DNA of 63,395 nt, counting the filler, from Sphacelaria rigidula (lineage: Eukaryota), in assembly GCA_964200075.2 (NCBI GenBank). It is 10 parts of 10 records of this genome, joined end to end, with 100 filler letters (N's around TTAATTAATTAA, not from the genome) between each part and the next. Parts side by side here need not be neighbours in the genome. Positions count along the whole stretch, not along the records: positions 57,147 to 63,395 come from CAXNAA020021237.1; 9 more parts are not named here. The stretch is one strand, 5' to 3'. The translations under genes and the position numbers were made by a program. Shown piece after piece: positions 1 through 63,395 of the stretch; position 1 is the stretch's first letter; each line of letters opens with the position of its first letter. The notes beneath the pieces are model-generated. The model had not been told where the DNA came from. It ran no database searches and saw only the letters and a list, made by a program, of their open reading frames with translations.

Positions 1-1367
1 TTTTTTTTCTTCGCTTCCCCCCCCCCGGGCCGTCCCCCCTTCTTATCACGTCCCCCCTTGTTCTTCCCCCCCCCCCCCCCCCCCCCCAAGATATCACGTT
101 CAATAGTGATGCTTCCTCTCTTCAAGTCGCTTCTCGTGCCTTTGACAGCCGGGGTAGGTCAGGGTGGCACCATCCGCTGAACCGACATCATTTCACCCGA
201 ATGTTGTGCCGAAAACCCAGATTATCCATGCTGGCGGCCAGTGGGTCGGGCTCACTGTAATGGTCCGAAGAAGAGAACGCACTCTGGCAAACGTTCGGAT
301 GGTGACCTTTCCCGTGCGTGTAGGTGCTTGGACTGTGGTAAATAGCACCCCCCCCGCCGTCGCCCCCCCTACAGATGGGGGTGACCCAATCAACCTTCAC
401 TTTCTCTTCGATGTTGACCTGAAACGCTCCCATTACCGCGTGCGTATGGATGCTTGTGCACGCAGACAGTGGAGATCTGTACAATCCAAGCGGGAAATCG
501 GAGCGCAAGTACAGCTTGTTGCGGGAATACAAGAGGCGCCAGTGTTTCGATGGAGGTTGCGGCGGAGTAAATATATAGAGAGGAAACAAGGAATGAAGTT
601 GATGTAGCAGCATGTACAACTTTAGCGAGATTGGAAAAGTAGGAGTGATATTAGGCTTGTGAGTAAGAGAAAGCAGTTGTGGGTACATGATGGTGGCAAA
701 CAAGTCCGGAGAGGTTGGAGTAAAGTGTCGCCGCTGAGGCTGTGGGCGTGGGATATGGATTGTTTTCTCGAGCGAGGCAAGACCCTTGCAGAAAAAGGTG
801 TGGGTTGGCAAATCGGTGTGTGGCGCTGGCTCCGTCTTCTGCCTCCCCCCCCGTTTCCCGCTGTCAATGAACTTTGTTCTGGGCGAAGCACCCCGTCGTT
901 ATTGATGCCAACGATCACCCGTACAGCCAGGCACCTGCGAACATTGGAAAACATCAGACGATGGCTATGATAGTACAGTTCATGTGTCCATCCCCAATTG
1001 AATCGGGTAAGACGCCATAGTTCGACCCCCAAGAGGATTGACCACCCACAAGTTTTGCTTTGGGGTACGCTCATGTATTGTGACCTCGGCTGGATTCATG
1101 CCCGATCAGTTGATGTGTGACAACCAATTACTCTATTCATCAATCCATAAGCCCGTTAGCTCGTCGACCCATCAATCAGTTCAGCAGATCTTGAGCTAGA
1201 CTACTGCCTATCCATCGAATTTGTGCGTCGTTGCTCTTAGCGCCCAGATCTCTTCGCAGAAACTGAAGTTTGGTGTCCTGAACACATCACTTTTTCAGTC
1301 AATGTATGTAACTACTGGAGACAGTCAAGCGCGGATCTAGGTATCGATGGACAAATAAACGACTTAA

Positions 1368-1485
1368 CGCTTAGGGACCCCACTGACGATTTTTGTTTTT
1401 GTGAATCGGCATCATTTTCAGTCAATTTCAAGTCAAAATGATGCCGATTAACAAAAACAAAAATCGTCAGTGGGGTCCCTCAGGG
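1368..1485. mobile_element. 118-bp almost fully palindromic piggyBac-type MITE
   Basis: ~50-bp inverted arms (...AGGGACCCCACTGACGATTTTTGTTTTTGT(G/T)AATCGGCATCATTTT) around a 16-nt loop. Flanked by TTAA at 1364-1367 and 1486-1489; right end is AGGG|TTAA. Confidence 0.75.
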
Positions 1486-1849
1486 TTAATTTTCCTGAGA
1501 TGGTGTAATGTTTTCTATTTCACCATCGAGCTCTTTCCAGGAAATCGACACTGCTGCGAACCCAAATATTCGGGTCTTTTTTTCAGGAAATCCACTCTGC
1601 ACCCAAGATGCGGCCACTGACCGACACCGGAGTGGGCCACCTATATTGCGCCGATGACCTGTTGTCCGAACTCGAGTGGTCAATGGGGTGCTGCTGTTTT
1701 CGTTGCTTTCTACATTTTACACCCCATCTCGAGTCGGTTGCAGCGAGTGTTTACCGTTGCTTGACCTTCCTTGCGATTGCACGTCCATCATGCGACCACT
1801 GCTCGACTCATAGCTGATCAGTTGTCGTGTGGCAATCAACCCATTAGCC

Positions 1850-2105
1850 CAAGGGTCGGACAAATCAATGATTCGTCTAGAAATTACTTGGTTAGTTTCA
1901 TTGATTCGAATCGTACGAATCGATCCCTAGGCTTTGTTTTCAGCGTTGCAACCCAGGTACACGCAGCCCAGACACGGGGAAGAGCGCAAAAGTTGCGTGG
2001 ATACCCCCTGGACCAGCGGTCAACTTTTTTCCTCCTCTTGGGCAATCAGGCCGAAGAAATCGTGGACTTGGTGATTCGAACCCGTGATGCTTCGTCCTAA
2101 CCGTG
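1850..2105. mobile_element. hAT-type MITE family A, copy 1
   Basis: TIR CA(A/C)GG(G/T)TCGGAC(A/G)AAT; 8-bp TSD CATTAGCC / CATTAGTC. Confidence 0.85.
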
Positions 2106-2474
2106 CATTAGTCAATCTCCACCTGCCGCAACACCGACACAACCACGCATGACAATGAACTACTGTAAACCAATTGCGCCTGAACGGCCCAAAACCTCTA
2201 GCCTGGTCAGAGAGGGGAGGGGGAGGGGGGCGATTCGCATGCATCACGTTTGCTCAAGGTTAGGTGCAATACCCGCTCGAACAAAATAATCGTTTTCAGG
2301 TAAAAGCTGTAAGCTTGTCGGTATCCATTCGTTCAACCACCATTGCACATCCATGAGGACGCATGTACTTTCACGCTGTGGAATGTCAGGAAACTGCCGC
2401 TCGACGACAAAAACAACGAACGCCAAAGCGCCACCCCCGTACATCACCAACTGCCAACGGGAATACACTTACAG

Positions 2475-2731
2475 CAGCAGCAGCAGCAGCAACGGCGAGG
2501 GACATCCCCAGCTCAACCGACTTCCCGGTGGTGGGATCTGCTGGATCGAGGTTATTGTCCGGCAATACGTGGTATGCCGAGGAGCTCGAGCGTTGGATCG
2601 CGAGCTTTCACAACCGAGAGGCAGCGCTATTGTTCAACTCGGGCTACGATGCGAATTTATCATTGATGTCCTGCCTGCCGCAGCGTGGGGATGTCGTTGT
2701 TTGCGATGAGCTGGTCCACAACTCTGTTCAG
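2475..2731 (+). CDS. bioF: Internal exon of 8-amino-7-oxononanoate synthase (BioF, PLP-dependent class II aminotransferase fold); partial gene
   Basis: Translates GSAGSRLLSGN...ELERWIASFHNREAALLFNSGYDANLSLMSCLPQRGDVVVCDELVHNSVQ, matching the BioF motifs GSxGSRLLSG, ALLFxSGYxAN and D(E)LxHxS. Donor CAG|GTGGGT at 2731. Acceptor placement (CTTACAG, 2474) is less certain. No other exons recognised on this contig. Confidence 0.85.
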
Positions 2732-4019
2732 GTGGGTGAGGAGATGAAGCGACGAACCGCTCGTTGGATTTTTTTGTGTTACCGTTGTGTCGTTTTGTAG
2801 TGCCGCGCTTTTACTTGGATGCTGGGCAAGATCGGAAGAAATTGTTCTACTCTGTTTCCCCTTCGAGCACGTCCGGGTAGTTTTTATTGCTTCTGACATC
2901 GGGTACGATAATGGCCACCGTGAGTATGGTACTGTAGCTATTGCAACATGTTTTTCAATACGATATTCTTCAAGTATTGGGTGTCAATAAGCGGCCGTGT
3001 AGTAGTATATGTACAGTATATGTGGTTAACCTTTTGACTGCTAGGGTGGGTCATCGGTCGAAGCGGTACCAGTTTCGCCTGAGTAAAGATTGGAGGGCTC
3101 AAATGTCCTACCCCCGGCTGTTAAAGGGTGATGACATCGGGCCAAGAGGCGACGTCGTATCTGACACCTCGCATCAGAACATAAATGAAACATTACACGT
3201 CGGCACGAACTCTTCAAGGCCAGCTTATGACTACTTTTAGCCCAATGTTATCGCAGTGAAAAAAAAAAAGCCCACACAAAAGGTGCGCCATTCCCGCAAT
3301 CCTTTGAATATGTGTAACCGTTCATGTCGAGGTGACAACACGTTCTATCAGGGTCGCTGTCCCGCGAAGGCGTCGTCGACGGTCGAGCACCCATCGAGGC
3401 TTCATAGCTTTGCAAAGCAGAGACGCAACTGTGTTTCTGTAGTGTAATATTGTGTAGGGCTTAGAGAGGCCCAGATAAGTCTAGAGAAGCGCTCTCCATA
3501 TGGGTGGTTTCCAGAAACGTCACTGTGGTGGCGGATGTTGGCAGCTATTTTAATAGCATGGCGAGCATGTAGTAGTGCGTGGCTGGAGCCCGAACTTCGA
3601 GAAAATGGTGTAAAGGGTCCATACAGAGCCATCGCTGTGCTTGTGCGCACGTATCGAACACCTGCGTCAGTCTTTCGGCGGTGTCCCGGCGGGCGAGAAA
3701 TAGCGATGGCCCAGCAAAAACGAAAGAATAGAAGAAGCAGTCAATAAAATATAAAATGGATGACCTTTTGTTGAAAGCCGTTTTCTTCGAGCGAGCTCGG
3801 TCGTTTCCTGCGCAACGTGGAGGGTCGTGATGGCACGGTCGCTCGCTTTCGGTTGAATACGAACGGCTGCGCATCTTGAATATAGTGGAAGAAAGTGAGA
3901 CGCCGCAAACTTTGTTTCCTTGTTTGATTGGTCTGAACACGACAAAGGTGTTGGTTGTCATAGGCCCCAGAAAGTCGACGCGTGCGTTATTTTGTGCACA
4001 CATATATACATTAATATAT

Positions 4020-4500
4020 ATATGTGCACATGTATCAGTTCACATCCTTCACCACTTTTGCCGAGTTTTCTGTGGCGGCAACCCATTTTTTCACGCGCTT
4101 TCTTTTACAGCGCACTGAGAAGGTTCAGCGGTACATTACCGTTCAGGTTTGGGTGTCATCCGATACCTCTGGCGCGTGTTCTGGCAACCGAAAGTCGCTC
4201 AGACTGGCCCTTTTTCGCGGGGTGTCGATCCCGAACCACAAAAGCCTTTTCAAGATCATGGAAAACTTGAAACAAGAAGCCCGACCACAAAAAAAGCCTG
4301 GTGAAGATCATGGAAATATTCAAACAGGATTACTCTTGGCGGGGTATTTTCCTCCGGTTATCCTCTTTGTCGCGTTCTCGTTGATTTGGGAGCACGAGCA
4401 CACCAGTTATGCCGCCAATGTCACGAGAACATGAGAGCAAAGTAGTCGAAAACAATTGAACATTCCCTTGGCCCTAGTCAGCAGCAAACACAAGACCGTG
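4020..4500 (+). repeat. Dispersed ~480-bp repeat (family E); second copy 54880-55307 on the minus strand
   Basis: Colinear nucleotide similarity, also visible as near-identical spurious ORF translations (QRYITVQVWVSSDT; SIPNHKSLFKIMEN). Confidence 0.8.
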
Positions 4501-4927
4501 CAATGGACCGTTGGCGAGTTGAACAAGGCACAGTAGTGCAGGATTGTTTCGCCGTAGAAACATTCACCCTGTTTTCGAAAAAGGCCCGGTGATGTGGAAG
4601 CCACAGTGATGTACAACGAACATGCCAAGAATGTTCCACGCATTCCAATTTTTCGGGAATGCCTCCCGCTGTCATATCTTTGTGGGACGAGAGCTACTTC
4701 GCACTCCGGCACCTCGGAAATACCGCATATGTCCAACGCCGGTGGTTCCGCCGTCGGCCTCGGTCCGAATTCCCATATTTCCGAACGATATCCGATAAGA
4801 CATGCGATGTTTTGTACAGCCACGATCACTTACCGTACATTAAGATACAACAGCCTCTCTTGACCATATATTTTCGACTTGCGTCACCCCCGGGAGGCCA
4901 GTACCAACCTCCCGAAGGCGAACGTTG

Positions 4928-5186
4928 CACGGGTCGGACGAATTAGTGATTCGTCTGGAAATTACTCGATTTTAGTGTGATTGATTCGTACCGTACGAAT
5001 CGACCCTTAAACTTTATTCTCAGCGTTGCAAGCCAGGTACGCGCAGCCCAGGCACGTGGAATGGCGCAAAAATTGCGTGGGAGACCTTTTTGACTACCGA
5101 TTAACTTTTTCCCCTTTGCTGAGCAATGAGGCCTGAAAAATCGTGGATTTGGTGATTCGAACCGGGGATGATTCGTCCGAACCGTG
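4928..5186. mobile_element. hAT-type MITE family A, copy 2
   Basis: TIRs CACGGGTCGGACGAAT and ATTCGTCCGAACCGTG (15/16 match); 8-bp TSD GAACGTTG / GAACGTCG. Confidence 0.85.
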
Positions 5187-6250
5187 GAACGTCGTATATA
5201 TATATATATATATATATGTGGTCAGCTGTCATTATAAGAGACTGTATCAGCGACAACAGCACGCAGGGTGCCACCACAAAGCTCCTCTAATGGGATCTTC
5301 TGATCACAGGAAAGTACAGGATCAACATATGGAAGCGCTCTAGCTTTGAAGTCTCGTGCGTAGTCTACAAGGAGGCGTTATGTCGGTGAGTGCATGTAGT
5401 CAAACCAAAAAACAAGCAAGGCCCCAAAATTTGAAAATGCCGGAGTTAGTATTAGGACGTACTTGAAGGGAGATGAGCAGCATGGAAAGGGATCACGGCA
5501 ACTGGCCAAATCTCGCAGCATGTTTTCGAACCGCTGCGGAACCGGGGCCTCGAGTACTGAGGATGTTTTTTTTCGGATTAGTTCGACACAATGGACCAGA
5601 GATACCAACCAAACCGATACAGCTGTCGAGTGCCCTGGCCACCGAGGAGAAGCCGGAATTGTGGCAGCATTGAGGGTCGCTGAAGCTCTTCAATACATTG
5701 TAGTGCTCGACGACGGGGCAGGCTTTGGGCGATAAACTCCAGCGTGCTCATGTTAATTCCTCTTCTAGAGTCGCAGACGTTACCGTACCAGTGCATTAAT
5801 GGTAATTTTTGCGGAACACCGGTACTTTCTACAAAAACTTGCGGTAATGAGAGTTTCCTGATCACTTCTAGCATCATAACGGTATTTTCTCGAAACTTTA
5901 CCGGCGTACGCGTGATATACCAGCTGCCTCTCGAATAACTTCTCCGGGTAACGCTTTTTCTGGACCCCCAAAAACCGTTACATGGGGTTGTTTAGTGAGT
6001 CACGAAGAGTTGTGGATTTCAAGAGGTTTGGTACGCGCCGCAAGACTTTCAGGGGTATTCCCCATTCCTGAGTCGTTTCTAGCACGTACATGCTGTCAAC
6101 TCCCCACACCCCTTGCTCCCTCTCGAAAGGGATGCGTGGCCAATGATCAAACGACTACGAGCTGGGCCAGCTGTAAAGAACATTTCACGAGAACACCACA
6201 ACTTCTCAAGTTTACCGAATCAGTGCGACTGGAGCATATCGCTGTGAACT

Positions 6251-6350
6251 NNNNNNNNNNNNNNNNNNNNNNNNNNNNNNNNNNNNNNNNNNNNTTAATT
6301 AATTAANNNNNNNNNNNNNNNNNNNNNNNNNNNNNNNNNNNNNNNNNNNN
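6251..6350. other. Artificial 100-nt contig spacer (N44-TTAATTAATTAA-N44); also at 12601, 18951, 25301, 31651, 38000, 44349, 50698 and 57047
   Basis: Nine identical spacers carrying stop codons in all six frames, separating segments of exactly 6250 or 6249 nt. Confidence 0.98.
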
Positions 6351-7344
6351 ATGCGAAAACCCCCCGAAAAGAGGCCATTCGCAGAAAATGCTAGACTGAG
6401 GCCTGTGCAGTATAGGAGGGAAACACGATCCCGATCGCTATTATGAAGAATTGTTTACGTATTCGTTTATCTGAATATTTACTGTTTCGTCGCGGAAGAG
6501 CCGGAAAACTGTTTGTATTGGACCAAAAACGGTCAATAATGGCCTCCTGATAAACAGGGTATCTAGTCCGTATGGCCCCAAAAACACCAACTTGGACACT
6601 GCAGTTTGAGCGCGGCCTACGCTTTCCCCCTAAATCTACCGGCGCTAGCACTTCCCTGGAAAACTCAGGAACTACATCTACGAACTCTGAAGACTTTAGA
6701 TGCTGACTACTGTACTCTGAAGCATACGTTGACGGGTTCCTTATGCACTTATACTCTGCCGCTGTTGCGGCCAGCTGCGCCAGGACCCAAACCCATCATT
6801 TCGAGCGAGTCCAAGCAATGTTGTACGTGGTGATGGATGCTGCGAGATGTGGGCACAGGGATGATGCAACGGGTCAGTTTACCCCGACAGCATCCCGTTC
6901 TGATTTGAAAATGAAGAGCATTGTCCGCAGTTTGCCAACACTCGAGTAAATGATCCTGCACGGCAAAGTGGAAAGTAACAACGAAGAACATACCTCTCCC
7001 TTTTTTTCTTCATTTCCGCGTTTTCTGGGACACCATTGCACTCGCCAGACGTTTCTCACGGCCTTCAATCCCTCTGTTTCACGCTTTTACGCGGACCATG
7101 CATGAGCTTTCCCACACGCGCGGACACATGGAGGTGGATGCTTTGATAGAGTTTGTCTCTCCCACCTCACAGCAGTTTGCTTTGATTATTTTCCCCTCAT
7201 CATGCTTCAGAAGCTGGGTACGAGCTCGTTCTGCTGAGCGTGCCGTACGAACATTCGGAAAAATGCACCAAGTCAATCGGATCGGACGGTAAAGCTTGCG
7301 CCAACGTTCCTTCACAAATGAACACTGAGTGGTGAGGACAGGCA

Positions 7345-7640
7345 ACAAGGTTTTCGTGAGATAGAGAGTTGGGTGCGGATTGAAAGTGGCTTTGATCATT
7401 CGCTTTAACTTGGCCAATTTATCATTCCGTGTGCGCTTTTCTTCGTCTCACCACTGCCATGTGCTCACAGCTACACGCTGATATTGTACTCAGGGGTATC
7501 GAGGGCCTCAGTGGCAAGCTAGTACGGAGAGAACATTGGGCCTGGTCGAGGTGCGCTTCGGAACTGAAACGGCTCACTCACTAATTGACCGCTTTTCGCT
7601 CTCAATCATACCTTCAACTCTCAATTTCACGAAAACATTA
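7345..7640. mobile_element. MITE family C (~290 bp, TIR ACAAYGTTTTCGTGARAT.GAGAG)
   Basis: Inverted termini and shared core GGGCCTCAGTGGCAAGCTA. Other copies at 32263-32545 (opposite orientation) and 53671-53953. Confidence 0.7.
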
Positions 7641-7687
7641 TTAAGCATGGACGATAAGTAGAGACATGATGATAGAGGCGGACATAT

Positions 7688-8033
7688 GTTGTGTGTTGTC
7701 ATCCCATCTATTCTGGACACCGGTCTACACCTTTCGGTTTAAGAGGGCGCGTCAACCGGGGTCACACAGGAGGGAAGCCAACACAGGAGTTTTTTCGTTT
7801 TTATTTTTTCTAGCTCTACACCTTCCTTCCGCAGTGCTTGGCTTTATTTTTTATCGCGGAAGGGGTTCAGCATCCCTCCGCGATCGTTGAGTCGAATTTT
7901 GAGTACCCATGACATAGTCGCTCTTCACTATTGGGCACTGTGTGAGAAAATATCCCAGATCGCTCCTAGATTCGAACCCACGACCCAACCGTCAGAAGGT
8001 TTCGAGGTTACCAGCGGAGCCACCGGGGCGACC
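7688..8033 (-). mobile_element. tRNA-derived SINE (family D)
   Basis: Minus strand begins GGTCGCCCCGGTGGCTC...GGTAACC (A-box-like) and has GGTTCGAATC (B box); ends in a CAA/ACA-rich tail. Copies at 23049-23408, 26443-26593 (head only) and 44803-44990 (tail only). Confidence 0.75.
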
Positions 8034-8326
8034 AGCATTTCTGTGTTTCATTCCGAGGAGCATACTTGACGCAGGCTTGCAACCCCCCTCTTCGAACCAA
8101 AACTCTATACCGACCAACCATCACTGCGCACGTCTCCCTACGCGCACTGCCCGCTTCCTCGTCGAACCCCGTACACAAAAATAACGGCAAAAACCACAAC
8201 GATATTTACATATCATGGCATGCAACGGATGGCACGCGTCACTCATTACCCACTACGCCCCCGTTGCGGAAAACAAACATGCCCCGCTGTGGCTAGCTCA
8301 GCGACTCGCCTTCCTATCGACCCTTT

Positions 8327-10730
8327 TCACACTTCTTCTTCGTCTTGTGCTACCCACCGCTCGGGGATCCTACATTCTTCGATCAGGGCAATTGCCCGAA
8401 CCTTAAAGTCGTGTTCGCAGCCCTCAAACGCCTCTGACATCGTCTCGCACGACTCGTCCTTGAGAACTATCCGTGTCCTCTGCAGCGCCTGCAACAGCTC
8501 GAACGCCTTGTCCCACTGCTCAGCCTTGGTGAGGTTCGGAATCATAGCCGCGTACGTGATGCCGTTTCGACCGAGAGACTCGCTCTCCATGGCCTCAAAC
8601 TTCTCCAGTGCTTCCTCCCATCGTCCCTCCGCCCCCAATGCCGAGATCATGAGGTTGTACGTCTGTAAGCTAGGAATCACTTCGACCGCATGCAGTTCCT
8701 GCCATAGCTCTAAAACGCGGCGCCACTTGCCGGCCGTGTGGCACGCCATGATGGCTGCGTTGTAGCTTCTCACGCTCGGCCGTATTCCATTGGCTTTCAT
8801 GTCTTTCAGTAATTCCAGGGCTCGCTGCGAATAATCATCCTTGGCTGTGGCGCACGCGTTAAGGGCTGTGGCGTAGATCTTGTAATCCGGCGTGAACCCC
8901 GCTGTAGTCATGGTGTCCAACAAAGCGAGAGCTTCGTCTGGTCGCTCTCCACGCCCGTTCGCCGACATGGCGTTACTGAAGCTAACAACGTCCGGCTTGA
9001 TTCCCGCCGCCTGCATTTCTTCCAGTAGATCCAAGGCCTTCTGACCCTGATTTGCCAGTGCGCAGGCGATGATGGCTGAGTTGTAGTTAAACACGTTTGG
9101 CTCGAGAACACCCGCTTTCATCTCATCAAGCAGCTCTAGCGCCTTTTCCCACTCCAGAGCCTCGGCGCAAGATATCATCGCCGTGTTGTAGGCGTGATGG
9201 TTGACCCGTACACCTGCACTTTCCATCTCTCTGAAAAGTGTCATCGCCTGCTCCCACTTCTTGTCTTTGCCGCACGCGGTCATCACCCCGATGTAGCTCC
9301 GCGAATTCGGCTGCACTCCCACAGCCTGCATGTCTCTCAGCACCGCCACCGCCGCCTCTGACGCCTTGGCCTTACCGCAGGCCCTGATGACTGCGTTGTA
9401 GCTGTGTATGTTCGGGTTCATGTCTAGCGCTTTCATCTCTTGCAAGAGGGCCACCGCTCGCTGATACTGCTTCGAATTGGCGCAGGCCGCTATGGCGGCG
9501 GTGTAGTTGCGCCTGTTTGGCATAATTCCCGCGTCTCGCATGCCCCCCAGCAAAGCCAAAGCCTGTTTCCACTTTTTGGCCACCCCGCAAGCGTCGATGG
9601 CCGCGGTGTAACAAGACGCTGTGGGGGTCAACTCTCGTCCCCGCATCTCGTCAAGGTAAGCCACGGCCTTCTCCCACCATCCAGCGGACCCCGCTGCCTT
9701 GATTACCGTGGCATAGGTGCGCGCATCCACGTAGACGTTATGATCTTCTTGCATCTCTCCGAAGACATTCATAGCGTCCTCCCACTGTTCAGCTCGGGCG
9801 CACGAGGCGATGGCGATCCGGTAGCACGCCGAGTCCGGATTCACCCCTGCTTCGCGCATCTCCTCAAGGAGTTTGTATGTGTATTCCCACTTGCCACTCT
9901 TCCCGACCGCCTGGCTAGCAATGACGAGGCTAGCAACATCCACGTCGGTTCCCTGGTCGGGCTCTTTCAATTCCTCCAACAATTTCAGGGCCGACTTCCA
10001 TTTGCCTGCTCGACCGCAGGCGTAGATGACCGCGTTCACAACGACCGGGTCGGGTGCGACACCGGCGTCCCGCATTTCCGCGAACAACTTGAGCGCGCGG
10101 GAATGCTGGTTCGCGGTCCCGCACGCTGCAATAGCCGCCGTGTACATGTAGACGTTGGGCGTCTGCCCGCTCGCCTTCAGTTCCTCGAGCAGCTTTACTG
10201 ATGCGTTAGCCTGGCCAGTCTTGCCGCACGCGGTCATTGCGGCGCAATAGCAAATTTCGTCGACCTTGGCGGTCGGGTTTGCCTTTCGCATGTCGTCAAG
10301 CAAGGTGAGCGCCTCCTCCCATCGCCCGCACGCGCTACAGGCCCTGATTGCTGAGCTCACGCAGAAGGAGTCGGGCTCCACGGAGAGCTTCCTCATTCCG
10401 TCGATTATCTCCATCGCCTCCCTCCATCGCTTTGATCTCCCCATCACGCCGATGACAGAGCCGTACATACGCACCGTGGGCAGGTCACCAACGCCCCCCG
10501 CCGCATCAGCCTCCACCTTCCGCAGCTCATTCAGCGCCGGGGCCCAGTCGTATAAAGGCAATGCCCGTATCTTCTCCACGAACGCTTCGGACCAGACGCG
10601 ATACGCAGAGCTACGCTTAACGGTGAAGCTGCCTTCGCGCACCTCTTTGCGCAGGCGCTTGCGCGCCTCCACGCCTGCACAGCTCGAGTAGGTACCACCG
10701 CGTCCTGTCACAAGCCGCTGGGTGCCCGAT
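8327..10730 (-). CDS. P-class pentatricopeptide repeat (PPR) protein, ~2.4-kb terminal exon with ~19 tandem 35-aa repeats; 5' exon(s) not located
   Basis: ORF 8327..10789 carries 19 countable repeats of the type YxAAIxACxxxxxWExAxxLLxEMxxxGxxPD/N. The ORF-track start is not ATG, and a pyrimidine tract plus TAG acceptor lies at 10731-10733. No E/DYW extension before the stop. Confidence 0.93.
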
Positions 10731-11432
10731 CTATGTTGCACATAGGAGAGAAAAATGACGATACAAACGGAAAGATAGAGGAAAGACAAAACAGACGAAA
10801 ATCATGACTACATGGGATTCTTGCTGAGAGGTTTTGAACCAAGTAGCTGGAGCAAGATTTGCAACTTTTGAACGCAATTTTTTCCTAGGTGTACTTCTTT
10901 TCATACGTGTCCATACCCTCCCCTATATAAGGGGGGATTTCCACCAGCGTCTGTCAATAATTAATCATATCTTCGCATTGGTGACACTGAGAAATAGCTT
11001 CAATTGCTTTGTTCCCGCAAAATCCCCGGGTTCGAACCTCGACTCAACCATCGCGATCAAGAAAACTATCCACCCAAGTTGCGCGAGCACCACAAGGTTG
11101 CCATAATGAACAGGGATAAGCAAGCAGAGTTCCACAACTCACGAACAAATCTGCTGCGGAGGTCGTTAGCTGAGACTACCCAACACACGAAAATGATGTG
11201 TGAAACAAAAAGGTGATATAATACTTCATCGTCAGCTAGCGAAACAGGTTACCCCGTCAAACCTCCTCTCGTCGCAGAAACGCACAAATAGGCTACAAAA
11301 AGGTCGAGTGTGATCTGGGTATGATCCTATACAACAAAGAAATCCCAAGCATTCGTAGTACTGATCGCCGTTCTACAGATGCAAAAGCATCCACAAGTAT
11401 GGTAATAATGGTAATCGAACGAACGCCGTGGG

Positions 11433-12060
11433 GTGTGGCAGACTTGTCCTTGTGAACACACCGGTCGGGTACGATCGAGCATGATAATAACACCCCCTTC
11501 CAACTTGCGATTGGATCTTGTTATCGCCGCTACACCGTCCGTGCTAGCATGTGTGTGTGAGAGAACAGTAGCGGTGACGGGAACATCGCCCTGCTTTTCG
11601 ACGATGTGTTCTACTGCGCACAGAGGCACGTCCTGTCCAAGCAGAGACGCAGAGAGGAATCGATCTTTGCATCGGTCAGCGTCACAGACAGGAGACGACA
11701 ACCGTGGGCATTCCGATCTTGTTTCCGGGGCTGTGCTACAACAACCCGCCTCCGACACATGGCAACTTGGGTATGTGACGGTAACATGATGTCAATCTCG
11801 TGAGCGATTGGAAACCGCCAAACGAGGACACACAAAGGACACCGGCGAGGAGCTTCCTCTCCGCCGTTGCTCCTCTCTCTGGTGATATCATCGTCGACAC
11901 GCACGTATGTACAGCGCATTCGTTCGGTGCACCTAGCCACACCAATGTTCCGGGGAGAAATATGCTTTCCCTTGGTGCAACTGTTTCGCACCCTTCCTGG
12001 TAGTTATGTAATCTGAACCTCATTTTGGTGTTCAATCCCATTTTTGAGAATCGATTTTCA
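11433..12060 (+). repeat. Dispersed ~600-bp repeat (family F); second copy ~12880-13510, inverted end fragment 18885-18950
   Basis: Shared blocks such as GCATGTGTGTG...AGTAGCGGTGACGGGAACAT, TCTCTGGTGATATC, GGTGCACCTAGCCACA and CCCCATATTTTGTATGAACCCC. Confidence 0.75.
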
Positions 12061-15000
12061 AGATGTCGCCTCTCCATTGCGCCCTGGATCATTGCTCAAC
12101 TTTTGTGGAGACAATTACGTTATCTAAAGTGTGGCTGCCTAAGATATACTGCGTGGGAAGACAGCGCAGCGTCGGTGCACTTCAGGCCGCGGATCGCGGC
12201 GTGTGGGTGGATGGACCTTGCCTTGATTTTTGGATGATTTTCTCGTGAACAGATGGTGGACGTTAGTTCGTAGCATCATGGATTTCTTGCTACACATAGA
12301 ACGGTGGTGAAATTTGATGGCCTAAGTGGGAAGTTCATCCGCTCCCCTGACACTTTCTACGATAGCCCCCCCCCAAAACCCAGCTCAAACGTGTCACGAA
12401 AAAAATGTTCATACAGCGCTTAATGTTTGGGTTCAGGCTGCATGATGAGCCTCATATTGGCGACATTAGCTAGAACGAACCCAAGCGTGGGAATTCCCAG
12501 CTTCTCGTTGTGCTCGGCTTTTCCCATTTCGACTTACGTGAAGATTTTGCGCCCCAAATCCATCCACTTGGTGAGGGGCGTGCTATCCTAGAAAGTATCG
12601 NNNNNNNNNNNNNNNNNNNNNNNNNNNNNNNNNNNNNNNNNNNNTTAATTAATTAANNNNNNNNNNNNNNNNNNNNNNNNNNNNNNNNNNNNNNNNNNNN
12701 TTGCTGATGGGAAGATACTACTCGTACTGTACCGAGCTGTTCACGTGACCAGTGTGCGCTGTACATTGCCTATGCGCCACGCTAGCAACAGTTAGGTCAC
12801 CACCATAGGCATCTTTTTCCACTCTGCATGTCACAAAGGTCTCTACAAGTGTTTGATCTCTCATACACCCTCCTCAACTGGCATGTGGCAGGCCCTTATT
12901 CTGCTCGGGCACCCCGTTGGGGAAGGTCGGCGAAAATCAACGATGAATAACACCTCCTAAGTTCAAATTGGATCTATCTCTTATTCCCGCACCACCGCCC
13001 TTGCTGGCATGTGTGTGGCAGAGAGCAGTAGTAGCGGTGACGGGAACATTACCCTATTTTTCAACGACATGTCTTTCAGCGCACAGAGGCGCGTCCTGTC
13101 CGAAAGGAGAGGCAGAGAGGATTCGATCTTCGCGTTGGCGACAGGCAAGAAGAGACGAAGGAATCTCTCCGCACGTCGATGTTCTGGCACATGGAAAATG
13201 TGGCATATGCTGGTAACATCGATGATGCCAGTCTCTCGAGAGTTTGGTAATCGCCGAGCGAGGACACACAAAGGCCACGGGCGAGGAGCGTCCTCTCTGT
13301 CGTTGCTTCTCTCTCTGGTGATATCGTCACCGACACGCGTGTACGCCGCATTCGTTGGGTGCACCTAGCCACAGCTGCTCAACTGCTGCGGACATTCGGG
13401 GGGGAAGATGGCTTAGCTCGGTCGTAGGCGTTTCGCGTCTTCCCTGCACAAGAGAAATGTCACTTCAACCCCATATTTTGTATGAACCCCATTTTCTGAG
13501 ATCCACTGTTATATGTACAAATAGAGGGATTTCAGCATCTCTGCAGGCAATTTCCTCCCGCGGATGAAGTTTTCGGATCCCAGTCCGTTGAGCAATGTTT
13601 CTCGCCTACAGTAGTGGGCGGTCGAACTATTCATTTTGTGGCATATTGTTATTTCTTCGGAATTGGCGATTTTCTTGGGCTGTGTTCGCTCGCCACCGCT
13701 TATCACATTGGGGATCTGAAGATATTTGTATCCGCTCGACATTCCAAGAAAAAAAAATCATCTGTTCTCAATAGTGAGTGACTTACTGGCTGACCGGTCA
13801 TCGAGGGCCCTGCCACGTTTCAGCCCTGATTCTTACTTTTCGGTATTTTCAGTCGATCAAGCCTGTCCGTATCATGTTTATGAAAAAGTGTACGGTTTTA
13901 TCTTTTTGAAATTCTGCCTACTCATGTCACTAGAGCCGAAAAACGGTGTTTCACGGTCAATAACACCCTCCTGATTAGCAGGGTATTTACTCGTTTCGCC
14001 CGATAACACCAACTAGCACTGACTTGGGCACTGTGTTTTGAGGATGATCTGTTTATTGTACGACAATCCACCGACGCTAGCAATTTCGAGTTCTATCGCA
14101 GAGTAGTACCCGAGGGAAACCCCAAAGCCCCGCTGAATAGTTACACCGCCCACTTCTGTAGCTGTGAGAAAACCAACTTGATTCTCCGACTCTCTGGGCG
14201 TTGACTTTCGGGATGTCACCTTTCTGCCCTAATTCGGACTCTCCCGAATATGCGTGTACGAAAAATAGATCTGCCCAATGATGGTTGAAGCCACATGCAA
14301 CAGTGCCGTACTCTGTGTTCTTGAACATCAACCAATCGTAGGGAAACACAAGCAACGGTCACTGCCACAGCAGCTTTTGTCAGGATTTGTCTACCGAAAA
14401 ATATCCACACCTTGGACAATATATGGTCAATAGTTGTAACAGACAATGAAAGTACTGCATGAAGTATGGGCCTATTGCGACTGTTGTTGGCCTGCAATAG
14501 TTGCGATAGACCTATACTTTATGCAGTACACTTCTCGTCTATTGCATCTATTGACCGTATGTTGTCCAGGGTGTGGCAATTTCCACCGATAAACAACTGC
14601 ACCGCCCCAGTCGCAGTTGACGTAGACCGTAATAGGGGTAACTCTTTGAAATGGTAGCCGGGCTCGATGTTTTTTCCGTCCTCGTCGTTAGGTGGCATGA
14701 CCTTTGGTTCACTGCTGAAGCCATCATCTGAGACAAGGACAGCACGGACACATTCGCCAAGGTTTGGCTGTGGGTGACTGGTGCAGTAGGGGATCGCCGC
14801 TTGACAAATATAAACGATTCGCGGATTAGTTGGGAAAAGAGTGCAGTAGACTAGATCTATGTCGCAAGTCAAAACACCCTGTGCGACTGGAGAAGTATTC
14901 TTCACTACACCGTGGCTTTATTTCACAGCAGAAAACTTTTCGCTCAATGTAACGGCGATACTGTACACAGGAGAACAGAAATAGTCGACTGCGTGGTGGA

Positions 15001-15167
15001 CAAAGTGGCACAGTTCTTTCGCTTACAAGTAACACGCTAGTTTGTTCTTTTCGTCTGCGTCAACCAAACAAGCACATCATTTTTTGTCAGTTGCTACAAC
15101 CTTCACCTGAATAACTTCTCTCGAGGCATGAAGAACAAAATCGGTTAGTGGGATATCTGTAAGCAAC

Positions 15168-16127
15168 AATATGTTCGTGAGGTTAGGAACGGATTTTTTT
15201 CGGAACGGAAGATTTTTCCGTGATTTACACCGAGACGGCCGAATCGTCGGAAACGACCGTCACCCCCCTAACAGCCGGTCATCAAAATTGAGGATGGAGC
15301 TTCTCATTGAGGATGATAACCCAGAAAATGAAAATCTTCGCATCCACACCGATTCTTCGAGATATGGTTCCATTCCTCCATCTACTGGTGGCGACTGACG
15401 ACTACCATACGCCGACACTTTCTACGATAGCCCACCCCTCCAAACCCAGCCCAAAACTGCCACGAAAAAAGTGATCATACAGCGCCTGATGTTTGGTTTC
15501 AGGCTGCATGAAGCGCCTCATATGGGCGACATTGGCGAAGACAAATCAAAGCGCGGGAATTCTCAGCCGCTCGTTGTGCTCGGCTGTTTTCATTTCCATT
15601 TACGTGTAGTTTTTGCCACCCCGAACCAGCAGCTTTGTTTTTCTTCGGGAGGGGGGGGGGGGTATCGTAGAAAGTGTCCGCCATACAATTCTGGATTCCG
15701 ACGACCGAAATTTGGGGGTCCTGGGTGAAAAAGAAAATGTTGGGAATTTATATGATCCGGCTTAATTAAATGGGTTATCATCCTCAATGAAAAGCTCCTT
15801 CCTCAATTTCGATGATCAGCTTTCCCCTGAAAGCCCGTGATCTGACGGGATTCATGGTGCAAAACGGTTTGAAATCGCCTGGGTGGGCCTGTGGAGAGGT
15901 ATGAGGGAAAATATGTCCAAAAAAGAAGAAAAACGTTTCCACATTTTTGGTAGTATCTCATCGAAGGCGTCACAAATTTCAAATCCGATTGTGCCAAAGT
16001 TCCCCTCAGATCACGGGCTTTCAAAGGGGTGGGGCCGTTTCGGACGATTCGACCGTCTTTCTTGGTGTAAATCACGAAAAACATCCCTTTGCGAAACACC
16101 TCCCGTTACTAATCTCACGAACATATC
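15168..16127. mobile_element. Foldback-like non-autonomous DNA element with long imperfect TIRs, hosting a nested family-B MITE
   Basis: 15168-15330 is inverted relative to 15770-16127, e.g. ATATGTTCGTGAGGTTAG vs CTAATCTCACGAACATAT and CATTGAGGATGATAACCCA vs TGGGTTATCATCCTCAATG. Confidence 0.6.
15414..15678. mobile_element. MITE family B (TIR GACACTTTCTACGATA + C/G run; 4-bp TSD)
   Basis: Perfect 16-bp TIR and TSD CGCC/CGCC. Further copies at 12349-12599, 44461-44695 and 63086-63321. Confidence 0.8.
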
Positions 16128-16971
16128 ATATATGAGCGTGACCCTTTGCGAAATCGACTTTGCCACAGCGTTCAAGATGCTGGATTTCTACGAGACCGAC
16201 ACTCTCAGCACTTCTGGCATGGAGGCGAAGAATGAGACCAAGCCTATGAAGCAAGCGATTTTGAGGTCTTCGTACTCCTCTCCCTCTCACCCCCGGCAGC
16301 CCTTCCCTCGGGTAATGAGTGATCCAAACCTCAAACGCACAACGATGCTCAATACATCGCATCTACAAACATGAGCCATGTAGCCAAAATATACCAAGGC
16401 GTAGTAGATGTAGCATGTAAGATCCTGGATGATGACCAGGGAACAAGAGCATCCTGTTGTGGATGATCACCCTTGCTGTGTAGCCCATGCCTGACGGTAC
16501 GGGCTGCAGCTGTTTACTCCATGAATGACATGAAGCTCTGAGGAGGCTCATTGAGCTTCGAGGCTAGATATTGCTGGAGGAGATCCTCGCTGGAAGTCCT
16601 CTTGTCCAGATCGTCTGGCAGAGGCTATTTATGTAATATCTAGATATTTCTCGGCCCTCTGTTGGAAGGCCTGGAGAAACTGGAGAAATGATTGAAGCGG
16701 TACGGTGTTTCGGATCCTGGTTGAAGCTGCGGAAAGCAGCCGGTTCTTAGACGGAAGACAGCTTACAGCGCACAGCGTTTGGAGGGACACACTCCGCTGG
16801 AGGGACGCTCAAGTGAGGCAAGAGTCTATCAGTGATTTTTTGAGTCATAGAGAACATGGCTCAAGTGGCAAAGACGCCGCTGGTTTGGGATAAACTGTTA
16901 GAAACGTCAAAGTATGGTGAGCGAAAGCAGCAGGAACAGCTGCCGACATCGCGAGCGTTGTTCACTCGCCT

Positions 16972-18560
16972 ATGTTACAATTGTGGAGACCATGGCACAT
17001 TTTAAGACGTTGCCCCAAGCCTCGCGCTAAAGGCGCTGCGCAAGGGAATGCGCGAGATTTGTCAGGATCTCGAGGCGGTCGTCATGACGGACAAGGTCGG
17101 AGCAACCAGAGATACGGGTGCAGAGGCAGAGGCCAAAACCGAAATCAAGCGACGGAGAATTGTAATTCCGCCGCTACTGTACCCTCAAGTGCGTTCTCAA
17201 GTGATGACTCTAGATCTCTAGGCTCATATGTGTCGGGGCGGCTATCATACGTGGGAGGAGGTAACGTTCCGGTGGGGAGTGGTGGAGCGGAACGCTCGCA
17301 ACCCGTAGGCCCGGCAAGATTCGTGTCTGGTGTATCTTCCACTGGTGCGACGACTGTGAAAGCACCGATGTCAAGTGCTGGAGCGCTGCCTTGGCGTCAA
17401 GTAACTCTAGGTACTAACCAGAGTTTTTCTTCGGCAGGTGTGGTGCCTGTCAACCGTAGCGCAGAATGCTTGCGCGCCGATCTATCTATACCCGGTTCTG
17501 TTGGTTCATTTATGGCTCGCGTTTTTCTCGACTCTGGATCAGCAATCACATCAATAAGTGTGGGGTTGCTACAACAGATGTCTTCACAGTTGGGATGCGC
17601 CCAGTTACAGCTACCATTTGAAAACGGACCGAAAATGGCACAGAGCGCCACGGGTGCGCCCGTGACTGTTTCTTATAGAACGGTGCCTATTGCTGTGAGC
17701 GTGCGAATGCCGTGGGGGGCTGTGGAGATGCCGCCAGTCACTTCCGCGGTCATGCCTGGCAACGGTGACGTGGTGTTGTTTGGCATGGCGACCATGAAGG
17801 AACTCGGGGTAGATTTGTATCCGCTGGCTTTGGGAAAGTTTCGCCCGCGTGCTGTGCCGGTGCAGAGCGGCGTGAATAAACCCAGTTATCTTTCGGCTAG
17901 GCGGGTGACCGTCCCTGTGTGGTTGTTTGAAAGTGACAGCAAGAAGGATACAGGTGTAAAGGAAGAGGAAGCTCCTAAGAGAGGAGCTGTATAGCCTATG
18001 AGGGTGCAGCCCCAGTTACAGGCGACGACTGCGAAGGCCCAGCCCCATTGCAACGATCCGGTGAAGGCCGGGTGGCTAGCTTCGTGAATTGCAGTTTTCG
18101 TGGCGTTTGGGTTACTATACTGCAGTTTGCAGTCAAGTTTGGAGAGAGCGGCGATGGAAATGCGGGAAAAATCCTGCTCCCGACGAGTGAGTGAATCCCA
18201 GGTGGGGGCGCACATTCCCCCTACCCACGAGGATATGGTGCATGGTGGGGATACGGTGCATGGTACACGCCCGGAGGAGGTGATGGAATTTCATTTCCTC
18301 GGCGATGGAGCGAGTGGTCAGCTGGAAAATGGTGGGTTGGACGACGGAGATCCGATTCAAGATATTTTGGTGATCAAAGACGATGTGAGCAACTTCGTGT
18401 GGTTGGAGCCCGAGGAGTCTAGTGTGGAGGTGAAGAAGGTGGAGCATTTTCTCACATGATTCAAAGCAAAAGCGATGGGGTCGCCGGAGGTATGGGTTGG
18501 CGATACGGGATGGGATATCAAGAATTGTGCTGTGAGGTCGTTTAATAAGGCGCTGATGGA
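16972..18560 (+). mobile_element. Degenerate, internally deleted Ty3/Gypsy-type LTR retrotransposon gag-pol relic
   Basis: Frameshifted CCHC zinc knuckle (CYNCGDHG / HILRRCP) at ~16973-17015. Aspartic protease motif VFLDSGS and a later VLFGM segment in ORF 16972..17994. Integrase-core-like HGTRPEEVMEFHFL...ILVIKDDVSNFVWLEP in 18100..18459. No RT/RNase H between them; LTRs not identified. Confidence 0.75.
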
Positions 18561-21500
18561 TTGAGTCATCCTACGATAGGGGGAAGGTATTATGGGCCAC
18601 TTCTTGCACGAAATTCCGAGGCAATCCGTCGTTGAAAGCAGCAACGGTTGTTCGAACGAGCTTGTCGTGGATTAATAAGGCTCATCCATACTGCCTGATA
18701 CCGTTTGAAACCAAATACAAACGTAACGCAAAAGTGGTAGGTCGTCTGACACACTTATGAGTCTCTTTTTTCGTGCAACCAAATCTCCCCCCCCCTCTAT
18801 GGTAGAATGACTCGATCGTAAATTTCGGATGGTCAATTCGCCGTTGTCCCATCGTAAATGTAAGCGAATGATACGTGATATTGCTCATATAACAGCCGAT
18901 TTCAAATTTTGGGGTTCATACAAAATATGGGGCTGAAGTGGCATGTCTCTNNNNNNNNNNNNNNNNNNNNNNNNNNNNNNNNNNNNNNNNNNNNTTAATT
19001 AATTAANNNNNNNNNNNNNNNNNNNNNNNNNNNNNNNNNNNNNNNNNNNNTTTGTCCCCCTCCGCCGACGGGGGGGAGGTGTAAAAGGTTGTTGGCCTTT
19101 TTGTTGAAGCGCCCAAGGCCCCCCCCCCCCCCCCCCTACTTGCAGCTTTCCCCTCCCCTCCCTTTGCCTCCTCCCCCTTCCTTCCTCGAGACGAGCCCGT
19201 ACTCTCTTGGGAGCAGCCCACCTCGCCCCTGGAATGTACCTCTCTTTTGTCCGCCCCATGGCCTTAGCCCTTTGAATCAGACTCGCGGTCGACAAATAGA
19301 AGGTTTACGTGCCCTGTAGTTTCTTCACGGTCGACAGATAGCAGGTTCATATGCCCTGTAATTTCTTCTTGTCGAGCAGTGAATAATGGCAATACCCTAG
19401 CCAGTCGAATTTCATCTTGAGGCCGATTACTCGAGACGTTTTCCTGCTTCATCACCGACGTTTTCGCAGGTCTTTTTCACGTACCCATAGTCCCGGATCA
19501 GTCGACCAAAAAGATATTCATGCGAACGTGGGCGTGTGCTCGCTTCAAGCTCGGGTATGCAGGAATATGTGCCCGGTTGCAGGATAGTCATGTGCGAAAG
19601 CATTCGCCTGGTTCGAAGACCGCCACATGAGAGCTTGCCATGCATGTGACAAAACCCTGCAATCCACCAGTGGCTTTTGATATCGATGTGTTCCTGTCGC
19701 AATTTTCTGGCTCCTAAACGATAGCCGTACACGAGCTACGAGCTGTGCTGCGGGAACGGCTCGGGCAGTGGCGACGGCATCACCCCAATTGTTAGCGCCT
19801 TCGACATGAAAGATGCTAAGCAGTATCTGGAGCTCCAGGTTTGCGATTCACACGAACTGTATCTGTTGCCCAGCGTGTGGAACGTCGAGAAGCGTGTTCC
19901 GGAAGATAGGGACCCTCGAGTTAGATCCGGCGATATATACCCGTCGTTGTAGGCAGCACCATGCGTGCTAGTTGTGGTGGGTATGATCACTTTTCGAAAC
20001 AGCGGTCGCTCTCGATGCTTGCGTTCGTTGTGCAGAGTGTGGCGATGGGCACAGCGCAGTTAGATGGTCGCAGTTAGATAGCCAATGAAAAATTCTCTCA
20101 AATTCATTTCTGCAGCATTAAATAGCGACCATATCGAGTAGTACAATCAAAAGATGCGAAGTAAGTGCACGTTCAAAGCCGGGTGTATTCGATTGGATAG
20201 AAAACGTAGACTGAAATGGACACCATCCAACGGACTAGCCTAATCGCGACTGCTGGAGTGACACCGAAACATGCATGTGCCTGTGTTTCTATTGGTTTTC
20301 GTCTGTCCACGTGCAGAAAGGGGTTCGATTGTCTGTACACGTGTATGCATTTAACTTACAAAGCTCCCCCTCACTTGACAGTAATCTGTCGTCTGCATCG
20401 ACCGGACAGGGGGTCTATCACTCGGCAGAATTCGGCGGGCCTTGGTACGGCAGCGACAGTGTCATCGACTCAGTGAGTGTGCAACTGTTTAGTTTATAGC
20501 TCTATGAAATGTGTGAATCCATTATTGCTCCCCCCCCAAAAGTCCGTCGACCGTAACCGCTTCTACCAGGTGGGCAAGCCTATGAGCTAACAGTTCTTCT
20601 CGGACCCGATATCTGTTTCAGTTTCCCGAATAAACCTGATAAGTATATTGCTGTGAAGTGCAGACCAACCTGCTGATGCGCCCTCTACCGCTTGAAAAAT
20701 ATTGGGGAAAAAAGTGTACGGCATATTCGTATAACCTCAACGACGGAACCAGATGGTGCAAAACAAAATATATCGGGGCTCTGTAGCTGGAGTCTGTCTC
20801 CTCATCCAATACTTGGACCATCGTGGCGTAGCGGTGTCACACAAGTAGTGGAAGGCCCCGCTCAAATCGTGGACTTTCGAGCCGAAATTTTACGAGGACC
20901 TTCTGCATGAAAGTTCAGAATTGCTCACGTTTGTAGCAAGATTTTATTTGATCTTTCATGGAGCTGTGGCGTTTTCTTTGTACCGACCTGAAATTAAAAA
21001 AAACACATCCGTCGGGATTCGAACCCACAAGCTGCCGCCATCGTTTCCTTGAAGGAAAAAGGAAACCTCACCCAACACTTCCTCCGCGAACGGGTTTGTG
21101 TGCCGATTACCCAGAGGCTCGACTAGACCGGCTCGCGGCAGTCGTATGGGGTAGGCGCCTCGAGCTGTTGAAAAGCTTTGCTGTTGGCGATGTCGGGGTC
21201 GAACCCACTCAAACCCCATATCAACGTGGGGCAGTGCACGCGCCACCCTACTCTTATGAGCTTCGGCCCCAACCTGCCGTCGTATAGGGGCGCCATATCT
21301 GCACCGTCATACATTGAACAAAAATGCACGGCCCAATTGCAGGGGTCTTGAGCTGAAATTTTCGCATATACGTTCTACACGTCAACACGCAATAACTGAC
21401 CGCAGTAGCCAAACATATGAATATGTTTTTGTTGAGTTAATGCACTTTGAATTTTCGTCAGAATCTTCAAGTGGCTCTGAGGTGGTGTTTTGTTTTTTTC

Positions 21501-22739
21501 TCTTGGCTACCGCGATCCGTTTTCGTGTCTTGATTTCAACCCTGTATCAAAGATTCAGCTTCTATGATGAACAACGGGCCGTGCAAGGCTGGTCAGGAAC
21601 CAAAACTGTTTTTAGGCTGGCCCAGCTCGTAGTCATAGTCGGAATAAGAGTTGAAGAAAAACGGAATAAAATCAGTCCTTGTTTTTTTCTTTGTCGTCTC
21701 CAGCTCCTTTGACAACTAGAAGTTTAGAATATTTACTGCAGGAGGAAGGGTGGACAACACTCAGTACACAGAGTTGGGTATTGGGATCAGATGGTCTCAA
21801 ATGGAGAATGACTTTTCCGGGCAAAGGGTTGAAACAACATCAAGCAGTGGCATACAAAAAGCAGAAGGCAGGGTTACATAAAAGCGAGAATTCGTTAACA
21901 TACATGTACTTCCTCTGTTCCATAAGTCTGGCCGGTTATGTTTATAAGAGCCCTTAACGGTGTCCGATTTGATCTTCGATTTTTTTATTGCATTCGTTGG
22001 CGTTTTTTTTAACTAAATCCAACACTCTTTCTACAACGTGGGTGCTCAACGCGTTCAGTCTCGCGGTCGAGAAAAAGTAGGTCGGTCAAAAAACGGCGAT
22101 TTTTCGCTTTTTTTTCCCAGTAAGCATGAGGGATCCGGGTACACCAAAAATTGCGAAAAAACGTGAAAAAAACGAGAAAATCGCAAGAGAACCATTGATT
22201 TCGGATATCTCCGTGACGTGAACATACGCACGCCCCATCAAACATACTTTCAGCATGTAATCGCTAGTGTTTGACGTAAAAACATCCAAAATTGGTCAAT
22301 ATTGGGGTATATGTGGACCACAAATGGGCCAAAATGGGCCAAAATGGGCCAAAATGGGCGTATTTTGACGTCATTTTAGTATGGACCACTAACATTTTAT
22401 ATATTTAATATGTTTGTATCAGCTTCGTTGGCGCTTCATCTTTCCTAGGAACCCAACTATGGGATGATCGGAAGAGTTTGAATGCGCAAACGATTAAAAG
22501 CCCATAACCGACCAGACTTACGGGACAGAGGAAGTATATCGTTACATCCATGACATAATATGCCACCCAGCTCTCTCGCACTCTAAGCGTGAGACTACCG
22601 AATCCGTCTGAGGAAGGGAAGGGGTTGTGGATTAGAAGTATGATATGACGTCAAAGGGTAAATGTAAACAAAGCTGATCTCGTCCATTCCTATTTTGGTC
22701 GGTCGGTCATCGTTTTTTGTTCTTTCGACACGTTTTCAG

Positions 22740-22819
22740 GATATCCTGGATGAGGCTTTGCTGAGATCTGGACGGTTCGACATGCAGGTATTTTTATTCT
22801 TTTCTCCCTTTCCTTTCCA

Positions 22820-22850
<31 letters not shown>

Positions 22851-24372
22851 TTTTTTTTTCTTTTCTGTTTCGGTCGTATAATTAAAACGTCTGTTGTACT
22901 GTAGGCGCGCAGTGTCTGAGATGGCACGCAGACGAGGCCTCCAGCGCGACAAGGCGTTTGGTAGTAGTAGTAGTAGTAGTAGTAGTGTGCGAACCGATGA
23001 GTACTGGGTGAAGAAATCTTGTAGAGACGTTCAAAGTTCCGGCTGAAGTTGTTGCTCTCTGTTGTCGCCCCCTTTATTCCGGACGCCGGCTCACACCTTT
23101 CTGTATACGTGGGTGCCACAACTGGGGTCACAAAGGAGGAAGGCAGCGGACACAGCATTTTTATTTTATTTTTTACTTCTTCCTTCTGCGGTGCTTGTCT
23201 TTCCTTTTATCCATCGCGACAGGGGTTTAGTAGTCGCTTGCCGTCGTCGACCATCAAGCCGAATGTTTTGTAACCATAGCATAGTCACTTTCCACTGTTG
23301 AGCATGGTGTGAGAAAAATCCCAGGCCGCTCCGAGATTCGAACCCACACCCCAACAGTTGAAAGATTTGAAGATTTCGAGGTTACCAAGTGAGCCACTGG
23401 GGCGATCGGCGTTTGAAGCAAGTCAACTGTTTCTCAACAGAAAAGCGCGGTTGCACCGCTCGATTTTGAGTCGTTTCCCATGAAATTTTGACACAATATA
23501 CATCAGGTATGTGCGAAGCCCATATCATTTCCCCTTCATTTTTATTTTTTTTCGTGAGTTATTGGTGATCGGAATGTGGACCATTTTTTTTTTTCGGTAC
23601 AAAATCGTCGACAAGTCATCAGAAAACAAATAGTCAGGGGGGAACAATAGGGTCTCGGAACGTACCTCATGCACATCGTATCAAAATTTCGTGGAAAACA
23701 ACCTTGAAATTGAACAGCATTATCCCATGTTAATTATTTGGCTCGTCCACCTCCACATAGCAAACGGTGTTCGATACGAAAACGTGATTTCCGTGCACAA
23801 TTTTGAGTTTTCTATGAATTTTTGACACGTTGTACAGGGCGTATGTGCCAAGACCCCACCGTCCCCCCAACGCCCCCCTGCATATATTTTCCCGTGAGCT
23901 GTTGGCGACGAAATATTTTAGAACAGTTTTTTCAAGAACTAAGTAAAAAATAACTAACAAAGAAAATGCAGGGGGGTAAGATGGAGTCTTCGCACATACG
24001 TTCTGTACGTCGTGTCAAAATTTCATCCAGAACGACTTGAAATTGAGCACCAAAATCAGGCGTCAACATTCCTGTTCGAATCTTGGGCGGCCCACCCTGT
24101 ACAACGACCGAGTGTTGATGAACACACATGTATATAGGTTCACATATCAACTGTTGAAGAACGATTGTTATATAAATGAACCAAGCTTATTTATTTACTT
24201 TTGTTAATGTTGGTATTATTCATTATTCTATTCTTTTTTTTCTTTTATTCTATTCTTTTTTTTCTCTTTCGTGCGCTTTCTCGGCCACACCTCGCCGTGC
24301 TAGGTGGATGTCGAGCGCCCAGACCGAACAGGACGCGAACAGCTGTTCTCCAAGTATATTGCTTCACTTAAG
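22740..24372 (+). CDS. AAA+ ATPase, probably FtsH/paraplegin-like protease; two internal exons (22740-22787, 24304-24372); partial gene
   Basis: Exons with canonical AG/GT boundaries splice in phase 0 to DILDEALLRSGRFDMQ|VDVERPDRTGREQLFSKYIASLK, the second region of homology (DxLDxALLRxGRFD) and the following PDxxGRxxI segment of classic AAA proteins. Confidence 0.75.
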
Positions 24373-27300
24373 GTAACGTTTCTCAGGCGTATATGCAGTA
24401 CTTGCATGTCGAATCCCGACAGATGTGACTGTGTTTGTTGCAGCTGGCCCAACTACTTGACCCCTTCCTAGACCGTGGTGCGGGTAGTCCATCTGGGTCA
24501 CCCATGATTTTTTCAAATACAAATATTGATGTCGATTCAACAGGTGACCTACCCTCGCAGTCTAAGGGTTAGCTCTAATTTTTGGCCTGATTATCGAGTT
24601 ATTTACTCTGTGGGTTGGATACCAACAGTCGCTATATATATATATATATAAATACGAGTCCAGGTTTTAGTATGGTATTCTTATTCAGGCATCACAACAG
24701 TTGTGTTCCACGTGCTTGAATGGTGAGTTATTTTGCGACTGAAGTTATTCTTTGGCGGCGCAACCTTTTGAAGCAAAAATATGTGTTTTTTTTGTAGTAG
24801 GAAACTTGGAAACTTGAAAAGCGTGGGAGTAGCATAATTGAAAATAATGATGACGAGGGCCAATGCGGTGCGGTGCGGGAGTTGCTGATCCAATCCCGAG
24901 GACGGAAAATGTTGGGCCTGTATCGGCGGGGAGAGTGACATGGATTTTATCTCCTTTGTAAAGAGACTTATCTCGCCGAGTCGCTTCAGTCTCTGGAGAA
25001 ATTCCAAAACAACCTCGGCCGCCTCACCGGCGTGTGTTTTTTCAGTCACCTCTTATTTCAGTACTTTTTTTCTTGTTCTCGCAGTTGGATTCGTACCAGT
25101 ATCTGGAATATACAGTGTACAGTACATCCTTGCGCGCCCTGTCGAGGAACGTACTTCCGACACGCAAATCACCTTTATTTTCACAAGTCTGACAAAGTTT
25201 GGTAGCCTAGCTGCTTCGAATCCAAGTACCCTCGTCCCTGCACCCTCGCCAATGAATAACTCGCGACGCTGCACCTCCCACCCGGCCCTCCTTGATGACC
25301 NNNNNNNNNNNNNNNNNNNNNNNNNNNNNNNNNNNNNNNNNNNNTTAATTAATTAANNNNNNNNNNNNNNNNNNNNNNNNNNNNNNNNNNNNNNNNNNNN
25401 CTTTTGGTGGTGTGGGACAACATAATGGGATAGGTGGGTTTTTGTTTGTATTATCGACGGTGTGTGTCTGTGGGGGGGGGGGGGAGGGGGGGGAGGGGGT
25501 ATTTCTCTTCTGTTTTTTGACATCTCTTTCCTTGAGTTGGTGTTTTGTTTGTTTTGTTTTGTTTTGTTTTTTGTCTCAAGTCTCAGAAGAAACGATGAGA
25601 ACTTGCCCGAGGAATTGACTGACCCCACAAACCTAAAACATAAAGCTCAAGCCGCGGCTGCTCATCAGCTGAGACTGCTGAGGATGTATCAGTTAATGCT
25701 GGCCTTTTCACCGTCTCCTTCCTCGGCTCGGCATTATCACCGCCATGAACCTCGTTGCCCCTGGTCGCGAGGGTAGTCATGTGGGTCATGCTTTTGTTTT
25801 CAACTGAAGTTGATGCCGATTCCATTTCGGAGTAGTGGCAACTCGAATTCGATCATTTGGCCGCCATGGTAGGTCATCTGTTGAATCGGCATCACGTACA
25901 CTTGAAAAATTACTGCGTGGCCCAGATGACCTACCCTGGCGGTCGAAGGATTAAAATAGAAGATACTTATTTTCAGTGCCTCATGGAAAATGAATCGCAT
26001 GTACTGTGGAGTAGTAGCAGCAGCAGCAGCTACAGCAGTAGTCCAGAGAGGGGAAAAAAACAAAGTGAAGACGAGACAACGCGATATGCATGCAAGATAA
26101 CGCTCGAGGCGTGCCAACCCCGCCCCGAGCGTTCACTGGAGAAGGACTGCACGCTGCCGTTTCATACCTTCTCTGATTCTCAACTGATGATGATGTCCAT
26201 ACTAATTTTGAGTGAAAATGATGCCGGTTCCAAAAATGAAGAGTTTCGCCTCGTCTTTCAGCCGGAAGAGGAACATAGGTGCCCCGTTGACAGAGGCTCA
26301 TGCAAAGGCTTGGCACATGACGAACAACCCAACACAGTCAGAGGTGAATTCGGGGAATTGATTGCCCACTCAAACCGAAAAACACACATCTTGATTGAAC
26401 GCGGGGATCTCTCTGCCCCCGCTAAGCAGAAACACACAGGTTGTCGAATTTTGTCAACCCACGACATAGCCGCTCTCTACTGTTGGGCATGGTGTGAGAT
26501 AAAATCCCAGATCGTGTGACTGGCTGAGATTCGAACCTACGACCCAACCGTCAGAAGGTTCCGAGGTTACCCACTGAGCCACCGGGGCGACCGGCTGTCG
26601 ACTCAAACTTGGAAAAATAGAAGCCGTTGTTTTTAGCGCCTCATTATAAAATAATCGCATGTACAGTAGAGTGGCAGCAGCAGCAGCAGCAGCAGCAGCT
26701 ACAACAGCAGTCCAGAGACAGTAAAAGGGAAGTACAGCCGCCGCGCCCCGGTGGTGTCATGGCCCGACTGTCGTCATTATGGTGGAGAGAACGAGGGTTC
26801 GATTCCCGCTGCGTTGGGTTTTTTCTTCCGAATATCTGATTATCGCCGCGGCAAGCGTGAGAACGTGAGTAAACAAAGTAGTTGATTGAGTTTGTTTGAC
26901 GTGAGTTGACGCGGTGCGGGAGTGCTGATAGTCATGACCCAATCCGCGAGACCAAAATGCAAGGCGCGTACCTGCGAGAGAAGGGGTTGATCATTCCTTG
27001 GGACCACTGACCCGTCTCGAGGAAGGGGAGGAGTTTAAAGTGCGACAAAAAAGAAGAAAATAAAATTGTCGAGATGATGTGACTTGCGGGCAAGATCACA
27101 ACATGCTCTAGGTGTGCCACGAGAGTTGAATGGAGAGCGATGGCACAATGCCGTTTCGCACAGTTCCGAGTTAACTGAGTATGATGTCGATTCAATTTTC
27201 AACTGAAAACGATGCCGGTTCCATGAATGAATGTGGCGTGTATGCGGTCGAGAGGTGGCATCTCCGACAGTAAAAACGATCCACCGAGACGTCTAGCGAG

Positions 27301-30300
27301 GAAATGAATCACACGGAACGCATCGCGATGTCGAAACGCTATGGAGAACACAGCGCGGAAAGTGTATGCACTCCAAACCCAAGCAGAACCGGAATACACC
27401 CTAATATCCAGCGAAGTGCAAGCAAAGAGGCTGATACGTATAATCAGCGAAGAACTGTGCTCCAAAACCAAGCAAAGAAGAAATGCTAGCTTCTCGGAGC
27501 TTCAGAGAACGCCATGGCCCTGAATGATATGTTCTCTAAAATCAAGTGAAGAAATGCAGCAAAGTGACACCTGTCTGCAGGGAACGAATCTCGGAGTAGG
27601 TGCAACTGATACAATACGTGCAAGGTTTTTGGCGCTTCGCGCCACCGCTCAATGGAGCGTTTCTCAAGGTAAAGGATAATGTGGAGTGTTCGGCACTGAA
27701 TGTATGATTCAGAAACAGTTTCGAAATGTAGAGAGAGGACTGATGTTCGAAAGAGGATGTACCCTTGTGTGTGGGCTGGCGATCGCATGCACGGCTCGGC
27801 CATTCGGGTTGCTCATATAGGTCATGATAAAACTGCACAGAAAACACCCCTCACGATCCCTCAACCACCGAAGAGAAGATGACCCAGAAGACGAAAAACT
27901 CAACTGCGTAGATCTAATAGCCATCGGTCGAAAGCCGTCAATGCGAACACCTCACACAAGACACTGATTCTGAACTGATTCTGTGCAACATCAGTGGTTG
28001 ACTGTACAGGACACACATCGGCTTAGGGCATAACGGCTAAAATGATCCACTGGAGAACTCCAAGACCGCCACAATCACGAGAAAACGTGTCATCATGCAC
28101 CCAAGGGGCTGCAAATAAGCGATGCACTCTGGCGCACTTCCGGGGTACTCCAGGCGCGAGTCTCGCGGGCCCAATTCTGAGTAACTTCAAGAAAAAATGA
28201 TGGTCCGACTGGAAACTCGGTGGAGACGCCGAATCCGAGATGTCTTTTGCGGTATTAACCATCACTTCACTGGATACTCACCATTTTACATCGGAGATCA
28301 CCAATTCGGGGTATTCGAGACGAGCTATCAGAAAGGCATTTCGAGAATCGCATTTACGCTGTGAGATTGGCGGAGGTAGGAAGGACTGCAGCCGAATCGG
28401 TCGAAGTCCGGCTCCGGAAAAACGCCAGATAAATAAAGTTGCCGCACTTGGACCGACGGGTACTGACCAGCGCATTAGAATTTAGACTAACCTGCGGGCT
28501 GTTGTTGCCCGTCTTTTGTTTCGGTTGTTTCCGTTCATTCAAGACCTAAACAAGAGTCGAACTAACGTCTTTCCCTTGTCCAAAAAGTAAAATTCAACAA
28601 ACCTCCCAGCCGACCAACCCCAACCAATGGATGAATTTATGAATTTATGAATTTATTATATATTTATAAGTGCATGCATTCATGACTGCATGAAAAGCAG
28701 CTTCGTGCATCGGCGATGTCTCCGGGTGGTATCCACCGCTTTGTCCTGTCGCAAACGAACGGTGGTACCTCGGACGATACTGGAATGCATAATAATAGGG
28801 TATCGATGTTTTGAGATTCCTCTCGTGCGCTTAGACGAGTAATCATTTAGTCCGCCCACAAACGGCGTACGTCAGGGATTTATTGTTGTCCGGGCGCTAA
28901 TGGCTGAAGAATCGAATGAAACCCCCTCCCCGCTGAGATGTTCTGGTAGGAGATGCGTTGAAATTATGCCCGAGATGGGGGATAGACGGAGAAACGGGTC
29001 ATGAAGCAGTGTTTTCGGTGTGACGCTTGAAAGACGCCTCCCGCGTGTTCGGGGCAATCGCCGTCTATGTAACTAGTCAAAACGGTGCGTACCACCCCCA
29101 ATCATGCTTGAAGAGGGGATGAAAAATCGGTTCCGTCCGCGGGTGAGGAGAAACGGGGGTCGTGAGTAAACACTTTATTGTTTACATGTTCTATCGAAGC
29201 ACTCGTGTGTTAAGGTGCATTGCCGTTCGTGTGTAAGAGGTCAAAACGACAGATATACCACCCGTGTGGTCATGTTTGGGGGGAGGGGTATGCGTGCATT
29301 GAACCCCGAGGTAAGGTTTTTCTTCTTCAAATTTTTTACGTGTCAAGTGTATCGAAAATATTCTGACATAATCCCAAAATATTGTCATGCGCTATATTCG
29401 AAGATGGCGAATATCACCCCCAAATTGACGGTAGTAGCCAACCCCGGGACGGCTATTTTCTTGTCCCCTGCGTCACCATGCACCCCCTGCCCAAATCCGA
29501 CTCACCGATGTTCTTAATATCTCATGATGTGTCACCTATTGGTTTTTGGGCTGTTAACCCTTACATAACAACCGTCGCCTCGGAACAGTTTCACAGGCTG
29601 ACAGTCCGGAGACAGTCGGGGGTTTCGAGTGGGCGCAGGGGGGGGGGTTGAGGGAGGTGGGGGGGGTTGTTCGCAGAGCGGCCGAAAAGGTCACCAAGTC
29701 AATCAACCATGTGTGTTTCGAAGTTTCTCGCGGAAGATTCTAAGCCAGGAACGAGGCCCGAGAGGTACGGGGTGACCATTCTGATCAATCACGGCAGTCA
29801 AAAATGAGTACGTAGTTCCCCTACAGGTGGACTACGGGTAGACTACTTCTCTGTCGACCGGCATATCTCATTTTGGTCATGGCATTTCAACCATAGATTA
29901 CATGGATGGGTACTAATAACTTGTTTCGTACTCTGCTCGAGGTCTGTGCCGCCTGTCTGACGCCTCATGTGTTGCCAGCATAGCTTCACACTGCCTGTAG
30001 TGTTGTTGAACACTAAGCAGAGACATCAGCAGCATAGAGTACTAGTTGTTCAGTGGAGAGCTATGGCACGCTGGCTCTTTCTTGTATCCAGGTAAGAAAG
30101 ACATACCACACACATACTGACTCTGCACGCAATTGACTACAGGATCAAAACCGGTTAGGGGTTCTTCGGAATATTTTCTATATAGATACCAATTATCCAA
30201 ATGTTCATGAAAAAAGGTGTTTCGTGTATCGAGAAAGTAGCTGCGCTGAACCCCAAATGTGGCATAGTCCATCTCAGTCCATCTGAGGTGGGAGTGCGAG

Positions 30301-33300
30301 CATAGTAGGTCATCTGTTGAATCGGCTTCAATGTCACTTGGAAAAATTATTCATGATCAAGATAGGTTGGTTGCCTTTGCGGCCAAGGGGTTTACCCTTT
30401 CAATGCGAGCCGTGGTCGAGTTGTAAATCGGTATCACTTTGACTCGAAAAAAGTGATCAAAAGCCAAGGGGTTTACCCTTGGATTCCAGCGGTGATCGGC
30501 TTGTGAATCGGCATTACTCCGACTGAAAAAAAAGGATATAATGATGCCGATTCAGTCAAAGCGTTCATGAGTTTTCCTGTGTATTTAAAACCTGAAGACT
30601 CGATAGCGTGGCCTGAACTGCAGCTGATGTGCTCGCTGGGTAGTTAGTACTGCATCAGTGGAGGTGTGGGGGCGGAGGGGGGAGGGGACGAGACCATGAA
30701 GGGATTAACTATGGCAAGTCTCGAACCTTCGACCTGCGCTATACATCAGTGAGTTAGTTGTCTTGCCCATGCAGCCATATATGACCAACCCATTGTGGCC
30801 AACAATTAGGGTTATTCGACGAACGCATTCCTGTATTTTCACCGGCTCTTTTTTAGCAGTGACTGAGGCATTCAACACCCGTGAACCCAAATCCTAACCC
30901 AAGCCCACACACCAGAGCTCGGACGGTGTGCTTGGTAAGATTCGAGGTTGATGGTGCAGGGATAGGTGCGAGATTGGCGTCCAAGCTAGACGGCACATTC
31001 GCCACCGCAGAACCGTCAGATCTGTGTGTGTATATATATATATATTATATATATATATCTAAGTCCACGGGTGCGTCGGTTCCTTTTTTTACGGTTCCAC
31101 TGGGGAGCAGAGGAAAGGCGAAAAAGGTCTTTGGAACAGTTCCGCCCGCCAATTTACCGCTGTACATGGGTATCTCAAACTCGAGGTTTCCTCGGTACAC
31201 CACACCCAGACCTGACAGTTTCCCGGTGGCGAATACACACCCAGACCCGCACGTACCGTGAATGATGCACACGTCGGACAGATTATCATCCGTCTGAAAA
31301 TTACTTCTTCGCAGTACAGTGATCCGGATCATGATCCGGATCATCTGACCCCACTTTTCCGTATTCGTTCCTTACCGTGCCGGACGCCGAGCACGCCGTG
31401 CAGCGCAAATGTTGTGCTTCGGTTTTTCTGATTCCGTAGTCACATATTTTTTGTTTTTAAACCAACGTATTCGAGACTCTTCCTTGATTAGTTGTTTTAG
31501 ATAGATCATGATCTGTCCAACGTGTGGAATGTTGTGATATTGCTACTGTGTACTGCCTACTATTGAACCCCCCCCCTGGTAAAGCCTGGTCCGGCGAGAA
31601 CCCGGCGTGCTCCGTCCCGGCTTTGTAGGGGCGGACCCCCGATGGGGTTGNNNNNNNNNNNNNNNNNNNNNNNNNNNNNNNNNNNNNNNNNNNNTTAATT
31701 AATTAANNNNNNNNNNNNNNNNNNNNNNNNNNNNNNNNNNNNNNNNNNNNACGACAAAAAAGAAAAAAAAAAAGGGGGGAAAAAAAAGGGGAGGAGGGGG
31801 GAGGAGAGACGCACTCAGCGCAAAACAAACTGCACGATCGTATCTCGTAAAATTTCGTGGTTCTAGAAAAAAAAATCAATGGGGTATCAATGAGAGGAAG
31901 CGTTTGCCTCATTCTATCATGGAAATCAATATGTTGGTTGTCGCATGAAAAAGCGTACAAAATTACCCCCCAGATCCGTTTTGTGTGATTTTTATTTTTT
32001 TCAGGAGAAGAGGACTCGTAGGCAAATACCAAGAGCTGTCCAAATTGGTGTTAGTTTTTCTCCTGAAAAAATCATGTCCCGAGAGAAAGGGAGCACTATT
32101 TTCATATTTTCGGACATGACAAAGAGGTGAGGAGGGAAAAGAAGATATCCACAAATGTCTCCGCCTGGAGACGAGGGGTTCAACGTTGTTCTTGAAATTC
32201 GGAACAACCAACCATCCTCACCCCGAGCAAAGTGTACCTACTACGTGGTGTGTGATACACTGACAATGTTTTCGTGAAATTGATTGAGAGTGAAAAGCGG
32301 TCAACGAGTGAATGAATCGTTTCAGTTCTGATATGCACCTCCGCGAGGCCCGATATTCTTTCTGTAGCAGCTTTCCACTGAGGCCCTTGATATCCCCGAG
32401 TAGGATATCGACGGGTAGCTGTCAGCATACGGTAGTCATGGAGACAAAGAAAATCACACACGGAATGAAAAATTGGCTACGTTAAAGCAAATGATCCAAG
32501 CCACTCTCAGTCCGCGCTCCGCTCTCAATCTCACGAAGACGTTGTTTACTCTAGAAAAAATGTATTACACGGACCACACAGTATTAGCAAACGGTGGCAG
32601 AGCACACCACAACTACACTGAAATATGACTACACATACCAACAGGGAGAAGGACCTGGAACATGGGAACGCGATCGCGATTCCCTCTTGTGGGGACGAGA
32701 AAAAAATATGTCGACTGCAAGTAAGTGTGAGAAATGGTGAGTATCTAAGGCACCGTCGAGGAGACTGGAGAACCCCAAAAGGTCGGAGAACCGAGTCCAG
32801 AGGTGGTTCATAATCACCTGCTGAATCTGTCGGACCGACCCTGGCAATTGTTGTTTACTTCGTAAATGTAAGCAACACGGTGTTCTACAACTTGATTGAG
32901 AAAAATATTCAGCGCTTATGAAGGTTCTCAACTTTCGTCCTAGAAAAAAAATCCTCCTGGCTTCGTAAAGTCCCGTGGCAAGCGGTTCATGTTTTTGTGT
33001 GGTATTAATGCATATATATATTATGTATGATTTACGCCATTGAAGAAGCAGGGTAAGTGCTAGGGTTTTGTTTTGTTCTGTTCTTCGTGATATTCCTGCC
33101 TTTTCCTTCCCATGTGTTCGCTCTTATATGTTCTCCCGTCTTTATTTATTCCGAAGAAGCGGTAATCGGTTGACTTTTTATCGCGCCTCTGTTGATTATA
33201 ATATTTTACCCTATTTGCAGTGCATTCGTCTGTTGTTTTAGAATTTTATCTGATTATCCACTGGTTTCTTCGCAGGTATTATCCCGTTGCTCGGGAGATC

Positions 33301-33662
33301 TAAGACGCCGTCCACCACAAGTTTTCAGGTTTATCTTTTTTTTGTGCGTGGTTGGTTGGCGACCTGAATCCTCATCCTTCATTATCAGACCGCGGGCCTG
33401 AATAACGTGGTTGATGCGACCTTCGAAAACACTTCAGGCTGCGGGTCTGAATGGAAAAGTTATTTCATTACTAAAACAACAATAAACAGGTTGGGCCTAC
33501 GCGAGTTTACTCGAGGTCTGTTAGGCGTAGACCTCTACCACTACGCCGTAGTGTGGTCCACGGTAGGCTTGGCAAACACGAAAGTTCGTCACAAGCCTGC
33601 CTCGCACCAGGATTTTTACCAAGCAGTGCAGCAGCAGTGGAAGCAGCAGCAGGAGCAATATC

Positions 33663-35861
33663 ATGGCGAGCCTCGTGAGTAGCATCCTCAGTAGCAGCGA
33701 GTCAACACACGAGAGTGTAGTGAGTAACCGTCCCGCCGCTCCCTCCCGACTGCAGCCACATGGCGATGATGTCTTCTTTACCCTGGCTCAGAACCTCAGA
33801 GATTTGCATTTACAGCTAGCACATGAGTCCCCGGACATACGCTCGCGGGTCGAGATAGAAGCACGTATTGGGCTCATATCCCTCCCCGACCGACTAGCAC
33901 GGGCCACGCCAAGCATCCCAGGTTCGGGTGCTGTGAAAATAGAGGCGGAGACTATGCGAGGCCAGGGTTTGAGGTTTGTGTCCGGCGTGAGCCCCCCTAT
34001 GTTTGCCTCGGTCAATGACTCGATCGCGCGGAGCTACAAAAAAGGACAGAGGCAGAGCACGGAGGTCGTGTATCTCTTCGACTCTGGTCCGCTGCAGGGG
34101 CAACGGGTAGTGGTTGACGGCGCCAAACCGCCTTATCGCGAGCACAAGCAATCACGACCGCCTATGAATTTCCAGCTGCCGGCTGCTGATTATGACCTGC
34201 GAGTTCATGCGTCGATCGAGAACCTTCCTGTGCTCCTACTTGGCCCCGATGGGAAACCTATGGCGGTGCCGGGAAACTGGTCTGGTAAAAGGACAAAGCG
34301 AAGGGTGTCCTGGGAATCCCCGCCAGATACGCCGCAAAACGAGGCGTGGTTGTGGAGGGCGGATTTGACGTTGGTAGAGGAGGTGGCCAAGGATTCGACG
34401 GGAAATCGGCGGACTCAGGTGGTGCGGGAGGTGGAGTTGGAGCTACTGCCGCACGTACGGGATTTATGGTTGGGGCTGAAGGACGAGAAGGAGGTGATAG
34501 CCATGACTTCCAAGATTGCTACGCATCTTTTTCATCTTTTGGAGGCGATAAACCCGATAGAAGAGCTGTCCGCTATCGCCAACCCAGTGCCGGAACCAGA
34601 CCAAGCAGCGAGGGCAGCAGCGAACGCGGCCTGCTTACAGCTGCGAGGTAACAGATCTGGGAAGGGTTCGAACTTCCCGGGGGCGCAGCCGGTTAACATG
34701 TGCAAACGGACCGTGGCGGACGTGCAGCGCAACTCGTACTACGTTGCCGAGAAGACGGATGGGGTGCGGTACCTAATGATATCGGTGCTGGGGTCGGCGG
34801 GAGCGACGTGCGTCCTCGTGGACCGTTCGGAGAACGTGTTCAAGGTCGACGGAGGCGCTTTTTTGGCGGAGGTGCTGGGGACAGGGACCGTTCTCGACGG
34901 AGAGCTGGTGCACAACCGCAGCATGAAAAAGGCCATATTCATGGCGTTCGACATCTTGCAGTACAAAGAAAGAATCCTCATGCCCCAGAACTTCATCGAG
35001 CGGCTGCGCGACCTGCGGACGGGTGTAATGCAGACCTACGCGCAACACATACACGGCGAGGGCGCCTCCCTCGAGCCCCATCTCATGCTTGTGATGAAGT
35101 CGTTCAAGCCTCGCCGAAAAATCATGGATCTTTTCCGGCACGTGAGCACCGAGGGTCGAGAGCGCGTATTCATGGAAGACAAAACGCGACACCATAAGAC
35201 AGATGGTGTCATATTCCAGCCGAATGCGCCGTACACCATGGGCACCGATACCAAGCTGCTCAAGTGGAAATGGATAGATTTGGCCTCAGTAGATTTGAAA
35301 GTTTACCCTGGATGGGGAGGCGGCGGCGGGGGCGGCATGGGCGGGGGCAGCGACCTTCGACTTTGCTCCGTGGCAAACCACAACGAAGAGGTGGATCTGT
35401 CCAGCATCGTCCACCTCGCAGATCACGACAAGGCGCGCCTCACGGCGGACATGGACGGCAAGCGCACGGTCATAGCGGAGGTTGCGCTAGATCCGGCATC
35501 CGGGTTATGGGTTTACATGGGGCTCCGGCCGGACAAGAACCGCCCGAATTTCATCAACACCGTCATAGCGACAATGGTTGAGGTGGCCGAGGGACTGTCG
35601 GAGGAGGAGCTGAAGTACAGAATGTTGGCGGACGCACCGGCGACGGACGACTGGGCGACGCAGGAGGCTACGATGCGCAAGCGAGCGGTACAGTGGCAAT
35701 ACAAACAGGCGGAGGGGGGAAGTGCAGGTGGCGCGGGGGGCGGGGGGCGGGGGGAAAATGGAGCGGCCGCGCCGGACAGGAGACGGAGTGAAACGAATGG
35801 GAAACGTGAGAGGTCGCCGTTGCCTGGTGGTCATGCCGTAAGTAGAGGAGGAATGTTATAA
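33663..35861 (+). CDS. Bifunctional mRNA capping enzyme: N-terminal Cet1/TTM (CYTH-fold) RNA 5'-triphosphatase plus C-terminal guanylyltransferase with OB domain; intronless, 732 aa
   Basis: TTM motifs EIEARIG (A), DLRVHASIE, RTKRRVSW, WRADLTLV and REVELE (C). GTase motifs FPGAQPV, I KTDGVRY, III VLDGELV, IIIa FMAFDIL, IV TDGVIF, V LLKWK and VI LRPDK. Uninterrupted ATG-to-TAA ORF. Confidence 0.93.
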   Translation: MASLVSSILSSSESTHESVVSNRPAAPSRLQPHGDDVFFTLAQNLRDLHLQLAHESPDIRSRVEIEARIGLISLPDRLARATPSIPGSGAVKIEAETMRGQGLRFVSGVSPPMFASVNDSIARSYKKGQRQSTEVVYLFDSGPLQGQRVVVDGAKPPYREHKQSRPPMNFQLPAADYDLRVHASIENLPVLLLGPDGKPMAVPGNWSGKRTKRRVSWESPPDTPQNEAWLWRADLTLVEEVAKDSTGNRRTQVVREVELELLPHVRDLWLGLKDEKEVIAMTSKIATHLFHLLEAINPIEELSAIANPVPEPDQAARAAANAACLQLRGNRSGKGSNFPGAQPVNMCKRTVADVQRNSYYVAEKTDGVRYLMISVLGSAGATCVLVDRSENVFKVDGGAFLAEVLGTGTVLDGELVHNRSMKKAIFMAFDILQYKERILMPQNFIERLRDLRTGVMQTYAQHIHGEGASLEPHLMLVMKSFKPRRKIMDLFRHVSTEGRERVFMEDKTRHHKTDGVIFQPNAPYTMGTDTKLLKWKWIDLASVDLKVYPGWGGGGGGGMGGGSDLRLCSVANHNEEVDLSSIVHLADHDKARLTADMDGKRTVIAEVALDPASGLWVYMGLRPDKNRPNFINTVIATMVEVAEGLSEEELKYRMLADAPATDDWATQEATMRKRAVQWQYKQAEGGSAGGAGGGGRGENGAAAPDRRRSETNGKRERSPLPGGHAVSRGGML

Positions 35862-37930
35862 CTCAGTACGTATCTTCCTAGTTAGCTGTACGGATTGCAT
35901 TCACGGGCGTCTGAGCGTGTCTTGCGTTTCTGTGGTGGTGGTGGTGGTGGTGGCGGCGTGTGTTTATTTGTTCTGTTCATGCCTCTGTACGTGTATGTGG
36001 GGCGCATTTTTAGTTTTTGCACCTATCGTTCTTCAGTGTACATCTTGTTGAGTGCTTCTCGTTGTTTGTGCTCTCTATTGACCGAGTTTACGAGTGAAAT
36101 GATGTTTGGATTAGTTTCCCCCGTAGAATGTTCTTGTAGTCATAAGTACGCCCCCGCCTCCCCCCCCCCCTCCCTATTTCATACGCGCGATCAAGTACAG
36201 TTCGATACTGAGCGACCTTCCGCCGTCCCTGTGTGCAAACTAGGTTCGTTCGGCCGGGGGGGTGTACAATGTTGAATGTTGTGATACTTACAACACTTTT
36301 ACGCAATGGCAAGAGATGCGCGGTAGTTTGAACGCAGTAGATTTTTAGAACTTTCGAACGTGCGTACCGCATGTGGAGGACGGGAGTCCGACTGCATGGA
36401 AATATCTTATGGTCTTGTACGTTTGCGCTTTTGTTCTTCCCTGTATTTTACAATAGCTCTGGTATCTATATATCTATATATATATACATATAATTACGAG
36501 GCCTGCGGCTGACGCCGAAGCGCTCAGCGAGAGCGATCGTAGCCAAGGTGGTGCTTTTATCAGCTATGTATCCGAGGACGCAATAGTGATGCTGAAGAGT
36601 GAATAATTGCAAGCAATTGCCCGTCGAAGGGCAGCGGCATGGGAGCTGAAACGATATATTTAAAGTTGTCAGCATATCACCGCAAATGAGTTTGATTCCA
36701 AAACGTTCCAAAAGATGAGCCACAACAGTGCAGTGGCGCAGCGATCAGGGGCTGAAAATAATGTTGTGAAGAAGAGGCTAGGATCAATGTGGCTACCGAA
36801 AGAGGGGTATCTGTCTAGTGACATAACAGTCGAAAATTGCTTCCCACCCTCCCCCATGTGCGAGTAGAAGCAGAGGGCACGCCGGCCACCCCTGCTCGAG
36901 ACTTTCGAAAATCAACATCACCTTCCCATCTGCAGGTAGTATGTCGAGAAGCAGCAGAGTTTTACCACTCGCGAGAACAAAAAAATAGGGCACAAGGAAT
37001 GTTGCAAGGGGGGAAAACGAATCAGGGAGAAAACGGGAATCGGACGGTCGGACGGAGGGCTTCAAATGGAGAAGTCTCCCGGTCGAAGAATGCCAGCACC
37101 TGCACCACGGAGTCCTATATATAGTGGAAAATATATATGGGTACTGAGCACTCAGAGTCCCAAGAACCGTCATGCTTGCGATTCAAGCGCAAGCATGGTT
37201 ATTTCACTCTCGTTGCATTTTTCACGTTTTTTTTCGTCCGGAAATATGCTAATTTTTTTCACGCCTGAAAAATATTGAACGAAAAAAATATTGAATGAAT
37301 AAAATGTATACATCTAATGATTCCGATACATATATTAGATATATACATTTGTGTGTTTATGTATATCCGCTTATTTGTCTTTCCACCGTTGAAAAACCGT
37401 CGATTAAGCAAGTGCCTACAAATGCTCCCTTCCTCGTGTGTGTGTCGGATCGCGTACGCCCCGCCATACTATTCAACCGGCGTGCTGAATTATGGCACAA
37501 ATCGTACACACCCTGGACAACAGATATACATATGTCAAGAAGTGTACTGTGTACAGTATCGGCTATTGCGTCTATCGCAATGGATCCAATAGATTCCGTG
37601 CGTACGCAGTACACTTTTTGGCAATATTACATATTATCATTATCCAGGGGGTGTACTACTTGTGCCATTATCCAGCACGTATTTTGTTTGACCTTGCCTC
37701 GCGGTTGTGTGCGACTCTGGTGCGTCGCTTCCCCTGCACGTGGAGTTTATCGAGATGACGCTACTGTCTGTACCACCAGTCGACCCTGCTGTCGACAAAA
37801 CGCAGCCTAGGGTTCTATTTAGAGCTCGGGAGGAGAACGAGAGAGAGGGAAAGAACGCTCGACTCTCGAAACACGCCCGGGAAAATGTCGGCGTAGAAGC
37901 AGTGCCGTACGTTGGCGAAATCAAAGTTAC

Positions 37931-37999
37931 CAAGGGTCGGACAAATAATGATTCGTCGGTAAATTACTTGATTTTAGTATGATGAGTCGACTCGTGACG
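37931..37999. mobile_element. hAT-type MITE family A, copy 3 (cut by contig end)
   Basis: Starts CAAGGGTCGGACAAATAATGATTCGTC and aligns with the other copies up to the spacer. Confidence 0.75.
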
Positions 38000-39332
38000 N
38001 NNNNNNNNNNNNNNNNNNNNNNNNNNNNNNNNNNNNNNNNNNNTTAATTAATTAANNNNNNNNNNNNNNNNNNNNNNNNNNNNNNNNNNNNNNNNNNNNA
38101 GTCATGCTCGTTGTGTTTTCAAAAAACATCCACGAGTGCAGTCGTTTCGACGAGTAATGACTCGTCCGACGCATTCATCATTTCTTACGAGAGCTTGGCA
38201 AGGCATGAATACCGCGACCCTCCAAGAAGACGGACGGGACCGGGGCTACCGCCCCGGTCCCGAACGGCTGGTACATATATATAATATATATATATTGCGC
38301 ACGCTCATCGCATAGCTGTTGTGCAGCCAATATATATAAACACGCTCGCGGAGGAATATATTGAGCGTTTTCGGCACGTGGTGATACATCTTTCAATGGC
38401 GCCCGCGAACATAAAAGTGCCCACTTCACTAACTACAATACACTTTCCAATCTAGATGTTAACTCATCACTACATATTGCTACACAAATATGTTTTGTGA
38501 TCGTCGGTTCCCTCGTGTTTTGTCCGCCCAATACTGGACGCATTGACGCACGACATATTGGGGCGGCAATATGTATGTCAATAGACCCGGAGTTTTGGTC
38601 GAACATCTATGTTTGACAACATGACTACTTGATTATAGACTCCAAGAAAGTTCTGAGAAAAATATGGTTTGGGACAGGTAAGCAGTAGACCCAATTCGTC
38701 CAGAACGCGTTTTTGTCGAAATCGGCGCCTGCAGCGTCGATTTCAGGTCTGCCAACGCACACTCTGCGTAGGGGGACCTATCCACCCCCCTTGCCGGAAG
38801 GTCTCGTCCGCCCTGGGTTGGGGTTAGGGTTGGTGAGCGTTATGGTTAATTTGTTCGAAAAAATAAACCATAGATATACGACCACAATTCTAGGTCGCCT
38901 CATAATATTGGCGCTTCGGGTGTTGAGTACATTGAATCGTCAATATATATTGACCTCGGGTGGCAGCCAATATATTACTCGACAAATATAAGATATATAT
39001 ATATATATTGGTGCCTTACCGCACCAACATATTACTTTACCAATATATGTTGAGTCGTGCGTGTCGTGATTCATTATTCGGTCGATGTATATATTGCATA
39101 TCGCGAGCCTTCACATATTCATGGCACGATATGTATTGACCTGTCTCTCGTGCCATCACATCGCTCGCCCAATAAATATTCACCACCCAACGCGTCGACG
39201 TATTGAGCGGGCAATATATATTACATACTGCATTGTCCAGGGTGTGAAGTGTACACATTCCGAGTTCGTGATTCGTGCGGTACACCGTCGAAGGTACATG
39301 TATCCTGTCTTCCTTACATACGGTGTTAATTA

Positions 39333-40204
39333 CAGTTGGCGGCCCTGTATAGTGCGGTTCATATAGTGCGGGTGTCCGATATTGTGCGAGTGAAATCGCT
39401 TGGCACAACTTAGACCCCCCTATAGTGCGGGTACCGCACTATAGAGTGAGTGACTCTATAATGCGGTTTTGGCTCACTCCACGACCCTATATAATGCGGG
39501 TCTGACGTCACCCCCGCCCTAAATGCGGTCAAACCACCGCAGATACACGCACAAATCACGCGCAAAACACAACCACCAATGGTACAGCACTGAGCGAGGG
39601 TGTCGGGGTCGTGTTGAAACGGCGTGCCGTGTAAGTTTCGTTTTCTTTTTAGTTGAATTGTTTGGTGAACCCTGTCATAATTTTCATACGTAGTAAGACG
39701 TCCGAGTCAGATGCCCAGTACAGCACTGCGCAGATACCGGAACGACTTTTTAATGTGAAGACAACAACAACAAGTAAAGAAGTGGAACGGCGAAAACAAA
39801 ATGAACCATCCATGGGGCCTTGCACACACAGCCTGTTGGTACGCTCACGGTATGAACATGTCATGAACCAAGTACGGTACAGCAGTACTGTCCTGCTGTA
39901 CTGTCGTTTCACCTGCTGCAATATGTGTCATCTCCGCATCACGAACATGCGCAGGTTCCTATCCGTGTAGACAACACATGCAACACCCTGTATGCCTTCA
40001 TACACATCGCTGTAGGCTGCCTCGTATGCTTTAAACTAATATAATCGTCAATAGTGCGCCTTCCCGCACTATTGGGGGCTCTTCGAACCCTGAAAAGTGC
40101 GTTAAAGCGCACTAATCAGGTCGGTTTTTATATGGTGCGGGTGCCCGGAAAAGTGAGGGTAAATTTTCGTGACACATACCCGCACTACATAGGGCAACAT
40201 ACTG
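39333..40204. mobile_element. Non-autonomous Tc1/pogo-like element
   Basis: TA|CAGT...ACTG|TA termini, 25-bp TIR (19/25 match), and multiple subterminal (T/A)AGTGCGG motifs at both ends. Confidence 0.65.
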
Positions 40205-42067
40205 TATGGGTACATATTCATCCCCTAGATTTTATGCGCGATGAATCATGTGTACATTTTACTCACCCTTTGGTTGGTGTTGCCAGCAGATTGAACAGCA
40301 TGCGTACACCGTGAACCGGGTTCCAAGATATATGCATGACGATATAGTCAAGTTTGCACTGCTTTCAGGACGGGACAATATGTGCGATCACAACCTGATT
40401 TATTCTATAACCGCGTCTTTGAACCCATCCATAACATACCATGACTTTGAGATGCTCTAAAATGCGGATAACGTGTGCCAGCGGCCACCCGTACATCCCC
40501 TTTCGTGTGGGGGGTGGATCGAGGTGAATCATTTGCGGTTCGACGAAAGGCCGTCGGCGCTGCCGCCCTGCTGCATAACACCGTTCGTAAGGGGCACCGA
40601 TATTGTTCCACAGTTGTGAGGGAGATTGTGCTTTGTTCCTTTCGCGCATCTGAATTTTTCGCACTACACTCTCTTCGCTGTACATCCGATTAGGTGTAAT
40701 CCGACTCGTACTTTACTGCAATCTGGTCGGCAACGATTCGCCCCGATCCTCAAATCGCACATGCCGCTATGCTCCGGTCTTCCACATGATGACGTGCGGG
40801 CGTGTGTGTCGGCAACACTGTCCACACAGGTGTTTGCGCCTTGCATGCATTGTCGGACCTTCTGGGTTTGCGAACGATCTGCGGGGCGACCAGCGGCAGG
40901 TTTCTTGGTAGTTGAGTCTTTCGGCCTTATTGGCGATTTGTAACTTGAAAAAATAAGGTATACTTGTGACAATTCGGCGTTTCTTTTCTCTCCCCGTTGG
41001 ACTCGGGGGAGCTACTTCTCACCGATTTTCGTGGCGTCTCTCTTCTTATTTTTATTTTTGGCAATGCGCCTTGTAAGGAATAGCAGGGACGGTATTGGGA
41101 AGGCGAGCGTACGTCTGTGACCATGGGTTCGCGAGATCGGACTAAAGTGCGGAAATAATAATAAAAAAATCGGCGTATTTTCGGCCGAACCCGCGGTAAG
41201 GTCAACATTGAGCAACAAAGGGTACAGTATGCACGTGAGCATGAAGGGGTACACGAATGAAAAATAATGGGTATGATATCATTTTTAGATGAGAGTCGGG
41301 TGTACCCTGCTGCATTGTTGACAAAATCTGGCGCTCTAACACGCTCTCGTTTCCGCGCCCTATAATAGTCAAGCCTGTTGTCATGTGTAAAAACAACGGG
41401 TGGGGCATGCTGCCCAAGTATGTTGGCGTGGACCTGAAGCGCTGGAACGTGTTTTCGAGGTGCTCAGCTCGCGTGCAGCGCCACGCCCCGACCGGAAACG
41501 TGCACCACCATTTTGGTTACTAAAACCACCCGGTATTCATTTCTTCGTACATTTCCCAAAACATTATGTACACCTGGGTGCACGCTCGAACCTCGAATGC
41601 ACCCTAGGATGACGGCAAAAACACATGAGGTTTGTCGTTGTCACATGGTGGCAACTCGTAACGCAAGCATTGTCTCTGCTTGCTTTTGTGGGCTCTGCGT
41701 GGAATACTGACTGTACTGCACAATGCAGCAGCACACTTACGAAATTGCACCATATAGCCGATCTGTTACTCACAGCAAGACTATCTTCGTGCAAGGCAAT
41801 CACGATAACCCTGACCCCGCTGTGGCGTGTGGTGGCATCACGATGTCGTTGTGCACGCGTTTGGCGGCAGGGTGTGGCGGCAAGACGCTTCGCACGCCCT
41901 CGGATCGCAGAACCCCTAACACTCACACATCGCCGGATCTTCTGGATATGCGGAGTAATAAGCAGCAGACCACAATTTCTGGCTCGTTGAGCTTCTCGGC
42001 CTTTTCGGGAACATATAGCGTGACAAAATAGGCAAAAGGTATACCCACCTATAAAGGAGGATCCTTA

Positions 42068-43535
42068 TTTCCCCCGTCACATTTTATCATGACCGATCCC
42101 GCGTTGATTTTTTTCATTCAGGAGTTCACATTTTTTTAATCTGCGGCCGGTTACGGATGTTGGCGAACAAAGTGAAGCCTTCACGTGTACCGGAGTGCAC
42201 GCAGTAGTCAGTAGTTATATCCTCTGCATCTGCATCCACTGTCATGTACGTGCATCTGCATGTAGCCTCGAACCCTACAGTGAAGACGGGATAGTGCTGT
42301 GCTGTATTGGCAACGCACAGCCACCTATACTGTGCTCGCGAGTACAGCCCGTGCGTGTAACCTGGCACTACTGTATTGTCTGTGCTTGCAGAGTACAGCC
42401 TGCACTTGGACATGCAGGAGCACAAGGTTACAGCGCAAAAAGTGCCGGGGTTCGCGTCCAAGTCAGCTGAGTAATGCAAGAACGGGAAAACCTCAGTAAC
42501 CATCCTGGGTGAATCTGTCGTGTGCCTCCTTCTATTTGATGCGATGGCAACACAATCAAAATCACAAGACATTTCTTCAATGGCATTTGTTGGGAGCAGT
42601 GTCTCTCCTCCAAAAACCAGCTCGAAAAATACATGTGAGCACGCCACGTTTGGCAAACAAATGCACCTGAAATGTCTTGCTTTCATAATTGTATCGGTCC
42701 TAACTTTGAGAGTCTCTCGATGATGAACATCGGGGTCAAAATGGACAACCCCCCTTCGCATGACTCTGAACATCTATTGAAAATGATCGCACAATTTAAG
42801 GGAAACGGTAAGCACGTAGAAGACGAAACGAAAAAAATGTGAGTATACAGCAGCGACAAACGCATGGAGGACCGAAGAAGTATCGAAGTCCAGCCAGCAC
42901 GAGTCAATGTTGAGCACGACGGAAAACACCCAATTCGATCGTTCATCATCCGGTGGTGCCGTGGATGACATTTTGTTTCTCGAAATGATGCGCACAGTAC
43001 ATCCTGCACGATGTGGACTTTACGGTATAACAGTAGTACAATGCAGTGTCAGGGTGTTACAGCAGGGCACATGAGTATTCACAAGTACAGGCCGTGGATT
43101 TTGCGAACAGTACGACATTACAACAACAGGCTGTGCTTCACAAACACGGCACAGCTGTAGGCTGTACTTGTAACCTTGTGCTCCTGCATGTCCAAGTACA
43201 GGCTGTACTCTGCAAGCACAGACAATACAGTAGTGCCAGGTTACACGCACGGGCTGTACTCGCGAGCACAGTATAGGTGGCTGTGCATTGCCAATACAGC
43301 ACAGCACTATCCCGTCTTCCCTGTAGGGTTCGAGGCTACATGCAGATGCACGTACATGACAGTGGATGCCGATGCAGAGGATATGACTACTGACTACTGC
43401 GTGCACTCCGGTACACGTGAAGGCTTCACTTTGTTCGCCAACATCCGTAACGGGCCGCAGATTAAAAAAATGTGGACTCCTGAATTAAAAAAAATCAACG
43501 CGGGATCGGTCACGATACAATGTGACGGAGGGAAA
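42068..43535. mobile_element. ~1.47-kb element with ~360-bp near-identical terminal inverted repeats
   Basis: 42068-42432 is the reverse complement of ~43169-43535 with only scattered substitutions; ORF pairs 42126-/43176+ and 42195+/43020- mirror each other. Termini read TTCCC(T/C)CCGTCAC. Confidence 0.85.
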
Positions 43536-45945
43536 AAGCAGTGTTGTTCCTTTTCAATATGATGGAGGCATTGTACGGAAATTATAATTCATCATCCGCG
43601 GGGTCAATTGGAGACGGTCATACTCTAAGGCCTGACATATGTTGAGACTAGAGGGGCAGACGTCCTTGGAAGAGAGGTCTCCACATCAGCACGAATACCT
43701 GGCGCTACAGACCAGCTTTCGCGCGTTTGACAGCCAGATGGAAAATGATGCATATCACTACGAATGTAGAAAGCGCTTATTGCACGATATGTATCTGCGC
43801 AATTTAATACCCGAGGGAGTTGACACTGTGTGTTCCTAGTGCCAGTACAACGAATACCGTAGAACTGACTGTACGATGCGAGCCGCGCCTGGACAGGGGT
43901 AGAATACCCGCGGTCCATTCGTGAAAAAAAAATGCAAGTCGCACTCTGTCCTATTCTGAAACCAAGTGAAAACTCTGCACAGGGGTGATCACGCTTGCCA
44001 GGGAAAGGTGAATATCTTCACGTGGGAGCACACCACGGAAGAATATCTGATTGATTCTGATAGAAAAAAAACTACAGCAACTACCCCTTTCATTTCAGAC
44101 CATCGTGGTAACGCCCACGCCAAGTCTGGCACTGTGAGGGGGGAGACGTTGCCCCCTGCCCGAGCAGGTCCGCAGTGGTCCTTGACAAAGGACACCCATC
44201 TCCTTGGCTGCGTTGTGCGGTCGCGTCTTGCTCGGCACGGCGTGTAAAACTCAGGGGCATCTGCCTCTAACATATGGAGAACCTTCACTAGTGGTTACTT
44301 CCGGCCTTGGTGCCAGCCTCGACCAACAGGGGGCCGATGTTTTCAAGANNNNNNNNNNNNNNNNNNNNNNNNNNNNNNNNNNNNNNNNNNNNTTAATTAA
44401 TTAANNNNNNNNNNNNNNNNNNNNNNNNNNNNNNNNNNNNNNNNNNNNAAATGAGTACGCCCCCCCCCCCCAAAAGTGCATGTTTTTGGGGGGCAAAATC
44501 TCCACGTAAATCGAAATGGGAAAAACCGAGCACAACGAGCAGCTGGGGATTCCCACGCTTGGGTTCTTGCTCTAGCCAGTGTCGCCAATATGAAGCGCTT
44601 TATGCAGCCTGAACACAAACATCAGGCGCTGTATGGCCATTTTTTTAGTGACACTTATGGGCTGGTTTTTTGGGGGGGCTATCGTAGAAAGTGTCAAAGC
44701 ACCCCCTACATACCAAATACCACCCCCGGGTGGAATTGTTTCGGTTCCCAATGTTGTTACAAAGGGGTCGCATACATCGTCAACTACGACACTCGCAGAG
44801 GTTTGTTATCATCCCACCTATTCTGGACGCCAGTCTACACCTTTCGGCACTGTATGTGCGGGCGAATCAGCCGGGATCACACGGGAGGAAGGCAAACGCA
44901 CGAGCTTTTTTTTTTGCTTCTTGTTTTTTATTACTCCATCTTTCTTCTGCGGCGCTTGCCTTACCTTTATCGCGAGAGGTGTTCAGCGAGAGGCTGGCAA
45001 GTTTGGCTCCATGTAGTGCAAACATTTCAACCCATTCGGCATCATCATTATTTTCTGCCCACGCTGTATGTTACGTATGACACCCCGAGACAATGAGAGG
45101 ATCCCATATGGCTCTTCTCTGCGATAAGCAAGGCCGCTCCCGCACCGGCCATGAACAAGACTGCCATTTTGTGGAAAGAGTGCGAGGGATGAGATATGTC
45201 CGAGGACACACCTTTGGGGTGCTCTCGGCATAACAGACGAAGGGAGACGACGCCAATGTTCATACGCAACCACTGCCGCGAGGACGCAGTCATCTTCCAT
45301 TGGTCAAGAACAAAGCGACGCACAACGTTTGATGCACCCCTCGTCGCGTTAACCCTTCAAACAGTACGGCTGTGTAACTCCTCGAAGATTTGATGGGACG
45401 AAAAAGCCCTGTACTGATGCTGGGCTGTAAACATCTCACGATGGAACTGGAACATACACTTTGTCATGAAACTGGATGGCAACACCCTAAACAAAGCTCC
45501 GGATGATTCATAGTGAGGGTTACCCTATACCACAACTGGGTGGGAAGGAAAGTACGTGGAGTTAGGTTCACTAAGAAGTAAGGGGGAGAAAAAAAGGACA
45601 ATCGAGTTTTCGAGTGGTGGACAAAACAGGGCGCGAATATTTTCATTGATCAAAGGCAGCTTGGTCGGCAGCTATCGGGAAATCCGAAAAATTGGACCGA
45701 AGTTTGCCTATGGATACAAAGTGAGACCGAACGTGTATATGATATCGAACTCAGCAGCATGTCACGGGTACAAGGTTCCATACCGTATACAATTTCGACC
45801 TCAGTTCGTCCCAGTAGAAAACTCTCGCTCCCATTTTCCAGGATCACCTCATAGCTGATGACACCCACGGTCTTCAGTTTCATCAGGTCTCAATGTTATT
45901 GCTGGTCACGTGTTTTTCTCAATAGTGGAGTGAAAAAATACGCAC

Positions 45946-46251
45946 CGCATAGAGACTTCGTTTCCTGCGGGTACCGATCAGTGTGCTCCGCCTCCGACTG
46001 GACAGAGGCGCTTGCGCTTGTAGGGTGTCCATGACCCCCACTCCCGACACCGACGCCCCAGCTCCAGCACTAGCCTCAGCTGGCACGGGCGCGGTAACCG
46101 CAAATGGTTTGCTGCGGTTGAATGTGTCATGGTCCATCTCAAGCAGCTGGCACAAGATCTGCACGAGATTCGAACGATTACAACAGTCGTACGGACAGTT
46201 CTTAGTATCATCAGGAGTCGATACACGCGTCGTTCGATATCTGGGCGACGG
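45946..46251 (-). CDS. Possible isolated exon of an unknown protein
   Basis: GC-rich 306-nt open frame (PSPRYRTT...QILCQLLEMDHDTF...RRKRSLYA) bounded by a TAG acceptor and a GTGCGT donor. No recognisable domain and no partner exon found. Confidence 0.3.
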
Positions 46252-48635
46252 CTAACTACTACTATAAAAGCAAATGTTTAGAAAAACCCGGGAGATGGGG
46301 ACCAGAGGTGCACGGTAGAAAACAGTTTTGCACATAGGATGATTCATGATGCGTACGGGTTGTATCATCACGAATGTCCCGCGGAAGTTCCGTGACGAGG
46401 AGTCAGAGCGCACGGATCACGGGGTGAAAATGTAGGTTCGGAGTAGTATCGCGCGAATGACGATGAGTAAACAAAAAAGCGAATGATGAAGGAGTGAAAT
46501 GACTTCGGATTCATGGTGGATGATTCACTTGTTGCGGAAGAAATGTCAGTTCGACTCATGCCGCGCGAATTACAGATGGGAAAGATTGTACGTTTGATCC
46601 ATGCCGTGCGAACAACAAGCGCGGGAAAAAAATGTATGATTCATGCTGTATGAATGACAGATGACGAAGGTTCAAAGTACGCATGGGTCATGCGGAATAA
46701 ATTTCAAGTGGGGACGATGGACGTCTTATTTATGCGGTACGAATGACGGGTGGAGTAAGTGTAAGCTTGACTCATTCCGTATCAATCCCAGATGAAGAAA
46801 TTACGCTTGATTCTTCCCGTACGAGTGGCGAGTAGGGAAAATACGAATGAGTCATGCTGTATGGATCACAGGTAAAGAGGAGACGTGCACGTTCGAACTT
46901 GTACAGCGCGAACCATGGATGATAGAGTTTCCCCTGGATTGGGTGTGTAACATTTAATTGAGAATGATAACTCAAAAACCAAATTCTATCGACTGATATT
47001 TCTTGTGCAATAGCTCGCCGAGCTAGTCGAGGAGTGGCTCAAATGCAAGCCGTTAGTCGAGGGACGATTCCCATGCACACACATATGTAAATATATTTGC
47101 ATGGGTGTATGTATTGCATTGGCCTTGTCAATCAGCAGAATTTGGAACTCTAGATCTCTAGAAATGGTCGATTAATGCCTGAAACACTTTCACTGCCGAT
47201 AAACCCCTCCGGGACTTACACGCTTTCTGTAGTAGCTTGCCGTTGAGTCTTTCGACACCCCTGAGTAAGATATGCACGTGTATGTGTGAACACCGGGCGT
47301 TGTTGCACGGAAAACACACACGCGTAACGAGAAACCGGTCAGTTTCGAGCGAATAATGAAACCCACTCTCAATTAAATACCAAGAACTAAACCTGGCGAA
47401 AGGTTTCTCAAGTCCACAATATGCACGAATCATAGGTTTTGTACCAATTTCATCCTTGATTCGTGCGAAATTTTGATGCGGGCGAATCATGATTCATTTT
47501 AACATATGTTTGAAAAGTTTTGAGATGCGATAGGCGACGTAATTGTACAATCTACACGACTTTTATCTGACACGTTATGGAATACTTCATGCAGCGGTTG
47601 CGGATAGAAAACTCTCTTGAACGACCTCTTTGCCAGCTGTTTCCATTTTGCATATGTGTTCATCCATGGGCAGTAATATTTTTGGTCTCTACTACTAATT
47701 GTCTACATTCAAGTACATTGTATCCTTTTTTCTTCTGGGATTCCATTTGAGTTCAAAGCCAGGTCAGATATAGATTTTACTGGTGTTGAGTTATGTGTAA
47801 ACATGTTCACGTTCATGGTCATGTTCATGCCCATGGTCATGTTCATGTTCACATTCATGTCTATTTTTTTCTATGCCCACGTTTATTCTGATATCTACGT
47901 CCATGTCTCCGTTAACGTTTATGTTCGTGTTCGCTCTTGTGCTTATATTATTCATATTTAGCATACCGTATATGACTATTTATTTTCAGGTTTGTGTTTG
48001 TATTTATGCTATGTTCTAACTCGTGTCCATATTCATACTCATATTTACTGTTCATGACTATTTATGCGCCACACAACTTCTTTTTTTACACGTCTTTATC
48101 TACTACGTTGTTCGATTCCACCTTTTCTGTTTCTTTCCCTTCCTTCAGCGAATGTTTCAGTTTTGTTTTTGTCTCAGGTACCTCCATTATGTGACCACGG
48201 CTGGCTCCCTGGGAGGTCAGGCAAAGTACGACAATCAATCAATCAAAGCCAATCAAACAGCCATCATCATGATACCCACCAGTTGTGAACGCCGGCGTAT
48301 TCCGGAAGTAAGCCCAACTCACAGTCTACCGTCGCGTGCGCGGCAACAAACAAATAACAAGAGGTGAGCAGACAAAATACCCACCTGTCTAAACGGAAAG
48401 AGGCTCGTGTGTCGCTCGTGCCTGTCGCCGGCTGAACAAAACGTTTGCAGTTCGTGCGCATCCATCATCCCCACCGCCTGCACACGTTGTTTCATCCGAA
48501 GCCGATGGTTGTATGTACTTCCTCGGCATAAACTTGTTGCTTAGTATTAACATTATCATCACAAGCATCAGGAACGGTCGTTCCTCGGCTTAATATCGTT
48601 GCATAATTTCAGCGCCATCATTACTAGTATAAGGA

Positions 48636-48888
48636 GACTGCTGCCGAGATAGCCCCCCCTCCAAAACCGGCCAAAAATGTGCACGGAGGCGATGATCATA
48701 AATGCCGCTAGAGCTGGTTTCGTGTTCCACGACGCGACTTATTTGGGCGTTATAGCTGATTTCGGACTGCTACAAGCCTTTCATGTGGGTGGCATTGCTG
48801 CAAATGAGCCCAATAGTGGGATCGCAGCCGGTTTGTCGGACGGTCTCCCGTGCACTTTTTGTGGAGGGGGGCTATCTCGGCATTAGTC
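48636..48888. mobile_element. MITE family B-related element (TIR GACTRMTGCCGAGATAGCCCCC; 4-bp TSD)
   Basis: Inverted termini GACTGCTGCCGAGATAGCCCCC / GGGGGCTATCTCGGCATTAGTC; TSD AGGA/AGGA; same size and C-run architecture as family B. Confidence 0.7.
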
Positions 48889-49080
48889 AGGAGCGTTACA
48901 AGGAATTGAACAAACTCCGCTGAACCCGAGGAACCGTTGTTCATTGAATGATCCATCGTCCATGAAGCCTGTTATTTTCAAGTTGTCATAAACACGATAT
49001 TTGGGAATGTAGTGTTGTTCGGATAATTGTATGTTTTTCGGGGAGTCGTTTTTGCCTCATCGAGGTAGACGAATACGTAC

Positions 49081-49093
49081 TTGTTGTTGTTGC

Positions 49094-49129
<36 letters not shown>
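49081..49129. repeat. (TTG)n microsatellite
   Basis: About 16 TTG units with one TGC interruption. Other microsatellites: (CAG) 2472 and 26674, (TAG) 22961, (CTG) 51764, (GAT) 52649, (GTT/GTG) 53979. Confidence 0.9.
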
Positions 49130-50202
49130 CTTCGCATTAAAAACGATTCCGATATCTGCGCAGTACTCTACACTGGGCATCTAATGCAGACGCCTTCCGT
49201 GGTCACAGGCTAGCTGCCCTCAAAATGGGTGAAACTGAGCGTTGAAATTGGTGATGAGAAAGCATAATAATGAAGCCATTGCGGTTTGTATTCAGATTCA
49301 ACAGAAAGAAGTCATAATTCATAAATCAACTCGCCACACCGAGTTCCTTGCGGATTAAACAGAATGCTCGATCTTGTGATGGTTAATCAAGCCTACTCGC
49401 TACTGACGTAGATCGAAAGTGAGTAGACCATTCGTTACTCTGTCGTACGTGACGCTTAATTACGCCTGGCGATATACAAAAAGGCCAATTTTTTTTGTGG
49501 ACAACTTATACTAGTCCGACATTACCCTTCACTGGTTCCCTTTGTGTTTTTTGCTCTAGGACTCTTGTTTTTAACAACCTGAAATTGGAAAGAAGATCCT
49601 AGTTGTGAAATGAGTCCCGCAGGCCTTGTCTGTTTCCGGTGTGCTTACGCCCCAACTCACTGGGAATCATTTTGAAGATGACAATGTTGTCGGAAACAAA
49701 AAGGGGTGCTTTTCTTACAAAATGAGCTCATGAAAAATTAAGGAAAGTCAGTTCTGACTGTCCAAGTAGTTGGTCAGAGGCGCTGTCACTGTAACTGTTC
49801 GAGGAAAACAAACGAAAATTCTCAAGAATGCAGAAACATTCAAGAAGGGACAACCCTGTCTACAGAAAACGTTGTCCCCTCGGTAACATGAGTGAGTTCC
49901 CAAAAGCACTCACCTTTGTTGAGTACGGATTTCGTGCACTCTAGGCGACCAAGGTTAAGGTGGCAAGGGTTCAACATTATGCAGCCACCCTTAGACCCTG
50001 GGGACCACTTTACCGCTCTGGGCGACTGCCTGAAACGGCTCACAGCCAATGCTTGCTCTATATGTACAGATATGAAATGCGCCTCGCGTTGGAGCACCCT
50101 TGGGCGGCGGAACTACAGCAGCGACCTTCAGCAGTCGGAACCTCAGACTTTCCTTCTTCGGTAACATAGGGAGCCACACCGTAGTGCCCCATTAAAAGGA
50201 TG

Positions 50203-50438
50203 CAAGGGTCGGACAAATAATGATTTGTCAGGAAATCACTTGGTTTTAGTATCATGAGTCGACTCGTGAAGAATCAATCCCTAGGCTTTATTTCGGCGTT
50301 GCAACCCAGTCACACGCAGCCCAGACACGTGGAATGGTGCAAACGTTGCGTGGCTACCCCTNNNNNNNNNNGGGCAATCGGGCCGAAGAAAATCGTGAAT
50401 TTGGTGATTTTGAGTCGTGATGATTTGTCCTAACGGTG
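50203..50438. mobile_element. hAT-type MITE family A, copy 4
   Basis: Same termini; perfect 8-bp TSD AAAGGATG on both sides; small internal N run. Confidence 0.85.
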
Positions 50439-51071
50439 AAAGGATGGTCCACATTTCTGGTGAAACTCCACGGGCCAGGCGCTAATTTTGGCGTCATGCT
50501 TTTGTTATTCATACTTTCATCTTTAGGTCTCATTTCTAATCCCTCCCCTTCCTCGAGACGCGTCCGTGGTCTCAAGGAGTCAATCCTTATCTGTCACAAC
50601 ATCTGTCAACATACTTCCTCTGTCCCATAAGTAAAGTCTGTTATGGGCTTTTAATCGTTTATGCATTCACACTCTTCCGATCATCCCATAGTTGGGTNNN
50701 NNNNNNNNNNNNNNNNNNNNNNNNNNNNNNNNNNNNNNNNNTTAATTAATTAANNNNNNNNNNNNNNNNNNNNNNNNNNNNNNNNNNNNNNNNNNNNATC
50801 ATGAGTGCACCCCCACCCCCCACCCCTTGTTCTGTGCGAGTTGGTTCGTTCCCTGCTTGCCTGTGTTTCATGCAGCAGTACAGTAGTAAGAAATACATGG
50901 GGAGGGAGGGGAGTAAAACTATCAACAGTCGTTATGGTCAAAGTCTCAAATATCTCAATAACACGTCGTTAACGGTACAGTTGGAAAACAACACTTTTTT
51001 TCCTTCATGCTTTGTAAAAATACCTTTCCATTCATTGCTTTGTCTTCTTCCCTTCTCCTTTCCTCACGCAG

Positions 51072-51762
51072 ACGAAACACGCACAATAGCGGCCCACCCC
51101 TCCAATTCGAAAGACGCTCCCGCGGCAGGATCGATGTTGCTTCCGGGCAAGAAACGCGCTAGGCTCATGCCACCCGATTCAAGGACGCACGAAAAAATCA
51201 CACCCGAGGCCGGTAAGAGCACGTGCTCTGCTGTGATAGGATCCAACTTCATGCTTTTTTTTTTTTTCGTTTCTCCCTTTTCCTTTTCTCTTTTTGTTCC
51301 ACGATTTTTTTCTTCCTTCTCTTCTCTCTTCTCTCTTTTTTTTTCTTTCAATTTTTTTTTTCCACATAACGGTATGATCGTTTCGGCTGTTCGTCGAATG
51401 CATATTGTATACCCCGCCACGGTAGTGTGTGTACCTGAAACATTGTCGAAGAGGTTATTAGGCTGGAGTTGACGGGTCAAATCCCAGCAGGTACTATATA
51501 TATTTTTTTTTGGGGGGGGGCAGGAGCGTCTGATTTCCGTTGTGAAAAAGACGGGGGCGTGAAGAGATTTGACTCTTTTGGACGAAAAATCGACGTGATG
51601 CCGAAATGTCAGCGGCACGACGGGAGAAAGATGCACTGAGTGATGCCTTGAGAGTACAGACCCGTTCCAATAAAGGAGAGGGGTTGGAGATGTGACGACA
51701 TCGTTTTGTATGAATATGTATATTCCATATTCCAGTACAGTGCATGTAGCCTATCACCTCTG

Positions 51763-51793
<31 letters not shown>

Positions 51794-54700
51794 CATACAG
51801 TAGGGACGGTCCGCAAACCCTTGGCTGTTGAAGGGCCGCATGTATAAATACTGACACGTGGTGTTGTGTTCTTTCGTGTGCTTTCCGCTGGGGGAAACGG
51901 GGGCGTGGGGGAATCAGTGCTGGCGAAGGCGGAGGCGCGTCGAATTCGTACAGTGACGTTATCGGACATCGAAATGCGACGAGACTTTCAGGCGATCATC
52001 TCAGACTGGCGAGAGCGCGCCACCCAGTACCTCGCCACATACAGTGAGTTGCATTGGGGGTTCCAGTATGGTATAATTTTCTAAAGTGTGGGGTCCCAAC
52101 ACAGGGCGGTCGTCTCAAGTGTGGGCCTCCCACCCCATTGCGGATATCTAAAGCGCGCGGTCCCACAACAGTGCGGTCGTCTCAAGTGTGGCCCGCCTAC
52201 CTCAGTACGGTTATCCAAAGTGCAGGATCCCACAACAGTGCGATCCTCTGAAGTGCAGGCCCCACACCGCAGTGCGATTATCGAAGGTGCGGGGTTCCAC
52301 CATAGTGCGATCATCTGGAGTGCAGGGTTCCACCGCAGTGGGGTCATCTCAAGTGCGGGGTCCCACCGCAGTACGGTGGAAATCGCCCGTCAAAAGGTCT
52401 ATCCATTTTTACTATATTAGTATTTACCAAGGTATCGCACTGTACCAGTGTAGTGCATGCTGAGTTGGCGATCCACTGCACTATGCTAGGACCCTTACTG
52501 TATGTTGACCTGGCTCTTGTTGGGTGTTGACACATCTCAAGATGGTTATACGTCGTAGAGCGATATAGTGGAGGGTACCTGCTCGCTGCAATGGTAGGAG
52601 TCGTACATGAACGTTTTGGATTCGAATGGGAGGTAAGCCATGTTGTCCATGATGATGATGATGATGATGATGATATTCAAGTTGCCCATAATTTTGCTTT
52701 GTTGATTTCAAAATTTGACCAGCCAAAACCCTCATTTTTCTACACCGTGTTTGAATATGTATTTCCTCAAAACTATGCACAGGCAAGGCGAGTTATCCGC
52801 AGTGTGCCCTGCCCCCCCCTCTCCACCACCGACTCTCATATGTCCTTTTTTTCTTCTTTTCGCTTTTTTGGGTGCTAGATAAATCATGCTTCGTCTCGGA
52901 AGGGATGCGTGGTCAATGGTCAAACGACCAAGGCAAGCAACAATGAGGACCCCCCCCCCCCCCTACTCTCATATCCCTTTTTTTTCTCTCGTTTTTTTGG
53001 GGGCCAGATAACTCGCACTGGACGAAGGTTACCGTGTACCAGCACAGCAGTTCCTTCCGTGTGAAGGGTGTGACGTTTTCGAAGGGGGACCCGGTGGTGG
53101 TGAAGTCAAGGGTCACAGGGGAGGAGTTTCACGGAGAGATTACGGTGGTGAAGCCGAAAGCGGTGAGTACTGCTTTGACACTCTAGCGACTAGTTCTTTG
53201 ATCCACGAACTGACTACTTGATTCATTGATTCATTGATTAGTGGGAACCACCACATAGAGGGGGAAATTTTCACAAGTGTCCGCCGAGGAGTCACCTTTT
53301 GACATTGGCGACACCATGAGATAGTTCGTACGCTTTATAAATTGAAGATCCCGGGTTCAAATCTCGGCTCCCACCAAAAACGCTACTTGAAGTCAAGTCG
53401 GGACAAAAGAGGCGCGAGAATGTTCGAGGAAGAGACAACTGGTGGGAGAAGTCGAAGCACAATTCACTGACCCACCGGGAAATCTTTCAAGATTGTTGGG
53501 TAGGGGTCCCAAAACGTGTAAAACGCATGTGAAGAATGGTGTACATCCTCACCGCTAGCCGGCGAATTTGGTTTCTCTATAAGTATTTCTCATCAACAGA
53601 ACGAAGGAAGGTTCTGACAAAAGGGGCAGCTGATGTGGGTGCCACCACGTAGCCATGAGGGAAAATTCCCACAAAACGTTTTCGTGAGAGAGAGAGAGAG
53701 TAGAGCGCGGACTGAGAGTGGCTTTGGCCATTCGCTTCAACCTGGCCATTTTTTCATTCCGTGTGTGCCTTTCTTTGCCTCCATCACTATTATAACGTGT
53801 GCTTACAGCTTCACGTCGATATCCTTACATCAAGGGCCTCAGTGGCAAGCTACTACAGAAAGCGTATCGGGCCTCATGGAGGGGCATTCCGGCACTGAAA
53901 TGATTCATTCACCCATGGACCGCTTCTCACTCTCAATCTGACGAAAACGTTGTTACCAGTGTCCGTCGAGGAATCACATGTTGTTGTTGTGGTTGTTGTT
54001 GTGGTTGTGGCTGTGGTAATTGTTGTCGAGAGCTCAAGGTCGTTCGAGTGTTGGCGTGTACTCCAGCCGTTGAACTGGTGCATAGGTTTACCGTTGCCGA
54101 GGGAGCCCGAAGCGGGTGCGTCTGTCCGAGCAAGGGGCATGGCAGATTGGTGGTGAGCTGGGTAACTGTTGTTCCTCTTCGGGAGGCTGGTACGGGTCTC
54201 CCGGGGCTGACGCAAGTCGAAAATATATGGTGCAGGGAGGCTGTTGTATCTCAATGTACAGTAGTGGTCGGGTTAGGGTTGGGGTTAGCTTTTTCGCTGT
54301 ATACTAATAGTACGATACCCCCAGAGGGTTATGGGCTCTCGCCTCTCTGATACAGCAGAGTGCTCTGTCGATAGAGCTATGACGGCGCTTTGAGGATAGG
54401 ACATTGCTCACGAGAGCTGACAGAGAACATCCCAGTGCTTCGCACGTACACTGTTCACATGGAAAGCATTTGATGGATCTGTAGCAGTTCATATTGCCGA
54501 TCCATCTACAGATGGTGTAGCCCTCCGTGCGAGATTATGCCTAAGTCACCTGTTTACAGTTTGTGGTGTGTTGTACAGTCAAGCTCACATTCTGGGAGCT
54601 TGATGGCATCGTTGGCTTTGAGCTTGGGAGTAAACATAGCTCTCTGGCTCCTAAGGTACACAGACAGTTCAACAAAATCTCCTACAGCAGTCTAGCCGAC

Positions 54701-55846
54701 ACCCGAGGAACTTTCCTCGTGATCAGAAGTTTCCTATGGACAGGACCCGTGGGTCTTGTTCTAGGTAAAACGATGAGGACTGTTGGCTTCGCATAACGGG
54801 AACCCACATAACTAACCAGTTATGACGGCGTCGAGGGCTTCACGTCAAAACTAAAGAAGAAAAGATCTCAGATCATGCGACTTGTGTTTGCTGCTGACTA
54901 AGGCCAAGGCAACGTTCAATTGTTTTCGACTGCTTTGCTCTCATGTTCTCGTGACATTCGCTGTATAACCGCTGTCTTCGTGCTCCCAATTCAACGAGAA
55001 AGCAAAGAAAATCACGGTGAAAAATCCCCCGCCATGAACAGGCTTTTGTGGTTCGGGTTCCCGTTTGAAGTTTTCCATGATCTTGAAAAGGCTTTTGTGG
55101 TTCGGGATCGACACCCCGCGAAAAAAGAGCCAGTTTGACCGACTTTCGATGGCCAGAACACGCGCCACAGGTATCAGATGACACCCAAACCTGAACGGTA
55201 ATGTACCGCTGCGCCTTCTTCGTGTGCTGCAAAAAGAAGCGCGGGATAAAATGCCTTACTGCCGGAGAAAACTCTGCGAAAACGATGAAAAATGTGAAAT
55301 GATACATGCACCTGTAGACGTGCTCGGGTCACATTTCATACGTACCCGGGTCAGATTCTAGACTTGCTCGGGTCATCTTACAGGCGTACCCGAGGCGAAA
55401 TAACGGAAAGAGCAAACACTCGTACAAGCATCCATCTGCTGTTTAGATACACTTTGACTGCTACACAAAAACGCTGTCATTTTCTACGATGCCGCCGGAA
55501 AGCTTCTTGTCCCGAATTGACCCGCAATAATCGCCGATCGTCCCGCACAGCGAGTTCGACGGACTTCGTTCGCAGTTTTTGTTTTGTGTTTGCGAGCTCG
55601 TTTTCTCGCCGACCTGTTCCGCAACAAAACGCGGAATTACCCCGCTAACGACAATTGATTTGCTCGGTATTCCTTTTCCCTGTTTCTTCTTTTCTCTTTC
55701 CCCCCCCCCCCGCCGCCACCCCCGTGATTCGATTTGAGCAGATATTTTTGTCCCTGTACGGCGATGTAAAGACGCGAATTTTTGTGGACCACATCAGCAC
55801 GGGACGGCTCACCGTGGCTCGAGCAGACCTGAAAAGTGCCCAATGA
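51072..55846 (+). CDS. Sds3/BRMS1-like (Sin3-HDAC complex subunit) protein; last four exons 51072-51212, 51918-52043, 53008-53162, 55742-55846
   Basis: All four exons have AG/GT boundaries and splice in frame (phases 1,1,0) to ...KKRARL...TLSDIEMRRDFQAIISDWRERA...FRVKGVTFSKGDPVVVKSRVTGEEFHGEITVVKPKA|IFLSLYGDVKTRIFVDHISTGRLTV...*. This resembles the 'ExDIxEDxxxI' helix and C-terminal capped-Tudor-like domain of Sds3. Family assignment is from recalled similarity; exon structure is read directly. Confidence 0.7.
52083..52377. repeat. Intronic minisatellite, 9 degenerate units of 33-34 bp
   Basis: Consensus ~AAGTGCGGGGTCCCACCGCAGTGCGGTCRTCTC repeated head to tail. Confidence 0.85.
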
Positions 55847-58356
55847 CAATTTTCAAGAAGCACCAGAAGCAACAGCAGCAGCAGCAACAACACAGCACAA
55901 AGAGCTAATTTTAGAAGTTGGGGATCCACGGCGTGGCTCAGGAGAAATTGAAGAGAATTCTGAGGACAGGGGTGTTCCTTAGCTTGTAGTGTGGCAGTTG
56001 GGCAACAGCAAACCGTAGCAGCAACAGCAATACCCGATTTATTAGATCGCAATCGGAAGCGGATTGTTGGTTTTGGTCCATGCATGCATGCACTCATTGA
56101 TTTGATTGTTGGTACTGTGTGGTTATGTTTGGTATTCAATCGAAGCGGCGTACGACATATTCCGGTTGTATTCATCCAATCAAAATCGTTTGTGTCGGAG
56201 CAAAACGCGAACGCAAAAACAAAGAAAAAAAAAATATATATATATATATTTTTAACGGTAAAACGTCAAGTTTCGTCTTGTAAGGCCGACATGCGTTTTT
56301 TGGTTTCTGTTATTCTCAATTTCACCAAGAAAGTATTCGAATTATACACATCCTCCTCCCCTCCTTTATATCCGCATGTACACGACAAGGAGAATTTCGC
56401 TCGAGAGAAAAAGGGAGAGGGGGAAATGGGTAAGGAAGAATAGGGAGGAAAGAGAGAGGAAAGAGGCAAAGACTAGGAATCAATGGGTGACAGCAAGTCT
56501 GAAGCACGTAGAACACGACAAAAAAAACGAAGAGAGTGTCAAACCAAGCATATTAAACCGGATAAATATCTTGGGCTTTTTCATCAGGAGGACCCTATTT
56601 TTGGAACATATTACTTGGACGCCTTGCGACCTTCATGCTGCGGGTGCGGTGCGGTTGGGGCGGTGCAGGCAAGCCTCGTCAAGCTACGGTGTCCTCGCCT
56701 TCCGTGCAGTTCGCAGCTGAGCATCCGTGGTGGTTACTGTTAAGGGGTATGATTTGTCACACGTGAGGCAGGTGAAAGATGAAGAAATGTCCAGGCAAAG
56801 CTTGGATTTCTCTTGTGCATGCAGTTGAATTTAATCAGGAAACTGTGTGCCAGTCTCGCCTGTTTTGCCATTCTTCTTATTTTTGTGTCTGCGTGCGTCT
56901 CTCTGGTGCTGGTTGATGGAAGCCAACCATGGAACCACTTCCGGGGGGTGTGTCTCCTCACGTTCGGGCGGCAAGCACACGCAACGAAAGTATGCATCAG
57001 GGGGCGGGGGGTGGGGGAAGGCGTGTACTCATGATGTTGCATTCCGNNNNNNNNNNNNNNNNNNNNNNNNNNNNNNNNNNNNNNNNNNNNTTAATTAATT
57101 AANNNNNNNNNNNNNNNNNNNNNNNNNNNNNNNNNNNNNNNNNNNNTCCGTCCCGGCTTTGCAGGGATGCGAGGTCAATGGTCTCATGACTATGGCATGC
57201 ATGATCGTGAGTACACCCCCTATCGTAGCATCACTCGAGGAAGCATCGATAATCTGTTGATGGGCAGCAAGTCAAAGCCGTATGAATGTCCCCAAATATG
57301 GTTTGTGTCGCAAATATACACGCGCACGTCTGTGTGGACATACCAACGACCAAGTATCATTCACAAGAAACTTTCTTGGGAAAAACATTGGCGGAGGAAG
57401 GGACAGGGATATAATGTCCATGCTGTGTCCGTTGACTTACTCTAGTTCTACCTGCGTTGACTGCAACCCGCAGCAAAAACGTTCGTGAACAATGAATCGA
57501 CCTGCATGTTGCCCGCTCGAATCGGATGCTCACGACTTGCCACCGGAAACAGATATGCTTTCGTACCCCCTCCCCCCCCCTCCCTCAACGAATAAATGCA
57601 CACTCCCGACGGGTCACACGCGCCGCACTTGACTACAAGATAATATTTACCACGAAAGCGATCATTCCTTGATGCGAGAGCATCCAGAGACATTCGCGTA
57701 GCAAACATATGTCACGAGCATCAACAATACAACAAAGGGTAGCAATGAAAAATACAAAAAGTGCACATCAGAACAACGTGATGAACCTACACATTTTCCC
57801 CACAGAGCGCAAATTTACGGCACATCGACTGTACCAAGAGAACAAGCAAATACGTTCAATCCTCTATCGATGCTATTTATTTTAGACGCCAGTCAAAGCT
57901 GGTGAGGAACCCCGTCCGCACGTGTCACTGTTCAAGTGTAACTCTCTAGCGTAGTCACTAAAACGAAGTCATGTCCTGGATAATTGAAGCTCTTCAAAGC
58001 ATTCAAGTCTCACCAGCATTTTTTGCACTATCAACAAGTTCTAGTAGAGAGACTTGTATTGGTGAGAAGTTCGAATGGCTCGCGAACAGTATCGGAAATA
58101 ATTGAGCAGAGGGAAAGAAGGATACGTTACGTGCTGTTCTGCACGCCAACTTCGATTGCTGTCGTCGTCGCGACCAGAAGCGCGGCCTTGCTAGGTAATC
58201 ATATTCGTTGAACCTGATCTCAGCGATCCATAAATGTTCGCAAATCAGCAATTACGAGGCGTTGCCTGAACACCCGAACCATTGAAATCATGGCCATAGT
58301 TTCCACCGACGACGGCTGATGCTTCCCAACCACAACCAAACCCGACAACATCGTGG

Positions 58357-61300
58357 TTAGTCCGTCGGGTCCTGTGAGCCTGCCGCAAGCGTCGCTCCAT
58401 CATCGAGGTTAAAGCTGACACCGTCGGGGAGTACGTTGTCGACGACAAGGGTCTCCGTGGCGTTGTCGAAACGTAAAGATTCGATGCCAACGAAGACATT
58501 TTCTGAGATTTCGTTGTCGTCCGAATCAGTTACTGCAACTCCATGGCTTTCCACCGGGTAAGAGATCTCGTTTTGCCGGATGGTGTTCAAGCGCGGGCGG
58601 CCGTTCCAATCAGCCGACACCTGTCGATGAGGATGCGCAAGAATCGGGCGGGATGTGCTCGGGTGACGCATGCTGTACGCGTGGTATCCCTCGGAAAAGC
58701 CATTCCGATGTGGTCTATGTTAAGGTGGTGCCGGTAACAAGGCTAGAGCCAGTTCGTCAAACACAGGAAGAACCCGTAGAATCCGTGAGGAAAAGACGAT
58801 GGCAGCATTTTCCTCGGCATCACGAGTACAATCTTCCCCCCGTACTATTGAGAACAGCGTCACACGACGCAAAAGGCTATTTGCTGCGCTCCTTCCCCAG
58901 TGGAATGATCTGTGTGACGCCTCACCTCCGCCTCATCGCTGCCCCGATAGAAGAAAACGCCATACCGTGTGTGGTTTGACATCACGTTGTCGTACACATC
59001 GCTTTCCTGCGCCCCCATGCTGATGCGGACGCCGTACTTGCCTCCCTATTTTCCCGGCAGAGGCAGGAGAGGTGCGGGTGAGACTCCGACAACATCTACT
59101 TCCGAACTTGGTAAAACAGATGGCTCAGGGTTTTCCAACTCGCGCCCAAGTGTTTCGGATATCAAGGCGTTCGTCTCCCGGGCACTCACCTCCATGACGT
59201 TGTCGTGGATGGTGACCCCCGTACATTCGAAGATGCCGAAGTCTCCCTCCGCATTGCGCCTTGCTGTATTGTTGTACGCGTCAGCGTAGTCCGTAGAGCG
59301 ATGGAAAAATATGCCAGCGCGAGCATTGTCCTCGACTACATTGTCGTGGACGAGGGCTCTGCAGGAGAAGCGCGTGGGTTTGGAAGAGTCCAGGTATGAA
59401 GACATGACACAACGGCATGCATGCGCCTGAGTTTTTCCCAAACGATTCCTGACAAGTCATCGTCTACGAAAATTCCTGCAGCATTGCCAAAACGTGAATT
59501 ATCACAGTAGACATAACCGAGCACCGAACATGGGGTGGCGACAGACTTTGTTTACATTGATAAAACCTCTCACCCTGCACAGCGCTTGCTGTACTCAATG
59601 CCGTGCCACCCGTTGTCGTGCACCTGGCCAACACCATTGCAGGAAACACAACGCACAAACCCGCACAGCAAATGGGATTGACATCAAGTGTTCAGGAACA
59701 GGATAGAATGTCAAGGAGGGAGTCTATCGTGGGAGCAGCAGCAGCAATATCATTCCAGACAGACAGTGGTCGCCATCCAGACGAAAAGCAGGCAGGAGAC
59801 AAAGCAAAGCACGCCATTCTACAGAGAAAAAACCCTCGAGGGTTATTGCCGGGGTCTCACGTGGTTGCGCGTGAGGGTCATGTAGTCGCTGTTGTCCTGT
59901 GGGTTGATGCCCACGAGAGAGTTGTTGTAAATCTCGTTGCCACTCCACACAGAAGAGCCCTTCATCCCGTAGCAGTCTGTTGTGGGGGGACACAGAGGAG
60001 ACACTACGAGTGAGTCGGGATTGCAGGTAGGGCGCAGACTTTGCCCAGGAGGGGAGTTGTCTTCCGTAAACTGCAGAAGGAGCATTCTAGAAAATTGTGC
60101 AGTGACATGTCTCCTTGGAAAGTTATGATGAAATGGTTCTTGTGCGTCATACACGAGGTCATAGTAGGGTATAGCGTAGGAGTATCGGGCATCTTCAAGG
60201 CTCCCCATCTAACCGCGATTTCTCCAATGATTTCCCCTTCTCAGGCGGCACTGAGAAAGAGTAGTAATGGACACATACGACGTACTGTAACTCATGACCC
60301 GCCTTCATCTTCGTGACATGCAGAAACAAGGATACCGAAAGATTGCAGTAGTCCAACCGTGACGATATTGTAACTTCCACTCGTGAGATACGGCTCCGAT
60401 TGCCGTCAAGACAAACATGTTACGAGGCGATGTTGCAGAACTTCTGTTCGCTCATCGTTTCATAGCCCGCACTGTTTTTATCCGTGTATCCGTATAGGAC
60501 TGCTGCGAGATAGAAATCATGTTCCACTTGCGTATCGCTTCAGACTCAGGACTGCTATCCATCCACCGACCAAGTTATCTGAAGTAGAACAGGATAATAA
60601 CCGCGTGTTGTGTAAAACCATAAGATCAATGTCTAGGAGGAGGCCGTATAGCTCTCAACAAGACCGAATGGGGGAGAGGCAGCCTCCACAGGGTAGTGAT
60701 ACTTCCGCTGTCATGATCACGTTAAAGAGGACAAATGTTGCTCGAATGAATCGCTACCCCGGGACCAAGATGTCGACCAGCGAATAAGCCAACATTGTTC
60801 ACTGGCACTGTATCGCAGTACATGAAGGCAACATACAACTCGGCGACTCACATGCACCGATATAATTGTGGTGAATTTTGCTGTCTGTGAGGGAGCCGTA
60901 CACCCCTACTCGATCGAAAAGTTCCAGGTCCCCCGGGAAGCGGTCGTCGTAGCCCAACACCTTCCACAGAAGCCCGAAGGTTGAGTCTGACGAAAACCAC
61001 ACGAACGGGTACGGGCGACGCGCAAGGAAGTGATTCGGATGCGGCAAGGTCGGAAAAACCACAGTACGGCATCGCCTGGCCGTAAACAGACGCGGCTGAT
61101 GAGGCGAAGTGTGAAGTGGTGGGAAAATTCCCGCTTCCGGGCGGAAGGTATCTCACATCAACGTATATTTGCGATTTCAATTTTTGGGTACAGTGTGCAG
61201 TTGCCATCGTCTCAGGGCAACTGCAAAGTTGCGGAGATACAGTGACCCCGGTAGACTCCGTCCTCTACGACGCGCATGGTGAACAAATTCAAATATTGAT

Positions 61301-61657
61301 CTCGCAGGGACAGACTGACTCTGAGTCAAAAGCAATACATCCGTTTCTTCCGCCTCTGGGGACTGCGCACCCGAGGCCGATCGAAAAATGCATCCGTGGT
61401 GTTGCCAACTCACTGACGTCGTTGTGGTAGTCGCCCTCGTTGCCAAGGTACGAAATCTCGCTGTTGTTGACGTCCATGCGAGACTCCCACACCTTTGTCT
61501 GGTCGTTGTTCTCCGAGCTCAACGCCGCGATGTATGCCCTGTCCTCGAGTCGCTCATCCGGCCCGTCCAGGGTTTCGTCGTATGAACTAATGTTGGTATT
61601 CATGATGGAGATTTTCCCGTGGTAGGCGATGATTGGCGCGTTACCCGACTCGTCGCT
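58357..61657 (-). CDS. Mannuronan C5-epimerase (AlgG/MEP family, right-handed beta-helix) homologue; last seven exons 61657-61414, 60986-60852, 59976-59861, 59623-59574, 59358-59190, 59045-58926, 58620-58357
   Basis: Exons splice in frame through GTGAG..AG introns to ...ESRMDVNNSEISYLG...FGLLWKVLG...LFDRVGVYGSLTDSKIHHNYIGAYCYG...NEIYNNSLVGINPQDNSD...VHDNGWHGIEYSKRC...AGIFFHRSTD...GGKYGVRISMG...YGVFFYRGSD...GRPRLNTIRQN..., all hallmark brown-algal MEP segments. 5' exons not located in the window. Confidence 0.92.
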
Positions 61658-61889
61658 CTGCGAGTGCACAACCGACGTCGAAAGGGGGTAAGAAGGGTAC
61701 TTCTGAGCGCACCAGCGCTACTGCTTCGTGTACATTGTGGGCGACGGTGGCCGAGGCACTTCATAGATGGCGTTACAGGTGCAGTATCGAATCTGGCGCA
61801 ATCGTGCTGCGCGCAACGGTTATTGAAATACCTAACGACGCGATCGGCGCGAGGTTGCAGTAGGCCTTCGGGCTAAGATATGTGTAATG

Positions 61890-62039
61890 TTTTTGTGTAA
61901 TGTATGGGAGAAACGTAATGAGCACCGGAATGTTGGAGGTGTATCCAATAGGAGTAGGAACGGTGCTCCGTCTCGAAAGGGAGTCGTCGTCTATATGATC
62001 AAACGACTAAGGCAAGCAACAAGTGAGTACCCCCCCCCC
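61890..62039 (+). mobile_element. 5'-truncated 3' end of a probable non-LTR retrotransposon ending TGAGTAC + poly(C) (longest copy)
   Basis: Decayed frame FLCNVWEKRNEHRNVGGVSNRSRNGAPSRKG...QTTKASNK*. Copies with the same 3' end and variable 5' ends at 52887-52949(+), 63322-63387(-), 44449-44459(+), 57147-57220(+), 57001-57046(-) and 50798-50826(+); fragments at 6114-6157 and 31607-31630. Confidence 0.65.
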
Positions 62040-63395
62040 GCCCCGGCATAATACGGAGGCGAGTGAAGCGTTCGCAACAACTACACATCCCTTCAAAAGT
62101 GCAATTCCGATTCAAGGCCGAAATGAATACAATCAAGTTATTACACCCCAGCACAGAGCACTGTGCGGGTCGCTCAAACTTTCATCAACCTCTAATCCGG
62201 CGCACGCGTGAAGCTCGAACTGAACGCCCTTTGTATCTCTGCTTAGGGTCCAGACACGACCATCGGCAGCATTCCCCATATAAACCTACTTACAATAAAG
62301 ACAGTGGGAACCATCTGAGATGGAGACGTGTATGTATTGCATCGTCGGAAAAAAAGCACCACACAGAAGCGTACAGGACCCCCCAAGGGAATTCTGGGGG
62401 AAAACATTATCGTATTCTAAATGGGGAAGGGCACTCCGTACTAGTCGCCATGTCTACGTGCCGAAGACATGCACAGTATTGGCGATACATTGGTCAGAAG
62501 CGGTTGGACCAAGGGAAAACATAGTATTGGGGCACAGTCTCGGATTCGCTGCACATACGCACCCCGAAGAAAATTTCCAGCGAAAGGGGAGCGAAACGGT
62601 TACATCACCGCTGGCTGGTATGGTTGCCCTGAAACATCTGACATGAGACCACGAAAGGCCTTGGTACTGAAGCCTGTACTGTGCCAGGAGAGACGTTTGA
62701 AGACTAGACACGATTCCTCGGGTCACGGCGTTAGTTGGGGGATCGCTTCGAGTGAAGTTTTTTTCTGCCAACGAGTGCCACCACGATGGTGGATGGGTTC
62801 GTGGAATAATGTTCGCTGTTGACCGATTTCTCCCCTCAGAACTCCCCAGTGTAGGCTTCCACCGTTCTCAGAAAGTGAGTGCGGATCGCTTTAGCAATCG
62901 GTTGCCCGTGATGACTGCGTTTTCTCTTTGACTAGCCATCCTCGCGTCAAAATCCATCTGATCTTTTGCGGAGACTTTATCTCTTTTGTCCGTATCAAGT
63001 GGTGGTCGCACCCTAACTTGGTCTTCTTCCCATCTTCGGTCCGCTGCTGACCATCGACCGGCACTCGACGATCAAAGTACTATTTGACACTTTCTACCAT
63101 AGCCCCCCCCCCCCCCCCAAATGCATCGTTTTGAGAGACAAAATCTTCACGTAGATCGAAATGGGAAAGGCCGAGACAACGAGCAGCTGGGAATTCCCAC
63201 GTTTTGGTTCGTTTTAGCCAATGTCGCCAATATAAGGCGCTTCATGCAGCCTGAACCCAAACATTAGGTGCTGTATGGCCATTTTTTTCGTGACACTTTT
63301 GGGCTGGTTTTTTGGGGGGGGCGTACTCATTTGTTGCTTGCCTTAGTCGTTTGACCATTGACCACGCATCCCTTTCGAGACGGAGCTGTTTTCTT

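Follow-up and report, generated by a model that had tools for sequence, protein, structure and literature searches.

How does a retroelement come to lie at the end of an intron, between two copies of one splice acceptor, and why is the gene around it still intact? This question is raised by intron 2 of a conserved gene of the brown alga Sphacelaria rigidula. The window, which is the whole stretch of DNA analysed (63.4 kb), consists of ten contigs of ~6.25 kb, and the features on which the answer depends are as follows.

51917..52043, plus strand: exon 2 of the host gene
52044..53007, plus strand: intron 2 (964 nt)
52807..52831, plus strand: C-rich leader CCCTG-C8-TCTCCACCACCG, adjoining the core duplicate on its left; candidate for the target or the priming run
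52832..52885, plus strand: left (upstream) copy, with ACTCTCATAT and a pyrimidine tract, then TAG (52876-52878) as decoy acceptor, then ATAAATC, which duplicates the first 7 bases of the exon
52887..52949, plus strand: 5'-truncated LINE fragment, the last 63 nt of the ORF end, coding for ...APSRKGCVVNGQTTKASN (tblastn with protein P0015)
52950..52963, plus strand: C14 run that forms the poly-C tail of the LINE and may include C's of the target
52965..53014, plus strand: right (downstream) copy, with ACTCTCATAT, pyrimidine tract, working acceptor CAG (53005-53007) and ATAACTC, the first 7 nt of exon 3
53008..53161, plus strand: exon 3 of the host gene (NSHWTKVTVYQHSSSFRVKG...VVKPKA)

The host gene and its acceptors

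The exon borders come from spliced contigs of runs X6 and X7, which carry no RNA label on record and yet contain such contigs. These join 51211 to 51917, 52043 to 53008 (a joint that skips 964 nt, with GT..AG ends) and 53161 to 55741 (again GT..AG), and the donor GTGAGT starts at 52044, directly after exon 2. Exon 3 is therefore 53008-53161, one base shorter than the end at 53162 given in the preliminary description. The same junction, 52043 to 53008, means that the downstream copy holds the working acceptor, and the earlier proposal that this copy restored the acceptor is thus borne out. Among the joints listed (15 of 115), neither a joint from 52043 to the decoy (52879) nor an insert-skipping joint of the kind expected from an empty-site allele is present; as contigs drop rare variants, the absent decoy joint says nothing about rare use of the decoy. 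The predicted outcome of splicing to the decoy is a stop after 21 codons.

The translation of exon 2 agrees with protein P0001, which is 100% identical over the exon-3 query. Exon 3 is conserved in brown algae, with 12 homologues at E <= 0.01, including those of Ectocarpus, Ascophyllum, Pylaiella and Undaria. The gene had been called Sds3-like, a name that goes back to a single sub-threshold Pfam match in one orthologue: PF08598 (Sds3) matches the N-terminal part of the Ascophyllum orthologue P0005 with 22.9 bits against a cut-off of 25.4 (E 9.9e-5). The gathering score of the profile was not reached by the members of the host protein family searched, PF08598 had no match at E <= 10 in the orthologues P0008 and P0010, and the exon-3 peptide gave no Pfam match at E <= 1. 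The product is better described as a conserved brown-alga protein with a possible, weak resemblance to Sds3 in its sequence.

Two copies of the exon border around a LINE fragment

Within intron 2 lie a minisatellite of 33/67 nt and an (ATG)n run, as well as the C-rich leader, the left duplicate, the LINE fragment with its tail and most of the right duplicate. The insert and its C14 run (52887-52963) sit between two diverged copies of host sequence, and this bracketing, as described earlier, proved exact and above chance. A direct-repeat search gave two in-register pairs, 52817-52854 with 52950-52987 (79%) and 52849-52885 with 52978-53014 (78%). When the 120 nt on either side of the insert were aligned to each other, locally and with gaps, the score was 59, whereas dinucleotide shuffles of those flanks scored 16.0 +/- 2.5 (maximum 31) and none of 2000 reached 59. 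When the C-runs are left out, the core copies (52832-52885 and 52965-53014) score 53 against 17.0 +/- 3.1, again with 0 of 2000 shuffles as high, so the match exceeds low complexity with the C-runs and without them. The core copies are identical in 43 of 54 columns, and they differ by 7 substitutions in 50 aligned bases and by 3 indel events. The duplicated unit is, as had been stated, the 3' end of the intron plus the first 7 nt of the exon. The left copy stops 1-2 nt short of the insert, the right copy begins 1 nt past the C14 run, and base 52886 (A) is assignable neither to the host nor to the element.

Do both copies begin with a C-run, as the preliminary description had it? A C-rich leader does adjoin the left core, but the run in front of the right core is at least partly the tail of the element itself, and the likeness of the two C-rich leaders is weak: the left one aligns only loosely to the right-hand C14, and its 12 nt TCTCCACCACCG have no counterpart in the right copy. 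There are 24 C-runs of at least 8 nt on the two strands of the window, a density at which chance abutment of one on the duplication is probably unlikely.

The insert had been taken for the 3' end of a retroelement, and it can now be specified as the C-terminal coding end of a LINE with apurinic-type endonuclease (APE) and reverse transcriptase (RT). Residues 1340-1359 of the LINE protein P0015 match 52882-52941 in tblastn (85% identity, E 7e-5), and the fragment 52887-52949, from which a 1-nt deletion has removed the stop codon, can be aligned to the other copies and to L001 and L006. In the window its matches lie at 63382-63331 on the minus strand (96% over 52 nt) and at 6121-6155, 61999-62022 and 57163-57183; in longer alignments the identity is 91.8% with 63386-63314 (73 nt) and 83.8% with 61964-62043 (80 nt). 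A complete SINE-like unit of ~66 nt or part of a MITE was considered for the insert and is ruled out by L001 and L006, which show the end of a LINE ORF. Rfam gave 0 matches at E <= 1 over the whole contig, so the insert is no known small RNA or ribozyme.

Two further arrangements were rejected. The sequence upstream of the left copy is unlike the element (724 of 2000 shuffles score as high), so the locus is not a tandem repeat of element plus flank. The left C-run was also considered as the tail of an older LINE, for which there was a single 22-nt match (52560-52581), equalled by 32 of 1000 shuffles; tblastn found no LINE in 52380-52830 and none in intron 2 upstream of 52882.

The LINE family

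In both L001 and L006 the same 66 nt close a long ORF (1382 aa in L006), followed by TGA, then GTACG and then C10-C13. The ORF of the LINE is single, ~1360-1380 aa long, and ends 5 nt before the poly-C tail, which leaves almost no 3' UTR. The C-terminus ...KASNK is shared by 5 of 5 relatives retrieved. Pfam places RVT_1 in P0015 (E 9.8e-31) and P0018 (E 1.7e-32), both of which end in the C-terminus encoded by the insert, and Exo_endo_phos N-terminal to it at residues 170-392 (E 3.4e-12) and 142-383 (E 8.1e-15), respectively; these RT and APE domains are those of the full-length relatives, and the 63-nt insert itself contains no RT. The nearest solved structure to the LINE protein is L1 ORF2p (E 7e-21). 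Judged by its sequence, the element is a non-LTR retrotransposon, a LINE with APE endonuclease and RT and with a poly-C tail.

The copies share their 3' end and vary in 5' truncation, with 63 nt at 52887, ~170 nt at 61869-62039 and ~70 nt from 63386; tail-only pieces occur at contig ends of the window, and L006 is full length. A C-rich run follows every visible LINE 3' end (9 of 9, namely seven in the window, L001 and L006), and in the read data the consensus of the tail is ...AAATGAGTACG or ...ATGAGTACG followed by at least 18 C. Copies of the element are very numerous. In run X1, 25,788 contigs align to the stretch, with summed depth peaking in the bin of the insert, and at such abundance insertion must be a common event in S. 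rigidula. The RNA of the LINE 3' end had no clear structure in four folds (z-scores -0.8 to -2.0).

In a protein atlas, P0015 falls only in generic RT/endonuclease clusters, for which taxa are mostly unrecorded. Scans of contig collections gave no match among viral contigs, two among metagenome contigs and one among genome contigs (a contig inside a bacterial bin); the metagenome contig L002 was rejected as a relative, being an unrelated chance match. A limited literature search returned no report of a poly-C-tailed non-LTR retrotransposon, which is no proof that the element is undescribed, and a text search of the brown-alga genome preprint (10.1101/2024.02.19.579948) found no passage on this element.

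C-runs as apparent targets

It had been suggested that the element targets intronic C-runs. The association with C-runs does recur elsewhere, but it is not specifically intronic, as it involves the C-runs of MITE-like repeats and the tails of older copies. The window has four copies of a MITE-like repeat, and in two of them the tail of this LINE sits precisely at the terminal run of C or G; at both sites the orientation of the LINE makes its tail coincide with the C-run. At one of them, where the contig end limits the comparison, 7 of the 9 bases on the left side of the element recur immediately to the right of its tail. A Sphacelaria protein model reading ...DQKAS-PPP-...LHGPMD corresponds to a LINE tail, a C-run and a second truncated LINE, and in the read data a C-run is the majority consensus upstream of many 5'-truncated copies. 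C-runs thus look like preferred targets of this LINE.

None of the three other copies searched (the 61964 copy, the 6114 copy and the full-length L006) has a significant flanking repeat. The flanks of the 61964 copy score 16 against 16.7 in shuffles and those of L006 19 against 17.9; the match of 25-29 nt (~62%) seen by eye around 61869-62044 is not significant. A C-run directly at the 5' end of many copies would mean duplications that are short or hidden inside the C-run, and in that case the intron 2 locus, where the C-run is 54-66 nt away from the LINE 5' junction, would be atypical.

Origin of the arrangement

We consider it probable, with a fair margin of doubt, that the locus arose by insertion of a 5'-truncated LINE with a target-site duplication of 54-79 nt that spans the acceptor. 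The LINE would have entered intron 2 by target-primed reverse transcription, with a first, bottom-strand nick at or just after the C-rich run, ~65-80 nt upstream of exon 3. Reverse transcription would have reached only the last 63 nt and the C tail, which would account for the severe 5' truncation, and the second, top-strand nick would have fallen 7-8 nt inside exon 3. Fill-in of cuts so staggered would duplicate 54 nt (up to ~79 nt if the C-rich leader is counted), a stretch that takes in the pyrimidine tract, the AG acceptor and the first 7 bases of the exon. Of the two copies, the downstream one would then stay on the exon as the acceptor in use, and the upstream one would become a decoy that runs on into LINE sequence with an in-frame stop. 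Since the right copy does not contain the 12 nt TCTCCACCACCG, either the nick fell after the C-rich run, without G:C priming, or a later deletion has to be assumed. The order of the nicks, priming in the C/G run and the origin of both copies in the insertion event are what we infer from this arrangement.

The ages of insert and duplication are compatible with a single event. Compared with a majority consensus of four copies over 66 nt, the insert has 4 substitutions, 1 ambiguous position (at the tail boundary) and 1 deletion. This divergence (4-5 in 66) fits that between the copies (7 in 50), so that one event could date both; copies identical at insertion are expected to differ from each other by about twice the one-lineage value, as they do, although the comparison rests on ~5 and ~7 differences and has a wide error.

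Could the two copies be older than the LINE? A unit of a C-run and ~66 nt may have been duplicated in tandem, the LINE later entering the second C-run at its left edge and leaving a duplication of its own that was short or invisible. As the LINE occurs at other C-runs too, its arrival precisely where the second unit begins would be no coincidence, and in many genomic copies a C-run appears to adjoin the 5' end directly. This history nevertheless seems unlikely to us: it needs two events where one suffices, no run of C's is preserved in front of the insert (...ATAAATC-A-TGCTTCG), a loss of 12 nt from the right leader has to be assumed too, and the divergence of the copies fits twice that of the insert and not an older event, albeit with a wide error. 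Rated a little lower still is an origin independent of the endonuclease: a double-strand break or stalled fork would have trapped a piece of LINE cDNA, and synthesis-dependent repair or template switching would have produced the flanking duplication. Such a repair event would suit the shortness of the fragment (63 nt plus tail), the lack of visible microhomology of the tail with the opening bases of the core duplicate, and the finding that the long duplication recurs in none of the three other copies searched. Break-capture insertions of L1, however, typically lack duplications and show target deletions and 3' truncations, whereas here the tail is intact and the duplication clean, and a C-rich run abuts the duplication as it does at other sites of this LINE family.

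It might also be asked whether the duplication is real. The region is rich in T- and C-runs, which could resemble each other by chance, and contigs break in this highly repeated element, so that an assembly could have joined two loci through the repeat. Against this stand the shuffles reported above and the non-repetitive words ACTCTCATA and AGATAA within the match; moreover, insert and tail measure only 77 nt and carry private variants, and an independent X1 contig spans 52918-53563 with 0 other letters and 1 gap. A contig of X4, from a second study, spans 52950-53563 with 2 other letters, the left junction being outside the pieces listed. An artefact is thereby largely refuted, and we regard it as very improbable. 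The insertion with target-site duplication would explain why the gene is intact: by duplicating the intron-exon boundary it would have re-created it on the downstream side, at the price of a decoy acceptor upstream that leads to a premature stop.

Comparison with known LINEs

The length of the duplication had been presented as exceptional. It is long for L1 and not for LINEs generally: new human L1 insertions are reported to have duplications of 9-18 bp (10.1101/522623), which the 54-79 nt in intron 2 exceed, whereas the rotifer element R9 has a target-site duplication of 126 bp, and the median for Dualen-4b, from Chlamydomonas, is 900 bp (10.1101/2022.05.23.493040). As in these two, duplicated host sequence on both sides of the insertion would reflect a wide stagger between the cuts; unlike in these, the long duplication is seen at one locus only. 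For Dualen a second (RLE) endonuclease is invoked in the same preprint, but Pfam gave only an APE-type endonuclease and RT, and no RLE, in two full-length relatives. Since LINE duplications of greater length have been published before, the locus serves as a tidy example: a clean natural case of staggered cuts straddling an intron-exon boundary, illustrative and without a new principle.

The more unusual part is the poly-C-tailed LINE itself. L1 has an A-run at the left edge of its target, and the C homopolymer at the left edge of the present one is comparable. The APE and RT domains of the full-length relatives, the RT that is nearest to L1 ORF2p among solved structures, the severe 5' truncation, the homopolymer 3' tail and the flanking direct duplication are likewise of the L1 type. 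The tail is, however, poly-C and not poly-A, there is almost no 3' UTR, and the single long ORF sets this LINE apart from that type. With the APE-type LINEs that target simple repeats (Waldo, Mino, Kibi, Koshi and Dong, as listed in PMC3812793) it shares the tie to one simple repeat and a 3' tail of the same repeat; the C homopolymer is absent from that list, and the combination of poly-C tail, minimal 3' UTR and C-run association lies outside it. Strict site specificity is not evident, as it also has copies in unique sequence, e.g. in intron 2.

What kind of lineage could this be? Tentatively, and at somewhat less than even chance in our estimate, it may be an undescribed, extremely abundant brown-alga LINE lineage with a templated poly-C tail, homing to C-runs and a loose second-strand cut that duplicates tens of bases in some insertions, as with the entire splice acceptor in intron 2. 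If the homing to C-runs is true, it would offer a system for studying target-primed reverse transcription, namely how the sequence of the tail, the pairing of the primer and the choice of the endonuclease are linked, and each insertion would plant a new C-run, so that the element would increase the number of its own targets and cause breaks in short-read assemblies. By its abundance the LINE appears to shape the genome of Sphacelaria and to break up its assembly; in the window, contigs 8, 9 and 10 start or finish in a LINE tail.

Locus and duplicated unit

The window consists of ten pieces of 6,249-6,250 nt with N44-TTAATTAATTAA-N44 spacers between them and is not one genome stretch; each piece is a contig of its own in a fragmented assembly of a brown alga, and reading features across the nine spacers (6251-6350, 12601-12700, 18951-19050 and onward) is invalid. 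The locus studied is in piece 9 (50798-57046), in intron 2 of a host gene:

52807-52831, C-rich leader, CCCTG-C8-TCTCCACCACCG, adjoining the left copy
52832-52885, left copy, with a decoy acceptor
52887-52963, 63-nt LINE fragment and C14 run
52965-53014, right copy, with the acceptor of exon 3

The preliminary description placed the insert between two diverged copies of one sequence, which is confirmed by repeat pairs, alignment score and shuffles. The repeat search detects two in-register direct pairs, 52817-52854/52950-52987 (79%) and 52849-52885/52978-53014 (78%). When the 120 nt on either side of the insert are aligned locally with gaps, the score is 59, against 16.0 +/- 2.5 for dinucleotide shuffles, and the core copies, with the C-runs left out, score 53 against 17.0 +/- 3.1; none of 2000 shuffles reaches the observed score in either case. 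In the core, 43 of 54 columns are identical, and the two copies are set apart by 7 substitutions and by 3 indel events. Position 52885 is the last of the left copy, and homology of the insert to other LINE copies starts at 52887-52888, while the C14 run stops at 52963 and the right copy runs from 52965.

Identity of the insert

Within the window the insert matches 63386-63314 on the minus strand (91.8% over 73 nt) and 61964-62043 (83.8% over 80 nt), with shorter matches at 6114-6157 and 57163-57220. A 22-nt word of the insert, compared with metagenome contigs, led to contig L001 (a second match, L002, was rejected as an unrelated chance match), and a scan of prokaryote-genome contigs led to a 5,259-nt contig in a bacterial bin, L003/L006. 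In both L001 and L006 the corresponding 66 nt close a long open reading frame, which in L006 has 1,382 codons (nt 999-5144, reverse strand) and ends in ...GAPSRKGCVVNGQMTKASNK, TGA, GTACG and a C13 run; the tail of L001 is C10. A protein search with the L001 C-terminus gave 8 relatives, and all five of those examined, among them two full-length proteins (1,360 and 1,328 aa) and one S. rigidula model, share the terminus ...KASNK. Both full-length relatives carry the Pfam domains RVT_1 and Exo_endo_phos, and the closest solved structure is human L1 ORF2p (E 6.6e-21). Since tblastn aligns aa 1340-1359 of the full-length LINE protein P0015 with 52882-52941 (85%, E 7e-5), the insert is a LINE end; judged by sequence, it consists of the final 63 nt of an APE-type LINE that has lost more than 4 kb from its 5' end, and the earlier label of retroelement 3' end was right. 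Its stop codon is gone through a 1-nt deletion.

Several side observations concern this LINE. L003/L006 (contig C43 of G001) is a full-length algal copy on a 5.3-kb contig of a bacterial metagenome-assembled genome, probably through host contamination of the bin. The S. rigidula model P0017 joins a lipase (PF01764) to the C-terminal part of the LINE ORF via an older LINE end and C-run, and this chimera is a gene-model artefact caused by the LINE. A diverged LINE-end subfamily (57147-57225 and 31610-31650) has the longer GGCTTTGCA in place of GAAA after CCGTCTC; the replacement changes the reading frame, with the nucleotides around it still similar, and the subfamily may be a non-coding or dead lineage. 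Of the five window copies whose 5' junction is visible, three (52887, 6114 and 63386 on the minus strand) are truncated within 1-2 nt of T/GCTCCG, possibly a preferred truncation or processing point, and GUGCUC is predicted to pair with GAGUAC beside the tail when the last 66 nt are folded.

Host gene and splicing

The peptide of exon 53010-53162 is 100% identical to an unnamed protein product of Sphacelaria rigidula and 78-88% identical to proteins of Ectocarpus, Ascophyllum, Pylaiella and Undaria. The description of the gene as Sds3-like is weakly founded: the sole PF08598 match is that of the Ascophyllum orthologue, at 22.9 bits under a gathering score of 25.4, and the Pfam search found no PF08598 in two other orthologues or the exon peptide. 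Logan contigs of four sequencing runs (X1, X4, X6 and X7) were compared with the whole of piece 9. X6 and X7, which belong to one study and whose RNA kind is a guess, each contain a single long contig, 2,354 and 2,124 nt in length respectively, in which three joints occur.

GT..AG joints of the host gene in the X6 and X7 contigs
51211->51917
52043->53008
53161->55741

Exon 3 is therefore 53008-53161, and the acceptor of the right copy is the one in use. The proposed exon 53008-53162 is thus real and starts as proposed, and only its end moves, to 53161. The claim that the downstream copy holds an intact acceptor is borne out by the second joint, and as to the choice between acceptors the use of 53008 is established, and of the 15 joints listed out of 115 none leads to the decoy acceptor (52879). 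As contigs lose rare forms, the decoy may still be used at a low rate; by translation, splicing at the decoy TAG (52876-52878) would meet a stop after 21 codons.

Intron 2 also contains a 33/67-nt minisatellite at 52080-52377, in about 9 and 4.3 copies that match at 67-76%; an (ATG)8.7 run lies at 52649-52674. Other highly repeated sequences fill intron 3 at 53500-55400, where summed contig depth reaches about 4.6e5 in X1; they are common to 4029-4494, 7344-7608 and 32257-32543, and the ORFs of the region gave no Pfam domain.

The C tail and C-runs as possible targets

A C-rich run (5 to more than 14 C) follows all nine visible LINE 3' ends, namely those of L001 and L006 and seven in the window.

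LINE 3' ends in the window, each followed by a C-rich run
52942
62022
63331, minus strand
44450
57206
50800
57033, minus strand

Beyond 52943 the read-data consensus of contig ends (579 in X1, 495 in X4, 91 in X6, 66 in X7) reads ATGAGTACG and then 18 or more C (agreement about 0.68-0.70). The 6.2-kb stretch is matched by 25,788 contigs in X1 and 21,436 in X4, and in X1 the summed contig depth of bin 52888-53096, which is not a copy number, is about 3 million as against 55-70 in single-copy bins. The LINE is clearly very highly repeated. Its tail also lies at both ends of window contigs 9 and 10 and at an end of contig 8, and the LINE is probably behind much of the fragmentation of the assembly.

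Contig ends in the LINE tail, or its variant ...ATCATGAGTACAC, with a C-rich run
44449
50798
57046
57147
63395

An association with C-runs is seen in a MITE-like repeat of ~250 nt, whose terminal inverted repeats consist of GACACTTTCTACGATAG and a C-run (G-run at the other end).

MITE-like copies in the window
63086-63322
44460-44696
12348-12599
15414-15678

In two of these four copies the LINE tail stands in place of the 17 outermost nt at one end, its position being precisely that of the C-run (44449-44471) or the G-run (63314-63386, minus strand), and in both the LINE orientation makes the tail coincide with the C-run; the remaining copies serve as empty sites. The 63386 copy retains 9 nt of 5' flank before the contig ends, 7 of which match the bases right after the tail, a weak hint of a duplication that starts at the C-run. 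Upstream of many truncated LINE copies a C-run is the majority read-data consensus (place 52892), with agreement of only 0.44-0.47, and the Sphacelaria protein model ...DQKAS-PPP-CLKAFLHGPMD... corresponds to the end of a LINE followed by a C-run and a further truncated LINE. At the intron 2 locus the C-rich leader adjoins the left copy; since C8 or longer runs number 24 on both strands of the 63.4-kb window, we estimate that a chance run within about 25 nt there is expected well under 1% of the time. The motif TATC(AT)CGTAG, which follows the C tail in L001 (just past C10) and at 57220-57232, resembles, on the other strand, the inner portion of the terminal repeat of the MITE-like family (CTATCGTAG).

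Timing and mechanism

The insert differs from the majority consensus of four other copies by 4 substitutions and 1 deletion in 66 nt, with one further substitution at the ambiguous tail boundary, which gives a one-lineage divergence of 6-8%. Between the two copies of the unit there are 7 substitutions over 50 aligned bases (14%), and their 3 indel events lie in homopolymer tracts. This substitution value is roughly double the one-lineage divergence, which is what copies identical at the arrival of the LINE should show; the ages, from small counts, are thus compatible with a single event, which is not proof of one.

The simplest account would be a single event of target-primed reverse transcription. 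The bottom-strand nick would fall at the C-rich run or immediately behind it, cDNA synthesis from the C-tailed RNA would halt after 63 nt, the top-strand nick would fall 7-8 nt into exon 3, and fill-in would produce the duplication of 54 nt (about 79 nt at most with the leader included). Two variants can be proposed. On the one hand, the bottom-strand G-run could prime on the C tail, as the preliminary description suggested by analogy with L1; the duplication should then start inside the C-run, so that the right copy would have lost 'TCTCCACCACCG'. On the other hand, a nick at 52831/52832 would require no loss and would imply priming without base pairing, the C-rich run acting in site choice only. 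A flanking repeat was sought at three other LINE copies, the full-length one included, and none was found.

The main rival, a tandem duplication already present when the LINE hit its second C-run, is unlikely: it requires two events, and on the left side of the insert no C's remain. Capture of a LINE cDNA during repair, accompanied by a templated duplication, is considered quite improbable. Chance similarity and mis-assembly are very improbable indeed. The shuffle results speak against the former; against the latter, insert and tail together are just 77 nt with private variants, and independent contigs span 52918-53563 in X1 (0 other letters, 1 gap) and, from another study, 52950-53563 in X4 (2 other letters); the left junction is not among the independent contig pieces listed. 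Insertion in one event is supported in its core but unproven.

Such an event would work in the same way as APE-type LINE insertions in general. Long duplications are on record: in a Chlamydomonas mutation-accumulation preprint (10.1101/2022.05.23.493040), those of Dualen-4b have a median of 900 bp, and 126 bp is cited for R9 of rotifers. New human L1 insertions have 9-18 bp (10.1101/522623). APE-type LINEs that home to simple repeats include Waldo, Mino, Kibi, Koshi and Dong, targeting ACAY, AC, TC, TTC and TAA repeats (PMC3812793); the C homopolymer, the run type associated with the Sphacelaria LINE, is absent from the target list given there. Our literature search found nothing relevant on a poly-C-tailed non-LTR element. 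The locus is a neat, unsurprising case of a known process, and the LINE family is more novel than the locus, with its poly-C tail, an ORF that extends into the tail, an association with C-runs and its extreme abundance.

Other features of the window

8330-10801, minus strand, 824-codon open frame full of PPR repeats
33567-35858, plus strand, 764-codon frame with mRNA-capping-enzyme domains
59049-59456, minus strand, ORF with a weak right-handed beta-helix match (PF13229, 20.4 bits, below the cut-off of 25.9)
42068-42432/43169-43535, inverted repeat pair of 367 nt, 96.7% identical, arms about 740 nt apart
1364-1489, self-complementary stretch of 126 nt (87%)

Follow-up and report, generated by a model that had tools for sequence, protein, structure and literature searches.

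A decayed non-LTR retrotransposon of Sphacelaria rigidula with C-runs, mainly target sequence, at its 3' end

The window analysed here, 63,395 nt of Sphacelaria rigidula DNA, consists of ten pieces of contigs, from C21228 at the start to C21237 at the end, with N spacers in between. It carries copies of a high-copy, now decayed non-LTR retrotransposon. The C-run that follows its 3' end is mainly target sequence, lengthened in a minority of insertions. The element is likely an RTEX-type APE-RT LINE whose target-primed reverse transcription relies on C/G where L1 relies on A/T.

Structure and copies of the element

The 244-Mb genome was searched with the 3' end, which gave 2378 DNA candidates (40 scored) and 11162 protein candidates (150 scored). 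The loci sampled are the best matches and 60 further rows chosen by position; because sampling followed the best 3'-end matches, the sample leans to well-preserved 3' ends. Nine profile matches without a 3' anchor were left out of the copy set. RVT_1 (PF00078) was recognized in two genomic copies with E values of 4e-28 and 7e-21, and Exo_endo_phos (PF03372) in copy L067, N-terminal to the RT (E 6e-08), and in the metagenome relative L226 (E 7e-13). The original prediction of a non-LTR retrotransposon is confirmed by these domains; the endonuclease is of APE type, and RLE is rejected. With one fixed 3' end, variable 5' truncation, RT and APE present, and no LTR or TIR, an LTR or TIR element is rejected as well.

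The single ORF encodes an N-terminal extension, APE, RT, and a C-x-C..H..C motif, and its stop lies about 5 nt before the terminus. Copies from about 10 nt to more than 4.6 kb have the fixed end GAGTAC-G/A in common and are variably truncated at the 5' side. Walking upstream gave about 4.7 kb of shared sequence and a 5' array of 63-bp units (19 units in L066 at 6215-7446; also in L067, L070, and L074), which may be a repeated promoter. L226 has an intact ORF of 1412 aa with APE and RT and ends with the family-1 peptide and TGA-GTACG-C(n). No separate sense-strand ORF of at least 80 aa, and no ORF1, was found upstream on its contig, which is without the extreme 5' end. The S. rigidula copies examined have broken ORFs, colinear with the single EN-RT ORF. 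RT matches in this genome besides the query are 52-78% identical, most with stops, and the 3' ends have a median pairwise identity of 87% and a maximum of 94% among copies that are the best matches to the 3'-end queries; the family therefore looks inactive in S. rigidula.

About seven related copies had been predicted on the window. Seven pieces are present, but BLAST and profile searches showed that two families had been merged, family 1 with five members and family 2 with two (Table 1). The shared 3' end followed by a C-run holds for six of the seven (GAGTAC or a variant) and fails for the fragment at 6114-6160. The copy first placed at 61890 starts about 20 nt earlier; it matches an nhmmer profile built from 11 genomic copies (E 4e-46), and the 40 genome matches scored among the 2378 DNA candidates have 86-100% identity. 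It has neither a visible duplication nor a C-run at its 5' junction. Its stop codon (TGA, 62024-62026) lies as close to the C-run as had been described, and TGA occupies this position in 139 of 168 copies genome-wide, so the ORF reaches almost to the element end with essentially no 3' UTR. The mini-copy at 52887-52949 was correctly seen to have a duplicated C-run, but the duplication is larger, about 70 bp: 52814-52885 is repeated at 52950-53014, with the C-run at its start. This far exceeds the 12-19 bp of other copies.

Family 2 ends in ...ATCATGAGTAC-A-C(n) (57147-57214 on the plus and 57025-57046 on the minus strand), and its last ~55 nt are common to both families. It is at least about 560 nt long (L247) and frequently starts at GAGCCTGGTCC (57147-57214, 31577-31650; L030, L106, L247). 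Family 2 is probably a non-autonomous passenger on the 3' signal of family 1.

Table 1. Coordinates of the annotated features on the window
Position	Strand	Feature	Support
6114..6160	+	Family-1 fragment without its 3' end or a following C-run; begins at the truncation hotspot, behind a C-rich patch	
18745..18813	+	Terminus of the second MITE-like family, C9 at 18787-18795; empty paralogue of the filled L139 site	
31568..31650	+	C9 run, then truncated family-2 5' junction (family-2 part 31577-31650)	
44449..44471	+	Last 11 nt of a family-1 copy (44449-44459, cut by contig edge) and C12, at left TIR of another MITE B	
52812..53014	+	Family-1 mini-copy (52887-52949) flanked by two copies of the ~70-bp duplication	
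56999..57046	-	Family-2 3' end (57025-57046, cut by contig edge) and C-rich tract	
57147..57220	+	Family-2 3' end (57147-57214; stem-loop as in family 1, GAGTAC-A) and C5	
61870..62029	+	Family-1 LINE, 5'-truncated, 160 nt, ORF end, TGA and GTA	nhmmer E 4e-46
61989..62013	+	3' stem-loop of two stacked helices inside coding sequence	8 sequences
62030..62039	+	C10 run directly 3' of the copy at 61870-62029	
63086..63321	.	MITE family B, TIR GACACTTTCTACGATAG and C-run, C16 at 63103-63118, G8 at 63314-63321	
63322..63387	-	Family-1 3' end, ~65 nt, near contig end, at the G-run of MITE right TIR	

C-runs at the insertion sites

Across 165 copies, C accounts for 85-90% of the bases at positions 3-7 after GAGTA, and the composition reaches background level by about 25 nt. 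A run of at least four C's follows 154 of 162 3' ends; the tract has a median of 13 C (n = 158), with three or fewer in 8/158. AAAA was found at none of the 162 junctions, which agrees with the predicted lack of a poly(A) tail. On this count, and with no ORF1 in L226, membership of the L1 clade is rejected.

As the 5' truncation points vary, C's in front of them cannot belong to the element. C4 or longer was present within 25 nt of the 5' junction, on the same strand, in 61/95 cases, against 7% in two backgrounds, and G4 or longer at only 6/95. These 95 remain from 122 usable 5' junctions after 27 were set aside as possibly tandem by a loose filter that removed some wrongly, and many of those removed also have C-runs. 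Target site duplications (TSDs) comprising C-run and unique flank were identified in 13/125 copies (shuffled mean 0.8, maximum 4), most of 12-19 bp; a clear unique TSD is thus seen in only about 10% of copies, with further cases at known empty sites. The duplications measure 0 to about 19 bp (one ~70 bp) and start inside the C-run. An unstructured scan gave a weak signal (16/122 at score 7, where the null is 3.7%) and a long-range scan 7/75 against 2.3 expected.

Runs were present in four sets of empty paralogues, as expected of a target. For a 4-C site in the antisense strand of the LINE itself, 19 empty paralogues carry the run. For a C4TC4 site there are 186; by hand count, 89 of the 100 listed are 9 nt long, and 9 of the 100 are lengthened. 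Two MITE families add 26 parsed MITE-B copies and about 30 of the second family with empty C-runs. Contigs of four public runs from four organisms have C-run junctions on both sides. At insertions into C-rich patches, the C's are always on the sense strand of the element. An element-encoded tail with random insertion, or C-runs as assembly artefacts, would suit the many contigs that end in C-runs, and poly(G) errors do arise in some short-read chemistries. The strand-specific enrichment of C upstream of variable truncation points, the empty paralogues with runs, and identical junctions in independent data sets make this extremely improbable. The predicted insertion into poly(C) tracts holds as a preference for C-rich targets, but short patches (CCCC) suffice, and targeting is not strict. 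A strictly sequence-specific LINE is rejected, since 34/95 5' junctions, that of the 61870-62029 copy among them, lack C4 and targets range from CCCC to long runs.

The number of C's added at insertion was counted at the two defined sites, with insertions found by pattern search with exact flanks and gaps of at most 18-20 nt, which misses longer tails. The 3' tracts are 2, 3, 3, 5, and 11 nt at the 4-C site (2 nt in L056), and 3, 3, 4, 6, 6, 9, 10, 13, 14, and 16 nt at the 9-nt site, where one of 11 pattern matches (L258) is not the element and was excluded. Nine of the 15 insertions hold no more C's than the target offered, and six exceed it, one of these (14 nt) also with a long run upstream. 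Gain is occasional, then, and amounts to 1-10 C; all 15 junctions retain at least two C's after the purine. Of 15 TSD pairs, 10 have the longer run downstream, two have runs of equal length, and three have the longer run upstream (p 0.02, small numbers). Part of the gain may be homopolymer slippage after insertion, as 9 of 100 listed empty sites are lengthened too. The earlier reading of the C-run as target and not tail is too absolute, given the six insertions that exceed their target; the run is mostly target, with C's added in a minority.

On the earlier, pure-target view, the RNA would end at GAGUAC-G/A without C's, the endonuclease would cut in G-runs, priming would need no pairing, and all C's would come from the target or from later slippage. 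The nine junctions within the target's C's, several with only 2-3, are as this would have it, as are L139, which splits a 10-C run without gain, and the empty runs that sometimes expand too. It accounts poorly for 11 C's at the 4-C site where the upstream duplicate is still short (L059 = L245), and for tracts of 13 against 8 in L257 and 16 against 9 in L054 = L255. Slippage should favour neither side, whereas the downstream run is the longer one in 10 of 15 pairs; this explanation is on balance unlikely.

Stem-loop, truncation hotspot and mode of insertion

The two-helix stem-loop in the last part of the ORF is paired in 62 of 64 cells (97%) over the aligned sequences, and two pairs have double-sided changes, in six cells. 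None of 500 shuffles scored as high, although the structure was hand-drawn from the same eight related sequences, which biases these controls in its favour. Among close sequences, RNAalifold detected no double-sided changes. GUGCUC/GAGUAC is predicted as a closing stem; it was not recovered by RNAalifold and has no covariation support. Folding z-scores are weak (+0.4 to -1.6). A tRNA-like or mascRNA-like 3' element was considered and rejected, as inspection showed no T-loop, an 11-nt unpaired linker precedes the 3' strand, and Rfam gave no match at E up to 5.

In the metagenome relatives L228, L229, and L233 (32-41% protein identity), the ORF also runs to the end and GCG(A/T)GGYCRATGG is kept, but the ends, one copy each, adjoin ATT- or TTTA-type repeats and not C-runs. 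Proteins P0010-P0031 and these three relatives are about 50% identical over the RT, on contigs of up to 3 Mb, and horizontal transfer among relatives of this type is possible. They keep a GCVVNG-like C-terminal peptide, a conservation probably due to the coding sequence also forming the RNA stem-loop.

According to the favoured reading, target-primed reverse transcription at C/G, the protein would recognize its own RNA by the stem-loop of the final ~65 nt, which overlap the ORF, and the endonuclease would nick the G-rich strand inside the G-run. The G-ended primer would pair with at least two C's after GAGUAC-G/A in the RNA. These C's are most simply taken as read through from the genomic C-run of the donor copy, and extra ones may come from the RNA run or from RT slippage. 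The constant presence of at least two C's, with C added in a minority, fits priming of a G-ended nick on RNA C's. Each insertion would leave a new C-run, which explains tandem and nested copies. Insertion into C-runs may also explain the many nested repeats of S. rigidula and its contig breaks at C-runs. For RTE, L2, and CR1, PMC6007223 proposes that RNA and target pair at the 3' junction.

A hotspot of 5' truncation lies about 64 nt from the end, at the 5' arm of the predicted closing stem. Twenty of 136 copies are 60-69 nt long, and none 55-59 or 70-99 nt, the short copies being incidental finds. The best-supported 5' loose ends fall on the same five positions at the hotspot in all four public runs. 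The hotspot also marks where a purine-rich strand has its first C-rich patch. Microhomology with target C's can explain some hotspot junctions, those that start with G or T excepted.

These data bear on another explanation, by which the RNA is cut just behind the terminal stem and receives CC or oligo(C) from a nucleotidyltransferase of the host, the processed ~65-nt 3' RNA being mobile too. The predicted stem followed by one purine and then C's, the sharp 60-69 nt class, the five recurrent loose ends, and the hotspot junctions without C microhomology would all be accounted for. Against it, neither T-arm nor cloverleaf is seen by inspection or in Rfam, the terminal stem lacks covariation, RNAalifold recovery, and convincing z-scores, the 3' composition of the 165 copies has no CCA periodicity, and microhomology with the C-rich patch may account for part of the hotspot. 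Host C-tailing is accordingly regarded as very doubtful. A broader scenario, in which a brown-algal lineage switched both tail and endonuclease preference from the AT-rich repeats of its distant relatives to C/G, its RNA being cut and C-tailed by the host and its structured last ~65 nt retrotransposed as a discrete mini-RNA, seems quite unlikely. If true, it would make the element one that moves on RNA with a genuine oligo(C) tail and whose ORF contains a minimal mobile unit.

The literature searched gave no earlier description of a covarying 3' stem-loop inside the ORF common to AT-ending distant relatives, or of a truncation hotspot ~64 nt from the end. As a separate observation, L246, L249, and L252 are insertions of 10-17 nt with duplications and a doubled GTAC end, one with an inverted copy of its own target.

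Related elements and other repeats

LINE biology is centred on A/T, with poly(A) or AT-rich tails and T-rich nicks. In mammalian L1, the sense strand carries the run, the TSD starts within it, and a homopolymer complementary to it serves as primer. The S. rigidula element is alike in these three features with the bases swapped to C/G; L1 has A/T, an ORF1, a 3' UTR, and host-added poly(A), and needs no 3' stem-loop. Waldo, Mino, Kibi, Koshi, and SART/TRAS, from other clades, have an APE-guided preference for other simple repeats. Unlike in these, four C's suffice here, and about one-third of 5' junctions have no C4. Since relatives of 32-41% identity have AT-rich repeats at their ends despite a conserved 3' stem-loop, a natural C/G LINE is a clean test of whether the tail must match the target and of the endonuclease loop that determines base preference.

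Novelty, implied by the original prediction, is not upheld. In the 2025 table of Ectocarpus elements (PMC12477816, Supplementary Material 3), RTEX-1_Ec32 is listed with a single EN-RT ORF, "(C)n 3'", and a "C-rich" TSD, and RTEX-2_Ec32 with "(C)n termini/TSD"; both are 5.5-5.9 kb long. RTEX-N1/N2 are given there as non-autonomous, with the last 60-100 bp common with RTEX-1/-2, and occurring in tandem; the table gives (CAA)n or (CA)n ends for its remaining LINEs. The terms "C-rich" and "insertion preference" are absent from the main-text portions covered, and the passages searched hold no empty-site test, mechanism, stem-loop, or truncation hotspot. The basic pattern is already in that table, so what the present data add is the evidence on targets, together with the stem-loop and the hotspot, and not the discovery of the kind. 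Besides PMC12477816, no further report of a poly(C)-targeting LINE was found in a search whose scope lay outside subscription journals, Repbase Reports, and bioRxiv supplements.

The element resembles RTEX-1/-2 in its single EN-RT ORF, (C)n 3' end, and C-rich TSD, and differs in that its copies are older, broken, and in another genome. Family 2 resembles RTEX-N1_Ec32 by the description of the latter. Ectocarpus-labelled proteins, 43-66% identical over the RT piece, are the only named close homologues. The peptide NVGGVSxRSRNGAPSRKG, given in the prediction as a brown-algal LINE ORF2 C-terminus, has a near-identical counterpart in P0054 (labelled Ectocarpus sp. CCAP 1310/34), and P0006, with a sister C-terminus, matches L230 at 72-76%; both Ectocarpus protein lineages, P0054 (family 1) and P0006 (L230), thus match families ending in C-runs. 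Compared by description and related proteins, the element very probably belongs to the Ectocarpus RTEX-1/-2 lineage. The putative RTEX name follows the Ectocarpus annotation.

RTE-clade LINEs and Au-like SINEs (PMC6007223) and green-algal RTEX (PMC3747384) are likewise APE-RT based and have a repeat tail in place of poly(A). These tails consist of units such as (GTT)n, (CAA)n, (CA)n, or (CCAT)n, unlike the C homopolymer here, and the target signature is a T-stretch ten bases upstream. The first TSD base matches the tail, and tail-target pairing is proposed. In its conserved 3' stem-loop with compensatory changes, the present element is like stringent RTE/L2 elements, and the stem-loop may be required for retrotransposition.

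MITE family B has 3645 genome candidates; on the window it occurs at 12348-12599, 15414-15678, 44460-44696, and 63086-63321, and elsewhere in L196-L224. Its 17-bp TIRs start with GACAC and are followed by the C/G runs. Of 29 other copies, 26 could be parsed; as predicted, each of these has runs of 7-15 C and 8-13 G within its TIRs, and 20 of the 26 have a perfect 4-bp TSD, a length reminiscent of Sola. The LINE adjoins the left run in one copy (44449-44471, plus strand) and the right run in another (63314-63387, minus strand), just as described, and at 63086-63321 the LINE has taken the place of the outer right TIR. In the second MITE-like family (18745-18813; L166-L194), the terminus is a C-run followed by TATCGTAGGATGACTC. 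A core of CTACGATAG plus run is common to both families, and both supply LINE targets.

An inverted repeat of 367 bp and 97% identity (42068-42432 and 43169-43535, ~740 bp apart) is possibly a young TIR element. Self-BLAST revealed further interspersed repeat families on the window: at 1850-2105, 4928-5186, 50203-50438, and 37931-37997; at 4029-4494 and 54881-55308; and at 7344-7608, 32257-32546, and 53675-53962.
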